Positions 1-64,000 of a stretch of DNA of 64,000 nucleotides are shown piece by piece. The notes below the pieces were generated by a model that saw nothing but the letters and a program-made list of their open reading frames with translations, did not search any database and was not told the DNA's origin. The stretch spans positions 298,019 through 362,018 of the IMG/VR virus record IMGVR_UViG_3300042502_001233, one strand, 5' to 3'. A program made the position numbers and the translations under genes. Every line of letters begins with the position of its first letter. The stretch's first letter is position 1.

Positions 1-542
1 ACAGCATCACCAAAATACTCTCTAATCAACTTGTTACTCATATTAACATACAAGTTTTTTAAGTTGTTGGTGCTTAACATGGCGCGTTGTAATGGTGTGG
101 CTACACCACCTTGAATGGTGATATCTCTTTCGACATTCTCTTTACCATATCTACGAGGAACAGATTTCTCTTTCACAACTTTTACAACCTTAACAGCTTT
201 TGGTTTAACCTCAACGATTGGCTCAACTACAGCTTCAATAACTGGTTCAACTACAGTTTCAACGATTGGTTCAGGTTGTATATCCTCACCAGTATTCAAC
301 AATTGATTGTATCTAATAGCGTATTCTTCTTTGGTAGAGATAAGTTCTTCGAAGATACTAGTTATCATTTCTTCGGTTCTTTCAGGTAACTTACCTTCTT
401 TGGTTAAACGATATAAAACACTAAATGGCAATTTAACATCTTCTGTAAAGATTGCATTCAAGTCTTCTATTTTTTCGATTAATCTTAGAGTTGTAAGTCT
501 ATCAAACTTCAACTCAGCTATTTTTGTGAAAAATGATTCCAT
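1..542 (-). CDS. hypothetical protein, 3'-truncated by window edge (MESFFTKIAELKF...)
   Basis: Read manually: ATG at 542 overlaps the TAA of the upstream ORF (TAATG); frame stays open to position 1; contains EP(I/V)(V/I)E repeats. Confidence 0.8.
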   Translation of the reverse strand, partial: MESFFTKIAELKFDRLTTLRLIEKIEDLNAIFTEDVKLPFSVLYRLTKEGKLPERTEEMITSIFEELISTKEEYAIRYNQLLNTGEDIQPEPIVETVVEPVIEAVVEPIVEVKPKAVKVVKVVKEKSVPRRYGKENVERDITIQGGVATPLQRAMLSTNNLKNLYVNMSNKLIREYFGDA

Positions 543-895
543 TATTTTGCAGCTTTGGTTTTTAATTCAGTTAAAATTTTATTGTGTTGTGAAACTTGGT
601 TACCCAACTTGGCTTTCAAATCTTTAACGTGTTTACCAAGACTGTCACATGTTGTTCTATAAACAACAACCTCTAACTTGTTGGCTCTGCGTTTGTCCAA
701 GATATCTTTAACTTCATTGATTAAACGGTGTGACTCTGATACGTGACTAGGTTTGGTCCCTTCTACTTTGTGGTACCATACTGATAGTTCTTTATCTAAA
801 TCAGATTGTGTTTGAAAAGCATTTTGTGCTATTTGCTCAATTGTATCGTAATGCTTTACGAAATCTCTTAATTTTTCTAATGAATCTTTTGACAT
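542..895 (-). CDS. hypothetical protein
   Basis: 117-aa ORF behind a TATCTTTG promoter box at 922-929. Confidence 0.75.
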   Translation of the reverse strand: MSKDSLEKLRDFVKHYDTIEQIAQNAFQTQSDLDKELSVWYHKVEGTKPSHVSESHRLINEVKDILDKRRANKLEVVVYRTTCDSLGKHVKDLKAKLGNQVSQHNKILTELKTKAAK

Positions 896-1009
896 AACTA
901 ATTCGTTTAAATATTAGAGTACAAAGATACGACTATATTTTATATACGCAAATTTTTTTTCACTTTTTTTCAAAAAAAAAATCCTAACTCTCGTTAGGAC
1001 TTGATTTTA

Positions 1010-1459
1010 TTAGTTGTAAGCTTGTGGGTTATCAACAACTTTACCCATTGCAGTTACCTTGCTTAACTTAGGATGCCTTACTTTACCGTCGGCATCTGGC
1101 TTACCAGACATTTCTTTGGTTGTAATTGACCTATCTGATGCGTTGTCAGCGTCACACTTATGGTCACCACACATAGCACCTGATGCATCCATTACTTGAG
1201 ATAGCTTAAGAATTCTATTAGGACCTTGTGTCGCATTTTTAACTTTAGCCGTAAGAGTTTTTACTTTCTTTTTTTCACCAGCATTTAAATCTTCATAATC
1301 TTTTTGACTAGAAGGTTTATCCTCGTTATCATCTGGATAGTCATTGGCTGGGTTTTTCTTGTTTAATGGTTTTTTAGTCTCTTCGCTGTTCTTGCCAGCT
1401 TCTAACATATTACCCAATAAACCTTCTCTAACCAATTGTTGTATTAATATCTTGCTCAT
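1010..1459 (-). CDS. hypothetical protein, possibly late/virion-associated
   Basis: 149 aa; N-terminus KILIQQLVREG; TATTTAT motif upstream (1476-1482); hairpin downstream. Confidence 0.7.
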   Translation of the reverse strand: MSKILIQQLVREGLLGNMLEAGKNSEETKKPLNKKNPANDYPDDNEDKPSSQKDYEDLNAGEKKKVKTLTAKVKNATQGPNRILKLSQVMDASGAMCGDHKCDADNASDRSITTKEMSGKPDADGKVRHPKLSKVTAMGKVVDNPQAYN

Positions 1460-1509
1460 CGTATTTTATTTTATTATAAATATCATGAAACATGATAAAA
1501 ATCAACTAA

Positions 1510-1905
1510 CTACTGCATTTTTTTACCATAACTTTTACTGGTGATAGCTCTTTTAGGTATCGAATAATCATATTGAGTCGAATCAAACACATCATCTGGT
1601 GATTCATACAATATCTTATTCATATCTTCAAGACTCAATTCAACATTATAACCAGTGGCTTCATAAATTTTGTAACGGAAATCAGTGATTCGGTTGTTGA
1701 CCTCAATAGCTTTATTTTCTGACCACTTTTCCCATATTGGGAACAAAGTATCTTCATCAATATTAAAAATGCTCATAATCGTTTGCATCACACTTCTGAG
1801 GCCAACTTCTGAACCATCGAAGTTATCCACTAACTTATACGACACCAAAGTTGATAAGGTGAATATATAGTTGTTTTCTAGATATTTCGTAATCATTTGT
1901 TCCAT
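1510..1905 (-). CDS. hypothetical protein
   Basis: 131-aa ORF coupled to the sigma gene stop. Confidence 0.7.
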   Translation of the reverse strand: MEQMITKYLENNYIFTLSTLVSYKLVDNFDGSEVGLRSVMQTIMSIFNIDEDTLFPIWEKWSENKAIEVNNRITDFRYKIYEATGYNVELSLEDMNKILYESPDDVFDSTQYDYSIPKRAITSKSYGKKMQ

Positions 1906-2783
1906 TACGCAAAGTTTTCGTAGGCAGATTTCATTCTAACACTGTTTTTGAATTTTTTAAGTGTTTTTTCTCTAACTTGACGAACCATTTCACGTGTTAA
2001 GTTAACGTCTTTACCTACTTCTTCAAGTGTTCTAGCTGCATGACCATTTAAACCAAACAAAGATTCCATAATATACTTGTCTCTCGGTTTAAGAGTTTCA
2101 AGAAGCACGTTGATTTCTTCAACAACATCACTATTGTTTAACAAATAGTCTGTTGATTTATCTGTATCATCAGAAATCAAATCACCCAATGTTGAACTGT
2201 TACCTTCATCATTGTTGATTTCTCTATCCAAAGAGTCCACATTAAATGTAGACAAGGAATCTAAGAATTCAAATTCATCAGTAGTCATTTCGTTACCGAA
2301 TGCACTAATAACTTCTTGAATATCGACTCTGTGGTTGTTCTTTTGCTCCAACTCACTAACCAATTTATCCAACTTTGACAAGTTGTTGATTTTATTGGCT
2401 GGAAGTCTAACTATTTTACCGTGTTTAGAAATGTGTTCTAAAATAATTTTTCTAATTGACCATACGGCAAACGATATAAATTTATAACCCATACTTGGTT
2501 GAAACTTCTTCACAGCCAAAATAAGTCCAATGTTACCTTCGTTTACTAAGTCTTCCAATGGAATCTTGTCTGTTGCATATTTTTTAGCCACAGAAATCAC
2601 AAAACGTAAGTTTCTTTCAACCAATTCATCAGCAGCAGCTTTGTCACCATTTAAGACTTTTTCAGTCAACTTAGCTTCTTCATCAGGTGTTAGCATAGGT
2701 ATATCATTAACCTCTCTCAAATATTGTTTGAAAGATGCTATATCTCTGTTAGTAAGTTTGGAGGTAATTTTAAATTTTTTCAT
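1905..2783 (-). CDS. RNA polymerase sigma70-family factor (RpoD-like, short Bacteroidota type lacking region 1.1)
   Basis: YLREV..IPMLT (1.2), LVERNLRFVISVAKKY, DLVNEGNIGL, YKFISFAVWSIR (region 2), TLEEVGKDVNLTREMVRQ (region 4 HTH). Confidence 0.95.
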   Translation of the reverse strand: MKKFKITSKLTNRDIASFKQYLREVNDIPMLTPDEEAKLTEKVLNGDKAAADELVERNLRFVISVAKKYATDKIPLEDLVNEGNIGLILAVKKFQPSMGYKFISFAVWSIRKIILEHISKHGKIVRLPANKINNLSKLDKLVSELEQKNNHRVDIQEVISAFGNEMTTDEFEFLDSLSTFNVDSLDREINNDEGNSSTLGDLISDDTDKSTDYLLNNSDVVEEINVLLETLKPRDKYIMESLFGLNGHAARTLEEVGKDVNLTREMVRQVREKTLKKFKNSVRMKSAYENFA

Positions 2784-2838
2784 CGTATATGTTTATTTGG
2801 GTGTTACTATTATTATTTGCAAATGTAATACAAAGTTT

Positions 2839-3285
2839 TTAATCATTTAAACTTCTTTGTAAATCTTTTTTCAAGTCTCTATCCTTGATTGTTTCTCTCT
2901 TGTCGTGTAGGTTCTTACCTCTGGCTAACCCAATTTCTAGTTTGATTAACCCTTCGTTCGTTAATTTGATTGCTAAAGGTATGATTGTCAGACCCTTCTC
3001 AGAAACCTTTTCTTTCAACTTTAGGATTTCTTTCTTCTTCATTAGAAGTTTTCTATCTCTCAAAGGTTGGTGATTGTTGTATTTGCCACCTTCTTTGTGT
3101 TCGGCCACGTGCATACCTTTGATGTATATTTCATCATCTTGGATGAAACAATACGCTTCCGATATGGAAGTTTTGCCACCTTTGATTGATTTAACCTCGG
3201 AACCTTTAAGCTGAATACCAGCTGTGTGTTTATCGAGTATGTTGTATTCGAAAAAACCTTTCTTATTGCTTACTATTGTTTTCAT
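2839..3285 (-). CDS. smpB: SsrA-binding protein SmpB
   Basis: NKKGFFEY, AGIQLKGSEVKSIK, RDRKLLMKKKEI, GLARGKNLHDKRETIKDRD. Confidence 0.97.
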   Translation of the reverse strand: MKTIVSNKKGFFEYNILDKHTAGIQLKGSEVKSIKGGKTSISEAYCFIQDDEIYIKGMHVAEHKEGGKYNNHQPLRDRKLLMKKKEILKLKEKVSEKGLTIIPLAIKLTNEGLIKLEIGLARGKNLHDKRETIKDRDLKKDLQRSLND

Positions 3286-3739
3286 TTTTATTTATTAGTT
3301 TAGTTGCTAAATAACATAAATCAATCGTTTTGACTTTTACTATAACGTCTTTTCTATTTTCTCTACGATAAAGTTCATACGTATCTTTTGATGTACCTAT
3401 TTCTTTACCTTTGGTTTTATTGGCAATAAATTCTTGTAATATAATTTTGTCAACAATAATCCAATAGTCTTCAGTTTCAAAAGCAAAAAAATCAGCATCA
3501 CCATATAACCAAGATAATTTGCCTCTAACATTTTTAAGTTCGACCCAATGAAAATTTTCATTGTAAAATAAATCTGACCTAGATTCTTTTTTCAAACTTT
3601 TAACATCTATTTTAGCTTCTATTTTCAAATCCCAATGTTCGTACATATCTTCTTCTTTTGTAGAAGGTGTAACATTGGTGAATAACGCAGAAAAATCATC
3701 TTCTTTTAATTTACCGATTATAAATTCTTTATTATTCAT
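3263..3739 (-). CDS. hypothetical protein, possible PD-(D/E)XK fold
   Basis: HWD...IDVKS...WVELKNV; start chosen at MNNKEF overlapping the upstream stop. Confidence 0.55.
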   Translation of the reverse strand: MNNKEFIIGKLKEDDFSALFTNVTPSTKEEDMYEHWDLKIEAKIDVKSLKKESRSDLFYNENFHWVELKNVRGKLSWLYGDADFFAFETEDYWIIVDKIILQEFIANKTKGKEIGTSKDTYELYRRENRKDVIVKVKTIDLCYLATKLINKNENNSKQ

Positions 3740-3983
3740 TTTTCTTCTTTTTAGTTTTCTTTGGCCACATACCTTCACATGGTTCTTGACACCATCTGGC
3801 GGTTCTGGCAACGATTACGTTAATGGTATGGATGTTACAACCATCTTCCAAGTGTTTGGCGTATTCTCTACACGCTGCTCTATCCATTTTATGTTTCACT
3901 GCAAGATGAACAACCCCGCCACATTTTGAACATGTGGCGGCCATTACTTCGACTTTACTTAAGTCTTCTTCTTGTTCTGCCAT
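3732..3983 (-). CDS. small Cys-rich hypothetical protein
   Basis: 83 aa, CSKC and further Cys. Confidence 0.65.
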   Translation of the reverse strand: MAEQEEDLSKVEVMAATCSKCGGVVHLAVKHKMDRAACREYAKHLEDGCNIHTINVIVARTARWCQEPCEGMWPKKTKKKKNE

Positions 3984-4679
3984 TTAAACTTTTGCTGCTG
4001 ATGGTTCCCCATCAATGATTACTAAATATTCACCAGTTGTTCCTATGGTGTCGATACCAATCAAACTATCAGTTATCGTTAGTTCTTCGATTGTGGTGTG
4101 ACCCACAACAAATCGATAACCATCTAACTTGTTTTTTAATAGTGATGGTATTCTAACCCATATTGGGGGTTGTGTAACATCATTACCACTATTACTAAAG
4201 TTATCACCGTAAGTAAACCTAAACGATTCAATGTTTGACATGAACCTTCTGTTTACTGAATCTTCCAACTCGGATAAGTTTATGTCATTATTTTCACACC
4301 ATGTTTTGGTTAACCCAGCGTGTGTGAACACAAAATCTTCATAAACATAACACATCTGTAACAAACCAGTTGATACGGCTGGTTCCAAGACTTCATTAAT
4401 ATCAATAGCTTTAAACTTCTGATACCCAGAATAAGTTTCTTGAGCTCCTTTAAGATAATGAAAGTCGTGATTACCAATAAGCAAAATAACCTTATCCACA
4501 TTTTCTTTTTTAAAATTTAGAATGTCTATAAAGTTCTGTATTTGTTGGTCTACTGAAACATCGTAATGCGTGTCGAAATAATCTCCTATAAAGACTATTT
4601 TATCAGCATCAGTTTCTTTAGCCACGATATTTTTCCAGTGGATGCGACCATGAGTGTCGCCAAGACATACTATTTTCAT
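3984..4679 (-). CDS. calcineurin-like metallophosphoesterase
   Basis: GDTHG, GDYFD, GNHD, THAG, GHT motifs. Confidence 0.92.
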   Translation of the reverse strand: MKIVCLGDTHGRIHWKNIVAKETDADKIVFIGDYFDTHYDVSVDQQIQNFIDILNFKKENVDKVILLIGNHDFHYLKGAQETYSGYQKFKAIDINEVLEPAVSTGLLQMCYVYEDFVFTHAGLTKTWCENNDINLSELEDSVNRRFMSNIESFRFTYGDNFSNSGNDVTQPPIWVRIPSLLKNKLDGYRFVVGHTTIEELTITDSLIGIDTIGTTGEYLVIIDGEPSAAKV

Positions 4680-5278
4680 TTTGTTTTGTTTTGTTTATGT
4701 TCTAGTTTTTTGAAATCTAACGTTTTGTATAACATACTATGATGATATGACTCTTTAAAAAAAGATTCGAATTTAACAACTTCTTTTATTGATGTTAATC
4801 TAATTTGTTTTCTTGACTGTTTAAAATTAATATCGAATTTTGTTTTAAAATAATTTATTATTAATTGTATTTCCTCATCATTAAAATTATCAACAGCTAA
4901 AATTAAATGACAAATATTACCGTTATAATAAAGACAACCATCATCCATATACCATACAGCGATAGCCATAGGTTCTAACATTTCTAAAATTTCTTCTGTG
5001 ATTACTTTTCTATCGTTATAAAATAATTCTCTATATTTAACATAATCATCAATTATAGAATAGCATGTTATTGAATGATAAAATTTATTAGTCCTTTTAT
5101 CAAATCTTTTTCGTTCATAAATTGAATAATTATTTAAAGAATTTTCAGCTTTCCATATAGCATAGTCTTTTTGAGCTAATGAATGTTCCCATCTAACACT
5201 ATAAGATTTTCGTCTATTACATAGTTTAGGTACTATTGCATCACCTAAAATCGTTCCTAATAAAATTTGTTCTTTCAT
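4676..5278 (-). CDS. LAGLIDADG homing endonuclease
   Basis: LLGTILGDA and AIAVWYMDDG motifs. Confidence 0.88.
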   Translation of the reverse strand: MKEQILLGTILGDAIVPKLCNRRKSYSVRWEHSLAQKDYAIWKAENSLNNYSIYERKRFDKRTNKFYHSITCYSIIDDYVKYRELFYNDRKVITEEILEMLEPMAIAVWYMDDGCLYYNGNICHLILAVDNFNDEEIQLIINYFKTKFDINFKQSRKQIRLTSIKEVVKFESFFKESYHHSMLYKTLDFKKLEHKQNKTK

Positions 5279-5419
5279 TTGTATGTTTTATTATAAATAT
5301 ACAAAACCATGATAAAAGACTAACACAAAATAGTAATGCTATTATTTTCATATATACTTTTTAACGTTTACAAATATACTACATAAAACGCTAAAATGCA
5401 AGTTTTTTTTACGTTTTTT

Positions 5420-5578
5420 TTAACAGTAAGACCAATTAGATGGGTCATTGTGGTCATCTAATTCATGTTCTTCGTGGTCATGTTTTTCTTTATTTTTATG
5501 TTTATGACCTTTCATAATATTAGACAATCTTTTTTTAATCTGAGTAGATTTTACTATTATGTTTACAAATTTTTTCAT
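5420..5578 (-). CDS. small His-rich hypothetical protein (52 aa)
   Basis: Read manually: MKKFVNII...GHKHKNKEKHDHEEHELDDHNDPSNWSYC. Confidence 0.45.
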   Translation of the reverse strand: MKKFVNIIVKSTQIKKRLSNIMKGHKHKNKEKHDHEEHELDDHNDPSNWSYC

Positions 5579-5582
5579 AATT

Positions 5583-6611
5583 TTAATTTTTTAATTTTAA
5601 TAACCATTGTAATTTGGCTTTTATGTTATATATTTTTAAACTAAAACTTTGTAACCATGTTATAAAACCTCTATATTTGTACGCTAATTTTAATTTTTTA
5701 ACAATACCCTTATGTTCGGTAGGCGATACCTTCATAATCCATGGCATCCAACTTATATCATCAGAAGCAACTATTGGAACTTTAGCTGTTACGAAATCAG
5801 CTGTAACAATGTTGAACGATTCAGAAAAAGATACTTGCATACCTATATCCATTTTAGATGCCGCTTCCAAAAATTCAGCATGTTTATACCATCTATGTTC
5901 AACCAACTCGTGTCTAGAATGTTCAAACAACGCTTGAATGTTTTTTAACGCATTGTCACCAGATTGTTCAGTTCTGGTTCCGTTGATATGAAATCTTAAA
6001 GTTTTACCTATTTTTTCAGCAAACTCTATCGCAGCCATCGCTTGTTGGTATGTGTTTTTCATTGGTCTAATCGCACCAAAAGAACCAATATCAACAAACT
6101 CTTTGCTTTTCACATGTTTTTTAGGTGTGAATGGTTTCGCTTTATAAATATTTGGTAAAAAGATAAAATTACCTTCTGGGAAACAGTAAGTTAATTGTTC
6201 AGTAAGTTCCGTTGTGTTAGGAGCAATTTCAATTTTTAACTCATCGATAGAAGCATATTGTTTTATCCATCTAGTTGCGATACCTTCGTTGGCCAAAAAT
6301 GGTGCTTTTGAATGTAATCTCACAATCCATCTTCTATTTAGATGTCTTTGGATTTGGAACAATTCTTTGAACTTTGCTGGTGGAACCCAAATAGCTTCAA
6401 TTATAACCACATCTGGGTTAAATTCAGTCACTACTCTATCAATAGAATTTGAGTCAGGTACTGGTGTAATTTTAGCATCAAAGTCGTTTTCATTTAGATA
6501 ATTAACAACAAAACTAGCTGAATTAAATAATCCAGATGTGACACCATAGTAGTCTTTTACTCTGTCGCAAGTTATAAATTGTATACGTTTTTTTGGGGTG
6601 ATTTCGTTCAT
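5583..6611 (-). CDS. GT-B (family 4-like) glycosyltransferase
   Basis: FGAIRPMKN and SESFNIVTADFVTAKVPIVASD donor-binding motif. Confidence 0.8.
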   Translation of the reverse strand: MNEITPKKRIQFITCDRVKDYYGVTSGLFNSASFVVNYLNENDFDAKITPVPDSNSIDRVVTEFNPDVVIIEAIWVPPAKFKELFQIQRHLNRRWIVRLHSKAPFLANEGIATRWIKQYASIDELKIEIAPNTTELTEQLTYCFPEGNFIFLPNIYKAKPFTPKKHVKSKEFVDIGSFGAIRPMKNTYQQAMAAIEFAEKIGKTLRFHINGTRTEQSGDNALKNIQALFEHSRHELVEHRWYKHAEFLEAASKMDIGMQVSFSESFNIVTADFVTAKVPIVASDDISWMPWIMKVSPTEHKGIVKKLKLAYKYRGFITWLQSFSLKIYNIKAKLQWLLKLKN

Positions 6612-6685
6612 TTTGTCGTTTAATAATAAATATAGTAAACGACCTAGAAATAATATTTTTTTTGTGTTAATTTTGTACTATTTTG

Positions 6686-6784
6686 TGCGAGAGGATGGAT
6701 TCGAACCACCGACACCTAGTCCCTAGTTGTTCCCTTGTACTTCGGGCTAAAAACCTTAGCGTTTACCAACTTCGCCACTCTCGC
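6686..6784 (-). ncRNA. tRNA-like RNA with remodelled anticodon/variable region
   Basis: Acceptor GCGAGAG/CTCTCGC, Leu-type D arm, T arm GGTGG-TTCGAAT-CCATC; no canonical 7-nt anticodon loop. Confidence 0.6.
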
Positions 6785-6869
6785 AGTTTCTAGTCTTTCC
6801 CAGTGTCACCCACTTATAAGCCTCTAGGTTTTTGTTCCTGTTAGGGTAAGGCAATTAATCACAATGTAA

Positions 6870-7517
6870 TTATTTTCTTCCTTGAACCCAACCTTCGTTT
6901 AAGTAGGTTTCAAGGTCTTCTTTTTTAATTTTTTTGTTGGTACCATCTTTGGTTATCCAACATGTACCATATTGACTGTTTAATTCGCCAATACCAGTGT
7001 TTTTCATTTTTTCTGATATTAATATCTTAGATTCCTCTGAATGTTTTTTACCATCCCAATCGTGAAAATATTTTTTTTCACGTTTACCTTCTTTATATGC
7101 TCTTTTTAAACCGTTAGAATGATTTTGTTTATAATTTATTTTAAATTCTAAATCATTTTCTCTTTTTTTAGCTAAACCTTTACCACCAGAACTTGAACAT
7201 TTAATCATATGTTCTTCACTTGAAAACCCACCTTGACCACCTTCCTTAAGGTTCATACATTTACCATCAGAAATTAATTCTTTGGTAACTAACTCAATCT
7301 CTCTAAGAACTAATTCTTCTCTTGTCGGTAAGAACTCAAGTATTTCTTTGGTATGGTTTTCTACACCATATTTTCTAATTGAATATCTGAGTATTTTACC
7401 ACTCCCCATATAACCATCATCTAGGTTACTTGTGCTATGCATCCCTACATACCATCGTCCAGTTACATTACATGTTGTTTTATATATGTAATGTATGTTT
7501 CTTTCTTTTCTTGCCAT
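6870..7517 (-). CDS. GIY-YIG (Seg-like) homing endonuclease
   Basis: HYIYKTT...WYVGMH...YMGSG; NUMOD3-like GKKHSEESKILIS. Confidence 0.92.
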   Translation of the reverse strand: MARKERNIHYIYKTTCNVTGRWYVGMHSTSNLDDGYMGSGKILRYSIRKYGVENHTKEILEFLPTREELVLREIELVTKELISDGKCMNLKEGGQGGFSSEEHMIKCSSSGGKGLAKKRENDLEFKINYKQNHSNGLKRAYKEGKREKKYFHDWDGKKHSEESKILISEKMKNTGIGELNSQYGTCWITKDGTNKKIKKEDLETYLNEGWVQGRK

Positions 7518-7574
7518 TTTACTTCTTTCTAAATAAATATCTAGAAATTATAAAAAGTACAAAAAAGTTTAAGG

Positions 7575-7648
7575 TGGAAGTAACGGGACTCGAACCCGTG
7601 TTCTCGCAACATCAGCCGCTTTATACTATCCTATTGTACTATACTCCC
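7575..7648 (-). ncRNA. tRNA-like RNA with Ala-type acceptor (G3:U70) and 4-nt anticodon loop
   Basis: GGGAGTA/TACTTCC-A acceptor, D and T arms intact; central hairpin GCGGC-TGAT-GTTGC. Confidence 0.6.
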
Positions 7649-7877
7649 ATTTGATTACTGTAGGCAATGAATAACACTTATCTATCATTTATTAGCATCA
7701 GATAGAACGATTCTTCTTGTTACCCAACTATCGGTGTCGCTAACGCCTCATGCACTCACACAGTAATCATTTTCTAGTCTTTCCCAGTGTTTTCAACCAT
7801 TGCAGTAAGTGCTCTAGAACACTTGCCAATTACCTAACATATAAATCTTGTTAGGGGCTTAACCGTTGGATTTCTTG

Positions 7878-7970
7878 TGGAGAAGAAAGGGTTCGAACCT
7901 TTACAAGCCGCTAAGCTGCCATCCATGACCTTCCTCTGGACTCGAACCAGACTTCTTCCAAAGCTTCTCC
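7878..7970 (-). ncRNA. tRNA-like RNA with two T-arm hairpins
   Basis: GGAGAAG/CTTCTCC closing stem; TCTGG-TTCGAGT-CCAGA and AAAGG-TTCGAAC-CCTTT. Confidence 0.5.
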
Positions 7971-8318
7971 ATTTTGAGAGGATTAGGTATGGCTCACCCC
8001 TCTATAACTGACGTCCTACCTTGACAGTCTTTTTGTTTTTGGTTAAGAATAGGGTTCACACCTAAAAAGAGACTCATGTTCTCGGAAACCACTTGAGTTT
8101 CCACCACCTTTTGCGGCTTGTTAACCGATTTGTCGATGCTCTGGCCACTGCCACCAGTTCTCCCCTTGAAACGAAGTGTTTTCTGTTAAACTACGCACCA
8201 TAAGACCTTGCAAGGAATCGCTACTAAGTCGTCGACTACTTTTTGCTAAACTATTCTGATACATTTGCAACCCTAACACCGCTACTGCGAGGCTAGGAAA
8301 TGTACCTTAACAATTTTG

Positions 8319-8482
8319 TAGACAAGGCTGAGTTCGAATCAGCATACCCAAACTAGCCACGCTTGGAAAAGGTTTTTAATGAGCTTTCCCCTTTGCTCCG
8401 AGCCGAATGTGTCTATCAATTTAATGTTCACCTAGAACAACCACCCCCAATGAGGTCAGCTTGACTTTTCCACCACTTGTCT
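8319..8482 (-). ncRNA. expanded tRNA-like RNA (about 165 nt)
   Basis: AGACAAG/CTTGTCT acceptor, T arm GCTGA-TTCGAAC-TCAGC, Leu-like D-arm halves TGGTGGAA...TAGACAC split by an insertion. Confidence 0.45.
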
Positions 8483-8743
8483 CCTATCTGTACCCTACAT
8501 AGATTGGGTAAGCGACCTCTGTCACTTCCTATCAACAATGCCATCCATGTTTGGCTATAGTGTATAGACATACCAAGTCTAATTGGTTTTGATTACATCT
8601 CCTAGCCGCTAAGCCTGATGTCGCGTGCCAGACCTTACTGGCATAAATGGTGGTTACACTACTGTTGAATCAGAACAGATTTTTTTTTACATTGCAAATA
8701 TACTACTTAGTTTTTATACTTGCAAATTTTTTTTAAACTTTTT

Positions 8744-8998
8744 TTATTCACACCAACAATTATTTCTATCATACCCACAACTAGGGCATTTGTTGGCGCT
8801 TTCTCTTTCGTGTTCTTTACGTCTGGTTTCAGCGTCTGGAACCCATTCACCGATTTCTTCATTGTACTCCATTCCTTCATAAAAACCACCTTTGGTATTT
8901 GATGAAAAGAATTCTCTGTTGGTCATTAAACCTTGTTTTCTGTGATGGTCATCCCAAAACGTGTCATCTTCGTTATACGCTGGATATTTGTTGCTCAT
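8744..8998 (-). CDS. hypothetical protein with C-terminal Cys cluster
   Basis: 84 aa, CPSC...CWC. Confidence 0.6.
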   Translation of the reverse strand: MSNKYPAYNEDDTFWDDHHRKQGLMTNREFFSSNTKGGFYEGMEYNEEIGEWVPDAETRRKEHERESANKCPSCGYDRNNCWCE

Positions 8999-9002
8999 AG
9001 TA

Positions 9003-9668
9003 CTATTTTTTTATTTCTACCACAATTGGTTTGTTTTGCACTTGGTAGTTGAAGTTAAGTATTGATGCGTTTACAAACACCCCACCATCTGGAAACTCAA
9101 ACTTACCGTATGCTTCGTGGATATGACCACACACAAATAGCTTTAGGTTGGTCATTTCAGCAGACTTCTCCAATAAATAAGGACAGCCAGTAGATACACC
9201 TCTAGTTGTCATATCCAAGAAACCTTTCATTGGACCATGTGTTATAAGCACATCGGTATCCAACGGTATCATATCCCAATGTTGACATATATCAGTACCC
9301 ATTCTATTAAACGCCCAATCATAAAACCATGGGGTGACTCCACTACCATGAAATTTTAACCCTTCAATTTCTACATTAGTATCATGTAAATAAATTATTG
9401 TTGGGTATTTTTCTTGTAACATTTCGTTGACAGCAAAAGTACTAACTTTTTCAAACCAAAAATCATGATTACCTGGAATAAAAATTTTGTATTTATAATT
9501 TAAAGCATTATACCAACTTAAGAAATCTTCAACCTCTCTTAGACTTCCTCTTCCAGATATATCACCAGCGTGTATTATCATGTCAATAGAACCATCTTTA
9601 TTATCTAACCAATCTGGCGGTATGCGGTGATGTATTGAATGGGTGTCACTTATACATGTAATAGTCAT
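9003..9668 (-). CDS. metallophosphoesterase (MPPED/239FB-like)
   Basis: ISDTH, IHAGD, GNHD, THGP, GHIHE. Confidence 0.92.
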   Translation of the reverse strand: MTITCISDTHSIHHRIPPDWLDNKDGSIDMIIHAGDISGRGSLREVEDFLSWYNALNYKYKIFIPGNHDFWFEKVSTFAVNEMLQEKYPTIIYLHDTNVEIEGLKFHGSGVTPWFYDWAFNRMGTDICQHWDMIPLDTDVLITHGPMKGFLDMTTRGVSTGCPYLLEKSAEMTNLKLFVCGHIHEAYGKFEFPDGGVFVNASILNFNYQVQNKPIVVEIKK

Positions 9669-10525
9669 ATTTCATTTATTTTTTCTAAACATGTGATACT
9701 TAAACATTCACTCCATCCTTCAAATGGTAATTTAGGCATCACTTTATAATTTTTATATTCTTTAATTAATCTTTTCTCCATATCATAAATTTTAGATGGG
9801 TTATCCTCGATTAATTTTATTATTTCAAACTGGTAATTTTTTAAACTTCTATAACGTTCTTTTACAGTATTAGATGTAATACCAAATTTTATAAATTCTT
9901 CGTTTTTATTAAAAACCCTTAAAATATAAAAAAAAGCTGTTTTACCTTTGGTTTTTTTTAACCATGATTCTTTACTAAAACCAACACTTCCACATTTTTT
10001 ACAACCATGACCACATAAATGTGATTCAATTAATTGGTCAAATTCACCATGTATTGGACAATTAATTTTTATTTTAACCTTACCATTAGTATAATCAAAA
10101 GTTTTATAAGAATAAAAATTATTATGTACTTTATTAGCTTTAAATACGAACAGTTTATATTTTTCAGTACACGTCTCAATACTTATTTTAGAACCTTTAA
10201 GTAAATCGTAACATTGTGGTGTATATTTAAAACCGTTTACGTCTTCAACTAATAAAGATTCTTTCATTCCATTATAGTCTAACAATTTTAATGTTGGGTG
10301 TAACAATTTTATCTTTGATTCGATGTATTTTTCTTTATCAACAACTGATTGAATATTAAAAGATGATTTTAATAAATTATAACCATTACTTTTTCGATAA
10401 AGCCAACCATCACTATCTTCAACTATTATTTCAGAGGTAACATTAGTAAATTTTACTATTTTAAAATTTGGGAATTTTTCATTAAATTTATTAATAAAAG
10501 ATTCATTTGCTTCTTTATGTTTCAT
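9665..10525 (-). CDS. putative homing endonuclease (Zn-finger repeat plus C-terminal GIY-YIG-like domain)
   Basis: CPIHGEF...HLCGHGCKKC; FYIL...KFGIT...KERY...E. Confidence 0.75.
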   Translation of the reverse strand: MKHKEANESFINKFNEKFPNFKIVKFTNVTSEIIVEDSDGWLYRKSNGYNLLKSSFNIQSVVDKEKYIESKIKLLHPTLKLLDYNGMKESLLVEDVNGFKYTPQCYDLLKGSKISIETCTEKYKLFVFKANKVHNNFYSYKTFDYTNGKVKIKINCPIHGEFDQLIESHLCGHGCKKCGSVGFSKESWLKKTKGKTAFFYILRVFNKNEEFIKFGITSNTVKERYRSLKNYQFEIIKLIEDNPSKIYDMEKRLIKEYKNYKVMPKLPFEGWSECLSITCLEKINEI

Positions 10526-10554
10526 ACTAATAAATATCTAAAAATATTTAAAAG

Positions 10555-10596
10555 TCAAATTTTATTGTGTGTATCACTTATGCATGTTATTTTCAT
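10555..10596 (-). pseudogene. orphaned original 5' end of the 9003-9668 phosphoesterase (MKITCISDTHNKI*)
   Basis: Matches MTITCISDTHSIH at the start of 9003-9668; ATG overlaps the upstream stop. Confidence 0.8.
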
Positions 10597-11816
10597 TATG
10601 AAAAATTTTCATTATCATTTTCAAATGAACCACCAGCTCCAGAGCCTGAGAAGTCTCCACCCCCAAATCCTCCTTCGAATGATTCATTATTATTATTCAT
10701 TGATTCACCGATAATACCACCAATCAAATTACCACCAACAACAGTTCCGATTAACGCTGAATCGGTTATATAACCAATCATCGCTGATTCAACAAAAGAA
10801 TTATCATTATCAACAGTAACGTTTGTTGTTTTGGTTTGACCAGTATTTTCTCTATGTTTAAAATAATTTTTAACATAGGTGTCGTCTTTGGTTATATATA
10901 AACCATTTTTGTCTTTTTTATTAATGGTTTTTGCGATTGGTGTGAATTCAGTAATTCGTTTTAAGTATTGTCTACTTTCTAAAGACCCATGCCAAATGTG
11001 ATACAAATCACCTTTAACATAACCTAATTTACCTTTTGTTTTCTTAAAGAATTTTTTAGACCATTTGGTTACAGCATCAATATCTTCTGTAAACGATTTA
11101 GCGATACACTTATGACAAATATGACCAGCAGCAGCATGTGCCATAATATGGTCAGCACCACCTACCAAAGCTTTGTCATACAAAGGTATTTTATCTAAAA
11201 GACTTCTTTGAGCACCCCATGCAAAACCAACGTGACCGTGTTTATCATAGTTGTGGTCATCTGAATAATCAGTTGTAACATAGTTGGCAGCGAAGCTTCT
11301 CCACAATCTAGGATGTCTAACTGGTGGTTCACATCTCATATGGTCTTTAGCTTCATGTAAGTTAAAGTCTGGTTCGTATTGGTCTTTTTCCAAATGAACA
11401 CAATATTCAAACAATTGAACAATTTGTTTTTTCTGTAATTCGTCAACGGCATCTACCAACCAATTTTTGTTTGTGAATAACACATCAGCATCAACCCACA
11501 TAACATATTTAAAAGAATAAGGTAATTTTTTAATCAAACCGTTCAATAGCGTTTCTTTGTGCCAAAGAGTTGTTTGTGTGTGTACCAAGCTAAAATTTAA
11601 GTTGTCATGGTTTAATTCTGGTTTTGAATCACCAATAACACATTCCACAATTCTATGGTTTAAATGTTTTATTGATTCGTAAAATTTGTTGAAAGCGATT
11701 AACCTATAAGGGTTATTCTCAGGGTTAAAATAACAAGCGATGATTACCGCTTCTGGGTGGTTCACATATCCTGTGTTTGTTTCCCCGAATAAAAATTTTT
11801 TGAAAAAATTATGCAA
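10596..11816 (-). CDS. GT-A-like glycosyltransferase with Gly-rich C-terminal tail
   Basis: LWHKETLLN, WVDAD (DxD), GGADH, HIWHG; tail GGFGGGDFSGSGAGGSF. Confidence 0.7.
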   Translation of the reverse strand: MHNFFKKFLFGETNTGYVNHPEAVIIACYFNPENNPYRLIAFNKFYESIKHLNHRIVECVIGDSKPELNHDNLNFSLVHTQTTLWHKETLLNGLIKKLPYSFKYVMWVDADVLFTNKNWLVDAVDELQKKQIVQLFEYCVHLEKDQYEPDFNLHEAKDHMRCEPPVRHPRLWRSFAANYVTTDYSDDHNYDKHGHVGFAWGAQRSLLDKIPLYDKALVGGADHIMAHAAAGHICHKCIAKSFTEDIDAVTKWSKKFFKKTKGKLGYVKGDLYHIWHGSLESRQYLKRITEFTPIAKTINKKDKNGLYITKDDTYVKNYFKHRENTGQTKTTNVTVDNDNSFVESAMIGYITDSALIGTVVGGNLIGGIIGESMNNNNESFEGGFGGGDFSGSGAGGSFENDNENFS

Positions 11817-11875
11817 GTTATTTTCATTATCTTTTATTTTTTACAAATATACTAAAACTTTTATTAATCTGCAAC

Positions 11876-12673
11876 TTAAAGACCGCTATTTTTACTAATA
11901 TAACGTTCAGAAGCCGCAACCACAGCTTCTGAATACCAATCATCATAAGCTTTTTCTATGAATTCATATATAATTTCAGTCTCACCAATAAAATAATTTT
12001 GCATTTTTTCTTTGGTCAAAGGTCCTCGGCCAATCCATGTTACAACCCAATTCCTTGTCCCCATAGTTATAACCAACTCTTGGAAAAATTCTTGTATTTT
12101 GTTTTGTATTACGTTCTTGCTATACCACTCATACAATAAAGTTTTGGCGTGTTCAACTTGTTTATATGTATCCAAAGATAACTGAGTATCAAATTTTTCA
12201 GAAAGCTCTTTATATTTAACACCAGATTGATAATTTTTGATATACCTTTCAACTCTAGGTCTAATTATGTATTCGTTATAATATGAATGAAAATAAGCTG
12301 TGATAAAATCTGGGCTGTATTCTTTCTTTCTATTAAAATGTTTTAACATAACTTGTAACCCATTAGTCGCACCGTATTTATCACCAACACTATTTAGATA
12401 ATCGTACAAATCTTGAGTTAGTTTTTCTTTAAATTTTAAATACCACCCTTTTACTATGTCAAAAGATGAAGTTTTATCATCTATGTAATAGTTGCCAATT
12501 ATTACATTGAAACGATGTGTGATAAAATAATCAAATTTTATTTTTTGTTTGGTATCTTTCTCAACTACCATAACATCTATGTTGTCTAGCATTACGGTAT
12601 AGTTTCTATTTAAGAATTTTACTATAAACTTTTCGTCTGTCATTTTTATAATCTTTTGACTTAAATATAACAA
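11876..12673 (-). CDS. hypothetical protein
   Basis: 265-aa ORF (ATG start probably slightly downstream). Confidence 0.7.
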   Translation of the reverse strand: MLYLSQKIIKMTDEKFIVKFLNRNYTVMLDNIDVMVVEKDTKQKIKFDYFITHRFNVIIGNYYIDDKTSSFDIVKGWYLKFKEKLTQDLYDYLNSVGDKYGATNGLQVMLKHFNRKKEYSPDFITAYFHSYYNEYIIRPRVERYIKNYQSGVKYKELSEKFDTQLSLDTYKQVEHAKTLLYEWYSKNVIQNKIQEFFQELVITMGTRNWVVTWIGRGPLTKEKMQNYFIGETEIIYEFIEKAYDDWYSEAVVAASERYISKNSGL

Positions 12674-12695
12674 AAAACCTTGATAAAATCAAGGT

Positions 12696-14687
12696 TTAAA
12701 GATTAATTAACGACAAATTTATGTTCTTTTTCTCAACATCTACACTGGATACAATCACATGAACCATGTCCCCAAGTCTAATCTTGTGACCTGTGTTATA
12801 ACCTTTTACGCAATGATTGTTGGTATCAGCTTGATAAGTATCACCGTTGATGTCTGATAGTTTTATGAACCCATCACATTTGTTCTCTAGTATCTCTACA
12901 AACAAACCGTAATCAGTTACAGAACTCACAATACCTTTGAATACTTTGCCAATGTTTTCACTCATATAAACACATTGCATGTATTTGATTGAATCACGTT
13001 CTGCTTTCTGCGCCTTCTTCTCTCTTTCAGATAAATGTTGGCATCTGGTTTCAAGCTTCTCAATTTTAGGTAGCGTTGGTTTGTTCTCCAAGTACAACCC
13101 TAACAGTCTGTGTGTTATAACGTCTGGATAACGTCTAATCGGACTGGTGAAGTGGCTGTAGTCTTTAAAACCAAGACCATAGTGACCAATGTTTTTAGTT
13201 GTGTAGTTTGCTTTCTGCATTGTTCTCACAACCAAGTTGTTAATCATATCTTCCTCAGCAGTACCTCTAACATCCAACAACAACTGGTTAAGAGTTCTTG
13301 TGGTTTCCTCTGGTGTGTCAATACGAATCTCATAACCAAACTGTGAAATAAATTCCTTTAAGTTATTTAATTTATCATCGTTAGGTTTATCATGTGCTCT
13401 GTTTACATTAGGCAACTCTCGTTTGTTTATGTATTGAGCAACATGTCTGTTTGCCAACAACATAAATTCCTCAATCAACTTGTTTGAGTCTTTGGCTACC
13501 TTGAAGTGGATACCAATTGGCTTGTTGTTTTCATCCAACTTGAATTTAACCTCTTGTTTATCAAAGGATATTGAACCTTTCTTTGAACGAGTCTTACGCA
13601 TTCTCTGTGCTATCTTATTTAACAATCTAACTGCATCAAACATTTTCTTTACTTCCGTAGCGTATCTCATGCTACTGTCAATATTCATGTTTTTCATAAA
13701 TTCAAAATCAGATATGTCGGTTTCTCCTTTACCTTCTGATTCAATAATTATTTGTGCTTCTTCATATGTAAGTCTACAATCAGAGTTAATCACAGTTCTA
13801 CCGAACCATTCTTCAAGCACATGACCGTTTTGGTCAATCTTAAACACCGCTGAGAAACACAATTTGTCCTCGTTAGGTCTAAGACTACACAATCCGTTAG
13901 ACAAGTTCTCAGGAAGCATTGGAACACATCTGTCAACTAGATACACACTGGTACCTCTGGCAAACGCTTCTTTATCCAATTGTGTGTCTGGACGCAAATA
14001 GTGTGATACGTCAGCAATGTGAATACCAACAAACAACTCACCATCAACCCATTCAACACTCAACGCATCATCAAAATCTTTGGCATCCGCTGGGTCAATG
14101 GTGAACGTCAATACGTCACGCATATCTCTACGTTTGTCAATCTCTGATTGTGGTATGTCTATTGGGATTGCTCTAGCTTCTGCCAACACATCTTCGTCGA
14201 AGTCGTATGGTAAACCATATTCTTCAAGGATACTGTGTATCTCAGTTTCATGTTCACCAGCATCACCTAAAACTCTAAGGACTTTCCCGTTAGGGTTTTT
14301 AGCGTTGTCTCTCCATTCAGTTAGCTTCACAATAACCTTTTGTCCATCTGTAGCTCCACAGAGCTTGTCTGATGGAATATAAAAGTCAATTGGTAGTTTG
14401 TTACTATCTGGAATAAAGAACGCGAATTTTGGGCTTATTTGTATTGTACCAACAAACTCCGTTCTGAATCGTTCTACGATTTCAACTACATGTCCTTCCA
14501 TTGAGCGGCCAATACCTTCGACCACTTTAACTTTGACTTTATCCAAATGCAACGCTTGGTTAGTGTTGCTCTTGTGGATGTAAATGTCTTTTGGTAGGTT
14601 TGGGTCAGTCAAATACGCTGAGCCACTAGCATTCATGCTTAGTCTACCTTCTAATATATCATCAATTTTTATTTTTTCTTCTCTCAT
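12696..14687 (-). CDS. rnr: ribonuclease R
   Basis: TIDPADAKDFDDA, HIADVSHY, RGTSVY, IEEFMLLAN, HFTSPIRRYPD, C-terminal S1. Confidence 0.97.
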   Translation of the reverse strand: MREEKIKIDDILEGRLSMNASGSAYLTDPNLPKDIYIHKSNTNQALHLDKVKVKVVEGIGRSMEGHVVEIVERFRTEFVGTIQISPKFAFFIPDSNKLPIDFYIPSDKLCGATDGQKVIVKLTEWRDNAKNPNGKVLRVLGDAGEHETEIHSILEEYGLPYDFDEDVLAEARAIPIDIPQSEIDKRRDMRDVLTFTIDPADAKDFDDALSVEWVDGELFVGIHIADVSHYLRPDTQLDKEAFARGTSVYLVDRCVPMLPENLSNGLCSLRPNEDKLCFSAVFKIDQNGHVLEEWFGRTVINSDCRLTYEEAQIIIESEGKGETDISDFEFMKNMNIDSSMRYATEVKKMFDAVRLLNKIAQRMRKTRSKKGSISFDKQEVKFKLDENNKPIGIHFKVAKDSNKLIEEFMLLANRHVAQYINKRELPNVNRAHDKPNDDKLNNLKEFISQFGYEIRIDTPEETTRTLNQLLLDVRGTAEEDMINNLVVRTMQKANYTTKNIGHYGLGFKDYSHFTSPIRRYPDVITHRLLGLYLENKPTLPKIEKLETRCQHLSEREKKAQKAERDSIKYMQCVYMSENIGKVFKGIVSSVTDYGLFVEILENKCDGFIKLSDINGDTYQADTNNHCVKGYNTGHKIRLGDMVHVIVSSVDVEKKNINLSLINL

Positions 14688-14789
14688 AATGCAAATATAC
14701 TATTTTTTTTATAAATACGAAACTATTTTCATAAAAAAAAATTGATTTTAAAATTTTTCAACATATTTATATATAGAAACTATATAGAA

Positions 14790-14948
14790 ATGAAAAAACA
14801 AGATAAACGAATTCTTTTAAATATTGATGAAGAGTTAAAAACGTTGTTCACAAAAAAATGTGATGATAACCATATGAAAATATCAGCTAGAATAAAATAT
14901 CTAATAAAAATGGATATTGAAAATAAAATAACAATTAACAATGGATGA
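14790..14948 (+). CDS. small ribbon-helix-helix-like protein
   Basis: KRILLNIDEELKTLFTKKC...ISARIKYLI; TATTTAT motif upstream. Confidence 0.55.
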   Translation: MKKQDKRILLNIDEELKTLFTKKCDDNHMKISARIKYLIKMDIENKITINNG

Positions 14949-15558
14949 TAAACGTAAAAAATATAGAGAAGATAATAAAGAAAAAATAAAACAATATCGC
15001 AAAGCTTATTACCTTAAAAATAGAGAAAAAGAATTAGAGTATCAAAAAAATTTAACAAAACCTTCTTTAACTGATGATGAAAAAGAACGAAACAAATTAT
15101 ACGCTATAGAATATCGAAAAAATAACAATGAAAAAGTAAAAGAATCTAGGAAAAAATGGAAAAACAAAAATAAGTCACATATAAATAATTATAACAAAGA
15201 AAAAAGAATAAACGACCCTATGTTTAAATTAATCTCTAACTATAGAAGTATGTTATATTATAGACTAAAAAACAATGGTTTTGTTAAAAATAATAAATCT
15301 GAAATAATATTAGGTTGCACTTTTGATGAATTCAGAACCTATATAGAATCACTTTGGGAATCTTGGATGACTTGGGATAACTACGGTAATCCAAAAGATG
15401 GGGTTTATGAACCTAATAAGACTTGGGATATTGACCATATGATACCGACAGATTCGGCAACGACTGAAGAAGAACTAATTAAACTTAACCACCATACAAA
15501 TCTTCAACCAATGTGTAGTTATCATAATAGGTTCATAAAATCAAATAAATTTATTTAA
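14941..15558 (+). CDS. HNH endonuclease with Lys/Glu-rich N-terminus
   Basis: WMTWDNYG...WDIDHMIP...LNHHTNLQPMC...N. Confidence 0.85.
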   Translation: MDDKRKKYREDNKEKIKQYRKAYYLKNREKELEYQKNLTKPSLTDDEKERNKLYAIEYRKNNNEKVKESRKKWKNKNKSHINNYNKEKRINDPMFKLISNYRSMLYYRLKNNGFVKNNKSEIILGCTFDEFRTYIESLWESWMTWDNYGNPKDGVYEPNKTWDIDHMIPTDSATTEEELIKLNHHTNLQPMCSYHNRFIKSNKFI

Positions 15559-16079
15559 TCATCTTTTCCTATGAACTTTATTATAAGTTCGTTATATTTG
15601 TTAATATCATTTTGTATTTCACCAAAGTACAATCTTGCCATTGGTGCATAATCTTCTTGTTTATGTTTTTGGTCCAACTGTTGTGTTTGATACCATGGGT
15701 AAATTACTTTGTTAAAATTATAGAACATCAAACATGCATATCTATCAGCTAGGATTTCTTCTATAAAAATGTGTTTTGTAAACTCTCCAAAATCTTCTAA
15801 CGACAAATTGTGTAAAATCCAATCACCCCCAAATTTGGTGATTCGTTTCATGTGGCATGTTTCGTGCAAAATTATGAAATAAACCAACTTGTCATTATAG
15901 TAATCAACTTTGTCAACATCAACGTAAACACCTTCAATGGTTGCTATTGCTATTGGTGCACCATTAATTTTCCTAGCTTTGTAGACGAATCCAGTACATT
16001 GAATAAACTCAATAAGTTTATTGAAATCGTATTTACCGTGTTTTTTTCTTAAAAACTCTATTATCTTTTGGTCTATCAT
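15555..16079 (-). CDS. HExxH zinc metallopeptidase-like protein (IrrE/ImmA-like)
   Basis: FIILHETCH and downstream EEILADRYA. Confidence 0.7.
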   Translation of the reverse strand: MIDQKIIEFLRKKHGKYDFNKLIEFIQCTGFVYKARKINGAPIAIATIEGVYVDVDKVDYYNDKLVYFIILHETCHMKRITKFGGDWILHNLSLEDFGEFTKHIFIEEILADRYACLMFYNFNKVIYPWYQTQQLDQKHKQEDYAPMARLYFGEIQNDINKYNELIIKFIGKDD

Positions 16080-16363
16080 ATTACCTCAGTCACTTTTCCG
16101 AACACGCTTTTGGTCCAACCGTTGATGTGTCCTTTGTTGTTTCCTATTTGACAACCTTTCTTTTCGTTCTTGGCTTTGACCAGATGTGTGTAGAAATTAC
16201 CTTTCACTTTGCAATATACTATATCACCAACCTCTACATTCTCCCACGTTGCTGGTTCAAGTTTGTGTTTCTGACCAGACTTGATAAGTGGGACCATTGA
16301 GTTCCCTTTTTCACTGGTTATGAAGCTTTCCCCTTTATCCAACTTTTCTACTTTAAAATTCAT
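16076..16363 (-). CDS. peptidase S24/S26-like domain protein
   Basis: GNSMVPLIKSG, VGDIVYCKV, HLVKA. Confidence 0.7.
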   Translation of the reverse strand: MNFKVEKLDKGESFITSEKGNSMVPLIKSGQKHKLEPATWENVEVGDIVYCKVKGNFYTHLVKAKNEKKGCQIGNNKGHINGWTKSVFGKVTEVI

Positions 16364-16469
16364 AATGCAAATATACTATTATTTTTATAAATATCAAAAT
16401 AATTTTAATAAAAATGTTCTTATCGGTCGTACTTTTAAATTTTTTTAAATATTTATATATAAAAAGATT

Positions 16470-17111
16470 ATGACAACAGAAGAAAAAAAAGAAAAAAAGA
16501 GATTATATGATATAGAATATCGTAAAAAAAATAAAGAAAAACTTTGTAATCAAAAAAAAGAATGGGTTGAAAACAACAAAGAAAAAATATCAAGTTACAA
16601 ACAAAAACATAAAGAAAATAAAAAAATATCAGATAAAAAATATGCTGAAAAAAATAAAACAAAATTAAACATAAAAAAAACAAATTGGGCTAAAGCTAAC
16701 ATAGATAAAGTTAGACAAGCAAAATTAAAATATGAAAAAAATAGATTAGCTACTGATTATTTATATAAATTAAAACATAACATTAGTTGTGCAATAAGAC
16801 AGTCATTAAAAAAGAATGGTTTTAGTAAAAAATCTAAAACACATGAAATACTTGGTTGTACTTATGAAAAATTTAAAGAACACGTTGAGTCACAATGGGA
16901 ATCATGGATGTCTTGGAATAATTATGGTAAATATAATGGTGAATTAAACTATGGGTGGGATATAGACCATATAATTCCAACTTCATCAGCAATAACAGAA
17001 GAAGATGTTATTAAATTAAACCATTACACAAATCTTAAACCATTATGTAGCAAAGTTAATAGAGATATTAAAAAACATTATACCAATGTAGGTATACCAT
17101 TTATTACATGA
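16470..17111 (+). CDS. HNH endonuclease, paralog of 14941-15558
   Basis: WMSWNNYG...WDIDHIIP...LNHYTNLKPLC...N. Confidence 0.85.
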   Translation: MTTEEKKEKKRLYDIEYRKKNKEKLCNQKKEWVENNKEKISSYKQKHKENKKISDKKYAEKNKTKLNIKKTNWAKANIDKVRQAKLKYEKNRLATDYLYKLKHNISCAIRQSLKKNGFSKKSKTHEILGCTYEKFKEHVESQWESWMSWNNYGKYNGELNYGWDIDHIIPTSSAITEEDVIKLNHYTNLKPLCSKVNRDIKKHYTNVGIPFIT

Positions 17112-17605
17112 AATATTTTGAAACTTTGTAACCTACCAGTTTCAACTTGATTTTCACACCATTTTTTAAATATATCTATGTGTTCAGACCTATCATCATA
17201 TATAGAAATTTCTCTAATGGTGTTTACTCTACGTAGAATATCTTCCATGGTTTTAATCTTGGCTGTATCGGTAGAACCACCTCTGTTGAAATGATACTCG
17301 TCAAACGTCAAGTGTTTATCAGCAAGTATCTTCCTAACCAAGTCACCTAGTTTGACCATACGACCAGTAAGCATTACTGTCATGGTACTTGGGTCAGTTT
17401 TTTCTTTTTCATAATCAGCTATCACTGATGGTACTGTTGGCATATCAAACACACTCATATCTAACGAGAGTGGTTGTCCCCACCAACCAGCATGTGGCCA
17501 ATCTTTACCAGTCTTTTCTTTATATATTTTTTTACCTTCTTCTGGTAACGGTGTGTCTACAAGAGTTCCGTCAAAATCCCAGATTGTCAATTTTTTTATT
17601 TCCAT
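17078..17605 (-). CDS. HAD phosphatase, Swiss-Army-knife RNA-repair-like
   Basis: DFDGTL, WWGQP, MLTGR, IYDDRSEH. Confidence 0.8.
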   Translation of the reverse strand: MEIKKLTIWDFDGTLVDTPLPEEGKKIYKEKTGKDWPHAGWWGQPLSLDMSVFDMPTVPSVIADYEKEKTDPSTMTVMLTGRMVKLGDLVRKILADKHLTFDEYHFNRGGSTDTAKIKTMEDILRRVNTIREISIYDDRSEHIDIFKKWCENQVETGRLQSFKIFHVINGIPTLV

Positions 17606-17607
17606 TT

Positions 17608-18450
17608 TTATTCTTCTGTTTCTAAACGTCTTACAACGTCTTTAATGTTAATGTATGATGTTAATATTGTTGGCAAACCCAATAACGCGTTACAAAAATC
17701 AAACATATATCTATATGTTGAAAATACACTACCTACGGTTACTTTGTTATACATAACGTAATATGTTAACAAAGCTGTAACACTACCGTAAACAATTGTT
17801 TGAATCCATAGCGAGAATTTAGCGTCAATTGATGATAACTTTAAAGATAATTTTTGACTTCGCCTTAATAAATTATTAATTGATGATATATTTCTTGTCC
17901 CAACAATATCTGTTTGTTCTTCAGACAAGTCATTATAATGACTAGTGATTTTAGCAATTTTAGGTGAATAATATACCGTAACACCCAAGATTAAAATTGT
18001 GGTGATGATTAAAAACCCAACAATCGGTAAACTAACCAACGCTAAGAAATAAATAGCACCAACAATTCCGATAATTGTTTGTAAAACCACTAACATATCT
18101 CTTTCAAAGAAACTAACAATGTAATGCATCAAAGTTAACCTACCATTAATTTTAGTAGTTTCAACATTATTATAAATTTGGTTTTGTGTTTCTTTTGATG
18201 CAAATCGTCTATAAATACTAGAGAAAACTTTGGTATCGTAAATTCTACTAAGATAACCAAAAACCATTATATATACAAACGTAAATATTAAATACCAAAT
18301 GTATGAATAATCTTTTGCGATTAAGTGGTCAATAGAATTACCCAAAACTTTAGGGTATATTACCATCAATGTCGCGTTGATTGCAAATAAAGAATAAGAA
18401 AACAATATTGATTTCCAATTCATCTGAAACATTACTTTTAATTTATCCAT
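17608..18450 (-). CDS. ABC-type six-transmembrane domain protein without ATPase
   Basis: YPKVLGNSIDHL, RIYDTKVFSSIY, VSFFERDM; about 6 hydrophobic segments. Confidence 0.7.
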   Translation of the reverse strand: MDKLKVMFQMNWKSILFSYSLFAINATLMVIYPKVLGNSIDHLIAKDYSYIWYLIFTFVYIMVFGYLSRIYDTKVFSSIYRRFASKETQNQIYNNVETTKINGRLTLMHYIVSFFERDMLVVLQTIIGIVGAIYFLALVSLPIVGFLIITTILILGVTVYYSPKIAKITSHYNDLSEEQTDIVGTRNISSINNLLRRSQKLSLKLSSIDAKFSLWIQTIVYGSVTALLTYYVMYNKVTVGSVFSTYRYMFDFCNALLGLPTILTSYINIKDVVRRLETEE

Positions 18451-18785
18451 TTAGTAAAAAACTTCTTTAATTTGATTATAAAACTTTCTTTTTTCTCGTT
18501 ACTTAATAACGCACCATAAATTCTTTTGGTTGCGCTTCCAATGAAATCACTTGTAATCGGCCCGTGTGCGTGTATTGTTTGTTTTAGTGCACCACTGATT
18601 CTTTTGGTCTCATTTATTTTCTCTTTCTTCAACTTTTCAATTGCGTCCAGATTATTTTGTTCGTAATCGCTTACTACATCTAAGATGAAATCAATATCCT
18701 TTTGTGTTATTGTTTTGTTGAGCAATTGGTTCACCAATTTTTGTCTCAATCTACCATTTCTGGTCTTTAATATGTTAAACTTCAT
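18438..18785 (-). CDS. hypothetical protein
   Basis: 115-aa ORF behind a TATATTTG box. Confidence 0.7.
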   Translation of the reverse strand: MKFNILKTRNGRLRQKLVNQLLNKTITQKDIDFILDVVSDYEQNNLDAIEKLKKEKINETKRISGALKQTIHAHGPITSDFIGSATKRIYGALLSNEKKESFIIKLKKFFTKWIN

Positions 18786-18940
18786 CTTAAATTCTTTGCA
18801 AATATAATACTTAATTTGGAGCTACCAAACTCTTTTAATAAATATTTTAATTATTCTAAAAATTGTCTAGCTTGGCTTTCATACAACGCGGCTAGACTTT
18901 GTTTACTACCGTCATAAGAATCTAACAACCCACTGGGTTG

Positions 18941-19393
18941 TTAGATTCTTATGATTTCGTTTCTATCTGGATTTCTAGGTTTTGGGACACCTATTTCATA
19001 ATCTGGTGTTGGATGGTCTAATTGACCATATTGATAGTCCATGTAAAACAATTGACCAGTTGGCGCGCTCATAGATTCAATTGAAATTAAATCTCCACCA
19101 ATCAACGATGATGATATACTTCTAGCTATTGGGAAATCAATAGTATATCTATTTCTCCAATAATTTGATAAATCAACATGTGGGATAATAGTATTAGCCC
19201 AAGAATTGATAGCCCATTTGGTTCTGGTGTATCCATACCCAAAAATTTCAACTAGTTCTTTGACTAGCTTTTCATCGTCATATTTAACTAACCCGTCACC
19301 TTCATATTTGAATATAACGTAATTACCTCTACCATTTTTACCTAAAACATAAAAAGCGCTTAAGTATTTGTACAATAATTTCTTCATGTACAA
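18941..19393 (-). CDS. hypothetical protein with a T4 gp23-like capsid segment
   Basis: FPIARSISSSLIGGDLISIESMSAPTGQLFYMDYQYG. Confidence 0.55.
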   Translation of the reverse strand: MYMKKLLYKYLSAFYVLGKNGRGNYVIFKYEGDGLVKYDDEKLVKELVEIFGYGYTRTKWAINSWANTIIPHVDLSNYWRNRYTIDFPIARSISSSLIGGDLISIESMSAPTGQLFYMDYQYGQLDHPTPDYEIGVPKPRNPDRNEIIRI

Positions 19394-19423
19394 TTATACT
19401 CAAAACGCTACATTATGTAAACC

Positions 19424-19930
19424 TTATTTTTTAGTTTTAGGTTTTAAAGTACACATCATTTTTTTACCTTCAAGTTTAGGTAATCCTTCACTAGTACCAA
19501 ATTTATCTAAATCTAATATAAATTTAAGGATAACTTCCATACCTTTATCGGTAAACAACATTTCACGCCCTCTAAATTGCATTGAAAGTTTTATCTTATG
19601 CCCAACCTTAAGAAAATTTTCAGCATGTTTAAGTCGATAATCTAAATCATTCTGCCCAATATTATAAGAAAGTTTGATTTCCTTAATATCTAGTGATTTT
19701 TGTTTTGTCGCTTTATTTTGGTTGTAAACATATTTTTCATAATTTATTATCTTACAAACTGGTGGTTGTGCATTTTCATTAATTAAAACTAAATCTAACT
19801 CTTGTTTGTTAGCTAAATCTTGTGCTTCTTTTAACGTTATAATACCATACTCTGCAACACGAACACTTGGGTGTTTAATTTCAAAATTTAGTTTGTGTTG
19901 TCTTTCTTTTTGCTTATTTTTTTTGTTCAT
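19424..19930 (-). CDS. infC: translation initiation factor IF-3
   Basis: LDLVLINENAQPPVCKIINY, KEIKLSYNIGQND, FRGRE, PKLEGK. Confidence 0.95.
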   Translation of the reverse strand: MNKKNKQKERQHKLNFEIKHPSVRVAEYGIITLKEAQDLANKQELDLVLINENAQPPVCKIINYEKYVYNQNKATKQKSLDIKEIKLSYNIGQNDLDYRLKHAENFLKVGHKIKLSMQFRGREMLFTDKGMEVILKFILDLDKFGTSEGLPKLEGKKMMCTLKPKTKK

Positions 19931-21099
19931 TTATATAAATTATGTATTAAACTTATCGGTAAATTAAATCTCTTCATGAGTCTATGCGGGTGTTCAAATT
20001 TGCATAATTCTTTAAAATTAGAGTAATTACATGATTTGAGATATTCTTCATATTCAGTATAAGTTTTAAACGATTTATTTTTAGGTAAATCATTTATCAA
20101 CCCTAATTCATCGTTTTGAAAAAGTTTATATTTTTTAATTTTCTTAAATAAATCTGGGTATTTTTTTATTTCTGTCATTTTTTTACCCACAACAAGTAAT
20201 TTTTCATCTGGTGTTAACAAATTAGGGAAAACTATTTTAGGTAAATAATTTAAAATATCTTCTTTGGTTATACTTAAACCAGTTATTAAATTCACTTTTT
20301 CTATTTGTAAAATCAGTTGGTTTTTAATGTTTTTTTCATAATCTCTATAGTTATCAGTAAATTCATGTACAGTAAACAACTCGACACCAACTTTAGAACA
20401 TAATTCTTTTTTATTCTTATCATCAACTGAATTATGAAAATATCTTCCATCGTATTCCCAACCTATTTTCCATTTATCAAAATAACAATCTATTTCAAGT
20501 GGTTTAATTACAGTTCTATTTTCATAATCACATTTTTCTTTTAAAATAAACTCTAAAATATCTTTTAATATTAATTGTGGTATACTAAAACCACCGCTAA
20601 TCATATGACCACAAATTGAGTCTAACCAACCCATTTTAACAGCTTTTGAGTAAGCACCTTTATCTTTAAGATAAAACTCGTGTCTAGTTACGTATTTTTT
20701 AGCAATAGCTTCAACCAATTCGTATTTCAAATCACGTCCATTTATTTTGGAAATTTTAGCTGTGACAAAATCTTTTTCAGTTTTAGTTCTATACAAATTT
20801 AATTCTTTTAGTTTCTTACCAACAATTTTTTTTGTCTTATTGAATAAAACAGATAGTTCGTTATTGGTGTTAATTTTATATAGTTCGATTAATCTTTTAA
20901 CTTCATCGTCAGACCAATAATTTTTTGAATTATTTTTTTTACGCATTTCGCTTATATATGAAATACTTTTTTTAAACCCTAAACTATTAGCTTTTCTAAT
21001 TAAAGCACCTTTTTTAACTTGTAATTTTTCTGAAATAATAACATTATCAGTTTCTGGGTATAAGCTAACCAACATTTCTAACTTTTCTTTTGTCCACAT
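19927..21099 (-). CDS. putative homing endonuclease (HTH repeats plus Vsr/PD-(D/E)XK-like domain)
   Basis: WT..E...L repeats; LEIDCY...WEYDGRYFH; own TATTTAT motif. Confidence 0.7.
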   Translation of the reverse strand: MWTKEKLEMLVSLYPETDNVIISEKLQVKKGALIRKANSLGFKKSISYISEMRKKNNSKNYWSDDEVKRLIELYKINTNNELSVLFNKTKKIVGKKLKELNLYRTKTEKDFVTAKISKINGRDLKYELVEAIAKKYVTRHEFYLKDKGAYSKAVKMGWLDSICGHMISGGFSIPQLILKDILEFILKEKCDYENRTVIKPLEIDCYFDKWKIGWEYDGRYFHNSVDDKNKKELCSKVGVELFTVHEFTDNYRDYEKNIKNQLILQIEKVNLITGLSITKEDILNYLPKIVFPNLLTPDEKLLVVGKKMTEIKKYPDLFKKIKKYKLFQNDELGLINDLPKNKSFKTYTEYEEYLKSCNYSNFKELCKFEHPHRLMKRFNLPISLIHNLYK

Positions 21100-21138
21100 A
21101 ATTTTCTTTTATTATAAATATAACAAAATTGCCAAAAG

Positions 21139-21240
21139 TTAAAAAATATTTTCGATACTTCCAGCCAAGAATACATTTAGGTAGTCTTGGTCTATTGTAA
21201 CTTCATTAGGCGCTTGTACTTCAATTGCTTTTTGTTGCAT
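21139..21240 (-). pseudogene. truncated nucleoside 2-deoxyribosyltransferase-like gene (MQQKAIEVQAP...VFLAGSIE*)
   Basis: 33-codon fragment ending just after the FLAG motif at the endonuclease cassette boundary; compare IFLAGP in 41726-42742. Confidence 0.55.
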
Positions 21241-21249
21241 AAAAACTTT

Positions 21250-21459
21250 TTAATTCAAACTAATATTGTAGTCATCAAAACCTTCGATATCTATATCATC
21301 ATCATCATCTTTGTCATCATCAATGACGTTTGTAATAATAATTGTTTCAATTACATCTTGTAATTCATCCAATACTGACACTTCAATTGCGCCAGTTTCA
21401 TTATCGTATTCTATTTTTACGATATACTCGCCCAAATCAACGGTTTTTTTGATTAACAT
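21250..21459 (-). CDS. acidic hypothetical protein
   Basis: MLIKKTVDLG...DDDKDDDDDID; start chosen after the upstream stop. Confidence 0.6.
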   Translation of the reverse strand: MLIKKTVDLGEYIVKIEYDNETGAIEVSVLDELQDVIETIIITNVIDDDKDDDDDIDIEGFDDYNISLN

Positions 21460-21461
21460 TT

Positions 21462-21701
21462 TTAATAGTTCATTGTGTTCGGTGTTATTTTTCCAGAAAT
21501 AATATCTGGTATTACCTTTTCTTGGTAATCGTTCAACAATTTTTCCCTTGTTACACTCCAACCTTCTGGCGGTAAACCATAATCTTCAAAGTATGTATAA
21601 CGTATCATCCCACAGATGTTTGGACCAGCGTCTTTGGCGGTTCCATCATCCATAATAACTTCGAACTTTCCCTCGTTAATGTGTTTAATTTCGTTATACA
21701 T
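21462..21701 (-). CDS. hypothetical protein
   Basis: 79-aa ORF. Confidence 0.6.
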   Translation of the reverse strand: MYNEIKHINEGKFEVIMDDGTAKDAGPNICGMIRYTYFEDYGLPPEGWSVTREKLLNDYQEKVIPDIISGKITPNTMNY

Positions 21702-21800
21702 ACTTATATTAGACTATTTTTCTTTTTTAACTACCTGACAACTCACCAGTTGATTCATTTGACGATAAATACCCAACTTTAAAATCTGGCATATCGTAAG

Positions 21801-23015
21801 CTATTGGTTCCTAACAATACTTTTTGACTGTAACTTAACCTCAGCAGTGTCTTCACATTCATCATCACCATATTCATCTCGATTAATCTGTTTGATGATG
21901 TTTTTAGCGAAATCAGACATTTCTTTAGAGCTTTTCTTCATACCACCAGTACCAAAACCTACTCCGAAATCATCGTCATAAGCATAAGTATAGTTGATAG
22001 TGTCAGCGTCTTCAACTTTAATTAAAATTGGCTCGTCAAAACCTAATTTTTTACCTTTGTCACCTTCAAAAGGTTCAACCTCAATAGTTGAGAAATTGAT
22101 AACTCTTGAAACATGACCAATAGTTTGATTATCAATTTCAAAACGATAACCAACACGACTTTCGTTGTACATTGGTTTTGGATAAACTTTTACGTTACTT
22201 GCCAATTCCACAAGTCTACCGTCTTCGTCTCTCATTTTAATGTTGAACTTACCTTTGATTTTCTTAACGTTGAAAATTGCTTCGAACTCACTTGGTGCTT
22301 CTTGGTGAATGTTAACCTCCGCTAAGATTGCTTTTACGATGTCAACTGTAATTGTTTCCAAGTTACAGATGAAGTCAATACAAGCTTGTTTGAACTCTGG
22401 GTATTCTAACACGTCGTCGATGATTTCTTCAACCACTGCTGGTTTAAGGTCTTCAAATTTCTTCATGTAACGAATCCTACCAGGTCTCTGGATAAGGTTT
22501 TGGTCAACATACAAGTTGTTCGTAGTAAACAAGAACACTCTTCTAAACGTTGAATTTGACGCTCCATCCATGATTGTCAACATCTCTGATGACTCACCAA
22601 ATACTTTCTCATACTCATCAATAAATATCGTGATATTTTGCGGAATTGAGTTTAAAAATTGATGAATTCCATCTAATCTTTGTTCAACCAAAATAATCGG
22701 CTGATTTAGGCTGTTAGCCATGATTTTTGAACTAACAGTTTTTCCAGTTCCTTTCAAACCATTCAACAATACACCCAAATTTCCATGTGGTGTTGCGTTG
22801 TATGTTTTGATTACTCTGTTTACAAGTGATGTCTCAAGACCGTATAACTTGTAATCAAACGTAAACTTGTCGCTATTTTTAGATAGATACAAACGACCAA
22901 ATGGGTCTACACCTACTTTATAAATTGCGTTTTCGAGTTTTTCAAACTCTTCTGACGGGTACCCTAAGTATAACTTATTACCCTCGGCATTCCAGACTTT
23001 TTTCACTTCTGCCAT
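21801..23015 (-). CDS. AAA+ ATPase
   Basis: GLKGTGKT, IFIDEYEK, TTN, RPGR. Confidence 0.92.
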   Translation of the reverse strand: MAEVKKVWNAEGNKLYLGYPSEEFEKLENAIYKVGVDPFGRLYLSKNSDKFTFDYKLYGLETSLVNRVIKTYNATPHGNLGVLLNGLKGTGKTVSSKIMANSLNQPIILVEQRLDGIHQFLNSIPQNITIFIDEYEKVFGESSEMLTIMDGASNSTFRRVFLFTTNNLYVDQNLIQRPGRIRYMKKFEDLKPAVVEEIIDDVLEYPEFKQACIDFICNLETITVDIVKAILAEVNIHQEAPSEFEAIFNVKKIKGKFNIKMRDEDGRLVELASNVKVYPKPMYNESRVGYRFEIDNQTIGHVSRVINFSTIEVEPFEGDKGKKLGFDEPILIKVEDADTINYTYAYDDDFGVGFGTGGMKKSSKEMSDFAKNIIKQINRDEYGDDECEDTAEVKLQSKSIVRNQ

Positions 23016-23024
23016 ATATTAATT

Positions 23025-23249
23025 TTAAATTGTTACGAAATCAACGGTCATACAGCCGCCTAAATTAAAGAAATTACAAGGTTCCAAACCATAGTCCATT
23101 AGTATATTTTTGACTATGGTTTTCATTTCGGTTGAATTACCCGTTATAATTTCTGCTTGTGGGATTTCAAGTTTTATACAATCCCAAATGAACGAATCTA
23201 ATACGTCCTGAACTTCTTTGTGTCTAACACCATGTAAATCTAATCTCAT
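23025..23249 (-). CDS. Smr-domain protein
   Basis: LDLHG...IITG. Confidence 0.75.
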   Translation of the reverse strand: MRLDLHGVRHKEVQDVLDSFIWDCIKLEIPQAEIITGNSTEMKTIVKNILMDYGLEPCNFFNLGGCMTVDFVTI

Positions 23250-23701
23250 CCTTCAATAATCTCTTTAATCTTATCAATACACGCAACTTGTGTATCATGT
23301 AAAACCTTAGAAGCTTCATCAAGACTAACCCATTTGTAACCATCCATTTCTGGAAAACCACCACGGTCCTCTGGAACGTTTGAGTTACACTTAAATTCAA
23401 CACTATCCCAATCAAATGAAGACTTCTTATTCTCTAAATATAAGAAAGGGTATAAGATTTTCTTCTTGTGTTTGTAGTTAACAGCTTTCAACGGATATAT
23501 TGTGAAGTCTGTTGTGTTGGACAAATCCAAATTGGTTTCCTCGTAGGTTTCACGTATTGCAGCTTCTAAGAAAATTTCATCATCTTCTACTTTACCCTTT
23601 GGGATGCTGTAAAAGTTTGCTGGATGATTTGTCGGGTGACAAATCAAAACTTTCTTGTCCTTTCTGACAATAAATAAACCTGATGCAATTGTTTTAGCCA
23701 T
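23246..23701 (-). CDS. Nudix hydrolase
   Basis: PKGKVEDDE...AAIRETYEET Nudix box; FPEMD. Confidence 0.92.
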   Translation of the reverse strand: MAKTIASGLFIVRKDKKVLICHPTNHPANFYSIPKGKVEDDEIFLEAAIRETYEETNLDLSNTTDFTIYPLKAVNYKHKKKILYPFLYLENKKSSFDWDSVEFKCNSNVPEDRGGFPEMDGYKWVSLDEASKVLHDTQVACIDKIKEIIEG

Positions 23702-23703
23702 AA

Positions 23704-24057
23704 TTACAATAGTTTTGTTCCGATACTCATGTAGTCTAACCCAACTTCCATTTGACCTTGTAAATTGGTACCAACTACTATCATAGCTTCACTGGTAATA
23801 CCCATCATCTTTGACGGTTTAAGGTTTACAATAAACGGCATTGTTAAACCAATCAATGATTCTGGAACTATGGTTGCACCGATATTCGTAACCACAGTTA
23901 GCAGTTGCTCTGACTCAAAATCAAATTTAACTGATAACTTCAAAAGTTTATCACTTTTAGGTACACGCTCAGCGGCTAATACTTGACCTATACGAATATC
24001 TAATTTTTTCTCTATTTCTAAGAATTCTGTAAATTCTATTTGTTCTTTAGTTACCAT
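23704..24057 (-). CDS. tRNA-binding OB-fold protein (CsaA/Trbp111/MetRS C-terminal-like)
   Basis: LDIRIGQV...SDKLLKL...VNLKP..MMGITSEAM. Confidence 0.85.
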   Translation of the reverse strand: MVTKEQIEFTEFLEIEKKLDIRIGQVLAAERVPKSDKLLKLSVKFDFESEQLLTVVTNIGATIVPESLIGLTMPFIVNLKPSKMMGITSEAMIVVGTNLQGQMEVGLDYMSIGTKLL

Positions 24058-24222
24058 TGAAACTATAATTAACATTTATAATTTGTATTTGTTTATCATT
24101 TTCTCTTATAGCTTCTTGTATCGCTAGAGAATCATCTCGTTCAGCTAGTTTTTTTAAAACCGCATTTGATTTTTCTAGAGAGTTTAACAACCCTTCTAAA
24201 ACGTGTAAAGGTACTTTGTACA

Positions 24223-24633
24223 TTATATTAAATTATTTACGTTTAACATCATTTCTAAATGAAACCAATCAACAAATGGTCTTGGTGATAGTTCTTTATC
24301 AATTTTTAAAGGAACACCTATCGCTATATCATCAATCATAAGTTGACCATAAGCTTTTGGGCTATCTGTCCATTCATGTTGTGTTGGGTTTGTATTTACC
24401 CCATACAACGGAATATCATTTTCAGCGAACCAATCAATCGCTTCTTGAAGACAATCTCTTGTTTTACCATCTGGATGAATGTAAGGTCTGTGACTACGCA
24501 TTGTAAACAATATAAGTTTATGTCCTTTTTGAACCAATTTCTTTAATACAAAAACTGAACCTATATCTTTTCCAACAAACGGAAAATCATGCGTCACACA
24601 CGTGCCATCAAAATCTACTAATATTTCTTTCAT
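24223..24633 (-). CDS. HAD-superfamily hydrolase
   Basis: VDFDGT, LFTMR, SPKAY, IDD. Confidence 0.8.
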   Translation of the reverse strand: MKEILVDFDGTCVTHDFPFVGKDIGSVFVLKKLVQKGHKLILFTMRSHRPYIHPDGKTRDCLQEAIDWFAENDIPLYGVNTNPTQHEWTDSPKAYGQLMIDDIAIGVPLKIDKELSPRPFVDWFHLEMMLNVNNLI

Positions 24634-24742
24634 AATACAAAGATACTACTATTATTTTAATTTTGCAAGTTATTTTAAAAATTATTCCTATATGGATGAA
24701 ATATAAATACAAACAAATATAAAACATTTGTATGACATCCCT

Positions 24743-26705
24743 TTTGTGATTCCTTAAAAGATTGAATATAAGATAATAAGCAAAAGCAGTTCTGTCTGAC
24801 TAAGCAGTTTTGATTCCTAAATAGAATTAATATATGTAAATTGTACAGGATGCTGGAGTAACCACCTTGTATCTTGCGATTCCCATAAGTTTATGTATAT
24901 GTAAAATAAAACAAGAATAACAATAACGCATCAACTGTTTCGATTCCCTTACTGAATAAGTATAAGTATAAGTATGATAGTAACCGTACTAGGAAATGTG
25001 GCTTTGTGATTCTAATATATAATTGGTATAGGTTTTTTTTTATAACACGCTTGCATAGGTGCAACAAGGTTTGTGATTCCATTACAGAATAAGTTTAAAT
25101 ATAATTTATTACAATACTGAGCAGTATTCTTGATAGTTGTGATTCCTTTACAGATTAGGTATTAGTGTTATTGTTTACAACAGTGCGCAACAAAATATTG
25201 TTGTTTTGATTCTTGTACAGAATATGTGTAAGTACATCCATCGAACCATATAAACGCCTCATCAATATTGTGATTCCCTACAGAATTATTAAAAGTATTA
25301 TTAAGTCACCTTGCAAAGCCGCAGCCCGAATTGTGATTCCTTATGGGTTAATTATAAGTACAATAAGTAAAGCAATTGGATTAGCAATGACTGTTTTTCG
25401 ATTCCTCACAGATTAATTATATATACGATGTTGTCAATTTGATACAATAAGTACAAGATTGTGATTCACTACAGAATAAATATAAGTACGTTAGGTATTC
25501 TTAACACTAATGGTTGCTCAATCTTGTGATTCCCTACAGAATGGGTATAAGAACAATATGTTTTTCAACTGTAGCCTTGGCAACACCGTTGTGATTCCAT
25601 ACAGAATGAATATAAGTACAGTACACCTACTTCCATAAACATTATATTACGTTGTGATTCCCTTACAGGATAAGTATAAATGTAAAAAGGGTGTTTTGGA
25701 TTGATATAACGTTATGATTCCTTTTTGGATTAAGTATAAATATATTTTATAATGGGTTTAGCCTAAATCACCAAGAATTTTGATTCCCACACAGAATGGA
25801 TATAAGTATAATATCACCAGAAGGTACCTTGGTATTAGACAATTGTGATTCCATTACAGAATGAGTATAAGTACAGTAGATTATGATTTTGAATTTAGCG
25901 GTTGTGATTCCCATACAGAATGGGTATAAGTACAGTTTTAATGATTTTCATCGCTTTGTTTAGCGTGTTGTGATTCCCGTACAGAATGGGTATAAGTACA
26001 GTGGTGTAATCATTCTTCTGTAGTTTCTGTATGTTGTGATTCCCCTACAGAATGGGTGTAAGTACAATAATCCATATTTTTACTGCACTGGCAGAACAGT
26101 TTTGATTCCCTACAGAATTTCAATGAACGTAATTCCCTTACGGATGTTAGTTAAGTTCGTCAAGTCTACTACTTTTGATTCTTATACAGAATGAGTATAA
26201 GTACAGCTCCCACCGTCACGAATATACTTGTCACTACCGTTTTGATTCCCTAAAGATTATGTATAGGTACAATCAAAACCTTCAAAATGAATGCAACCTA
26301 GCGTTGTGATTCCAGAGTAACGGGCCGAATGCTAATTGCATTGTGATTCCGTTATAGAATAGGTATAAGTACAGTTAATATAAAAAAACAAGGCAAATTG
26401 TCAAGGTTGTGATTCCCCTACAGAATGGGTACAAGTACTGTACTGGGAGCTACCCAGTTGGAACCTGATACGTTGTGATTCACCTACAGAATGGGTATAA
26501 GTACAATAGGATTCGGAGATACCCTTTTTACTTTATTGTTGTGATTCCCCTACAGAATGGGTATAAGTACAATATTAACACCAGGTTTTGTTAAATGTTT
26601 CACGTTGTGATTCCCCTACAGAATGGGTATAAGTACAATGCACTTTTACTAGTTGGGTGTATACATATAGTTGTGATTCCCCTACAGAATGGGTATAAGT
26701 ACAAT
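24743..26705 (-). CRISPR. CRISPR array, about 31 repeats; plus-strand consensus GTTGTGATTCCCCTACAGAATGGGTATAAGTACAAT (36 bp); spacers mostly 29-31 bp; leader at the cas6 end
   Basis: Exact copies at 26670, 26604, 26538; near-exact at 26472, 26406, 26033, 25967, 25901; 66-bp period; progressively degenerate to 24743 (possible remnant near 24680); partial repeats at 26303 and 26099. Strand inferred from cas genes and decay polarity. Confidence 0.97.
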
Positions 26706-26803
26706 AGACCCTTTGTAAAGACTTGTAAACAAAGGGTTTTTTGCACTTTTCATAATAAAAAATGGTTTAAAATTACCATATAATCCATAAATAACCCCAT
26801 TTT
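26706..26803 (-). promoter_or_regulatory. CRISPR leader with repeat-adjacent inverted repeat ACCCTTTGT...ACAAAGGGT
   Basis: AT-rich 98 bp between cas6 stop and the best-conserved repeat. Confidence 0.65.
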
Positions 26804-27502
26804 TTAATTGTAAATCTTATGATTCTCTGTTTTATATATTGTACCAAACCCACTTCCAGTTGACTGACCGATACCTATTGTGTATAACAATTTAGCAACT
26901 TTCTTACTGCAATTGATATTCAACTGACAATGATTGGCTTTGTTGGCAACATTCTTAACCATTATTGTTTTAACTTTGTTAAATGGTCTATTTTCAACAA
27001 CAACATCAAAATCTTTCAAATCCAAAGTAGAATCAATCTTGCTTAATTTATTAACTAAATAGGTTTTCAATTTTGAATTGAATTCGACATCATTTAACGT
27101 TAAATACTGATAGGTTTTCATATCCGTATATTCTTTAACTATAAACGGTGACAACGTAATAAAATAGTTCCAACCATTATGGAACGTTTCTTCGACGTAA
27201 TCCACCCCAGAAAAACGCATACCAAAAAAAAGTTCTGGATTGGTTAACACACCCATTAACAATTTTTGAATAAATTCATTATCATTAGATGTTACCGTAA
27301 AATAAGCTCCTTTTTCAAAATTAAGCGTTTTATCTTCTAAGTTTATTCTACCACCTTGCAAAATAGAAATAGAGTAATCTGATTTGGTATCGTGATATTT
27401 GTTATCTTTCCCTAAACACTTATGAACGTAACCATTTAATAATGATTGGTTGTTCACTGGGACTGGCGTTGTATTCTTGCTAAAATTAAATTTTACTCTC
27501 AT
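26804..27502 (-). CDS. cas6: CRISPR endoribonuclease Cas6
   Basis: C-terminal G-loop GIGQSTGSGFG; TLSP motif; adjacent to array. Confidence 0.92.
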   Translation of the reverse strand: MRVKFNFSKNTTPVPVNNQSLLNGYVHKCLGKDNKYHDTKSDYSISILQGGRINLEDKTLNFEKGAYFTVTSNDNEFIQKLLMGVLTNPELFFGMRFSGVDYVEETFHNGWNYFITLSPFIVKEYTDMKTYQYLTLNDVEFNSKLKTYLVNKLSKIDSTLDLKDFDVVVENRPFNKVKTIMVKNVANKANHCQLNINCSKKVAKLLYTIGIGQSTGSGFGTIYKTENHKIYN

Positions 27503-27504
27503 AA

Positions 27505-28335
27505 TTATTGTTTTTCTAAACTTATTTCACCAACCAAAACATGGTTGTCATTAATTTCAATTTGGTTTGCTGTTAAGACTTTATTAATAAAAACTAAACC
27601 ACCATCTAACAGCTTTGCAAACCCTTTATTTTTTTTTATTTTTTCAATATCATCTTCTGATACTGGGACATATATCTCACCGTTCAAACGATGAATATTA
27701 TCAAGACCTTTAAAAACTGTTAAAACCGTTCTATTGTTTTTATTAATATTAGTTAATTCTGAATCAACACCATATATAGAGTCATACAGCGGTTTTTTAG
27801 CTTTTTTGTTTAACTCAATAAATATGTTTTTAATTCTTTCATCTTTTGAATTTAACACCATTTTTTTAAACTCATTGAATGAGATTGATAAACAATCGAT
27901 GTTAAATATTTTATTCATGTTTGCAATGAACTCATTGAACAAGTCAATTTCCAATAGTCTTGATACACGCTCCCAATTAACATAAGCAACTGGATTCCAA
28001 CCATTATGAACAGCTTTTTTTAATTGTATCTTTTCACCAATGAGTTTTCCGTTTTTATCTTTTAAACTGGTAATGTTCAAATAAGATTCTTTGGCTTTTT
28101 TTACTAGGTATTGATTTTGTTCATAAAAAACAGTGCGATTCATTGGTACTGGTCTTTCACCAAATAAAACATGGAGCATATTTGAAATTTGTTGAGCCGT
28201 TATTGGCTCAACAAACTCAGGGATATCTGTTCTTTTAATACGTTCACCATCATTAAAACTGATGTCTTTTGTTTTTCTATTTTTTCTAAACAAACCCGCA
28301 TTTCTGAACTCTAGAATTAGATATTTATTCAACAT
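27505..28335 (-). CDS. cas5: Cas5, I-F2 (Cas5fv)-like with central helical insert
   Basis: N-terminal strand YLILEF, helix ITAQQISNMLHVLFGER, C-terminal LNGEIYV...LDGGLVFI; located between cas7 and cas6. Confidence 0.7.
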   Translation of the reverse strand: MLNKYLILEFRNAGLFRKNRKTKDISFNDGERIKRTDIPEFVEPITAQQISNMLHVLFGERPVPMNRTVFYEQNQYLVKKAKESYLNITSLKDKNGKLIGEKIQLKKAVHNGWNPVAYVNWERVSRLLEIDLFNEFIANMNKIFNIDCLSISFNEFKKMVLNSKDERIKNIFIELNKKAKKPLYDSIYGVDSELTNINKNNRTVLTVFKGLDNIHRLNGEIYVPVSEDDIEKIKKNKGFAKLLDGGLVFINKVLTANQIEINDNHVLVGEISLEKQ

Positions 28336-29401
28336 CTTCTTCTACTTTTTTAATTTTTTTAGATTTAGAAACCTCGGCTTTTTTAGCTTTTTTAGCTAAT
28401 TTAACGGCCTCATAATTGTCAATTAATGATTGACGAGTTTTTTCAGATTCTTCTTTATCTTCAAGTTGGTAATACGTTTCAGCTTCAAAATTAATTGCTT
28501 CCACGTCTGATAATGTTTTGATTGAAACCCAATTATCCTCTGAATACATTGTGTCTTCAATAGGGTCCATAACCAATTTATATTCCAAAACACCCATATT
28601 GGCAAAAGCATTCTTTTTGTGAATGTCTAAAGTTAGTAACTTTTTAAACAAATCTTTAACAATAAACAAAACATTTTCGTTTGTCAACGTAAATCCATAT
28701 TCTGGAATTTTAACGTCTGAACCAATTTGTTGGTAATACCCTAATTCTGAATTAAAATTAGGTAATTTAGAACTCATCAATTGTTTGTAGAATGGGAATA
28801 AATCTGAATTAAACGCATAACGGTCAAATATTTGGTCACATGACACAAATTGTAACTGCATTAAATCAATCACACCGCTGGTTTGATAAGTAATATCACC
28901 AATAACTTCTTTTTTGTAGAAAGAGTTATCCGAACCTTCTTTATCAACATCTGTGTTTTTGGCACCACTTCTACTAAATGTCTCTAATGTAGATACTGAA
29001 TCATTGATTTGAACTGCATCAGTTATTGATAACGCACCAGAACGTTTTAACGTCTCATCTTTGGCGAATAAATACCCTCTAAGCAAAGATGTTGGTGATG
29101 CGATAAAAGAATACAACAACGCTTCGTTATGGATTAAATTAGGTGATTGTGTTTGCGATTCTTTGATGAAAATGTTATGACGCAAACAATCTGAACTAAT
29201 TACAATTTTATAGTTAGCATCATTTCCAGCACCAAAAAATCTTTTTTTAGCATAAGACACGTTGTCATGTCTTGTTTTCATGTGGTTAAAATTTTCGGTA
29301 GGTAAATTATTGAACACCCATTTTTGTTCGCTGCTGTCATAATTTACGATACCATTACCGTTTAGTTTCATTCTAAAAAGAATGTTTTTTACTTTACTCA
29401 T
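28325..29401 (-). CDS. cas7: Cas7 backbone subunit, I-F2 (Cas7fv)-like
   Basis: GNGIVNYD, ISSDCLRHNIF, ASPTSLLRGY, LKRSGAL, SFYKKEVIGDITY, QLQFVSCDQIFDR. Confidence 0.85.
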   Translation of the reverse strand: MSKVKNILFRMKLNGNGIVNYDSSEQKWVFNNLPTENFNHMKTRHDNVSYAKKRFFGAGNDANYKIVISSDCLRHNIFIKESQTQSPNLIHNEALLYSFIASPTSLLRGYLFAKDETLKRSGALSITDAVQINDSVSTLETFSRSGAKNTDVDKEGSDNSFYKKEVIGDITYQTSGVIDLMQLQFVSCDQIFDRYAFNSDLFPFYKQLMSSKLPNFNSELGYYQQIGSDVKIPEYGFTLTNENVLFIVKDLFKKLLTLDIHKKNAFANMGVLEYKLVMDPIEDTMYSEDNWVSIKTLSDVEAINFEAETYYQLEDKEESEKTRQSLIDNYEAVKLAKKAKKAEVSKSKKIKKVEEDVE

Positions 29402-29436
29402 TTTTTTTTATTTTAAATAATTGTTATTTTATGATA

Positions 29437-29474
29437 CAAGTATACTTAATTAATTTTAATTTGTCAAGTATACT
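29437..29474 (-). promoter_or_regulatory. host-type promoter for cas7-cas5-cas6 with two AGTATACT palindromes
   Basis: TATACTTG (-7-like, 29437-29444) and TTGACA upstream; CAAGTATACT occurs at 29437 and 29465. Confidence 0.55.
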
Positions 29475-29494
29475 ATGAAATATTTTTTCAAATT

Positions 29495-31777
29495 TTATAT
29501 AAGCACTTCTAAATCAGATTTTTTTATTAAACCAAAACTAGGGTGATAAACTTTATCAAACCTAATATACGGTGTTTCTATTTTTCTAGCATTAACATAA
29601 ACACCTTCTTCGGATAAGTATTTTTTAGAATTAATCATATCATTATAATCAAATCTACCATCATTGTTATTACGCAATAATTCCCAAGTTTGTTTTACCT
29701 TTTTAAACGTGTTAGAGTTTTCATCAAATTCTTCACTAAAAGTTTTTCTTATTGTAACAGAAAAAGTGTCAGTAAAATTATTTGGGTCATCGTGATATTG
29801 TGCTATAACAAATACACTGTTACCATTAGACCTTAATTTGTTACCACCAGCTGTTATTGTTTTTGTTTTTGATTTAGAAAAATACATAACAGGATAGATT
29901 TTAGTTAAACAATCCAAACTCTTAGCCAAGGTTTCTCTTAACTCTCTAACCAATATTTTTTCATACATCGCTTGAAATTCATTATAGATAACATAAAATC
30001 TATCAATAGATAAATTTTCACCACTATATTGTTTTAAATGTGCAAACCAAGAATTAGATAAATTGTTAGTATACAAAATTTCTCTCATTTTGGTTTCACT
30101 TCTATTATCAAATAGCATAACATAAACCTCTGGGCTCAAATAATAACCCCATCTGTTACATCTACCAATACGTTGTAAAGTTGTTTCTGGTGATAACACT
30201 GATTCATATAATTTATTGAATGATATGTCTAAACTAGACTGTATTATAGGTGTACCCATAACATTTGGTTTAGTTAAACTTCTATCGGAAGTTTTACCAT
30301 AGTCTTCATATAATTTAGCAAAATTTTTCTCCCTATCTGATTTTACAAAATCAGAATGGAACAGAGAAGCACATGAAAATTTGTTTTTGTTTAACTGCGA
30401 TGTTTTTATCGCGTTCATAACTACCAAAGAAGATGAATTTGGTTCTACGATTGCTTCTCCATCTATCGTATTGAACAAAAATTCAACACTATGTGGTGCA
30501 TTGAAATGTCTGTGTTTTTCTGGTAAAATCAAAGTTTTAGCACCTATAGAATCCCATAACGCGCACATGTTTGTTGGTGTTGCTGATAGTAAAAGAGTGT
30601 TAGCTCTGGTGAAACGGTTTCTAGTTGTCATTATGTTTATAAAACTTGAAAACAAAGCAGTTTCTTTACCAATTAATTCATGAAATTCATCAAATATAAC
30701 ATCAGAGTTTATAATGGTGTATAACCTAGATGCTACGTTATTGTTGATACTAGGTGTTAGATAATTATCTATATTAGTTACTATTATATTTGAATCGAAC
30801 CCCTTTGAATTATGTGTACTTTTTTTAACTTCGCTAGAGTAAAACAACTCAACTGAAATATTATTATCCCCAAACAATTTTAACTCTTCGTTTATTGTTT
30901 TATATACAGATTGAGCAATTACGTTAGTTGGGCAAACCCAAATAACTCTTTTATTCCTTGTTATTGCAAACAACATCCCTAACAAAGTTTTACCGAAACC
31001 AGCTGGTGCGTTAATTTGTGTTGTTTTTTCTGTTGATTCAACAATTGAAAGTTGGTTAGTAAAACGTTCATTACCAAAAAATTTATGTTTTTTAATGTCG
31101 ATACCATATTCTACAGTATTGTAGTTTGAAATCAAATCTTTAATTTCTTCATCAGTTGCCGTTTCATATTTTGAGGCTAACCTATCAGCAGAAATCACAC
31201 AAGACCTAATTAAAAGATTTTCAGCATTTTTTTGATAACAATCATCACCAACCATATAAAACATTGGAGTATTTTTAGGGACGTAGTCTTTTTCCTCAAA
31301 ATAAATTCTATCGTTAGAAACGTTTTTCTTTATGATATCATTAGCAAAACCCATCATAATTTTAAACTCTTCTTCTGTAATATTTTTCTCAATATCCGTG
31401 TCTTTATATTTACCAAATTCATTACTAATACCGTGATGCCAATAAATAACGTTTAGAATTTTTTCTAATGTTTCTTTATTTATACCGTTTAAATATCTAC
31501 TTAAAAAAGCCCAACCTATTTCATTATGCCTAAACTTTTTGTCGGTAGGTAATTTTTCTTCAATTTGGTCCTCAGATAAACCTTTATTTAACTTTTTTTG
31601 AAAGAATTCAGTGCATTTACCGATATCGTGCAACAGTGATGAAACTTTTATTACTAATAACGTTTCGTCATTAATTTCTAAAATCGTTTGTCTCGCAATT
31701 TCTTCTGCAAACTTTGAAACCAAAATAGAGTGGTCTTCCAAACTTTGACCAGAACTTTTTGCTAAAATGATACTCAT
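29495..31777 (-). CDS. cas3: Cas3 HD nuclease-helicase (no Cas2 fusion)
   Basis: LAKS..SLEDH, LLHDIGK, RHNE, HHG, SADRLAS; APAGFGKT, FDEFH, SAT, SLDISF, QRIGRCNR. Confidence 0.96.
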   Translation of the reverse strand: MSIILAKSSGQSLEDHSILVSKFAEEIARQTILEINDETLLVIKVSSLLHDIGKCTEFFQKKLNKGLSEDQIEEKLPTDKKFRHNEIGWAFLSRYLNGINKETLEKILNVIYWHHGISNEFGKYKDTDIEKNITEEEFKIMMGFANDIIKKNVSNDRIYFEEKDYVPKNTPMFYMVGDDCYQKNAENLLIRSCVISADRLASKYETATDEEIKDLISNYNTVEYGIDIKKHKFFGNERFTNQLSIVESTEKTTQINAPAGFGKTLLGMLFAITRNKRVIWVCPTNVIAQSVYKTINEELKLFGDNNISVELFYSSEVKKSTHNSKGFDSNIIVTNIDNYLTPSINNNVASRLYTIINSDVIFDEFHELIGKETALFSSFINIMTTRNRFTRANTLLLSATPTNMCALWDSIGAKTLILPEKHRHFNAPHSVEFLFNTIDGEAIVEPNSSSLVVMNAIKTSQLNKNKFSCASLFHSDFVKSDREKNFAKLYEDYGKTSDRSLTKPNVMGTPIIQSSLDISFNKLYESVLSPETTLQRIGRCNRWGYYLSPEVYVMLFDNRSETKMREILYTNNLSNSWFAHLKQYSGENLSIDRFYVIYNEFQAMYEKILVRELRETLAKSLDCLTKIYPVMYFSKSKTKTITAGGNKLRSNGNSVFVIAQYHDDPNNFTDTFSVTIRKTFSEEFDENSNTFKKVKQTWELLRNNNDGRFDYNDMINSKKYLSEEGVYVNARKIETPYIRFDKVYHPSFGLIKKSDLEVLI

Positions 31778-31818
31778 ATTTATTTTTATTATATAAACTT
31801 ATTATTTTTAATACTAGA

Positions 31819-31848
31819 AAATAAAAGGTGCTTTCACACCTTTTATTT
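31819..31848. terminator. intrinsic terminator upstream of cas3
   Basis: AAATAAAAGGTG-CTTTCA-CACCTTTTATTT. Confidence 0.7.
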
Positions 31849-33449
31849 TAAATTTCAAACGTTGTAAACTCACCATCGATAAAGTTCAAATGCTGAGCCC
31901 TACCATCGTTATGGATAATAACATGTGATTGTAACCATGAACTTGGTCCTTGATTATATCCAACTCGTAGTCTAGTTGTTGTACCAACCGCCACAGCACC
32001 ATCTTTTCTTCCAGGACTATGGTAATGTCCCACGACAATCTTAGTGTTCAATTTTCTAAACTGTAGCAAAGAACCTCTACTACCGTTAGAACCTATATCA
32101 CCATGTTGTCCTAACTCCCAACCTTTAACTTTGTAAGATGCTGCTCTTCCAAGTGTTTTAAATTTAGGGAATTTTTCATTGATAAGACTAGGGATAACAC
32201 CTTTAACGTTGTAAGGGTCTTTACCGTACTGTTCTAACAAAATGTCAGAATACTTCATGTACAATCTAGAGTTCTTATACGTAGGTTGTTTCTTCCAATC
32301 TTCATTCTTTAACCATCTATCCAAGAAATCATCGTGATTACTTCTTACGATTACCACATTTTTAAATTTCTCAAAAGACTCAAGACCAGCCATCATAGCA
32401 TTAACTTCTTTTTCCAAGTCGTTAGTACCAGTCATCTCTTTACCGTATTGGATAAACGGGTCTTTCATCTGGTGATGACTAATTGAATCACCATCAAACA
32501 CATCATGTAACACAACATGTTCTGGTTTTATTTTGTCCAAAAATGATAGCGTTGTGTCTAACACTTCTTGGTCATGGTGACCGTAGTGAATGTCACCCAA
32601 TACAGCAGCAGCTATTGAGTTTATTTGACTTATACCACCATCTTCAACACGATAGATTAAATCGGTAAAATTACCTGATTTATCATCGGACGTTACTTGT
32701 CTAACAAAAAATGTTTCATCATCTTTAATTTCGACAATTGCAAATCCAAAAGTATGGTGAAACTCTCCTACTTTACCAGCTTTAGCATCAGTGTAGTTCT
32801 TCATAGTAACAGCACCAGTGGTAAGCATGATTTTAGGTTTGTTTCCTTCCAACACAGGAATCATCTCTAGTTGTACCTTCGGACTACCAAAGATACATGA
32901 GTTAACCCCGCTAAGGGCTTGCATACCAGTCATTGGGTTTACAGCTGTTGGTTGTACTTTGATGTCTGACAAAATAGAAACATACTTGTGTATGTCATGT
33001 CTGTTTGCATCTAAGTAAGGTTCAACCTCTTTTTTCCAATGTTCTTCATTTTTATTGTTGTTGGTCCAGATACTCGTAGGGTTTTTGTAACGCCCAGCGA
33101 TTACCAAGATTTCAGCATCAATAAATTCAGCATAAGCTTCCATGTTTCGCAACAGTTTCTTATGGACTGGTGTGTTGTTTTGTGCCCAACTAATAATGAA
33201 TCTTTTTTTCTCATCACTATGTTGTTTGGTCTTGGCTTTGATGTACTGCTCTGGTTCAACTTCTTGTTTTTCTTTGAACCCAAGTTTTTTAAACCATTTT
33301 CTTACTGTTCTTTCTGAAAGATTAAATTCATCACCTAATTTTATAGCTAATCGCTCAACTGTTAAATTATTATCTAACCTATTATCATATTCTGATTTAA
33401 AACGTGTAATTATTTCATCAGTTAAATCTTTAAATTTAATTTTGTTCAT
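31848..33449 (-). CDS. HTH plus calcineurin-like phosphoesterase/nuclease, T5 A1-like
   Basis: SERTVRKW HTH; AQNNTPVH; GDIH, HDVFDG, SNHD, HGD, GHYH. Confidence 0.75.
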   Translation of the reverse strand: MNKIKFKDLTDEIITRFKSEYDNRLDNNLTVERLAIKLGDEFNLSERTVRKWFKKLGFKEKQEVEPEQYIKAKTKQHSDEKKRFIISWAQNNTPVHKKLLRNMEAYAEFIDAEILVIAGRYKNPTSIWTNNNKNEEHWKKEVEPYLDANRHDIHKYVSILSDIKVQPTAVNPMTGMQALSGVNSCIFGSPKVQLEMIPVLEGNKPKIMLTTGAVTMKNYTDAKAGKVGEFHHTFGFAIVEIKDDETFFVRQVTSDDKSGNFTDLIYRVEDGGISQINSIAAAVLGDIHYGHHDQEVLDTTLSFLDKIKPEHVVLHDVFDGDSISHHQMKDPFIQYGKEMTGTNDLEKEVNAMMAGLESFEKFKNVVIVRSNHDDFLDRWLKNEDWKKQPTYKNSRLYMKYSDILLEQYGKDPYNVKGVIPSLINEKFPKFKTLGRAASYKVKGWELGQHGDIGSNGSRGSLLQFRKLNTKIVVGHYHSPGRKDGAVAVGTTTRLRVGYNQGPSSWLQSHVIIHNDGRAQHLNFIDGEFTTFEI

Positions 33450-34341
33450 TCATTTTTAATTTTAATATCTTTGTTATTTTATTCACATTTTCATTATATT
33501 TTATTACTATTAATTTAATTTTATTTTTTTCACAATAATCTTTTTTTATAGCATCAGTTTTTTGTTGCTCCTTAAAACGTTTTTCACCACCAAAATAATC
33601 GATAGGTTTATAATGTTGTATACCATTAAATTCAATACATGTATTATATTCTGGTAGATAGAAATCAAAAGGTAAAACATTTTTATTTTTACATTCATCA
33701 AACTTATGTTGTGGGATAAATTTAATCGAAAATTTATCTAGTAATTCTCTAATCTTATTTTCACCTTTAGATTCTTTACAAAAAGGACATCCTTGTCCTT
33801 TTAAGTGATTTTGTGGTGTTTGCTCGAAGTTACCATGATTTGAACAAATCATTTTTACTTTTTCACCAAAACCTAAATATTCAACCAACGAATAATCATA
33901 TTTATCATTATGAACTAATTTTGCTTTTTCAATAAATTTTAAAACTTTAGTTTTTCTTTTGATAAAACTACACAGTTCACAATCTCTACCCTTTAAATGA
34001 TTAGATGGTGTTTGTTCAAATTCACCATGTATCGGACAAATTATTTTTACTTTAGTATCATAATTAATGTATTCAACATTAGAGTAATTAAACTTGTCAC
34101 CATGTATTGATTTGCTTTTCCCAATAAAATCATCTATGGATATTTTTTGTTTATCTTGTGAGCATTTAGAACACCCATAACCACTTAAATGACCACTAGC
34201 TCTTTGTTCAAACTCACCATGAATTGGACAGATTATTTTTACTTTAAACTTACTTTCAGTATATTCAACTAATGAATAATCAAACTTATCACCATGAATT
34301 AACTTAGCTTTCTCAATAAATTTTAAATTTTTATCTATCAT
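33436..34341 (-). CDS. putative homing endonuclease (three CPIHG Zn repeats plus Vsr-like domain)
   Basis: ICPIHGEFEQ repeats; LPFDFYLP...IEFNGIQHY. Confidence 0.85.
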   Translation of the reverse strand: MIDKNLKFIEKAKLIHGDKFDYSLVEYTESKFKVKIICPIHGEFEQRASGHLSGYGCSKCSQDKQKISIDDFIGKSKSIHGDKFNYSNVEYINYDTKVKIICPIHGEFEQTPSNHLKGRDCELCSFIKRKTKVLKFIEKAKLVHNDKYDYSLVEYLGFGEKVKMICSNHGNFEQTPQNHLKGQGCPFCKESKGENKIRELLDKFSIKFIPQHKFDECKNKNVLPFDFYLPEYNTCIEFNGIQHYKPIDYFGGEKRFKEQQKTDAIKKDYCEKNKIKLIVIKYNENVNKITKILKLKMNEQN

Positions 34342-34363
34342 AATATTCTTTTATAATAAATAT

Positions 34364-34531
34364 CTAAATAAAACCAAAAAGACAAAGTTTAAACCATTTT
34401 CTGACAGTACGTTCAGACTTACCGAAAAGGTTTACTAACATTTTCATTCGGTCATCCCAAGACATGTCTTTGTTTAAGTAGATTTCTCTAGCTTCTTGAA
34501 TACGTTCATCCGTTAATTCATTAAATTTCAT
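34364..34531 (-). pseudogene. orphaned original 5' end of the A1-like gene (55 codons)
   Basis: MKFNELTDE...SERTVRKWFK versus KFKDLTDE...SERTVRKWFK in 31848-33449. Confidence 0.8.
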
Positions 34532-34586
34532 TTAAACTTATTTATCTCTTGTTATGTTTTTAACAAATATACATAAAAAAAATGAA

Positions 34587-35411
34587 TTATGCAATATTAT
34601 CCTCAGCTATTTGAATAGTCGGAATAAGTTTATACAAGTATTCTTTTTCTTGCGTAAAAATTGGTATGTTGTAGTCTGGCAACCATTTGCTTCTTTGAAC
34701 TGGCTCACCATTTTGACCGTCAACCCAAATGGTTTGTTTTTTTACAACAACACCTCTTTTGTATTTAACTTTGTAATCATTCCAATTTACACCTTTCTCT
34801 TTGAAAAGCATTTCTTGTTTTTCTTCACCAGACTTATTCATAGTAGCTGAGTGACCTAACAAAGCGTGAGCGGCCATACTAATACTGTTTCTAGTGCAGT
34901 CTTGTTGTCTCCATATAATATAGTTAGCTACCTCTCTAATATCTGGTATCACAAATACTCTAGAATCAAAAACAGCATCAATTTCTGGAAATTCACCACT
35001 AATGATTTTTTCCATTAAATTAAATTCCTCTGGTTTAAATGCAGCAAGCATTCTTAGCATGGTTTTATTAAACGCAGCTGTCATCTTTGAAGCTGAAATG
35101 CTACATAATTTTTGTAGTTTTCCATCAAATGGTAATTCAGCATCAATGTTGTCGATTGTTGAAAAAACAAGACTAACTTCATCTGATTGCGTATAAGCAA
35201 ACAACGGATTCAAATATTTGCATAGTTCAATAGTAGCGGCATCCATCACATTGGATAGAATGTCGTCAAATGGTTTCTCAAACATTTTTGTATATTTGCT
35301 AAACCCCTTACCATCAAGTCTTATGATAACATAAGACCTATTAGGTATTTTAAAATTATAGCAACTTTCGTATTCCTTCATACGGTCGCTAAAGCTTGTG
35401 TTTTTTCCCAT
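34587..35411 (-). CDS. tRNA(His) guanylyltransferase Thg1-like protein
   Basis: RLDGKGFSKYT, YTQSDEVSL, FDSR, WRQQDCTRNS. Confidence 0.95.
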   Translation of the reverse strand: MGKNTSFSDRMKEYESCYNFKIPNRSYVIIRLDGKGFSKYTKMFEKPFDDILSNVMDAATIELCKYLNPLFAYTQSDEVSLVFSTIDNIDAELPFDGKLQKLCSISASKMTAAFNKTMLRMLAAFKPEEFNLMEKIISGEFPEIDAVFDSRVFVIPDIREVANYIIWRQQDCTRNSISMAAHALLGHSATMNKSGEEKQEMLFKEKGVNWNDYKVKYKRGVVVKKQTIWVDGQNGEPVQRSKWLPDYNIPIFTQEKEYLYKLIPTIQIAEDNIA

Positions 35412-35453
35412 TGTTTTAAATTTGTTTTTCCTATTTTATTTTTTATATTTTGA

Positions 35454-36437
35454 TTAAAAACGTGCTTTTTTAAGACCTTCATAACTTGATTGACTGTTGA
35501 TTGCAATAACCGCGTAAGCTATTTGCGTTGCAACTGAGATTGATTTGATTTTAGTTACACCAAAACCAATTGGACCAGCACCCTTATCCAAGGAATCACT
35601 TATAATCAATTCTTTAAGGACCGATTTTTCAATACGACCTAACGCTGGACCAGACAACACACCATGGCTAATAATCGCTCTTACACTGTTAGCACCAGCT
35701 TCCATGATAACTTCAGCTGCTTTGCATAGTGTACCAGCGGTATCAACCATATCATCTAAGATAATAACGTCTTTACCAGTTACATCACCAATGATAATCA
35801 TTTCATCAATGACATTGGCTTGGCTACGAGTCTTATCCAACATAACATAGTTAATGGCAATGTTGTGATATTTAGCTAATTGGTCTTTCATACGTTTAAC
35901 TCTTTTTCCAGAGCCAGCGTCAGGTCCGCACAATATTGTGTTCTCGTTATAGATACTAGCGATGTATTCACTAAACACGTTTTTACCTTCCAAGTGTGTT
36001 ACTGGAATATTGAAAAAACCTTGAATTTGGTCTGCATGTAAATCAAATGTGATTACACCAGTCGCTCCACGATTTTCAATCATTTCAACCATCACTTTGG
36101 CACCAATTGGTCCGCGTGATTGGTCTTTCTTGTCACTTCTCTGATAAGGAAAAAATGGTAAAATAGGGATGATTTCTTTAGCAGCAGCACGTTTGGCCGC
36201 ATCTATCGCTAAATTTAGCTTGATAATCTCGTCGGAGTTGTTAGGGCTTGTCAAAAGATAAACTCGTTTACCTCTAATAGAATTACAGAAATCCACACAT
36301 AATTCTCCGTCTGAGAACTTTTGTGAATTAACCTTATCAACAACGATAGGGTCTTTGGATATTTTTTTGATTGCTTTGATAACACCATTGGTCAAATCTT
36401 CTCGACCATCAATTGATATAAGGACTGATTCTAACAT
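35454..36437 (-). CDS. prs: ribose-phosphate pyrophosphokinase family protein
   Basis: FSDGE, PYQRSDKK, DLHADQIQGFF, PDAG, DDMVDTAGTL. Confidence 0.92.
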   Translation of the reverse strand: MLESVLISIDGREDLTNGVIKAIKKISKDPIVVDKVNSQKFSDGELCVDFCNSIRGKRVYLLTSPNNSDEIIKLNLAIDAAKRAAAKEIIPILPFFPYQRSDKKDQSRGPIGAKVMVEMIENRGATGVITFDLHADQIQGFFNIPVTHLEGKNVFSEYIASIYNENTILCGPDAGSGKRVKRMKDQLAKYHNIAINYVMLDKTRSQANVIDEMIIIGDVTGKDVIILDDMVDTAGTLCKAAEVIMEAGANSVRAIISHGVLSGPALGRIEKSVLKELIISDSLDKGAGPIGFGVTKIKSISVATQIAYAVIAINSQSSYEGLKKARF

Positions 36438-36671
36438 AAGTTATAATTTTTAGCAAAGATACTAAATAAAAAATGAATAACCAAACGGTTATTCATTTTT
36501 TTTAGTGTTTTTTGCGATTAAAAATATAACCCACGATATAACTCCTGCTATCGCTAAGTATTTAACCAAGTAGGCAAATACCATTATCCCAATCCAAACA
36601 GATTTAAGGATAATTATTACTAGCAAAACAGCTAGGAATATCAAAAGAAATTTTATTCTTCTCATTTTTTA

Positions 36672-37121
36672 TTAATTTATAATTATTGAACCAGTTCCAG
36701 CATTGGTGATGATTTTGTTATCACCAACATCTTTTACGTTAAGGATGAATTCTCCTTTTGGTGGGTAAATAAATTTACAACTCGACCCACCCAAAGATTC
36801 ATAAATTGTACTTGATTTAACTGAAAAAGAATACACAAATTCAGAACCACCTTCATAACTTCTTCCAGATATCGTGTAAAATGGTTTAGACACAATTTGT
36901 TTTTTACCATTAACCTCCATCGTTACTATAGCGTCTCTAAAAATTTCAATTTCTTTTTTGAAATTAGGGTCTTCGCTGGTTACTAACGATTCTGGTACCG
37001 TTAGCGTCATAGTGTCTGTGTTTTTATCGTATGATAATGTTACACCTTTTACAGTTACCGTTTGAGCAACCATAGATATTGTTGCGAAAAACAACAATAA
37101 ACTTACTTTAATTTTTTCCAT
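36672..37121 (-). CDS. secreted hypothetical protein
   Basis: Signal-peptide-like N-terminus ending VAQ. Confidence 0.65.
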   Translation of the reverse strand: MEKIKVSLLLFFATISMVAQTVTVKGVTLSYDKNTDTMTLTVPESLVTSEDPNFKKEIEIFRDAIVTMEVNGKKQIVSKPFYTISGRSYEGGSEFVYSFSVKSSTIYESLGGSSCKFIYPPKGEFILNVKDVGDNKIITNAGTGSIIIN

Positions 37122-37465
37122 TCTCTTATGTTGTATTTGGTTTTATATTTTCCTAATTCGTAACTACCGTTATACAACACAATGTCTATGGCTGTTGGTA
37201 ATTCATCGTACAATTTATCCCACTCTGCTTTTTGTTCGTCAGAGTATGTTTTAGGACCTTCAACAGCAAAAGGGTCCATGTCTTTATCAAAACCATTTAG
37301 AATTAAATCTATAGCTTCGTATAAATCATCCTCACCAAACGGTGGAAGGTTCTCTACCCCATCATGACCTAACGCCACAATTTGATTTTCGCTGTTAAAA
37401 GACCAACGCAACTGTTTAATCAATTTAACGTGTTCTTCTTTTAACTCAAATTTTAATACGCTCAT
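37103..37465 (-). CDS. hypothetical protein
   Basis: 120-aa ORF in operon. Confidence 0.7.
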   Translation of the reverse strand: MSVLKFELKEEHVKLIKQLRWSFNSENQIVALGHDGVENLPPFGEDDLYEAIDLILNGFDKDMDPFAVEGPKTYSDEQKAEWDKLYDELPTAIDIVLYNGSYELGKYKTKYNIREWKKLK

Positions 37466-38220
37466 TATTTGTCGTTTTTATCGTCTCCAACAGCCTGAAC
37501 CATTAGATTATTTACTAGTTCTGACACACCTTCCACAGCACCTTTCTCAATGTATGTGATGTCTAATTCTGGATACTCCAACCCCAATGATTTGGTAGGT
37601 GCTGGGTCCACGAAATAGATTGGTACATCACGTTTACATTTTTCAAAGAAATTGTATGTGTAACCTATGTTCATGCTAGTACCAACAACAATGATAATAT
37701 CTGCTTCAATAAACGCTTCTAACGCTTCATAGAAGAAGAAAGGATATTCACCAAACCAAACAATATGTGGTCTTAATTGTGCATTATATTCTTCATCTTT
37801 ATCACCCATGTTTATATCACAATAACCGATGTCATAAACCTTTTGTGTCGCAACAAGTGTTTGGTTGTTCATTCCAAAACAAGTTCTAGCTTTGGTCAAT
37901 TCACCATGCAAGTGAATTATATTGGTAGAACCACCTCTTTCATGCAAATCATCAACATTTTGTGTTACGATTGTAACCTCGTGCTTAGATTCTAACGCAG
38001 CCAACGCTGTATGGGCATTGTTTGGTTCTACTGTAGGTAATTGTTTACGTCTAGCATTGTAAAAATCCAACACTTTAGAACGGTCTTTAGCCCAACCTTC
38101 TGGTGTGGCAACCTCATCAATCTTAAAATTTTCCCACAAACCATCCTTGGAATCTCTAAAGGTTTCAATTCCAGATTCTTTGCTGATACCAGCACCAGTA
38201 AAAACTACTATTTTACCCAT
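37465..38220 (-). CDS. cobB: Sir2-family NAD-dependent deacylase
   Basis: GAGISKESGIETFR, TQNVDDLHERGG, HLHG, RPHIVWFGE, VGTS. Confidence 0.93.
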   Translation of the reverse strand: MGKIVVFTGAGISKESGIETFRDSKDGLWENFKIDEVATPEGWAKDRSKVLDFYNARRKQLPTVEPNNAHTALAALESKHEVTIVTQNVDDLHERGGSTNIIHLHGELTKARTCFGMNNQTLVATQKVYDIGYCDINMGDKDEEYNAQLRPHIVWFGEYPFFFYEALEAFIEADIIIVVGTSMNIGYTYNFFEKCKRDVPIYFVDPAPTKSLGLEYPELDITYIEKGAVEGVSELVNNLMVQAVGDDKNDK

Positions 38221-38513
38221 TATCGATTAAAGATTAATCTAAATAGCGCACCTAGGACTCTAATTGTGATGAAAAACCCACCAACAAAACCAAAATCGTA
38301 CCAAGCACCGTTATTATGTACAGCATACACAGCAACATCGTCCCAGATAAGACTACCAATAAAAGATGGCATCATAATCATACCATGCCATGTTCCACCC
38401 CAGAAACCATATATGTGTTCGTTAGGATTTGGAAATTGAACTTGTGCAACATCTGCACATGATGTAGCGAACATTAACAACGCTAACGCCACAAAGATAA
38501 ACATTTTTTTCAT
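38220..38513 (-). CDS. small membrane lipoprotein
   Basis: Lipobox-like ATSC; GFWGGTWHG...WYDFGF. Confidence 0.7.
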   Translation of the reverse strand: MKKMFIFVALALLMFATSCADVAQVQFPNPNEHIYGFWGGTWHGMIMMPSFIGSLIWDDVAVYAVHNNGAWYDFGFVGGFFITIRVLGALFRLIFNR

Positions 38514-38914
38514 TCTAATAATTTTTTTATTTGTTTTATTTTTTCGTTAACTCTTTGGTTAACTCTTTCTTCTACCACTCTACTCAACACAGATTCAATA
38601 ATAGTTTCAGTTATCTTATCTATTTTATCATCAATGTGTCGTTTCAATGATGTTTCAAATTCGGCTAACCGTTTATCAATTTCTCTCTTAAGATATTCTC
38701 TCTTTCGTTCTATATCTTCTTGTGTTTGTGATAGTAATTCTTGGTCGATAAACTTATGTAATTCTTCCCTTAATTCTTTAGGTGTAATCACCATATCATC
38801 CCCATAACTGTTTGTGAATTTAACAAAATCATTATCTGAAATTTGTATCGAACCACTTAATGAGTCAAGCCTTCTAAAATCGTTATATGCGTTTAAATCA
38901 CTTATTCTCGCCAT
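38510..38914 (-). CDS. coiled-coil hypothetical protein
   Basis: 134-aa charged helical ORF. Confidence 0.65.
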   Translation of the reverse strand: MARISDLNAYNDFRRLDSLSGSIQISDNDFVKFTNSYGDDMVITPKELREELHKFIDQELLSQTQEDIERKREYLKREIDKRLAEFETSLKRHIDDKIDKITETIIESVLSRVVEERVNQRVNEKIKQIKKLLE

Positions 38915-39335
38915 AATGGTTCAACATTAACTCGTAAACCTCTTGCCAATCCGTTTCTGGGCTGAAACCTGCTTTGTCCTCAAACAAAACATTCATATAA
39001 GGTTTTTTATCGTAATTCCCATAACCTTTAGGGTCAGTAGGAATCTCTGGGTTCTCATTCACGTATTTAAAATGAATATCGTTCTCAAGGAACAATCTTT
39101 GATATTCAATTACTTCATGTGGGTGAGAACACGTATACAAGAACATAACCACTTCTGGTATTGTACTTAACAATTTAAGTGTTTCTTTAGCCATTGGGTA
39201 AAACTCATCAGGTGTGTTACCATATTGATAGTTAGGTTTAAGGATTGTCCCGTGAATATCAAAGGCGAAATAACCTTTATCCCATCCTCTTTTTTCTTTA
39301 TTTCTAAAAAAATTTTTAATTGCTGTACTTACCAT
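38898..39335 (-). CDS. HAD-like hydrolase
   Basis: FDIHGT, LYTCS, KPY...EDKAGF. Confidence 0.75.
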   Translation of the reverse strand: MVSTAIKNFFRNKEKRGWDKGYFAFDIHGTILKPNYQYGNTPDEFYPMAKETLKLLSTIPEVVMFLYTCSHPHEVIEYQRLFLENDIHFKYVNENPEIPTDPKGYGNYDKKPYMNVLFEDKAGFSPETDWQEVYELMLNHYGENK

Positions 39336-40125
39336 AACTTTCTTTTATTTGTTTGTATTTAATTAATTTTCGTGATAACCCAAAATTATCACCTTTGTAA
39401 ATGTATTCACCTAATTTTATTATATTTTTACCCAAAATACGTAAAACAGAACTTTTGTTTTCTTTGTTTGTTTTTTTATTTAAATTAATAACACGTCTAA
39501 CTTTATATTTAATTTCTAATTCATCACATAAATCTTCAAAATAAGACCAATCCTGTTCATAAGATGAAGTTATCGCAAATTGTCTACCATTATTTTTATA
39601 ATAAAAAGACCCATCACCATCTATTAATCCTCTAAAAAAATAATGTTTTAATTCATCAGGTATTTTAGATAATATTTTATCAGCTGATTTATATGATTTT
39701 TTATCATAATCATTTTCAATTAAAAAATTATTTATATTTCTATTTGAACCTATTAAATATACAGCCGTTTTCCAACCATTTTTACTTCTATCTTGGATTG
39801 ATTTACCCCAATTACCTAATTTGAAAAATAATGATTCTATTTCATCAATATCTTTTTTCACACCACCAACATTAAAATGTCTACCATCAGCCCTTACATG
39901 ACCATCAGCCCATATAAAACCTAAAACATATGCTGTATATGAATTCGTGATTTCTTCAAATTCTGAAAATTTTAAACTTTTTTCTTTTTTTAAGTTTAAA
40001 ACTCTTATTTTATAAACCACTTGTTCAACTGGTATACCTAAAACATCAGAACAATGAAATCTATCAGTTAAAGGGTATTCTTTAATTAAAAAATTTATTT
40101 CGTTTTCACTCCATTTGTGTTTCAT
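39316..40125 (-). CDS. LAGLIDADG homing endonuclease
   Basis: YVLGFIWADG and FFRGLIDGDG. Confidence 0.92.
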   Translation of the reverse strand: MKHKWSENEINFLIKEYPLTDRFHCSDVLGIPVEQVVYKIRVLNLKKEKSLKFSEFEEITNSYTAYVLGFIWADGHVRADGRHFNVGGVKKDIDEIESLFFKLGNWGKSIQDRSKNGWKTAVYLIGSNRNINNFLIENDYDKKSYKSADKILSKIPDELKHYFFRGLIDGDGSFYYKNNGRQFAITSSYEQDWSYFEDLCDELEIKYKVRRVINLNKKTNKENKSSVLRILGKNIIKLGEYIYKGDNFGLSRKLIKYKQIKESYGKYSN

Positions 40126-40187
40126 ATTTTTGTTTTATTATAAATATAATAAAAAACACAAAAAGATAAAGTTATTCACGTAAAATT

Positions 40188-40268
40188 CTAAAACCAAAAC
40201 GTTCTATCCCAATTTCTTTTTTCTTTAAGTTCGAAATGATTTATTTCTATCGCTCTTGTTATACTCAT
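40188..40268 (-). pseudogene. orphaned original 5' end of the 38898-39335 HAD gene
   Basis: MSITRAIEINHFELKEKRNWDRTFWF* versus MVSTAIKNFFRNKEKRGWDKGYFAF. Confidence 0.7.
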
Positions 40269-40447
40269 GGTATATATAATTTTTTAAAGTCAACTGTTTT
40301 CATTGAATAATACATATCCCCTTGTTTAAAGAAAACTGTATCACCAAATTGATTTACGTTTGACGGTTTCCATTCCGTTAATAAACTAACTGGTAAGTTT
40401 AACTCACCTTCGTTGGCAACACCAACTTTGATTAATTCTTCTGCCAT
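40265..40447 (-). CDS. hypothetical protein
   Basis: 60-aa ORF in operon. Confidence 0.55.
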   Translation of the reverse strand: MAEELIKVGVANEGELNLPVSLLTEWKPSNVNQFGDTVFFKQGDMYYSMKTVDFKKLYIP

Positions 40448-40448
40448 T

Positions 40449-41015
40449 CTAACTATTTAAAAAGCTTATTATTTTTTCTTTAACACCAGACTGTTTGATA
40501 CCTTCATATAGTCTTGGTGTGTGAACAAAATTCGTTAAACCACCGTTTGTTTCACCGTCTATGTTTATGTATTCACCTAGTTGCATGTCATCAACAGCTA
40601 CCCACGTATCAACTGGGTTACTCTTTAACCAATGGTTAATTTCAAGTATTCTAGCACGTTCATACCATCCTTTGTAGTGGAATAAAGCCTCACTATATTC
40701 GTCAAAATCTTTAAGGTTTGGCGTAAGAGCTATTGGTTTTTTTATGATACCTTGCAACTCATAAAACTCACCTAATTCTTCCAAATTTGCCCATCTTTTC
40801 CAATCAGACGAAACAACAATTTCAGCACCAGTTTCTTCAAGTATTTGGTTCAATACATTGATTGCTTTTTTGTTGAAATTGTCGAATCGTTCTATAACTG
40901 GGATAGACCCGTCGGCTATTGTTTGTCCAACACTTCTGTTTTGTTTCTTGAATCTGCTTCCAAATTCACTACCCAAACAAATAACCCCATCATGGTCTAA
41001 GAATATTATTTTCAT
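40449..41015 (-). CDS. HAD domain protein, Swiss-Army-knife RNA-repair-like
   Basis: IFLDHDGV, IVVSSDWK, WVAVDD. Confidence 0.82.
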   Translation of the reverse strand: MKIIFLDHDGVICLGSEFGSRFKKQNRSVGQTIADGSIPVIERFDNFNKKAINVLNQILEETGAEIVVSSDWKRWANLEELGEFYELQGIIKKPIALTPNLKDFDEYSEALFHYKGWYERARILEINHWLKSNPVDTWVAVDDMQLGEYINIDGETNGGLTNFVHTPRLYEGIKQSGVKEKIISFLNS

Positions 41016-41052
41016 ATTGCAAAGATACGAATTATTTTCGAAAAATCAAATA

Positions 41053-41724
41053 TTATGGAACATATTTTACAACGGTTACGTCTTCACCGTTTAATTCTTC
41101 TTGGATAATGCCTTCGATGATATCCCACGACCCCCCAGCTAAACCGCTGCCAATCATTGGTAAACCAAATGTCTTGCCTGAAAACTTCTCTTTCATAGCT
41201 CTCAACGCCAAACGCAATGCAGAGTAATCCAAATCCATTCTACCATGTTGTCTACCTTTATAGTCAAATTGACCATACAAGTTAACAATGATAGGTGTTG
41301 TGGTTTCAGTGTAAGTTATTGTACCCAATTTTGATTGGTCCCCAGATGTAGTTTCGCAATCAGCAGCATACGCTTCTGGAAACTTGTGTTTAATCTGTGG
41401 GGCTATACCTGCACCCATAGTGCAGAAACAATTGCAACAATGTGCAATTACGTCATAATTATCGGCATCCCTAACTAGGTCGCCATCAATGTATTTTATC
41501 ATAGTTAATATTGGTGTTGTAAATTTACGATACAAGAATACAGTTTCAACGTTGTATCTTCTTCTACCATTTATAATTGTTGGATTTAAAACCGTGTCGA
41601 TTGTTTTCAATCGATGTTTTCCGATTTTAAGAATGTGTTTTACTATTCCGCTTCTAAGCGTTTTGAATTTCCCAGTCTTTTTGATTAGGAAATCATTTTT
41701 TTGGTAATTGTCTTTTAATGCCAT
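41053..41724 (-). CDS. macro domain (ADP-ribose processing) protein; true start may be internal MIKYIDGDL
   Basis: GDL...IAHCCNC..TMGAGIA...PMIGSGLAGGSW. Confidence 0.9.
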   Translation of the reverse strand: MALKDNYQKNDFLIKKTGKFKTLRSGIVKHILKIGKHRLKTIDTVLNPTIINGRRRYNVETVFLYRKFTTPILTMIKYIDGDLVRDADNYDVIAHCCNCFCTMGAGIAPQIKHKFPEAYAADCETTSGDQSKLGTITYTETTTPIIVNLYGQFDYKGRQHGRMDLDYSALRLALRAMKEKFSGKTFGLPMIGSGLAGGSWDIIEGIIQEELNGEDVTVVKYVP

Positions 41725-41725
41725 T

Positions 41726-42742
41726 TTACTCGTTGTCGTTTTCGTTAAACCTTTTGTTTGCTAGTTTGATAGAAGCAGCTACTGTGTCTTCTAACGTGTT
41801 ATATATGTTAGCTTCGTAGTTCAATGTTTCTTCAAATACTTCACCCCACATGATGTCTAAGTAACTCATACGATAAGCATCATCTGGTCTACCATAAACC
41901 ATTTTTTGTGGTTCTCTACCTTGCCAATACCCAAATTCCATGTTGGTTGTCAACGCAATCAACTCTTTGGTTCTTGGAATCCAGAACATAATACAATCAG
42001 CGGCTTTTAAGCCATTGTATTCCCATCTAGGAACCCATGCTTTGTTTTGGTCAGATTCTGTCTTAGACGTGAACTCTGGTACTATTATATCACCATTGAA
42101 ACCTTGACGTTTAAACTCTTCTATAGCTTCATAACGCCATGATGTTAAATGTGGTTGGTGACCTCTAACCGTTGGACCAGCCAAAAATATTGATGGTTTT
42201 TCAATCAACCTGATAACTTCTTGAGGTGTATGATAACGGTGAACCGTTACATTGTGTTTGGTTAGAGCTTCTTTATCAAACTCATCTCTAACACGCATAA
42301 TAGCTTCACCTAACCAATTGGTACCTTTCCATTTTGTTTTGTCGTTGATGTCTGGGTGAGATTCATGCATCCCTATACCCCAAATAGTGTCTTCTGGACT
42401 GGCTTCAACAATTTCCAACTTGCCAGTTCTCATTAACTCTGATTTCATCACAGAATTTTGACTAAACTTAGCGTAATTAGCTTCATATACGATTTCACGA
42501 CATACAGCTTCCCATTTGTCTTTGTTAAAGTTTTTAACTTTGCGACCAATAGCTTTTTGCTCTTTAGGTCCCTTAGCCATCATAATTTCAGCCCATGATG
42601 TATAGTCTTTGAACAGTATGGCTTTTTTAGCCATCATGTATTGCTCAGCCGTTACATATTTTACTCCGTCAATTTCAAACTCACTAGGAGCCCACTGGGA
42701 AAACGTCCCACCCCAAAAGAATATGTATTTATCAGTTTTCAT
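41726..42742 (-). CDS. NADAR domain fused to a nucleoside 2-deoxyribosyltransferase-like domain
   Basis: FSQW, TAEQYMMAKKA, KFSQN, EASPEDTIWGIG, GTNWLG; IFLAGP, SWR, TTNMEFG. Confidence 0.9.
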   Translation of the reverse strand: MKTDKYIFFWGGTFSQWAPSEFEIDGVKYVTAEQYMMAKKAILFKDYTSWAEIMMAKGPKEQKAIGRKVKNFNKDKWEAVCREIVYEANYAKFSQNSVMKSELMRTGKLEIVEASPEDTIWGIGMHESHPDINDKTKWKGTNWLGEAIMRVRDEFDKEALTKHNVTVHRYHTPQEVIRLIEKPSIFLAGPTVRGHQPHLTSWRYEAIEEFKRQGFNGDIIVPEFTSKTESDQNKAWVPRWEYNGLKAADCIMFWIPRTKELIALTTNMEFGYWQGREPQKMVYGRPDDAYRMSYLDIMWGEVFEETLNYEANIYNTLEDTVAASIKLANKRFNENDNE

Positions 42743-42744
42743 AA

Positions 42745-43356
42745 TTAAACTAAATCTTTTGCATGTTGCATGCTTATTTTGTCATAGACACCTGAACAAA
42801 GGCTATAAACGTATAACCAAAGTCTTCTAAATGGGTTATTCAATAACGTTGCTACCAAAGATAGCGGCCAATATGAAATCCAAGCTATAATTGAAGATTT
42901 GTTATCAGTACCGTTAGGCATAATCTTAACAACAACATCTTTCATATTGTTAACATCACTACCGTATAACTTGAAACCAAACTGTCTTAAAAAATCACAT
43001 AACCCACGCAAGTGTATTTGGTCTTTTTCATCAAACTTTTTGTTTTGTTCTAAGTATTCTGCTCGTTTTGTTTTGAACAAATTGACTTTTTTCTTAACAA
43101 ATTCATTCCATTTAAGTATAGACCAACCCATACCTAATATAATATAACCTAGTGAAAAATAAATGGTTGTAGCGATGTTTGTCGATACAAAAGCCCATAA
43201 ATCTTTTCCATAGTTCCACAATAAAAGTGCCAACACAAATGATATTATACCACTTGCCCAACCTTCTTCTTCATTTTCTAGCGATACCATTACCGCTATT
43301 GCCCCTACAATACTAACTCCTAGTATAACGTAGATGTTACTTAAAAATTCTAACAT
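42745..43356 (-). CDS. membrane protein
   Basis: Several hydrophobic segments; IIAWISYWP. Confidence 0.75.
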   Translation of the reverse strand: MLEFLSNIYVILGVSIVGAIAVMVSLENEEEGWASGIISFVLALLLWNYGKDLWAFVSTNIATTIYFSLGYIILGMGWSILKWNEFVKKKVNLFKTKRAEYLEQNKKFDEKDQIHLRGLCDFLRQFGFKLYGSDVNNMKDVVVKIMPNGTDNKSSIIAWISYWPLSLVATLLNNPFRRLWLYVYSLCSGVYDKISMQHAKDLV

Positions 43357-43368
43357 AATTTCTTTTTT

Positions 43369-44496
43369 TTAGTTTGTTACTTTTGCTCTTTCTCTAATTT
43401 CTTCGAATGTGTATTCCACAAGGATTTCACCCATTCTAAACACTTCAACCAACTCGTCTTTAACAGTGTCAAAATCAGCATCCATTGATGTAACGGTTCT
43501 GTATGTACCATCATCATTTTTAACCAATTTAAGTTTACCTTGTTTTGATTTTTTAAATGATTTGGTGATGTTACCATCAGCGTCCATTTCAGTTGGTGAT
43601 TTAACCACGTTTCTTTCTTCTCCGTCAACTACGGCAAAGCATGCTTTCGTGGCAAAGTTCAAAGTATCTCGATTACAGTCTTGAAGTAATTTACCACCCA
43701 TACCCAACGCTAAATTCTCTGGAGATATTTTTTCATCTTCTAACATTGCGTAGATTTCTTTAATTGACTCCAAGTTAACACCGTCACCTTGGATAACACG
43801 AACTTGTGGTGGCAACACTTTGTAACCTTTATCGTTCACAGTGTATCCAAATTTATCGAACAATATGTGGAAAATTTCTCGTAATGAGTTGATTACGTGA
43901 CCAGAATCTGGACGGATTACAAGCTGATTTCCTGGCTCTGCTGGACGTGATAAGATAAGGTCTATAAGGTCTTGACCCCAATATTGTGCACACGCTCTGA
44001 AAATGTTGTAAGAGTCAGATACACATGCTACCAAACCAGTAGGGAACATAGTCAATACTCTTCTCATCATTTCTAACTCACCTTCTTCACCGTTAAGGGT
44101 CATGATAGAGTGTTCAGTAGCTGGAATAGACAATCCGTAGATAGTTTCTGTGTTGTAAAGGTCTCTAATCATTTTAGAAGCAATTACAGTATCAGAACCT
44201 TTGAAGTTAACCAAATGCGCTGAACCACCAATTTTAGCTGATTGTACACTTGATACACCACGGAAACCGAAGTCATTCAATACAAAATCCACAAGGAACT
44301 CTCGTAACGCTGGGTCGTAAGATGTACATTTTTGGAATGCGGCATCTACAATTTTTCTTACTTCTCTAGAAAGAGTAGCAACAGTGATTGGGTACCATAC
44401 TTGAAGCAAAATTGATTCTAAGAAGTTTGTCAACCAAGCACATTCTGGGTCGAGACTTTCAATCGTGAATAGCACGTTCTTGGTGTTTACAACGGA
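43369..44496 (-). CDS. nadV: nicotinamide phosphoribosyltransferase (NAMPT) family, exon 2
   Basis: SVVNTKNVLFTIE, DFGFRG, PATEHS, VSDSY, IRPDSG, IQGDG, SKQG. Confidence 0.93.
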   Translation of the reverse strand, partial: SVVNTKNVLFTIESLDPECAWLTNFLESILLQVWYPITVATLSREVRKIVDAAFQKCTSYDPALREFLVDFVLNDFGFRGVSSVQSAKIGGSAHLVNFKGSDTVIASKMIRDLYNTETIYGLSIPATEHSIMTLNGEEGELEMMRRVLTMFPTGLVACVSDSYNIFRACAQYWGQDLIDLILSRPAEPGNQLVIRPDSGHVINSLREIFHILFDKFGYTVNDKGYKVLPPQVRVIQGDGVNLESIKEIYAMLEDEKISPENLALGMGGKLLQDCNRDTLNFATKACFAVVDGEERNVVKSPTEMDADGNITKSFKKSKQGKLKLVKNDDGTYRTVTSMDADFDTVKDELVEVFRMGEILVEYTFEEIRERAKVTN

Positions 44497-45466
44497 CGTT
44501 TATATTCCACTCAACTCGCAACAGTTGAATGCGTTCTCTAAGGAACTGCTTTATCTCTCGATAAAGACTAGACTATATCAAAACCCTATTTACTAGGGTC
44601 AAAACCATTTCCAGAACCATTAGCTTGTTCTGTACTCCCTTGCGGGATAGTCGTTGAACGTTTTTCTAAATTTAAGTATATTTTATTAACAAGGTTTAAA
44701 AAATCATCATGGTCTAAACACATTTTAGCTCTATTACATGTTTCACAACAAGTAACAACATTTTCGTTGGTGTATCCAATTTCATTATTCAATCTATCAA
44801 TTCCGTTTCTTTTAAACTCTAAACCACTTCGATTATATCTTTCCTCACCTTTATTTACTTTTGGTTCCTCACCGCAATAATAACAATTTGAAAAAATTAA
44901 TTCTTTTACCTTTTCATCGGTAAGTAAGAATTCATAACCTCTATTTTTTGCACCACTTTTATATTGTTTTAAAACTCTACTAAGTAATGCGCCATTTTCT
45001 GGTTTTATTCTAGTTTTGGAAATTTCTTTGATTGAACATTGTTTACATTGTGTTCTTTTTCCATTATTTAATTCATTTGGTCTTACTTTTGCTTCTCCAC
45101 CACATTCACACTCACAAACCCAAAGGTATTGTTCATATTTTTTAGTTTCATCTAAAATGTAATCTTTAGCAATTAACTTACCAAACTTCTCACCAGTTAA
45201 ATCTTTAAACAATGGTGATTCTTTTCCTTTTTTATACTCTCTCATAATTAATGCGTTTATTAATAAATATCACGAACTTTTAAAAACGCACTAATAAAAT
45301 GAAAATAAATTTAGAAACTTCGCTGCTGATTTCCCAATCCTATATCTTTTCAAACATTCACGCTTAATATTACTATTTACGTTGTAGTGTTATAGGCTCT
45401 AAGGGGTTCCCAGCAATTAGATTTCTTTAGACATACTATTACTAGTATGAATGGCTACTTTTGTTA
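44497..45466 (-). mobile_element. group I intron in NAMPT, carrying an HNH-type endonuclease ORF
   Basis: 5' splice site after GGU with P1 partner GUAGCC; core P AATTGCTGGGAA, Q AATCAGCAG, R TTCAACGACTA, S GATATAGTCT; terminal G at 44497; splicing restores AVPEG|SVV in frame. Confidence 0.93.
44586..45245 (-). CDS. intron-encoded HNH/His-Cys-type endonuclease
   Basis: DLTGEKFGKL, WVCECECG, CYYCG, NGIDRLNN..GY...NVVTCCETCN. Confidence 0.88.
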   Translation of the reverse strand: MREYKKGKESPLFKDLTGEKFGKLIAKDYILDETKKYEQYLWVCECECGGEAKVRPNELNNGKRTQCKQCSIKEISKTRIKPENGALLSRVLKQYKSGAKNRGYEFLLTDEKVKELIFSNCYYCGEEPKVNKGEERYNRSGLEFKRNGIDRLNNEIGYTNENVVTCCETCNRAKMCLDHDDFLNLVNKIYLNLEKRSTTIPQGSTEQANGSGNGFDPSK

Positions 45467-45901
45467 ACCCTCTGGAACCGCTTTGATACTTATTGGTAGT
45501 TTACCATCGTATTTATCAACGATATAGTCAAATTTGCTTCTATCGAAGACATCATCACGACCAAAGACACCTAACTTGGTACCTAAGTATTCGTAAGCTT
45601 CATCAACTTCTTCTTTAACGATTGCAATACCTTCAAGGTATTGTTTAAGGATAATTTGTAGACCGTAGAACAATGTGGTATCAAATTTACCACCTCTAGA
45701 TTCCAAATAAGAAATCATTTTGGTCATTTCAACACCGTAGAATCTGTGGTGTGAATATTTGTAAGCGTCGCTACACAAGATAAGGTTATCTGGTTTAACA
45801 AGCACTTTTGATAATACTTTTTGGATTGATTTAATATCATCCAAATCAGCGTTGGCTAACGCTCTCTCTAGTCGTCTGACTAAATTTCTTTGTATGCTCA
45901 T
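45467..45901 (-). CDS. nadV: NAMPT family, exon 1 (spliced product about 520 aa)
   Basis: SDAYKYSH, YLESRGG, FYGLQ, LPISIKAVPEG. Confidence 0.93.
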
Positions 45902-45959
45902 AATTTTTAAACATTTAGTTGTGCAAATATACTACTATTTTATTATATCTGCAATTATT

Positions 45960-47465
45960 TTAGTAATTTTTTAGTTTGCCATTTTCGTCTCTGTGCATGA
46001 TGTGCTCAGACGTTAATTGAGTAACATCTGTCAAGCCCATAGCGCCCAATACTTCTCTCACTTCATGTATCACAGCTTTATGGTAGTTATACACACGTAC
46101 TTTCTTTTCTGCTGGGTTTAACGCGCCAATAAGTGTTTTGTTTTGCGTGGCAATTCCAACTGGACAAGTGTTCATGTTGCACTCTCTAGCTTGAATACAC
46201 CCAAGACTTAACATAAATGCTCTAGCTGCGTTCACAGTATCAGCACCCATAGCCAATAGTTTGATAATATCGAATGAAGTACTAGCTTTACCTGATGCAA
46301 TTACTTTAATATCATCTTTTAACCCAGCTTTATTCAAGTTATGGTTAACAATTTTCAAAGCATCCATAAGGGGCATACCAATACTGTTAGTGAACACCAA
46401 AGGAGCCGCACCAGTACCACCCTCACCACCATCAACAGTTATAAAGTCTGGGTAGTTTTTGTTTTCTTTCATCGTTTGACATAACTCTTGGAACTCCAAA
46501 TCATCACCAATACATAATTTAATGCCGATTGGTAATCCACCAGACAACTTTCTAAGTTTAGCCACGAACTTTAATAACCCAACAGAATCAGAAAATGCTG
46601 AATGATATGGTGGACTCATCACATCTATATTGGCCTCAACACCACGTATAGCGGCTATTTCAGGTGTGTTTTTAGAAGCTGGTAAAATTCCACCATGACC
46701 AGGTTTTGCCCCTTGAGACAACTTGATTTCAATCATCTTGATGTTCCCACTTTTCAAAGTTTTTACAAATTCCATATCAGAAAAATGACGTTTACCAGCT
46801 ATGGTTTTACCCGCACCAAAATAACCAGTACCTATTTGGAAACACAAATCACCACCATTCTCTGTATGATATGGACTTACACCACCTTCACCAGTGTTGT
46901 GATAAAAGTTACCCAACTTAGCACCACCATTTAACGAACGCACAGCAGCATTTGACAACGCACCGTAGCTCATAGCACTAATGTTAAGAATACTTGCAGA
47001 ATAAGGTTTCTTGCAGAATTTTGAACCAATGGTAACACGAGGTTCTTTAACTAGTGACAAATCTTTTGGGTACATCGAATGTTTCAGAAATTCATATCCT
47101 TTTGCATATACATCATCTTGTGTACCAAATGGTGTCGTGTTAACCTCACCTTTGGATTTTTGGTACACGTCAGAACGTTTTTCACGATTATAAGGTGTTC
47201 CGTTAGTGTTATCCTCGATAAAATATTGTTGAATTTTTGAACGCTCGTGTTCAAACACCCATCTAAGTCTACCGATTAGAGGATAATTTCTTAACAACGC
47301 ATGTTTGGTTTGGTTGATGTCTTTAATAACTGTAACTAAACAAACCACACTGGTCAAAGCCAATAGTGTTAACAATAGACTAGGAAACAACGAAGCAAAT
47401 AACGTAAGAATTATTGCCAAGCATGTAAATATCAATAAAATTTTGTCTCTAGTTAAATTACTCAT
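45960..47465 (-). CDS. FMN-binding glutamate synthase family protein
   Basis: SAMSYGALS, NTGEGG, EIKLSQGAKPGHGG, VDGGEGGTGAAP, GCIQARECNMNTCPVGIATQ. Confidence 0.93.
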   Translation of the reverse strand: MSNLTRDKILLIFTCLAIILTLFASLFPSLLLTLLALTSVVCLVTVIKDINQTKHALLRNYPLIGRLRWVFEHERSKIQQYFIEDNTNGTPYNREKRSDVYQKSKGEVNTTPFGTQDDVYAKGYEFLKHSMYPKDLSLVKEPRVTIGSKFCKKPYSASILNISAMSYGALSNAAVRSLNGGAKLGNFYHNTGEGGVSPYHTENGGDLCFQIGTGYFGAGKTIAGKRHFSDMEFVKTLKSGNIKMIEIKLSQGAKPGHGGILPASKNTPEIAAIRGVEANIDVMSPPYHSAFSDSVGLLKFVAKLRKLSGGLPIGIKLCIGDDLEFQELCQTMKENKNYPDFITVDGGEGGTGAAPLVFTNSIGMPLMDALKIVNHNLNKAGLKDDIKVIASGKASTSFDIIKLLAMGADTVNAARAFMLSLGCIQARECNMNTCPVGIATQNKTLIGALNPAEKKVRVYNYHKAVIHEVREVLGAMGLTDVTQLTSEHIMHRDENGKLKNY

Positions 47466-47467
47466 GA

Positions 47468-48466
47468 TTATTTTAATGTAATTAAGTTTTCTTCTACTAC
47501 TTTTTTGATGAATGTTTCCATCAATTTAATGTGTTCTGGGACAATTTTATCCTCTATATCGAACATATAGTTTTTATTCTGGGTGTGACCACTACCTTGA
47601 CTTGGGTCTGTTATCACACTAAACAAATCTTTGATGTTAAACCATTTTACTTCCGCGATATCGTCAGAAGCTTCTGGTCTACCCATTTGGTCCCAAGCGT
47701 GTGTCATGAACAAAGTTGTCATAATACCGTTTTCTTCTCTAGCATAACGCCAATCTTCTACAGCTTGACTGCACACATAATGCATTTTCAACGCAGATAG
47801 TTTTGTTTCTTCGTAAAGTTCTCTACGAGCAGCCATTTCCCAATTTTCATCAGTACGGTCAACAAACCCACCAACAAATCTAAAAAGCGTTTCAGATGGT
47901 TTTCTAGCCAATAGGATTTTATCACCATCAACAACCACAACATCAACTGTTGGGTATGTTACTGGTCTTTGTCTGTGAATACCATAGATAACACCACTTC
48001 TAAATTCATCTGAATCCAACGGTGTATTAGCAGCTTCTGCTCTAAGGTCAGTAGCGTTGTGTGAATCGACTTGTGGGTATTCTTCTGTAGAATGATTTCC
48101 ATGATAATGAGGAATGAATGAATCGCGACTACCATATAATACCGCATCGGTTTCTGGGAACATACTTCTAATAGCGTTGTCAATCTGTGTTGACCATTTA
48201 TGGTCACTTCTGTTGTCGTCTAACGGCAATAAAATGACATTTGGATAAACGTTTTGAACCATTTTACATCTGGTTGCAAAATCCAAAGGATTTCTTTTTG
48301 AGTTTTGTATTCTAGGGATACCTAAAAACACAACAACATTTCTATGGTTTTCAGTTACATAGTCCAACAGACCTGTGTGACCTTCATGTAATTCAGGTGT
48401 TTGGAATCTTCCAATAACTACACCTACAGTGTTTAAATTTTTCATTTTCTTGATTTTATGTTGCAA
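47468..48466 (-). CDS. nadM: bifunctional NMN adenylyltransferase / Nudix ADP-ribose pyrophosphatase
   Basis: IGRFQ..LHEGH, NPL, NATDLR; GGFVD...AARRELYEET, ASDDIAEVKW. Confidence 0.9.
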   Translation of the reverse strand: MQHKIKKMKNLNTVGVVIGRFQTPELHEGHTGLLDYVTENHRNVVVFLGIPRIQNSKRNPLDFATRCKMVQNVYPNVILLPLDDNRSDHKWSTQIDNAIRSMFPETDAVLYGSRDSFIPHYHGNHSTEEYPQVDSHNATDLRAEAANTPLDSDEFRSGVIYGIHRQRPVTYPTVDVVVVDGDKILLARKPSETLFRFVGGFVDRTDENWEMAARRELYEETKLSALKMHYVCSQAVEDWRYAREENGIMTTLFMTHAWDQMGRPEASDDIAEVKWFNIKDLFSVITDPSQGSGHTQNKNYMFDIEDKIVPEHIKLMETFIKKVVEENLITLK

Positions 48467-48513
48467 AGATACATAAAAATCCCAACTAACAAATTAATTG
48501 GGACTTTTTTATT

Positions 48514-49911
48514 TTATTTTAAATGAAACCCCATTGAGGTTTTTTCTTTCTCTACTTGGCTAGCGTAGAAACCTTTGTATGACTCAGTTATAAGACTTAC
48601 AGTATCAGTTACTGACCATTCTGGGTCATCTTCTGACATCTCTACAATGTTATCAGCCAAATTCGCAATAAATGCACCAGTAATGTTAGCTTTTTTACCG
48701 TTAATTGTTCCAGTAAGCGCATCGTACACTTCTTGAATTTGCCATTTCTCTGGTAAGTGAATTTGACAAACTCTGATGATTTGGTCATCGTTCAAGAATG
48801 TATAATCCAACGTAAAGTTAAAACGTCCAGGTCTCTCAGCCGCCTTATCCACCAAACCTTTATCGTTCGTAGAGGCTAATAAACTTATTTTACGTTTCTT
48901 AACACCGTCAAAGAACGATAAGAACTGACCTAACAATTTGGTATAGCTACCGTTATCACGTGAACCCAAGAACAAGTCGATGTCGTCCATGATAATAACT
49001 GCGTTATCAAAAATCTCGCAAGCTTCCATGATTGTTGTTAAATCCGAAGTATATTCAAACTCTGGGATGATGAATGTAACGTTTGGTACTAATTTACGAC
49101 AAATCTCACGAATACTTTCGGTTTTACCAGTTCCTGGTTCTCCGTTAAGAAGATACCTTGCGCTACCACCTCTGGAAATACGAGAAATGATATGTTGGAT
49201 GTGTCTGTTTTGAAGGTCATTTAATATAAGCTCGTTACCAGCTTCTTCAATATCTACCTTTTCGATTCCTCTGAATCTACCTTCTTTCATTTTAACCTTG
49301 ATTACTTTACCTTTGTACTCAGAGTGGTTAAAGGATAGTTCTTTGATTTTCTTAACAAAGGTGTTAAATTTATCATTAACTAATCTTTCTTTTGAACTTA
49401 AGTGTAATTGAATACACAAGTCACCTCTTTGGTCCAAGAACATTTTGGTTTGAACGATGTAATCGTTATTGTTGTCTGGTAACTTACAATTAAATACGTA
49501 TGAACCAGTGATTTCAAATTCACCTCCAAAGTTAACTCTACCCAATTGGTCAACATTACAATAAGAGCTTACTGTTACGTAAGTTTCATCTTTACGTTTG
49601 TATTGGTCGAATAGGAAGCCGTTTATGATTGCAAATTCTACGAAACTGATTTCGATAGTATAACCGTTGGAACCATATTCTCCGATATCATTATCCTCAT
49701 CTTCACCAAAATCACTTGGGAAATCGTATGGATGTTCTTCACCCATCATATCATTAAATTCCTCAGAACTTATGGATATAGTTTTAATCATTGGTCCATT
49801 ATCACCACCCACTTCTCTCATTAGTCTTTTAAGATTATCTGGTAGATGATTTTCAGCGTTTAGACTGTTTTCTGTGTTTTTTTCTGTTTTCTTTTTAGCC
49901 ATGGTGGTCAA
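48514..49911 (-). CDS. AAA+ ATPase
   Basis: GEPGTGKT, IIMDDID, STN, RPGRF. Confidence 0.9.
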   Translation of the reverse strand: MTTMAKKKTEKNTENSLNAENHLPDNLKRLMREVGGDNGPMIKTISISSEEFNDMMGEEHPYDFPSDFGEDEDNDIGEYGSNGYTIEISFVEFAIINGFLFDQYKRKDETYVTVSSYCNVDQLGRVNFGGEFEITGSYVFNCKLPDNNNDYIVQTKMFLDQRGDLCIQLHLSSKERLVNDKFNTFVKKIKELSFNHSEYKGKVIKVKMKEGRFRGIEKVDIEEAGNELILNDLQNRHIQHIISRISRGGSARYLLNGEPGTGKTESIREICRKLVPNVTFIIPEFEYTSDLTTIMEACEIFDNAVIIMDDIDLFLGSRDNGSYTKLLGQFLSFFDGVKKRKISLLASTNDKGLVDKAAERPGRFNFTLDYTFLNDDQIIRVCQIHLPEKWQIQEVYDALTGTINGKKANITGAFIANLADNIVEMSEDDPEWSVTDTVSLITESYKGFYASQVEKEKTSMGFHLK

Positions 49912-50488
49912 TTAATTCGATTACTTTACTGTTCATTATGCTTTTAATTTCATTGTAACTTATGGGAGCATAACCCCAACCATTACATCCTAAATCCAAT
50001 ACTTTACGTTTATAGTAATCTGGAAGCAGCGTTACTAGACTCTGGTGACAGTGTCCATGTAACATATATTCACCGTGGTGGTGTTTATCCCAAGATAGTA
50101 TTGGATAGTGCATCATTACGATACCTTGTTTTTTTCTTGGGTTATCATGGTCCGTTACTGAAAGACTTACATAGTCGCTTATTGTTTCAAAGCGTTTTAA
50201 ACTACGAATGTCTTTCTCACGGTCATGGTTGCCTAGAATAAAATGTATCTTACCTTTTAGTTGGTCAACAATGTGTTGTGTTGTTACACCGTTTTTCTCA
50301 AAGGATAAATCCCCAAGATAAAACACAACATCATCATCGCCAACCACTTCATTCCAATTGTCGATTAATGTTTGATTCATTTCCTCGACATTGTTAAACG
50401 GACGGCCATCATATTTTATCACGTTCGCATGACAAAAGTGATAATCTGATGCAAACCAAATCCGTTGGTGGTCAATGTTAATCCTCAT
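49895..50488 (-). CDS. calcineurin-like phosphoesterase
   Basis: SDYHFCH, LGD, GNHD, HYP, HGHCH. Confidence 0.92.
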   Translation of the reverse strand: MRINIDHQRIWFASDYHFCHANVIKYDGRPFNNVEEMNQTLIDNWNEVVGDDDVVFYLGDLSFEKNGVTTQHIVDQLKGKIHFILGNHDREKDIRSLKRFETISDYVSLSVTDHDNPRKKQGIVMMHYPILSWDKHHHGEYMLHGHCHQSLVTLLPDYYKRKVLDLGCNGWGYAPISYNEIKSIMNSKVIELIDHHG

Positions 50489-51074
50489 TCTTTTCTAATT
50501 GTTCTTTTAGTTTCAACAGAGCACTGCTGGCATCACCTAACGTGTATGTCGCTTGTTTCTTTAAAGCTGGCGCCATTTTGTTAACTTGTTTTTGCACGTC
50601 TGAGTCGTTGATAGACTTAGCTCTGTTTACAAAAACATCACGTCTAAGACTAGACAATAGCCAATTAATGTGTTTGTCACCTTTTAATGACTTGGTAATA
50701 ACCCAATCATAAAAGTGTTGGAAGTTTTCGTAAGACATATAGGTTGTTGTCCCTTCCCCAGAAACACCCATTTTTTTATCACCAAACAATTTTGCAACTG
50801 CTGATGTTTTGTCTGTACTTTCGTCAAAAGCTATTTTCAAGCTTTCCATAAAATTCTTTTTAAAGTCTTCGGATTGGATACCTTCTAAGATATCTTGCGT
50901 AGACAATAAAGATTCTCTGGTGATAACACATTTGAAATCACCTTTTGGTCTGTCCCAAACTTTCTGAACTTTTGTGAAAGGCACATAAGACCTAACCAAA
51001 TGGTTTAAAAAGTTTTTACTCTTTGGGTTCGCAAGCATTTCATCTAAACTTGCAAAAATTTGTTCTTGACTCAT
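50478..51074 (-). CDS. hypothetical protein
   Basis: 198-aa ORF. Confidence 0.75.
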   Translation of the reverse strand: MSQEQIFASLDEMLANPKSKNFLNHLVRSYVPFTKVQKVWDRPKGDFKCVITRESLLSTQDILEGIQSEDFKKNFMESLKIAFDESTDKTSAVAKLFGDKKMGVSGEGTTTYMSYENFQHFYDWVITKSLKGDKHINWLLSSLRRDVFVNRAKSINDSDVQKQVNKMAPALKKQATYTLGDASSALLKLKEQLEKNED

Positions 51075-51098
51075 ATTTTAATTTTGTAAAATTACATA

Positions 51099-51494
51099 TT
51101 ATCCTAAAGCTTCTTTAGCCAAACGTGATACTATCGAATTGTCAGCTTGACCAACATAGGTCTTGTTAAAAGTACCCATAATCAAACCAATGTTGTTTGC
51201 ACCACCAGCAACTAAGTCTTTTATTACAGTAGCAATTTGCTCTTCTGTCATCATGGTTGGTAAGTATGGTCCCAAGAAACCTAATTCAGTTAAAGCTTCT
51301 TCTGAATTTGTCAATTTCAAAGATTTTTCCATTTTCTTTAAGATTGACATAACAACAGCATCTGTCGCTACAGTTCCTCTACCTTCTTCATTTTGGATTT
51401 CTCCTTTTAAAATACCTAAAAAGTTCTTTCTAACCATGTCTTTGGTTTTAAAAGCTTCCATGAAATCTGTGTGAATTCTTTCTTTAAGTGTCAT
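51099..51494 (-). CDS. GatB/YqeY domain protein
   Basis: LKERI..D...AFK, YLPTMMTEEQI, IGLIMG, GQAD. Confidence 0.85.
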   Translation of the reverse strand: MTLKERIHTDFMEAFKTKDMVRKNFLGILKGEIQNEEGRGTVATDAVVMSILKKMEKSLKLTNSEEALTELGFLGPYLPTMMTEEQIATVIKDLVAGGANNIGLIMGTFNKTYVGQADNSIVSRLAKEALG

Positions 51495-51502
51495 TTTTAT
51501 AA

Positions 51503-51781
51503 TTAATTTTTGTTTACAATGTAATAATGATAACCTTTATCATTATCTATAGCGTAATACGCTAACGTTATTTCACCTTTTTCTACTCTACTACTAAATT
51601 GTTTTCTTTCATCCATACTAGCATCTTGAGCGATTCTAATATATTTGTCAACACGTTTGGGTTTAGTTTCTTTTGGTGTCTCTTTAACCTTAACCACTGG
51701 TTCAATAACTGGAAGTGGTATAGGCACTTCTCTTTTCTTGGGTTCTAGTTTGGTTCCACTTGGTTTTATTCTCTCAGCCAT
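51503..51781 (-). CDS. hypothetical protein
   Basis: 92-aa ORF. Confidence 0.65.
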   Translation of the reverse strand: MAERIKPSGTKLEPKKREVPIPLPVIEPVVKVKETPKETKPKRVDKYIRIAQDASMDERKQFSSRVEKGEITLAYYAIDNDKGYHYYIVNKN

Positions 51782-51807
51782 TTTTACAAATATACTAATT
51801 TAATTTA

Positions 51808-52314
51808 TTAGATGCAATCTTTATTGTTGTTTTTTTTATATAATTCAAACCTAAACTTATATCCGTTTTCTTCGTGTATCTCACTACCTTCAATCAAACA
51901 CCAATCTTTATGGTCTAAACCTTCCAAATATATATCACCTTCAACCTCACTATAAATCTGTGTTAAATACAATCTATGAGCGTATTTAAAAGCTTCCTTG
52001 TACAAACCAGCACCACCGATGATAAAAACTTCTTTATCACTATTTTCATGTACCTTTAAAAGGTTTTCTAAATCAAAAGTAACAGAAGCACCATTAGCTA
52101 CGTAGTTTTTATCTCGACTCATAACGATATTCGTTCTGTTAAGTAATGGTCTATATTTCTCTGGTATACTTTCCCAACACTTTCTACCCATCACCACAAC
52201 GTGACCTTTGGTTGTGTCTTTGAAATATTTCATGTCGGTTGGCAAATGCCAAGGCAAGTCGTTATCTTTACCGATAACTAAATTAGTTGATGTTGCTACT
52301 ATTATGTTTATCAT
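51808..52314 (-). CDS. folA: dihydrofolate reductase
   Basis: VIGKDNDLPWHLPTDMKYFK, VMGRKCWESI, RPL..R, IIGGA. Confidence 0.97.
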   Translation of the reverse strand: MINIIVATSTNLVIGKDNDLPWHLPTDMKYFKDTTKGHVVVMGRKCWESIPEKYRPLLNRTNIVMSRDKNYVANGASVTFDLENLLKVHENSDKEVFIIGGAGLYKEAFKYAHRLYLTQIYSEVEGDIYLEGLDHKDWCLIEGSEIHEENGYKFRFELYKKNNNKDCI

Positions 52315-52492
52315 CTTTTTGTTGTTTTAAAGTTTCTTCTGTTATTGATACTAAAGTATGTTTGTCGTATGTCATTACATCAAATACCACTGACCTATTT
52401 TGGTCTAACCAACGCTTAAATATTAGTTCACCTTGTCCGTTGAACAAATACAACTCATTTCCGTGTATTTCTTTTCTAAAAGTTCCTTCCAT
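52283..52492 (-). CDS. hypothetical protein
   Basis: 69-aa ORF. Confidence 0.6.
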   Translation of the reverse strand: MEGTFRKEIHGNELYLFNGQGELIFKRWLDQNRSVVFDVMTYDKHTLVSITEETLKQQKDDKHNSSNIN

Positions 52493-52494
52493 AA

Positions 52495-53328
52495 TTAATT
52501 TTTTAAAGATTCCAACATTGTCTTAAATAATTTGTGTGTTGGTAAATCGTTAGGGTCACCAGCAAAAGGATTTTCAATTTCACTACTAATAATTTCAACA
52601 CCAGCAATTATATAATAAATTAACATCACTAAAGGTACTGACCATATATCTAAGTCATGAAACATACCAAATGGCAATGTCAACAAATAAATCATCATAC
52701 TAATTTTTATATGGAATACGTAGGATAACGGTATTGGTGTATTTTTGATACGTTCCAATTGATTTGAATATTCCATCATTTTCAAAAAGGAACCGTTTAA
52801 CATTGATTTAACGTTATCATCTTGTTTAAGGTATGAAACGCTTTTGAACATTTCCCTAAGGTATTGTGTTTGTGTTAAATGAAAAACACTTGATGGTTCA
52901 TTGTCTTGCCCTTTAGTCAGATAATTTCTAAGTGAGGTTAAAAAAGTAGTTAAATTCTGTTTGATAGCTGTTTCGTAATTAGTATCAAATCTGTCAAACT
53001 GTGATTTATTTAAACTATCTAACCTAGCCGTAACTATCGAAACTTCGCTGGATAAACTAGCAATAATCTTTCTACCATCCCACCAGCGGTCATAAGCAGT
53101 GTTGGTTCTAAAAACTAGTAATAAACCAATAACAATACCGATTAGACTATGTGTCGATGATGGTATAGTAAATGATGTTATTTCAAAGAATTTTATTGAA
53201 AACCAGATTAAAAAAGTAAATAACCCCATCCCTATTGTTCTGTATAACAAAACTTTTAAATAAAGGTTTGGTTTTGAAAATAATAAATAAAAAATATTGT
53301 TTTTTATTTGTTTGGTAACATTATCCAT
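52495..53328 (-). CDS. bestrophin-family channel (YneE-like)
   Basis: LLLVFRTNTAYDRWWDGRK, ERIKNTPIP, EIENPF..DPNDLP. Confidence 0.93.
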   Translation of the reverse strand: MDNVTKQIKNNIFYLLFSKPNLYLKVLLYRTIGMGLFTFLIWFSIKFFEITSFTIPSSTHSLIGIVIGLLLVFRTNTAYDRWWDGRKIIASLSSEVSIVTARLDSLNKSQFDRFDTNYETAIKQNLTTFLTSLRNYLTKGQDNEPSSVFHLTQTQYLREMFKSVSYLKQDDNVKSMLNGSFLKMMEYSNQLERIKNTPIPLSYVFHIKISMMIYLLTLPFGMFHDLDIWSVPLVMLIYYIIAGVEIISSEIENPFAGDPNDLPTHKLFKTMLESLKN

Positions 53329-53756
53329 TATATTTCTTCTTCTTTTTTAATTAATAGTTTTTCAAAACTTAAACCATGTGGGTGTGGTTTTTTATTCTTC
53401 ATTGATACAAACGTAAAATTTGCCGCACATATATCTTCTATATCACCTTTTTGACTCTCTCTAGACACACTAATCTTAATTTGTAAAGAAGAGCGCCCTA
53501 TTGCCTTTATTTCAGCTGTCATAGTAATCAAATCACCCAAGAAAGCTGGTTTCTTGAAATCAATCTTATCAACACTGGCAGTAACTGCCCCATCACAATC
53601 TGTACCGTACAATGCACGTCTTACCACCTTAACACCAGCAACATCCATATGGCTCATAACACAACCACCAAACAACGTGTCGGCATAGTTAAGGTCTTGT
53701 GGGAATACTGTAAATGAATGTGTGGCTTTAAGTCTGTCACCAACAAATTTTTCCAT
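53328..53756 (-). CDS. hotdog-fold acyl-CoA thioesterase
   Basis: VFPQDLN..TLFGG..MSHMD, VTASVD, GRSS. Confidence 0.9.
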   Translation of the reverse strand: MEKFVGDRLKATHSFTVFPQDLNYADTLFGGCVMSHMDVAGVKVVRRALYGTDCDGAVTASVDKIDFKKPAFLGDLITMTAEIKAIGRSSLQIKISVSRESQKGDIEDICAANFTFVSMKNKKPHPHGLSFEKLLIKKEEEI

Positions 53757-53758
53757 GA

Positions 53759-54007
53759 TTAGTCTTTTAATGTTTTGTTTAAACGAATTACTGAATGATT
53801 AACCAAATCATTTCTATCAGCATAACCATTATCATGTGCTGCATCAATCATAAAACACAACGCTTCTTGTAAACAAAGTATATCTTTGTTTATCATAGCT
53901 TTAGCTTCTTCTGGATTGGTTGGTGCTGGTTCTGTATCAGCTGGCTTTGTTATGTAAATTGGAATTTGATTATCGGTATCTACCGTTATAATTAATGAAG
54001 TTTTCAT
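53759..54007 (-). CDS. hypothetical protein
   Basis: 82-aa ORF. Confidence 0.6.
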   Translation of the reverse strand: MKTSLIITVDTDNQIPIYITKPADTEPAPTNPEEAKAMINKDILCLQEALCFMIDAAHDNGYADRNDLVNHSVIRLNKTLKD

Positions 54008-54080
54008 TTTGTATAATTTTTTTACAAATATACTCCAATAAATCTAATTTTACAAGTATTTATAATAAAATTTTTTAACT

Positions 54081-54233
54081 ATGGCAAAAACACAAACAAA
54101 ATCAGCAAGTGTTTCCGTAAGAATCGAGAAACCTAAAAAGAAAAGACCAGGTGTTCACTCTAAATGCAAATCTTCAAAATTGAAGAAATCAAAGAATTAT
54201 TTGAAAAAGAAAGTTGGACAAGGAGCTAGGTAA
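54081..54233 (+). CDS. small basic protein (50 aa, MAKTQTKS...KNYLKKKVGQGAR)
   Basis: Read manually; TATTTAT motif at 54057-54063 upstream and bidirectional terminator downstream. Confidence 0.7.
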   Translation: MAKTQTKSASVSVRIEKPKKKRPGVHSKCKSSKLKKSKNYLKKKVGQGAR

Positions 54234-54237
54234 AATA

Positions 54238-54263
54238 AAAAGAGGGGTATCACCCCTCTTTTT
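54238..54263. terminator. bidirectional intrinsic terminator
   Basis: AAAAGAGGGG-TATCA-CCCCTCTTTT between convergent genes. Confidence 0.85.
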
Positions 54264-55744
54264 TAATATGTAAATTTATGCCAAGTATCATAATTTTTAT
54301 CTAAAGCATCCATAGCCAGTTCAACTTCTTTTAAACATTCGTTGATACCACCACCAACTAGCACCACGTTGTTATAAGAACCCAAAAAGTCCATTAAGTC
54401 TGGAATATTAATACAATCCTCAGAATCTTCCATCAATTCTCTGATGTTTTTAGAACCGTATTGTTTAACAAATGCTTTCCAGAATTTTTTATCCAATTCT
54501 CTAGAATCGTTTATATCGTTATCTCGCATAAACTTAACCAGATTTACCAATTCTTCATCATCCCCACCACGGTCCATACAGTTTCTAAAGAACGCGTAAC
54601 CTTTGTCGTATAATCTAGCACCATAAGCTATATCTTCATCCAACCCGTTTTCTACCAACCAATCTCTATATTCATGTTCTGAAACCATACCCATAGTGTC
54701 TTCACCATTGTATAAAAACGTTAAATCAGATAATTCGTGTATATGCGTGTTGATGTATTCGAATAATTCAGTTTGTATACCACCCATCCATGAAGCGTAT
54801 TCTGGTTGAACGTCAACAACTATCAAATGTCTACCGACAGCATTTTCCGTTATCAAAGGCGTATCTTCATTGATTTCACCACTAGACAATTTTTTGTTGT
54901 GTTCAATAACTCTATCTAATATTTGATGATAAGCTTGAGATAACCTTCTCATAAGTCTTTTTTTGAAGTTTGGTGTCATTTTCTCATAGGCACCAAAGTT
55001 ATTCTCAAATTGAGTTTTAATACTACTAAAAGGAACTGGTGTTAAAAAACCATTAGGTTTGTTTTTATCCATTCCGTTGTTAGTAATATAGAACTGAATT
55101 TCTTTTATAGCTTGGGTAAACCTAGCGTTAATTTCGTATTCAAGTTTATCGTAGTCATCGCGTTGTTTTTGTGTGATAGGTGTACCTTTTGGTAAGTTAC
55201 CGTATTCTTTGTCGTAGTCATAACCTCTTTTGCTGGCCATGAACATACCTTGACTTCTCCAAGAGTCATAAGCATGTTGTAATTCGTGTAAAATTGTTGA
55301 TAGAACTTTTCTATCATACAAACGACCATGTACTTGGTTGCACATCTGGTTGTATATTTCTTGGTTGATTTGTTTACCTGATTTTAATATAGGGAAAACT
55401 ATATCTTCTATGGATTTTTGTAGTTTAGACAATTCATACCTAACAATGATATCACCACTAATTTCATTATGTGCGACAAAATCACCCAAAGAACTCAAAC
55501 TACCACTATATCTAAAACCTAAATCATATTCGTTGACAAAATCACTTAAATTTAAGTATTTGTTTCTGTTTATTTTGCTAAACATATCTTGAATTCTATC
55601 AAGGATATTTAATGTAGATTTTTTATCAATCGTTTCACTTACAAAATACCTAATACTAGTCATAAATACACTATCAGCCAAATTTTGCAATTCGACGTGT
55701 GTATTCATATCTTCTCTAAGTAGATGTTTGATTAACCTTTTCAT
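54263..55744 (-). CDS. two-domain protein: HExxH metallopeptidase-like plus cysteine-hydrolase (isochorismatase/nicotinamidase)-like
   Basis: ILHELQHAYD...EINAR; LIVVDVQ...DKGY...LVGGGINECL. Confidence 0.65.
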   Translation of the reverse strand: MKRLIKHLLREDMNTHVELQNLADSVFMTSIRYFVSETIDKKSTLNILDRIQDMFSKINRNKYLNLSDFVNEYDLGFRYSGSLSSLGDFVAHNEISGDIIVRYELSKLQKSIEDIVFPILKSGKQINQEIYNQMCNQVHGRLYDRKVLSTILHELQHAYDSWRSQGMFMASKRGYDYDKEYGNLPKGTPITQKQRDDYDKLEYEINARFTQAIKEIQFYITNNGMDKNKPNGFLTPVPFSSIKTQFENNFGAYEKMTPNFKKRLMRRLSQAYHQILDRVIEHNKKLSSGEINEDTPLITENAVGRHLIVVDVQPEYASWMGGIQTELFEYINTHIHELSDLTFLYNGEDTMGMVSEHEYRDWLVENGLDEDIAYGARLYDKGYAFFRNCMDRGGDDEELVNLVKFMRDNDINDSRELDKKFWKAFVKQYGSKNIRELMEDSEDCINIPDLMDFLGSYNNVVLVGGGINECLKEVELAMDALDKNYDTWHKFTY

Positions 55745-55750
55745 ATAAGT

Positions 55751-55864
55751 TTATGCGTTCTTTAATCTGTTGATGATTTCTTCGTTTTGTTTAACCAAAT
55801 TTCTTCTTTTAACCACATTACCTCTGTTAGGTTTAGCCGCTGGTCTTTTTGTTGCTCTCGCCAT
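55751..55864 (-). CDS. small basic protein (37 aa, MARATKRPAAK...)
   Basis: Read manually; directly behind a TATTTAT motif. Confidence 0.55.
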   Translation of the reverse strand: MARATKRPAAKPNRGNVVKRRNLVKQNEEIINRLKNA

Positions 55865-55931
55865 AATATTTAATTTTATTATAAATATCCAGTTAAAAAT
55901 AAAAAAACCTATACATTGTATAGGTTTTCAT

Positions 55932-56189
55932 AACAAAGTGAGCTTAGCCGCGATTCTGTTTTAATCCATAATTTATCTTTGCCACTACCCGTCTATCGTC
56001 ACAATCCAAGTTCCCTTGCTAAGACTGTATGTGTTGCATCCCGTGTTGCGGTAGTAGTAACGAATGTTCAGATGTTAACTAAAGTATTTAAACTTAGGTG
56101 CCAGCCATCTGCTGCTTACTAATTCTTCTACCTCTTGGAGAGATGTCGCGAACTTCCTCTGTTGCCAGCTATGGATTCTCTGCTTTGTT
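55932..56189 (-). ncRNA. rnpB: compact RNase P RNA
   Basis: CR-I GAGGAAGTTCGCGA pairs with CR-V ACAGAATCGCGGCTA (P4); CR-IV AGATAAAT; P1 ACAAAG/CTTTGT, P2 ATCCATA/TATGGAT, P3 CTG-GCAA-CAG; terminator hairpin near 55905-55928. Confidence 0.85.
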
Positions 56190-56192
56190 TTG

Positions 56193-56308
56193 TGGGGCGG
56201 CTGGAATTGCACCAACGTTTTTCAAATTTACAGTTTGGTTTTGTGAATTAAATTGCTGCAAACATTCTTCATAAACAGAATGTGTTGTTCTAACATTTTA
56301 ACACCCCC
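56193..56308 (-). ncRNA. degenerate tRNA-Tyr(GTA)-like RNA with inserted CAGCAA stem
   Basis: CAAA-CTGTAAA-TTTG anticodon arm; insert ACATTCT/AGAATGT-TTGCAGCAA between D region and anticodon arm. Confidence 0.55.
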
Positions 56309-56333
56309 ATATTAGTCACAAAAAAGTGACCAG

Positions 56334-56407
56334 TGCAGTAGACGAGACTCGAACTCGCAACCCTTGACTTGGCAAGCCAATACTCTAACCAATTGAGCTA
56401 CTACTGC
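56334..56407 (-). tRNA. tRNA-Gly(GCC)
   Basis: Full cloverleaf; TTGGC-TTGCCAA-GTCAA. Confidence 0.93.
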
Positions 56408-56546
56408 ATTTATGCCTCTCTCTGCATCCGTCACACCCCATTTGTATTCTGTTAATCTCCTAAGACTGTTTGCTACGCTTGACATAAAGTCTCAGCCCTT
56501 AAAAGGATTTTCCTAACGGTAAATCGGTGTCAAAAACCAGTATTTC

Positions 56547-57359
56547 TTAATACCACCACCATTTAGCTTGGTTTCTGTTTTGGTAATGAAACTCTTGGAA
56601 GTCTTGACTCCAAGCGCTAGCACTGGTCCAATCAGTCCAATCACTATCGGTGATAAACTCTCTTTCAGTCATTTCGTTACCTTGTTCTTTGTGCCACTCA
56701 TGAGAGTCGTTAATGAACATGGTGTTGAGGTTCTTTCTAAGAGCCATTTTGTCTTTGCGTCTGTTTCTTTTTGAGACACTTTTTAAGAACCAAGAATAAC
56801 CACCCTCATTGTAAGGATTCATAATAGTTCTAAGATGCCAAAGTTGGTCTCTTACAAATCTTAATTCTCGTTCTAACTCACCATCAACCACTTTACGGTG
56901 AGTGATGTAACTGTTTCTGATTTTCATAACAAAATAAAAATCTGGAACGTAAGACGCTGAGTAATATTTAGCTATAGTACCGTTCCAACGTGGTTTATCA
57001 TCTAAATGATTGTGTCGGAAATACTTTGCCACTTGTGGCGGCAATTTTAAATATTGTTCCTCAGACATTAATTTTATCTTAGGTTTTCTATCAATCACAT
57101 AACCTCTCTTTTTTTCGTAGAACACAGTCGTTGGAGACCATGTTAACGTAGAGCAATTATCAATGATGTATTGGAATACCCAAGCATCTTGTCTTCTAGA
57201 AATGTCTTCTCTTAATTCCAAATAAGCTTCATAGCCTTTGTGTATTGGTTTTTCAAGTTCAACATAACCTAAATTTTTGATGGCCATTTCAAGCTCATCT
57301 TCTTTTTCCATTAACGCTAAATAGCGTTTGTAATCTTTGTGTTTTGTGTTTTTACTCAT
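56547..57359 (-). CDS. hypothetical protein within tRNA cluster
   Basis: 270-aa ORF. Confidence 0.75.
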   Translation of the reverse strand: MSKNTKHKDYKRYLALMEKEDELEMAIKNLGYVELEKPIHKGYEAYLELREDISRRQDAWVFQYIIDNCSTLTWSPTTVFYEKKRGYVIDRKPKIKLMSEEQYLKLPPQVAKYFRHNHLDDKPRWNGTIAKYYSASYVPDFYFVMKIRNSYITHRKVVDGELERELRFVRDQLWHLRTIMNPYNEGGYSWFLKSVSKRNRRKDKMALRKNLNTMFINDSHEWHKEQGNEMTEREFITDSDWTDWTSASAWSQDFQEFHYQNRNQAKWWWY

Positions 57360-57488
57360 TTGTTCTCGGTATAGGGATTTGACCCTTAGTACCTCGAACC
57401 TTTTAAAATTGCAATCATAGTTTTCCTTTTTTATTAATTAGTATTTTATTAGAGTACAAATATACGAACTCTTTTTATAAATAGCAAG

Positions 57489-57758
57489 TTATTTGTTATA
57501 ATTTTTTAAATTATGTTCTACACACATAACCGCTTCTGCGATAGCCACTTTGGCATCTTCAACGTCTTTTGCCCAAGTAACCACACCCAAATTAGGTATC
57601 GTTACCTTGATGAAACCGTCTGGTCTTCTTTCAATGACGCTATTTCTGGTATCTTCTACCAACTTCTCAATTCTTTCTCTGTGCTTTCTAGAGCGTTCTG
57701 CTAACCTAGCTTTACTTTCCTCTGAAAGCTTTCCACCTAAGTATACAAAACTTTCCAT
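57489..57758 (-). CDS. hypothetical protein with HicB-like C-terminal segment
   Basis: VTIPNLGVVTWAKDVEDAKVAIAEAV. Confidence 0.55.
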   Translation of the reverse strand: MESFVYLGGKLSEESKARLAERSRKHRERIEKLVEDTRNSVIERRPDGFIKVTIPNLGVVTWAKDVEDAKVAIAEAVMCVEHNLKNYNK

Positions 57759-57773
57759 AATTAATATTTTTAG

Positions 57774-57853
57774 AGCCGATGGAGGGACTCGAACCCCCGA
57801 TGTTTGTATACCGCTTTACAAAAGCGGTGCTGTCGCCACTGAGCCACATCGGC
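57774..57853 (-). tRNA. tRNA-Thr(TGT), enlarged variable loop
   Basis: GCCGATG acceptor; CCGCT-TTTGTAA-AGCGG. Confidence 0.85.
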
Positions 57854-57956
57854 ATTTAATAGCTATCAAATCGTGGATATCATTGATTTGAAATAAACTT
57901 ATTATCCTTTCTGCAAGGAATGACAACCATCTCTGAAGTTTACTTATCACTATTTG

Positions 57957-58030
57957 AGCCTCAGACAGGAGTCGAACCTGCGACCTGCTGATTACAAATC
58001 AGCTGCTCTGGCCATCTGAGCTACTGAGGC
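57957..58030 (-). tRNA. tRNA-Thr(TGT)
   Basis: GCTGA-TTTGTAA-TCAGC. Confidence 0.95.
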
Positions 58031-58038
58031 ATATATTG

Positions 58039-58122
58039 TGGGCAAGGAGGGATTCGAACCCCCGAAGTCGAATGACAGATGTTTTACAGACACCGCGCTT
58101 TGAGCCGCTTGCATACTTACCC
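58039..58122 (-). tRNA. tRNA-Tyr(GTA)
   Basis: GGTGT-CTGTAAA-ACATC, long variable arm. Confidence 0.93.
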
Positions 58123-58186
58123 ATAACGGCCTATAACGTTTGCCACTCGATGGGTATTTCTTTCTCGCAGTACCATTTCTGCCGTG

Positions 58187-58265
58187 TGGGCCTAGAGGGA
58201 ATCGAACCTACAAGAATTAACACGATTTTACAGACCGCTGAGCTCACCACCTGCTCAATAGACCC
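58187..58265 (-). tRNA. tRNA-Tyr(GTA), imperfect T stem
   Basis: GCGGT-CTGTAAA-ATCGT. Confidence 0.75.
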
Positions 58266-58271
58266 AATTTC

Positions 58272-58330
58272 AGGGTGGTGTATCGGTTTCAAATTAAAAG
58301 TTTGATGATAAAGATTGCTGAAACCACCCT
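58272..58330 (-). ncRNA. mini RNA: CAGCAA stem carrying an isolated Lys(TTT) anticodon stem-loop
   Basis: AGGGTGG-TTTCAGCAA...TCAAA-CTTTTAA-TTTGA...CCACCCT. Confidence 0.6.
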
Positions 58331-58334
58331 TTAG

Positions 58335-58406
58335 TTGGAATGTAGGGACTCGAACCCTAAAAATGACGGTCAAAGTGTCATATGTTGCCAATTACATCAC
58401 ATTCCA
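58335..58406 (-). tRNA. tRNA-Gln(TTG)
   Basis: TGGAATG acceptor; loop CTTTGAC. Confidence 0.85.
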
Positions 58407-58417
58407 GTATAATATTG

Positions 58418-58488
58418 TTGTCCTACAAGGATTCGAACCTTGAATGACTGGCTCAAAACCAGTAGTGTTACCGTTACACTATAGGACA
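58418..58488 (-). tRNA. tRNA-Gln(TTG)
   Basis: ACTGG-TTTTGAG-CCAGT. Confidence 0.92.
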
Positions 58489-58661
58489 ATAACTCTAATT
58501 CTATGCTCGTCCTCACGCAACTCTATAAATTAGTAACAGTCTTATCTACAACGTCAGTAGGACTTAAAAGGAACCACTCATTTATATCCTTTCTATCAAC
58601 GGGGAATCACTCCCATGCTTGGCGTAATCCATACATCACTGCATGTCTATCCTACTTATTG

Positions 58662-58735
58662 AGCGATTATTCGGATTCGAACCGAAACCAGAGACTTGGA
58701 AGGCCCCTGTGCTAGCCGTTAAACACCATAATCGC
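58662..58735 (-). tRNA. tRNA-Gly(TCC)
   Basis: GGGGC-CTTCCAA-GTCTC. Confidence 0.92.
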
Positions 58736-58786
58736 AATTTTCTAATTTATTTATTTCATCTAAAACATAGTTTATATATTATTTTG

Positions 58787-58859
58787 TGCTCCCGAAGGGC
58801 CTCGAACCCTTTACCCCTCCGTTAAAAGCGGAGTGCCCGTCCACATGAGCTTCGAAAGC
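58787..58859 (-). tRNA. tRNA-Lys(TTT)
   Basis: CTCCG-CTTTTAA-CGGAG. Confidence 0.85.
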
Positions 58860-58883
58860 AATTATCCATTTCTGGATTTTTAG

Positions 58884-58957
58884 TACCCCCGAAGAGACTC
58901 GAACTCTTGACTCCCCGCTTAAAAGGCGGGTGCTCTAACCAACTGAGCTACGAGGGT
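58884..58957 (-). tRNA. tRNA-Lys(TTT)
   Basis: CCCGC-CTTTTAA-GCGGG. Confidence 0.95.
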
Positions 58958-59045
58958 ATATTACACTCATAACCAATTGGTCTGAGTGACTTAACGTTTA
59001 CGCTTTATGTTCTTTATATTTTTCATTTGTTTTATTGTTGTTTTT

Positions 59046-59121
59046 GGCCTCCCAGAAGGATTCGAACCTTCCATCCATAAGCCCCCAATGGGCTGCGCTT
59101 TTCCTACTAAGCTATGGGACG
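59046..59121 (-). tRNA. atypical tRNA/pseudo-tRNA, anticodon ambiguous (TGG or TTG)
   Basis: D and T arms intact; AGCCC-ATTGG-GGGCT anticodon arm is non-canonical. Confidence 0.5.
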
Positions 59122-59127
59122 CATATT

Positions 59128-59475
59128 TTATTTTTGTCTTTCTTTTAATTCTTCAACCGTTAAATTATAACGATGTAATATTCTATGATGATTCGCACAA
59201 AGGCAAACACATTTTTCAATTTCATTTATAATTTTAACATTAGACCATTTATGGTTACATACAGCGGCTATTGTAAATTCTTTATCATCTTTGTCTATGT
59301 GATGAAAATCTATACAAGCTTTATCCGCTTCCCCACAAACTAAACAAGGTTTTTTTAAGGTTTCTACTAAATCTCTAATTTCTTGTCTTCTTTGTCTTTG
59401 TTTTAAATTATGAATTTCTTTATTGTTTTTAAATTCATTTTGTTTCCATTCTTTTTGTTTTTCTGTCTGTGCCAT
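59128..59475 (-). CDS. small HNH endonuclease
   Basis: CLVCG...DFHH...KCVCLCANHHR. Confidence 0.88.
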   Translation of the reverse strand: MAQTEKQKEWKQNEFKNNKEIHNLKQRQRRQEIRDLVETLKKPCLVCGEADKACIDFHHIDKDDKEFTIAAVCNHKWSNVKIINEIEKCVCLCANHHRILHRYNLTVEELKERQK

Positions 59476-59598
59476 ATTTTCTTTTTATTATAAATATGTT
59501 CAAGTCATACAAAAAGACTAGAATTTATCAAATTATTAGCCATTATTTTCATAATGTTTCCAGTAACCGCTGCGTGGAAGCTATTTGATATGGTTACT

Positions 59599-59687
59599 TC
59601 TAAGTGATGGGACTCGAACCCACATGATGCTTTTTACACAATTCTCGTTTCCAAAACGAGTCGGCTTCCAATTGCCTTCACACCTAG
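59599..59687 (-). tRNA. tRNA-Pro(TGG) with long variable arm
   Basis: CTAGGTG/CACTTAG acceptor; CTCGT-TTTGGAA-ACGAG; T arm GTGGG-TTCGAGT-CCCAT. Confidence 0.7.
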
Positions 59688-59701
59688 TTATTTTGTTGCA
59701 T

Positions 59702-59737
59702 AAAAAAACCCAGTTTAGATTGCTCTGAACTGGGTCT
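59702..59737 (-). terminator. intrinsic terminator (candidate attenuator) in front of the tRNA cluster
   Basis: ACCCAGTTCAGA-GCAA-TCTAAACTGGGT followed by a T run. Confidence 0.9.
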
Positions 59738-59760
59738 ATAATCTGTACTTACGTACTTTA

Positions 59761-59862
59761 TTATATTGTTGTCAAATCTAACAACTTGACATACCCAGTC
59801 ACCTTGAACGGTTTCCCGCCTTTAGGTTGATATTGCGTTTGATATGTGGTTGTTGTTGTCAT
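59761..59862 (-). CDS. candidate attenuator leader peptide MTTTTTYQTQYQPKGGKPFKVTGYVKLLDLTTI
   Basis: Read manually; A-rich initiation region; lies between promoter and terminator; codons 2-18 only Thr/Tyr/Gln/Pro/Lys/Gly. Confidence 0.8.
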   Translation of the reverse strand: MTTTTTYQTQYQPKGGKPFKVTGYVKLLDLTTI

Positions 59863-59926
59863 TGTTTTTTATTTAATTTGTTTGTTTGTTTTCTTGTGGA
59901 TTTCTCCGTTGATTAATAAATATGTG

Positions 59927-59958
59927 CAAATATACGAAAAGATATTATACTAGTCAAG
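59927..59958 (-). promoter_or_regulatory. Bacteroidota-type promoter of the tRNA operon
   Basis: TATATTTG (-7 box, 59927-59934) with CTTGAC about 20 bp upstream. Confidence 0.7.
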
Positions 59959-59992
59959 TTTTTTTGCAACTTTTTTTAAATTATTTTCTAAC

Positions 59993-60496
59993 TTATTGAT
60001 TTTCAGAGCTTTCGTCTCTACGTTTTATTTCGTCTCTTAGAGTTGCCGCTAGTTCATAGTCTTCTTTTGTCACAGCTTCTTCTAATAATTCTTCTAATGG
60101 TCTGCTTACTTTTGGTTTATTAAACAATTCATTAATCCTATCCGAACGTTTAGTATTTTTTATTTTATCAAGTTCTTCTTTGAAAAACTTTGGTTCATCG
60201 TGTTCATCTCTAAATGGAACATCAGACATTACTTTTTTAACTACTCTACCCATTTTGGTAATCCAAATTTGTTTTTTGTAGAAGAAACCATCTTCTTCAT
60301 AATAATCCACAAAATCTGGTTCACCAAGAGTGTTATCAATATTTTTGATAGACTCAATATCTGGGTTGTTAGATTTTGATTGTGATAAAATGTTCAATAA
60401 TCTAGTCATTTTATCAGCATCGCTATTTTTTTTAGGTTTTTCATTAGAACCTTCTTCAAAAAACTCGTTGAATAGGTCATTAAATTTGTTACTCAT
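59993..60496 (-). CDS. hypothetical protein with C-terminal UVR (UvrB/C) motif
   Basis: LEELLEEAVTKEDYELAATLRDEIK. Confidence 0.78.
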   Translation of the reverse strand: MSNKFNDLFNEFFEEGSNEKPKKNSDADKMTRLLNILSQSKSNNPDIESIKNIDNTLGEPDFVDYYEEDGFFYKKQIWITKMGRVVKKVMSDVPFRDEHDEPKFFKEELDKIKNTKRSDRINELFNKPKVSRPLEELLEEAVTKEDYELAATLRDEIKRRDESSENQ

Positions 60497-60497
60497 A

Positions 60498-60932
60498 TTA
60501 CTTTAATTTTTTTGCTATTTTATGTTTTGTTTTTTTGGTATGGTGTATAATTAATCTAATAAATGGTATATCAGAGAAATAAACATACATACCAAAAAAT
60601 GTTGTCGCTAACCCGTACATAATACACATGGTAAACCAATAGTCATTAGTTATTTGTAATACCCCATATACTATCCAATCGTATCCTAACGGGTTAAAAA
60701 ATAACCCTAACGTTACCAAAAGATTTCCTAACCCTATTTTACCGTTTTTAAAGAAAAAGTAAGACAAAGATAACAATAGGAACGCCAACCCATATAGAAC
60801 GTACATTGTACTCCAATAGTCGTTGGTTAATTGTGTCAGCTTGAACACCAAAATATCGAACCCAAACGGGTTTAGAAAAGTGCCGATGGCTAAACAAACT
60901 GTCGCTATCTTCTTCCTTGTTATCTGAATCAC
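60498..60932 (-). CDS. membrane protein with internal duplication
   Basis: GTFLNPFGFD..LTNDYW / GLFFNPLGYD..ITNDYW. Confidence 0.75.
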   Translation of the reverse strand: MIQITRKKIATVCLAIGTFLNPFGFDILVFKLTQLTNDYWSTMYVLYGLAFLLLSLSYFFFKNGKIGLGNLLVTLGLFFNPLGYDWIVYGVLQITNDYWFTMCIMYGLATTFFGMYVYFSDIPFIRLIIHHTKKTKHKIAKKLK

Positions 60933-61380
60933 TATTTCCCATATTTAAAATTAATAAACATTATTTATTAATAAATATCATTAAAAATTTATTATTTTAC
61001 ACAAATATACTGATTTCAGTATATTTGTCAAGTTATTAAACAACACCATTTAGGTGTTATCATATTTTTAAATACGAAAATAGGTGTTTTCGTGTTTATC
61101 CTTGTCTAGTGTTTTCCAAAAACCTATTTTGTATAAGAATACATGATAGAGAAAATAAAATAGTAAAACCGACAATTCTCTATCTAATGTGGACAAAAAG
61201 TCAAATATTTTTTCTAACATTACCATTATTTATTAAAATCAATTACTATACCATTTCGATTATTTTTTTGGGCTACTGGTTTATTCTCAGAACTTTCATC
61301 ACTGACAATAAATAAATCTTTTAATCCCATTTTGTTATAAAGTTTTTAATGTTGGTACAAAGGTATGAATAAAATTTCAA

Positions 61381-61872
61381 TTATGCAAATTTTTCTGGTA
61401 TTTTTTCTATGTGTCTTGTTAAAATAATGTAAGAACACCATGCAAGGTCTATTGTTTGCTCAAAGAACCCTTCATCAATTCTGTAGTGTGACCTATCACA
61501 ATCCCACAACGCATCTTTTATACCTTGAGTAAATTGTTTCATGTTGGTAGGTACAACTCTAGGTACTGGCACTTTGATAGTTTCTGGAAGATACTTCTCT
61601 TCTAATTTATGGTACCATTTACGGTTTTCATAAAAAATCTTAGTTCTAGCTTCTTCTTTAGCTACTCTATCTGGGTCTTTACTACTTATATATAAAGGAC
61701 CATATTTACTATTTAATTCATTCCACTCAGCTGTTTCTTCTGGTGAAACATCAATTATAGTTCTAGTCAACAACATATCAGTACTCAACGTTGGTAAATG
61801 ACATGCAACTATGTATTCACCGACATACATGCCTAACTGATAATTCAAAGGAAGTCTTTTTCTTTTTCTCAT
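61381..61872 (-). CDS. hypothetical protein
   Basis: Start chosen at MRKRKRL behind a TACCTTTG box. Confidence 0.65.
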   Translation of the reverse strand: MRKRKRLPLNYQLGMYVGEYIVACHLPTLSTDMLLTRTIIDVSPEETAEWNELNSKYGPLYISSKDPDRVAKEEARTKIFYENRKWYHKLEEKYLPETIKVPVPRVVPTNMKQFTQGIKDALWDCDRSHYRIDEGFFEQTIDLAWCSYIILTRHIEKIPEKFA

Positions 61873-62214
61873 ATGACAAAGGTACAAATAAAAAATGACA
61901 CTACCAAATGATAATGCCATTTTTTTTGAAGGAAGCACTGCTTTACGGTAAATTACCAACCTAATTTTTGGGTCGACTGGAGTTAACAATCGGACTGTCC
62001 ACCAGCTTATTTTTTATAAAACAAGCAAAAACCTAGAAGAACAGTGACTCAAGGGAATACTCATACCTCGGCTCTAGAAACCTTTCATTTAGTTTCGCCC
62101 CCTGTATAGATAGTTTATACTCTATCAGATACCCGTGGTCAGCCACAGCTCTTTTTCTACATATCCCAATTGTGGGAAAGGGAGCCACCTCTAAACTACT
62201 TGAGTTTGTTCTCG

Positions 62215-62400
62215 TATGGTGAGTAGGATTCGAACCTACTAGGTAAGGGTTCCTTCATTGGCTGTTAAGCACCTTCATGAGGCTCAGTTTCGCCACCCTC
62301 TGCACAAACCACGACTTACTTTCCCATTTACCTTAACTGATGTTGAGACGTGCGTTCGTTTACCTTATTGTCTTTTAGCGTTCCCAGACGCATTCACCAT
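62215..62400 (-). ncRNA. expanded tRNA-like RNA (about 185 nt)
   Basis: ATGGTGA/TCACCAT closing stem next to T arm GTAGG-TTCGAAT-CCTAC. Confidence 0.45.
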
Positions 62401-62411
62401 ATGTGAGTGAC

Positions 62412-62538
62412 AAGATTGCGTTTTAATAGTGCTACCCATTACACCACACGCCCAACACCTCTATTAGGACATGCTGGGACTCGAACCCAGACCTTCTCGA
62501 TTTCAAAGCGAATTGTACAAATTTGCTGAAACAATCTT
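62412..62538 (-). ncRNA. circularly permuted tRNA-like RNA with CAGCAA stem (Y-RNA-like)
   Basis: AAGATTG-TTTCAGCAA, anticodon arm, T arm, CATGTCC-loop-GGGCGTG, D arm, CAATCTT. Confidence 0.75.
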
Positions 62539-62731
62539 TTTTCACTCTATTAAGGCTAGAGGAACCTTTTATTTTTGGCTTTCACCATAATGTCATGATA
62601 ATGTTGGAAAACCCATCCTTCTTCCAATCCTTGGTGCTTCTTAAGTTTTACGTAGCCACGGCACGGGTGTTACACTGCGAGTCCGCTGTTGAAATTGTCG
62701 ACATCTCAACAGTAAGTGTCATTATCATTAG

Positions 62732-62846
62732 TACAAGAGATTGGATTCGAACCAATGCCACTCCCACGTCTCGCATCCAATCTAAAAGGGAATCGAACCC
62801 TACGCACGGTTACAGGGGGAGTGCTCTTCCGCTAAGCTACTCTTAT
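62732..62846 (-). ncRNA. tRNA-like RNA with about 45-nt insert, including a second T arm, in the anticodon loop
   Basis: ATAAGAG/CTCTTGT acceptor, D arm, ACTCCC/GGGAGT stem, insert AGGG-TTCGATT-CCCT. Confidence 0.6.
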
Positions 62847-62998
62847 ATTTGAGGCTGAGGCCTCTGTGTTGTAGTGACTACAAAGTCTATCCACTCTTCT
62901 ACCTACATCTCTACTACCACTCCGATATAGGGTGGGATGGTTCGGTCTCCTTATTTAGCATTCCTTTCTCAAGGGAACAACACAATATTTTAGACAAC

Positions 62999-63126
62999 AA
63001 GATTACTTTTTTTCTTTTACGTGCTCTAACCAACTGAGCTACCGACCCACTAGGAGCCGAGTGGGACTCGAACCCACGACCACGAGCTTAACAGGCTATA
63101 GATAGTTTTGTTGCTGAAATAATCTT
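62999..63126 (-). ncRNA. circularly permuted tRNA-Asn(GTT)-like RNA with CAGCAA stem (Y-RNA-like)
   Basis: AAGATTA-TTTCAGCAA, AGC-CTGTTAA-GCT, T arm, TCGGCTC-CTAGT-GGGTCGG, GCTC-AGTTGGTTA-GAGC, TAATCTT. Confidence 0.8.
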
Positions 63127-63216
63127 TCTATGTCTAGTAATAACTCACGCAATTTCTCACGTGAATTATCGACCCCTTTTGTTATACTCTTGAGGGCACT
63201 CTGAGTTAGTTGGTGA

Positions 63217-63849
63217 TTACTTTCCTTGACCAGAAACGTTAATCGAACCTACAGAACCAGCTTTAGCTCTTTCGATACCAGCTGCTCTTTCAGCATCCAA
63301 CTGTAAGTACAATTTCGTAACTTGTTCTTCTAAGAACTTGTTTTGTGTCGCTAATGTACCAATTTTTGCTGCATTTTCCGCTGCGATAGCTTTGTTTTCT
63401 GAGTGAATCAACTTGATTTCGTTCTCGTATTGAGATTTCAATGTTGATGCAACAGTAGCAACTTCACGTTTTACTTGAGCCTCAGTGTTAGTTCTAGCTT
63501 CTTCTAAGTCACTTTTCAATGCGCTTAACTCGCTAGCAGAAACTGCTACTTTGTTTACGCTTGATAAGTACTCGTTAACTACACGGTCAGTGTTAGCTTT
63601 GAAGCTTAAGTCTAAATCAACTTTTAATTGACGTTCTTTTTCAGTGAACTCTACTTCCAAAGCTTTGATAGCTTCTTCTTTGTTCGCTACAAGTAACGTT
63701 AATTCTTCTGCTTTAGAAGTTAATTGATTTACACTTGCAGTTGCGTTGTTTAACTCAGCTACTGCTTTCGTGATTTGTTGTGCGGCTTGTCCTAAGACGA
63801 TTTCAGTGCTCACACTTGCTTTCTTTGCGGTTGTTGTTTTTCCAGCCAT
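63217..63849 (-). CDS. coiled-coil hypothetical protein
   Basis: 210 aa, Ala/Glu/Lys-rich heptad pattern. Confidence 0.8.
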   Translation of the reverse strand: MAGKTTTAKKASVSTEIVLGQAAQQITKAVAELNNATASVNQLTSKAEELTLLVANKEEAIKALEVEFTEKERQLKVDLDLSFKANTDRVVNEYLSSVNKVAVSASELSALKSDLEEARTNTEAQVKREVATVASTLKSQYENEIKLIHSENKAIAAENAAKIGTLATQNKFLEEQVTKLYLQLDAERAAGIERAKAGSVGSINVSGQGK

Positions 63850-64000
63850 TTGATTGTTTTTGTTTGTTTGTTATGTTATGTTATGATAATTAATCCATTT
63901 TTATAATACAAAGATACTAACTTTTAAGTCAAAAGTCAAGTAAAAATTCGTATTTTTAACAACTTTTTTTGCTGTATAAACAACTGATTGTCAATAAGTT

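What the first reader, a model, noticed from the sequence alone, without database searches (positions are those of the whole stretch)
62412..63126. Circularly permuted tRNA-like RNAs clamped by a CAGCAA stem (Y-RNA-like)
Seen: two elements (62999-63126, Asn-GTT loop; 62412-62538, loop probably TGA) in which the anticodon arm, T arm and acceptor 3' strand come BEFORE the acceptor 5' strand and D arm. The acceptor is closed by a loop, and the ends pair as AAGATT(A/G)/(T/C)AATCTT followed by TTTCAGCAA. Known: bacterial YrlA Y RNAs have this T-acceptor-D order with a Ro60-binding terminal stem, but lack the anticodon arm. Inference: a Y-RNA-like class that retains anticodon loops, acting as a decoy/bait for anticodon nucleases or an RNA-repair scaffold, or permuted genes matured by ligation.
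Basis: partly seen in the sequence, partly recalled or inferred. Interest (0 to 1): 0.82.

Follow-up and report, generated by a model that had tools for sequence, protein, structure and literature searches.

The report
Phage Y-RNA-like permuted tRNA mimics
The two elements are real, circularly permuted tRNA look-alikes belonging to a large, uncatalogued family of phage small RNAs that sit beside a distant relative of the Ro60 RNA-binding protein, so they are most likely Y-RNA-type partners of that protein rather than tRNA genes.

Summary
On the minus strand, 63126-62999 and 62538-62412 each read: 7-bp clamp strand, UUUCAGCAA, anticodon-like hairpin, variable loop, T arm, acceptor stem closed by a loop, D arm, A-rich linker, second clamp strand. 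Joined the other way round in silico, ARAGORN calls them tRNA-Asn(GUU) and tRNA-Ser(UGA).

They are not isolated. A covariance model finds 142 copies in 80 viral loci: 94.5% of pair cells are paired and 27 of 28 pairs show compensatory changes. The constant core is the clamp plus CAGCAA. The anticodon triplet and the acceptor stem are the most variable parts.

The commonest neighbour, always on the same strand, is a DUF2828/DUF7788 protein whose predicted fold matches full-length Ro60. Starting from that protein, 64 of 64 viral RNA hits and 35 of 35 bacterial hits lie on its strand. Salmonella phage FelixO1 and a mycobacteriophage carry the pair.

Rfam YrlA matches only below threshold (41 and 21 bits against 69), and the GNCGAA motif is replaced by CAGCAA.

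Best reading: a new variant of Y RNA (YrlA-like tRNA mimic). No Ro-like gene lies in this 64-kb window. Binding, RNA ends and function are untested. Maturation into real tRNAs is unlikely.

The parts
62999..63126 (-). Element 1 (type A): whole permuted tRNA-like Y-type RNA; un-permuted it reads as tRNA-Asn(GUU)
   Evidence: (85.4 bits)
63120..63126 (-). El.1 clamp, 5' strand AAGAUUA (pairs with 62999-63005)
   Evidence: 7 bp, every pair shows compensatory changes in the family
63111..63119 (-). El.1 conserved unpaired motif UUUCAGCAA (core CAGCAA); proposed Ro-like contact site
63083..63097 (-). El.1 anticodon-like arm: AGC / CUGUUAA / GCU plus C42 G43, which pair with C27 G28 at 63021-63020
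63061..63077 (-). El.1 T arm GUGGG UUCGAGU CCCAC
63042..63060 (-). El.1 acceptor stem (UCGGCUC / GGGUCGG) closed by loop CUAGU
63023..63039 (-). El.1 D arm GCUC AGUUGGUUA GAGC (G15 pairs with C48 of the variable loop)
62999..63005 (-). El.1 clamp, 3' strand UAAUCUU, followed by conserved G 62998
63134..63138 (-). El.1 leader ACUAG, complementary to the acceptor-closing loop CUAGU (63049-63053); tentative pseudoknot
   Evidence: weak because CUAG is a palindrome
62412..62538 (-). Element 2 (type B): whole permuted tRNA-like Y-type RNA; un-permuted it reads as tRNA-Ser(UGA)
   Evidence: (90.6 bits); a 118-nt RNA-library contig covers 62409-62526
62532..62538 (-). El.2 clamp, 5' strand AAGAUUG (pairs with 62412-62418, CAAUCUU)
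62523..62531 (-). El.2 motif UUUCAGCAA
62496..62512 (-). El.2 anticodon-like arm UUCGC / UUUGAAA / UCGAG (C-U mismatch at the loop-closing pair)
62474..62490 (-). El.2 T arm CUGGG UUCGAGU CCCAG
62447..62473 (-). El.2 acceptor stem (CAUGUCC / GGGCGUG) closed by the 13-nt loop UAAUAGAGGUGUU
62429..62444 (-). El.2 D arm (A15 pairs with U48)
62557..62562 (-). El.2 leader CCUCUA, complementary to UAGAGG in the acceptor-closing loop (62458-62463). It covaries in relatives (CCUCUG/CAGAGG, CCUCUU/AAGAGG). It can also form a local hairpin with UAGAG 62549-62545.

Best explanation
The two elements are non-coding Y-RNA-type tRNA mimics, not tRNA genes. Each RNA has two modules.

Module 1 is constant. It is a 7-bp clamp formed by the two ends, with the conserved outer pairs A-(G/A)-G / C-(C/U)-U followed by G, and an unpaired CAGCAA directly 3' of the 5' strand. 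This occupies the place of the Ro60-contact motif GNCGAA of YrlA. I infer that it is the docking site for a divergent Ro60-like ring protein (Pfam DUF2828 + DUF7788/vWA).

Module 2 is a complete L-shaped tRNA body: D arm, T arm, the U8-A14 and 15:48 tertiary pairs, and a 4-5-nt variable loop. Its acceptor end is sealed by a loop, so it cannot be charged. It still displays a canonical anticodon loop.

Shown here: the fold (covariation), the family, and the same-strand linkage to the Ro-like gene.

Inferred: the Ro-like protein binds module 1, and module 2 presents a tRNA-shaped surface to tRNA-handling factors during infection. Those factors could be host anticodon nucleases, repair kinase/phosphatase/ligase enzymes, or 3'-5' exoribonucleases. 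The rapidly changing anticodon triplet and acceptor stem would set which tRNA species is imitated.
For: Fold:
- RNAalifold recovers the clamp, T arm, acceptor stem and D arm; 19 of 23 pairs have compensatory changes.
- On 142 copies, 94.5% of pair cells are paired against 60% after shuffling and 41-49% after sliding; 27 of 28 pairs have double changes.
- The Levitt pair 15:48 is G:C or A:U in 95 of 137 copies against 53+-5 shuffled. U8 is present in 134 of 137 and A14 in 133 of 137.
- Un-permuted copies are called tRNA by ARAGORN in 98 of 142 cases, against 1 of 142 in native order.

Constant module:
- CAGCAA is present in about 126 of 142 copies, including copies found by the model and not by the text pattern.
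- It is present in 52 of 64 copies found by starting from the protein.
- Short 92-95-nt variants keep the clamp, CAGCAA, the anticodon arm and the T arm but lack the acceptor stem and D arm. They lie 10-68 nt before the Ro-like start codon.

Partner protein:
- It is the commonest neighbour in RNA-ascertained loci: 27 of 81 loci, always on the same strand. Pfam gives DUF2828 at E 6e-47 plus DUF7788.
- Its AlphaFold model (pLDDT 81) matches full-length Ro60 structures best: 9kop at E 7e-9, 9l5y and 9nep at about 1e-6.
- Protein-first test: 64 of 64 RNA hits lie on the gene's strand in 39 of 80 viral loci, and 35 of 35 in bacterial or MAG loci.
- Control: 2 hits in 921 kb of unrelated viral DNA.
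- FelixO1 has a 74-bit hit about 1 kb after ORF42. Mycobacteriophage Wyatt2 has a 65-bit hit 110 nt after its 'Ro-like RNA binding protein' gene.

Kinship with YrlA:
- YrlA is the only Rfam family that matches (41.2 bits, E 9e-7).

Variable identity parts:
- 19 copies whose bodies are at least 85% identical carry 8 different triplets.
- Per-site diversity is 0.37/0.73/0.41 at positions 34-36 and 0.44 in the acceptor stem, against 0.17-0.31 in the linkers and below 0.1 in nearly every other region (variable loop 0.22).
- In 44 loci with two or more copies, no two copies share a triplet.

Other recurrent neighbours are a DSP-type phosphatase, a Metallophos phosphoesterase and an AAA_33 kinase.
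Against: - No Ro-like, TROVE or DUF2828 gene lies in the 64-kb window (tblastn; Pfam). None lies within about 5 kb of any relative of the window's own subclass (clamp AAGAUUA/G).
- The window appears to end with its contig about 0.9 kb upstream of El.1, so the rest of the roughly 362-kb genome is unseen.
- No binding data exist for any member.
- The Ro60-contact motif of known Y RNAs (GNCGAA/CGAA) is absent.
- The RNA evidence is only assembled contigs from metatranscriptomes. They also cover the flanks, so DNA carry-over or read-through cannot be excluded.
- High diversity at the triplet could be relaxed constraint rather than selection.
- Acceptor stems do not imitate co-located phage tRNAs with the same anticodon.
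Confidence: 0.7

Rival explanations
1. Ro-independent decoys. The sealed tRNA mimics act alone as baits or competitive inhibitors for host anticodon nucleases or other tRNA-targeting defences. The clamp and CAGCAA serve only for stability or processing.
For: - The anticodon loop is canonical, and the triplet and acceptor stem are hypervariable.
- Copies within one phage never share a triplet.
- The elements lie inside tRNA arrays.
- In the window's own subclass, no Ro-like gene lies nearby.
Against: - The most conserved part of the family is the clamp and CAGCAA, not the tRNA body. Short variants drop the acceptor stem and D arm but keep the clamp and CAGCAA.
- The same-strand linkage to the Ro-like gene is strict: 64 of 64 and 35 of 35.
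Confidence: 0.15
2. Circularly permuted tRNA genes. The transcript is cut at both ends, the ends are ligated (for example by RtcB or a phage RNA ligase), the acceptor loop is opened by RNase P and a 3' nuclease, CCA is added, and a working tRNA results.
For: - 98 of 142 copies become ARAGORN-callable tRNAs when un-permuted.
- Some family members carry NCCA directly after the acceptor 3' strand (listing).
- Phage RNA ligase and kinase/phosphatase genes recur nearby.
- Permuted tRNA genes exist in algae (PMC4090602).
Against: - There is no bulge-helix-bulge geometry: a 7-bp helix is separated from the tRNA body by 14-22 unpaired nucleotides (definition in PMC4090602).
- The break point differs between copies (26/27 against 28/29).
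- No sequence is conserved at the would-be cut sites.
- Near-identical bodies carry the triplets GAA, GUA, GGA, GCA, ACG, UAG, AUG and GCG, although bacterial tRNA-Tyr and tRNA-Ser need a long variable arm (the last point is my own knowledge).
- Short variants lack the acceptor stem and D arm altogether.
- No backward joint was seen in RNA contigs (weak evidence).
- Both window elements lack CCA.
Confidence: 0.07
3. Processing punctuation. The tRNA-shaped spacers serve only as RNase P/RNase Z entry sites or folding insulators for the long tRNA-array transcript.
For: - The elements lie at the head of, or inside, tRNA arrays and directly after a well-conserved upstream gene.
- M. smegmatis YrlA is a substrate of RNase P (PMC4201824).
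Against: This does not explain the conserved CAGCAA and clamp, the linkage to the Ro-like gene where no tRNA array is present (Wyatt2), or the hypervariable triplet.
Confidence: 0.06
4. Decayed remains of tandem tRNA genes (3' half of one, 5' half of the next) with no function.
For: - Adjacent tRNA pairs give weak hits to both the YrlA model and my model (23-33 bits).
- A blastn hit in phage PAU spans two neighbouring tRNA-Met genes.
Against: - Acceptor pairing is 7/7 within each element.
- The clamp covaries.
- 142 copies show 94.5% of pair cells paired.
- The scores of 85-91 bits are far above those of tandem tRNAs.
Confidence: 0.02

Closest known systems
YrlA, the bacterial and phage Y RNA with a tRNA-like domain (Rfam RF02553; Chen et al. 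2014, PMC4201824)
   Same: - The two ends pair in a terminal stem with a conserved unpaired motif near the 5' end.
- The order is T arm, acceptor stem closed by a loop, D arm.
- The Levitt pair 15:48 covaries.
- An optional hairpin lies before the T arm.
- The RNA is encoded beside, and on the same strand as, a Ro60-type ring protein.
- YrlA is the only Rfam family that matches.
   Different: - Scores are 41 and 21 bits in the window, and 30-39 bits or nothing in relatives, against a gathering score of 69.
- The motif is CAGCAA, not GNCGAAN0-1G.
- The hairpin before the T arm is a canonical anticodon arm (7-nt loop, U33, A37, A38, followed by a 4-5-nt variable loop) with a hypervariable triplet.
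- The partner protein belongs to Pfam DUF2828/DUF7788, not TROVE.
- The RNA often occurs in 2-5 copies inside tRNA arrays.
Yrl1/Yrl2 of Thermus phage phiLo with phiRo60 (PMC12135203; PDB 9kop, 9l5y)
   Same: - Phage-encoded Ro60 has Y-like RNAs just upstream on the same strand.
- A 5'-3' stem flanks an internal loop that holds the protein-contact motif.
- phiRo60 is the best structural match of the DUF2828 protein model.
   Different: The phiLo RNAs carry CGAA and, as described, no tRNA-like domain. Protein sequence similarity is near nil (profile E 0.14).
Circularly permuted tRNA genes of Cyanidioschyzon merolae and other algae (Soma et al. 2007; reviewed in PMC4090602)
   Same: - The 3' half lies upstream of the 5' half.
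- The natural 5' and 3' ends are bridged by a short loop.
- The leader and trailer pair with each other.
   Different: - There the leader and trailer form a bulge-helix-bulge site cut by the splicing endonuclease, giving a circular intermediate and a working tRNA.
- Here there is no such geometry, no fixed break point, no match between body and anticodon, and a bacterial-virus setting without that enzyme.
Two-piece (permuted) tmRNA
   Same: The T arm and acceptor 3' strand are encoded before the acceptor 5' strand.
   Different: There is no tag reading frame and there are no pseudoknots. The element is only about 125 nt long. ARAGORN finds no tmRNA, and Rfam tmRNA gives only a 9.9-bit fragment.

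Membership tests
YrlA / bacterial Y RNA (RF02553) | tRNA-like domain in the order T arm, closed acceptor stem, D arm, with tRNA tertiary pairs | tested here: met
YrlA / bacterial Y RNA (RF02553) | 5' and 3' ends pair in a terminal stem | tested here: met
   7 bp; all 7 pairs show compensatory changes
YrlA / bacterial Y RNA (RF02553) | GNCGAAN0-1G (CGAA) motif near the 5' end, the presumed Ro60 contact (PMC4201824) | tested here: not met
   CAGCAA stands in the equivalent place
YrlA / bacterial Y RNA (RF02553) | Score at or above the Rfam gathering threshold (69 bits) | tested here: not met
   41.2 and 21.3 bits in the window; 30.8-39.3 bits or no hit in relatives, FelixO1 and Wyatt2
YrlA / bacterial Y RNA (RF02553) | Encoded within about 4 kb of a Ro60 gene and on the same strand | tested here: inconclusive
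   Family level: met, with a Ro60-like DUF2828 protein. This window: no such gene in 64 kb, and the contig ends 0.9 kb upstream.
YrlA / bacterial Y RNA (RF02553) | Bound by Ro60/Rsr; carries tRNA-type modifications | not testable with these tools
   needs RIP, EMSA and modification mapping
Circularly permuted tRNA gene (algal type) | 3' half upstream of 5' half, natural ends bridged by a loop | tested here: met
Circularly permuted tRNA gene (algal type) | Leader and trailer form a bulge-helix-bulge splice site (4-bp helix flanked by 3-nt bulges; PMC4090602) | tested here: not met
   a 7-bp helix lies 14 nt (3' side) and 22 nt (5' side) from the tRNA body; there are no 3-nt bulges
Circularly permuted tRNA gene (algal type) | A re-joined or circular RNA and a mature tRNA exist | tested here: inconclusive
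   no backward joint among contigs of 4 RNA libraries, but contigs drop rare forms
Circularly permuted tRNA gene (algal type) | Anticodon consistent with the body's identity features | tested here: not met
   8 triplets on bodies at least 85% identical, including Tyr and Ser triplets without a long variable arm
tRNA (RF00005) | Cloverleaf in native 5'-3' order | tested here: not met
   ARAGORN finds none; Rfam gives a 17.9-bit partial hit against a threshold of 29
tmRNA (permuted, two-piece) | Tag reading frame, pseudoknots, model match | tested here: not met
Ro60/TROVE protein (for the partner, DUF2828 + DUF7788) | HEAT-repeat ring plus vWA domain | tested here: met
   Foldseek matches full-length Ro60 structures at E 7e-9 to 2e-6 and TM about 0.5; all other hits cover vWA only. 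Sequence-level similarity to TROVE is not significant.

The most novel reading that the evidence does not exclude
The family is a set of identity-programmable tRNA mimics. A constant Ro-like docking module carries a sealed tRNA body. Its two identity parts, the anticodon triplet and the acceptor stem, are kept under diversifying selection, and each phage holds several non-redundant versions. Each copy would then bait, titrate or report on one host tRNA-specific nuclease or defence sensor. Alternatively, it would steer the Ro-like ring and the repair or decay enzymes to one damaged tRNA species. That would be an RNA-level counter-defence repertoire evolving like a receptor-binding gene.
Probability: 0.25. 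Interest if true: 0.85.

Novelty: new variant of a known kind. Interest (0 to 1): 0.64.

Why it matters
Ro60 and Y RNAs are conserved from bacteria to humans, but what the tRNA-like half of bacterial Y RNAs does is still open.

This family links a Ro60-like protein class that is annotated only as 'DUF2828', 'RNA-binding protein' or 'Ro-like' to a defined RNA partner. That protein class occurs in 709 deposited phage genomes and at least 550 viral contigs.

The pair is present in tractable phages: FelixO1 and a mycobacteriophage. A weaker RNA hit (55 bits) lies in Vibrio phage D483. Listeria phages carry the protein, but the RNA was not searched for there.

The parts of the mimic that evolve fastest are the ones that define tRNA identity. 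This turns 'why mimic a tRNA?' into experiments that can be done with existing phage-host pairs and known anticodon nucleases.

It also marks a class of RNA genes that current tRNA finders and Rfam thresholds miss or mislabel.

Tried and rejected
- tRNA or tmRNA gene: ARAGORN and Rfam do not call the elements in native order.
- Known self-cleaving ribozyme in the flanks or in the CAGCAA module: no Rfam ribozyme hit at E<=10 in 61.8-63.2 kb. The CUGAU...CGAAAC strings near 62.1 kb do not fit the hammerhead core (by eye).
- Outer stem GCAACA/UGUUGU proposed by the YrlA alignment for El.1: absent in El.2 and in relatives. The AAGAUUR/YAAUCUU clamp is the conserved helix.
- A general pseudoknot between the leader and the acceptor-closing loop: only a modest excess overall (mean 4.06 against 3.65 nt; 43 cases of 5 nt or more against about 21 expected). 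It is real only in subclasses.
- Mimicry of the phage's own tRNAs: acceptor identity to a co-located tRNA with the same anticodon is 2.09 of 7, against 2.01 for other tRNAs. Triplets are no more often matched by co-located tRNAs than by chance (22 against 27.5+-3.7).
- The 493-aa ORF after the tRNA array (54263-55744) as a hidden Ro-like gene: hhalign probability 0.2%, and the Atlas search gives nothing.
- The window proteins that were scanned (20 ORFs, mostly the larger ones and those near the RNA cluster) show no TROVE, vWA or RtcB domain.
- Supplementary phage list of Chen et al. 2014: not held. The 2020 Annual Review: not held.
- A literature search for DUF2828 or for a description of this RNA found nothing relevant.
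- The very high depth (1305) over El.1 in run X17 was not used as evidence. It sums tRNA-like contigs from other organisms.
Full report
**Observation**

Both elements lie on the minus strand at exactly the coordinates given. Read 5' to 3', El.1 (63126-62999) is:
- AAGAUUA, then UUUCAGCAA, then a 13-nt linker
- a small hairpin, AGC / CUGUUAA / GCU
- CG, then UGGUC
- the T arm GUGGG UUCGAGU CCCAC
- UCGGCUC, the loop CUAGU, then GGGUCGG
- UA, then the D arm GCUC AGUUGGUUA GAGC
- A CG, then a 14-nt A-rich linker
- UAAUCUU, then G

In tRNA numbering every position from 1 to 28 and from 29 to 73 is present. C27 G28 pairs with C42 G43 and stacks on the 3-bp hairpin to complete a 5-bp anticodon stem. 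The variable loop U44-C48, U8, A14, G15:C48, G18 G19 and the T loop are all canonical. The chain is therefore broken between positions 28 and 29 and sealed between 73 and 1.

El.2 (62538-62412) has the same plan with these differences:
- The clamp is AAGAUUG/CAAUCUU, a compensatory change relative to El.1.
- The 5-bp anticodon stem has one C-U mismatch, the loop is UUUGAAA, and the break is at 26/27.
- The Levitt pair is A15:U48.
- The acceptor stem has 7 pairs and is closed by 13 nt.

ARAGORN and the Rfam tRNA model miss both elements in native order. Joined the other way round in silico, ARAGORN calls them Asn(GUU) and Ser(UGA). The 16-nt motif occurs exactly twice in the window. The only correction is that CAGCAA is an unpaired motif next to the clamp, not part of it.

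**A large family**

About 90 distinct copies have a 7-bp clamp that changes completely between lineages while staying complementary. Examples are AGGUUCU/AGAACCU, AAGACGA/UCGUCUU, AGGAUGC/GCAUCCU and AGUAUAG/CUAUACU.

- RNAalifold on 67 sequences recovers the clamp, T arm, acceptor stem and D arm, with compensatory changes in 19 of 23 pairs.
- A covariance model (R1) finds 142 copies in 80 sources, often 2-5 per locus.
- On that alignment 94.5% of pair cells are paired, against 60% after shuffling and 41-49% after sliding the partners. 27 of 28 pairs show double changes.
- The alignment is fitted to the model, but the margin is far beyond that bias.
- The tertiary Levitt pair covaries too: 95 of 137 against 53+-5.
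- In 921 kb of unrelated viral DNA the model gives 2 hits.
- In the window it gives only the two elements above 33 bits.

**What is constant and what varies**

Copies found by the model rather than by the text pattern show that the invariant core of the motif is CAGCAA.

The hairpin before the T arm has a 7-nt loop in 100 of 142 copies. Position 33 is U in 87%, position 37 is A in 84% and position 38 is A in 88%. Positions 34-36 carry 33 different triplets. It is an anticodon arm in shape and spacing.

Among 19 copies whose bodies are at least 85% identical there are 8 triplets (GAA, GUA, GGA, AUG, UAG, GCA, ACG, GCG). Per-site diversity is highest at position 35 (0.73), then in the acceptor stem (0.44). 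It is lower in the unconstrained linkers (0.17-0.31) and below 0.1 in nearly every other region; the variable loop is 0.22. In 44 loci with several copies, no two copies share a triplet.

The acceptor stems do not copy those of co-located phage tRNAs.

A leader segment pairs with the acceptor-closing loop in some subclasses. This includes El.2's subclass, where CCUCUA/UAGAGG covaries with CCUCUG/CAGAGG and CCUCUU/AAGAGG. It is not general.

**The partner**

I clustered the ORFs around the RNA-ascertained loci. The commonest neighbour is a 470-496-aa protein, present in 27 of 81 loci and always on the RNA's strand.
- Pfam calls it DUF2828 + DUF7788 with a weak vWA match. PHROGs calls it 'RNA-binding protein'.
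- Its AlphaFold model (pLDDT 81, pTM 0.80) matches full-length Ro60 structures best: phage phiLo Ro60 9kop/9l5y and the Ro60/pre-5S rRNA complex 9nep, at E 7e-9 to 2e-6. Everything else matches the vWA domain only.

Starting from the protein instead:
- 80 of at least 550 viral loci gave 64 RNA hits in 39 loci. All 64 lie on the gene's strand and 49 lie upstream.
- 80 bacterial or MAG loci gave 35 hits, all on the gene's strand.

The protein is present in 709 deposited phage genomes.
- In FelixO1 it is ORF42, directly before the tRNA array. A 74-bit RNA lies in an unannotated gap of that array.
- In mycobacteriophage Wyatt2 a 65-bit RNA follows the 'Ro-like RNA binding protein' gene by about 110 nt.

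Other recurrent neighbours are a DSP-type phosphatase, a Metallophos phosphoesterase and an AAA_33 kinase. These are typical RNA-end-healing enzymes, a point I take from my own knowledge and from PMC7824862.

**Relation to what is known**

Y RNAs with a tRNA-like domain (YrlA) next to Ro60 genes have been known in bacteria and 22 phages since 2014 (PMC4201824). A phage Ro60 with two Y-like RNAs has been studied structurally (PMC12135203).

The present RNAs share the architecture, and YrlA is the only Rfam family they hit. They differ in four ways:
- Every member tested stays below the gathering score.
- The GNCGAA/CGAA contact motif is replaced by CAGCAA.
- The hairpin before the T arm is a full anticodon arm. 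It is treated as an insertion by the YrlA model and described as an optional 'V' stem-loop by Chen et al.
- The partner belongs to a different Pfam family.

I found no paper or Rfam entry describing this RNA. I could not see the 2014 supplementary phage list. Some mycobacteriophage members may therefore already have been listed there as YrlA-like.

**This window**

The phage comes from lake or waste water and has 32% G+C. It carries a long minus-strand RNA-gene region (63.1-56.3 kb) behind a conserved 210-aa gene of unknown function. That gene precedes type A/B pairs in at least 7 loci.

No Ro-like, TROVE or RtcB gene was found among the ORFs scanned in the 64 kb. The contig seems to end 0.9 kb upstream of El.1. 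An RNase II/R gene lies at 12696-14687. This is of possible relevance, because bacterial Ro60/Y RNA works with 3'-5' exoribonucleases (PMC4201824).

Contigs from four metatranscriptomes cover both elements and their flanks. One 118-nt contig is nearly coextensive with El.2. No backward joint was seen. This shows presence in RNA libraries, not ends or processing.

**Mechanism**

Shown: a conserved, covarying fold made of a clamp/CAGCAA module and a sealed, L-shaped tRNA body with an exposed anticodon loop, and tight same-strand linkage to a Ro60-like gene across viruses and bacteria.

Inferred: the Ro-like ring docks on the clamp/CAGCAA module, as Ro60 does on the 5' strand motif of Y RNAs. The tRNA body then engages tRNA-handling factors.

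More speculative: the variable triplet and acceptor stem tune which tRNA is imitated, in the conflict over tRNA cleavage and repair.

The permuted-gene rival is disfavoured by the following:
- the lack of a bulge-helix-bulge site (definition in PMC4090602)
- the shifting break point
- the mismatch between body and triplet
- the short variants that lack the acceptor stem and D arm
- the primacy of the non-tRNA module in conservation

**Verdict**

This is a real feature and a member of a large family not captured by Rfam. It is best filed as a new variant of the Y RNA (YrlA-like) kind, paired with a divergent Ro60 clade. Function is untested.

Noticed in passing
window 59527-59598 (-), next to tRNA-Pro 59599-59687 (-): A sub-threshold HDV-like ribozyme hit (RF02682, 32.3 bits against 44, E 0.003) starts directly 3' of a tRNA. 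This is the layout of the theta ribozymes that trim tRNA 3' ends in phages (PMC10879173).
   Followed up: no
window 62732-62846 (-): A tRNA (Rfam 47.2 bits) has a 49-nt insert in the anticodon loop, and the insert contains its own T-arm-like hairpin. ARAGORN misses it. Relatives have a similarly long tRNA right after their Y-like RNAs (L146 1673-1790, L074 366-491).
   Followed up: partly
window 62213-62396 (-): tRNA-like ends (acceptor 5' strand, D arm ... T arm, acceptor 3' strand) enclose about 140 nt. No tool calls it as tRNA, tmRNA or intron.
   Followed up: no
window 62087-62193: A 107-nt non-coding stretch is 89% identical to the 462-kb uncultured phage LR756500.1. It is probably another conserved small RNA.
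   Followed up: no
window 62851-62985 (-): The sequence starting AUAUUGUGUUGUUCC recurs after the Y-like elements in L031 and L081. It folds with a long-range stem (z -1.9).
   Followed up: no
window 62545-62562 (-) and 62458-62463 (-): The leader CCUCUA can pair either with a local UAGAG (hairpin) or with UAGAGG in the acceptor-closing loop of El.2. All three segments covary in relatives, so this may be an alternative-pairing switch.
   Followed up: partly
window 56334-59687 (-), 6686-6784 (-), 7573-7648 (-): The tRNA array holds doubled or tripled isoacceptors (Thr x2, Tyr x2, Gln x3, Lys x2), several of unusual length. There is also a 99-nt Rfam tRNA hit that ARAGORN misses, and a tRNA with a 2-nt 'anticodon'.
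   Followed up: no
window 12696-14687 (-), 29495-31777 (-), 41726-48466 (-): The phage encodes an RNase II/R exoribonuclease, a Cas3-like HD helicase, an NAD-salvage set (NADAR, NAPRTase, Nudix) and a glutamate-synthase-domain protein.
   Followed up: no
L184 3326-3789: A GOLLD RNA (215.7 bits, above threshold) lies in the same tRNA/Y-like RNA cluster of a related viral contig.
   Followed up: no
L308 (Vibrio phage D483) 1356-1478, 1492-1611, 3521-3630: Three features annotated as 'tRNA' are 110-123 nt long and lie at the head of the tRNA array, after an RNA ligase gene. One region overlaps a 55-bit hit of the Y-like RNA model, so these are probably mislabelled members.
   Followed up: partly
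several family members, e.g. L198 3269-3390, L123 4578-4706, L215 820-946: In some copies the acceptor 3' strand is followed by (A/G)CCA inside the closing loop, as in a tRNA gene with encoded CCA. The window's two copies lack this.
   Followed up: no
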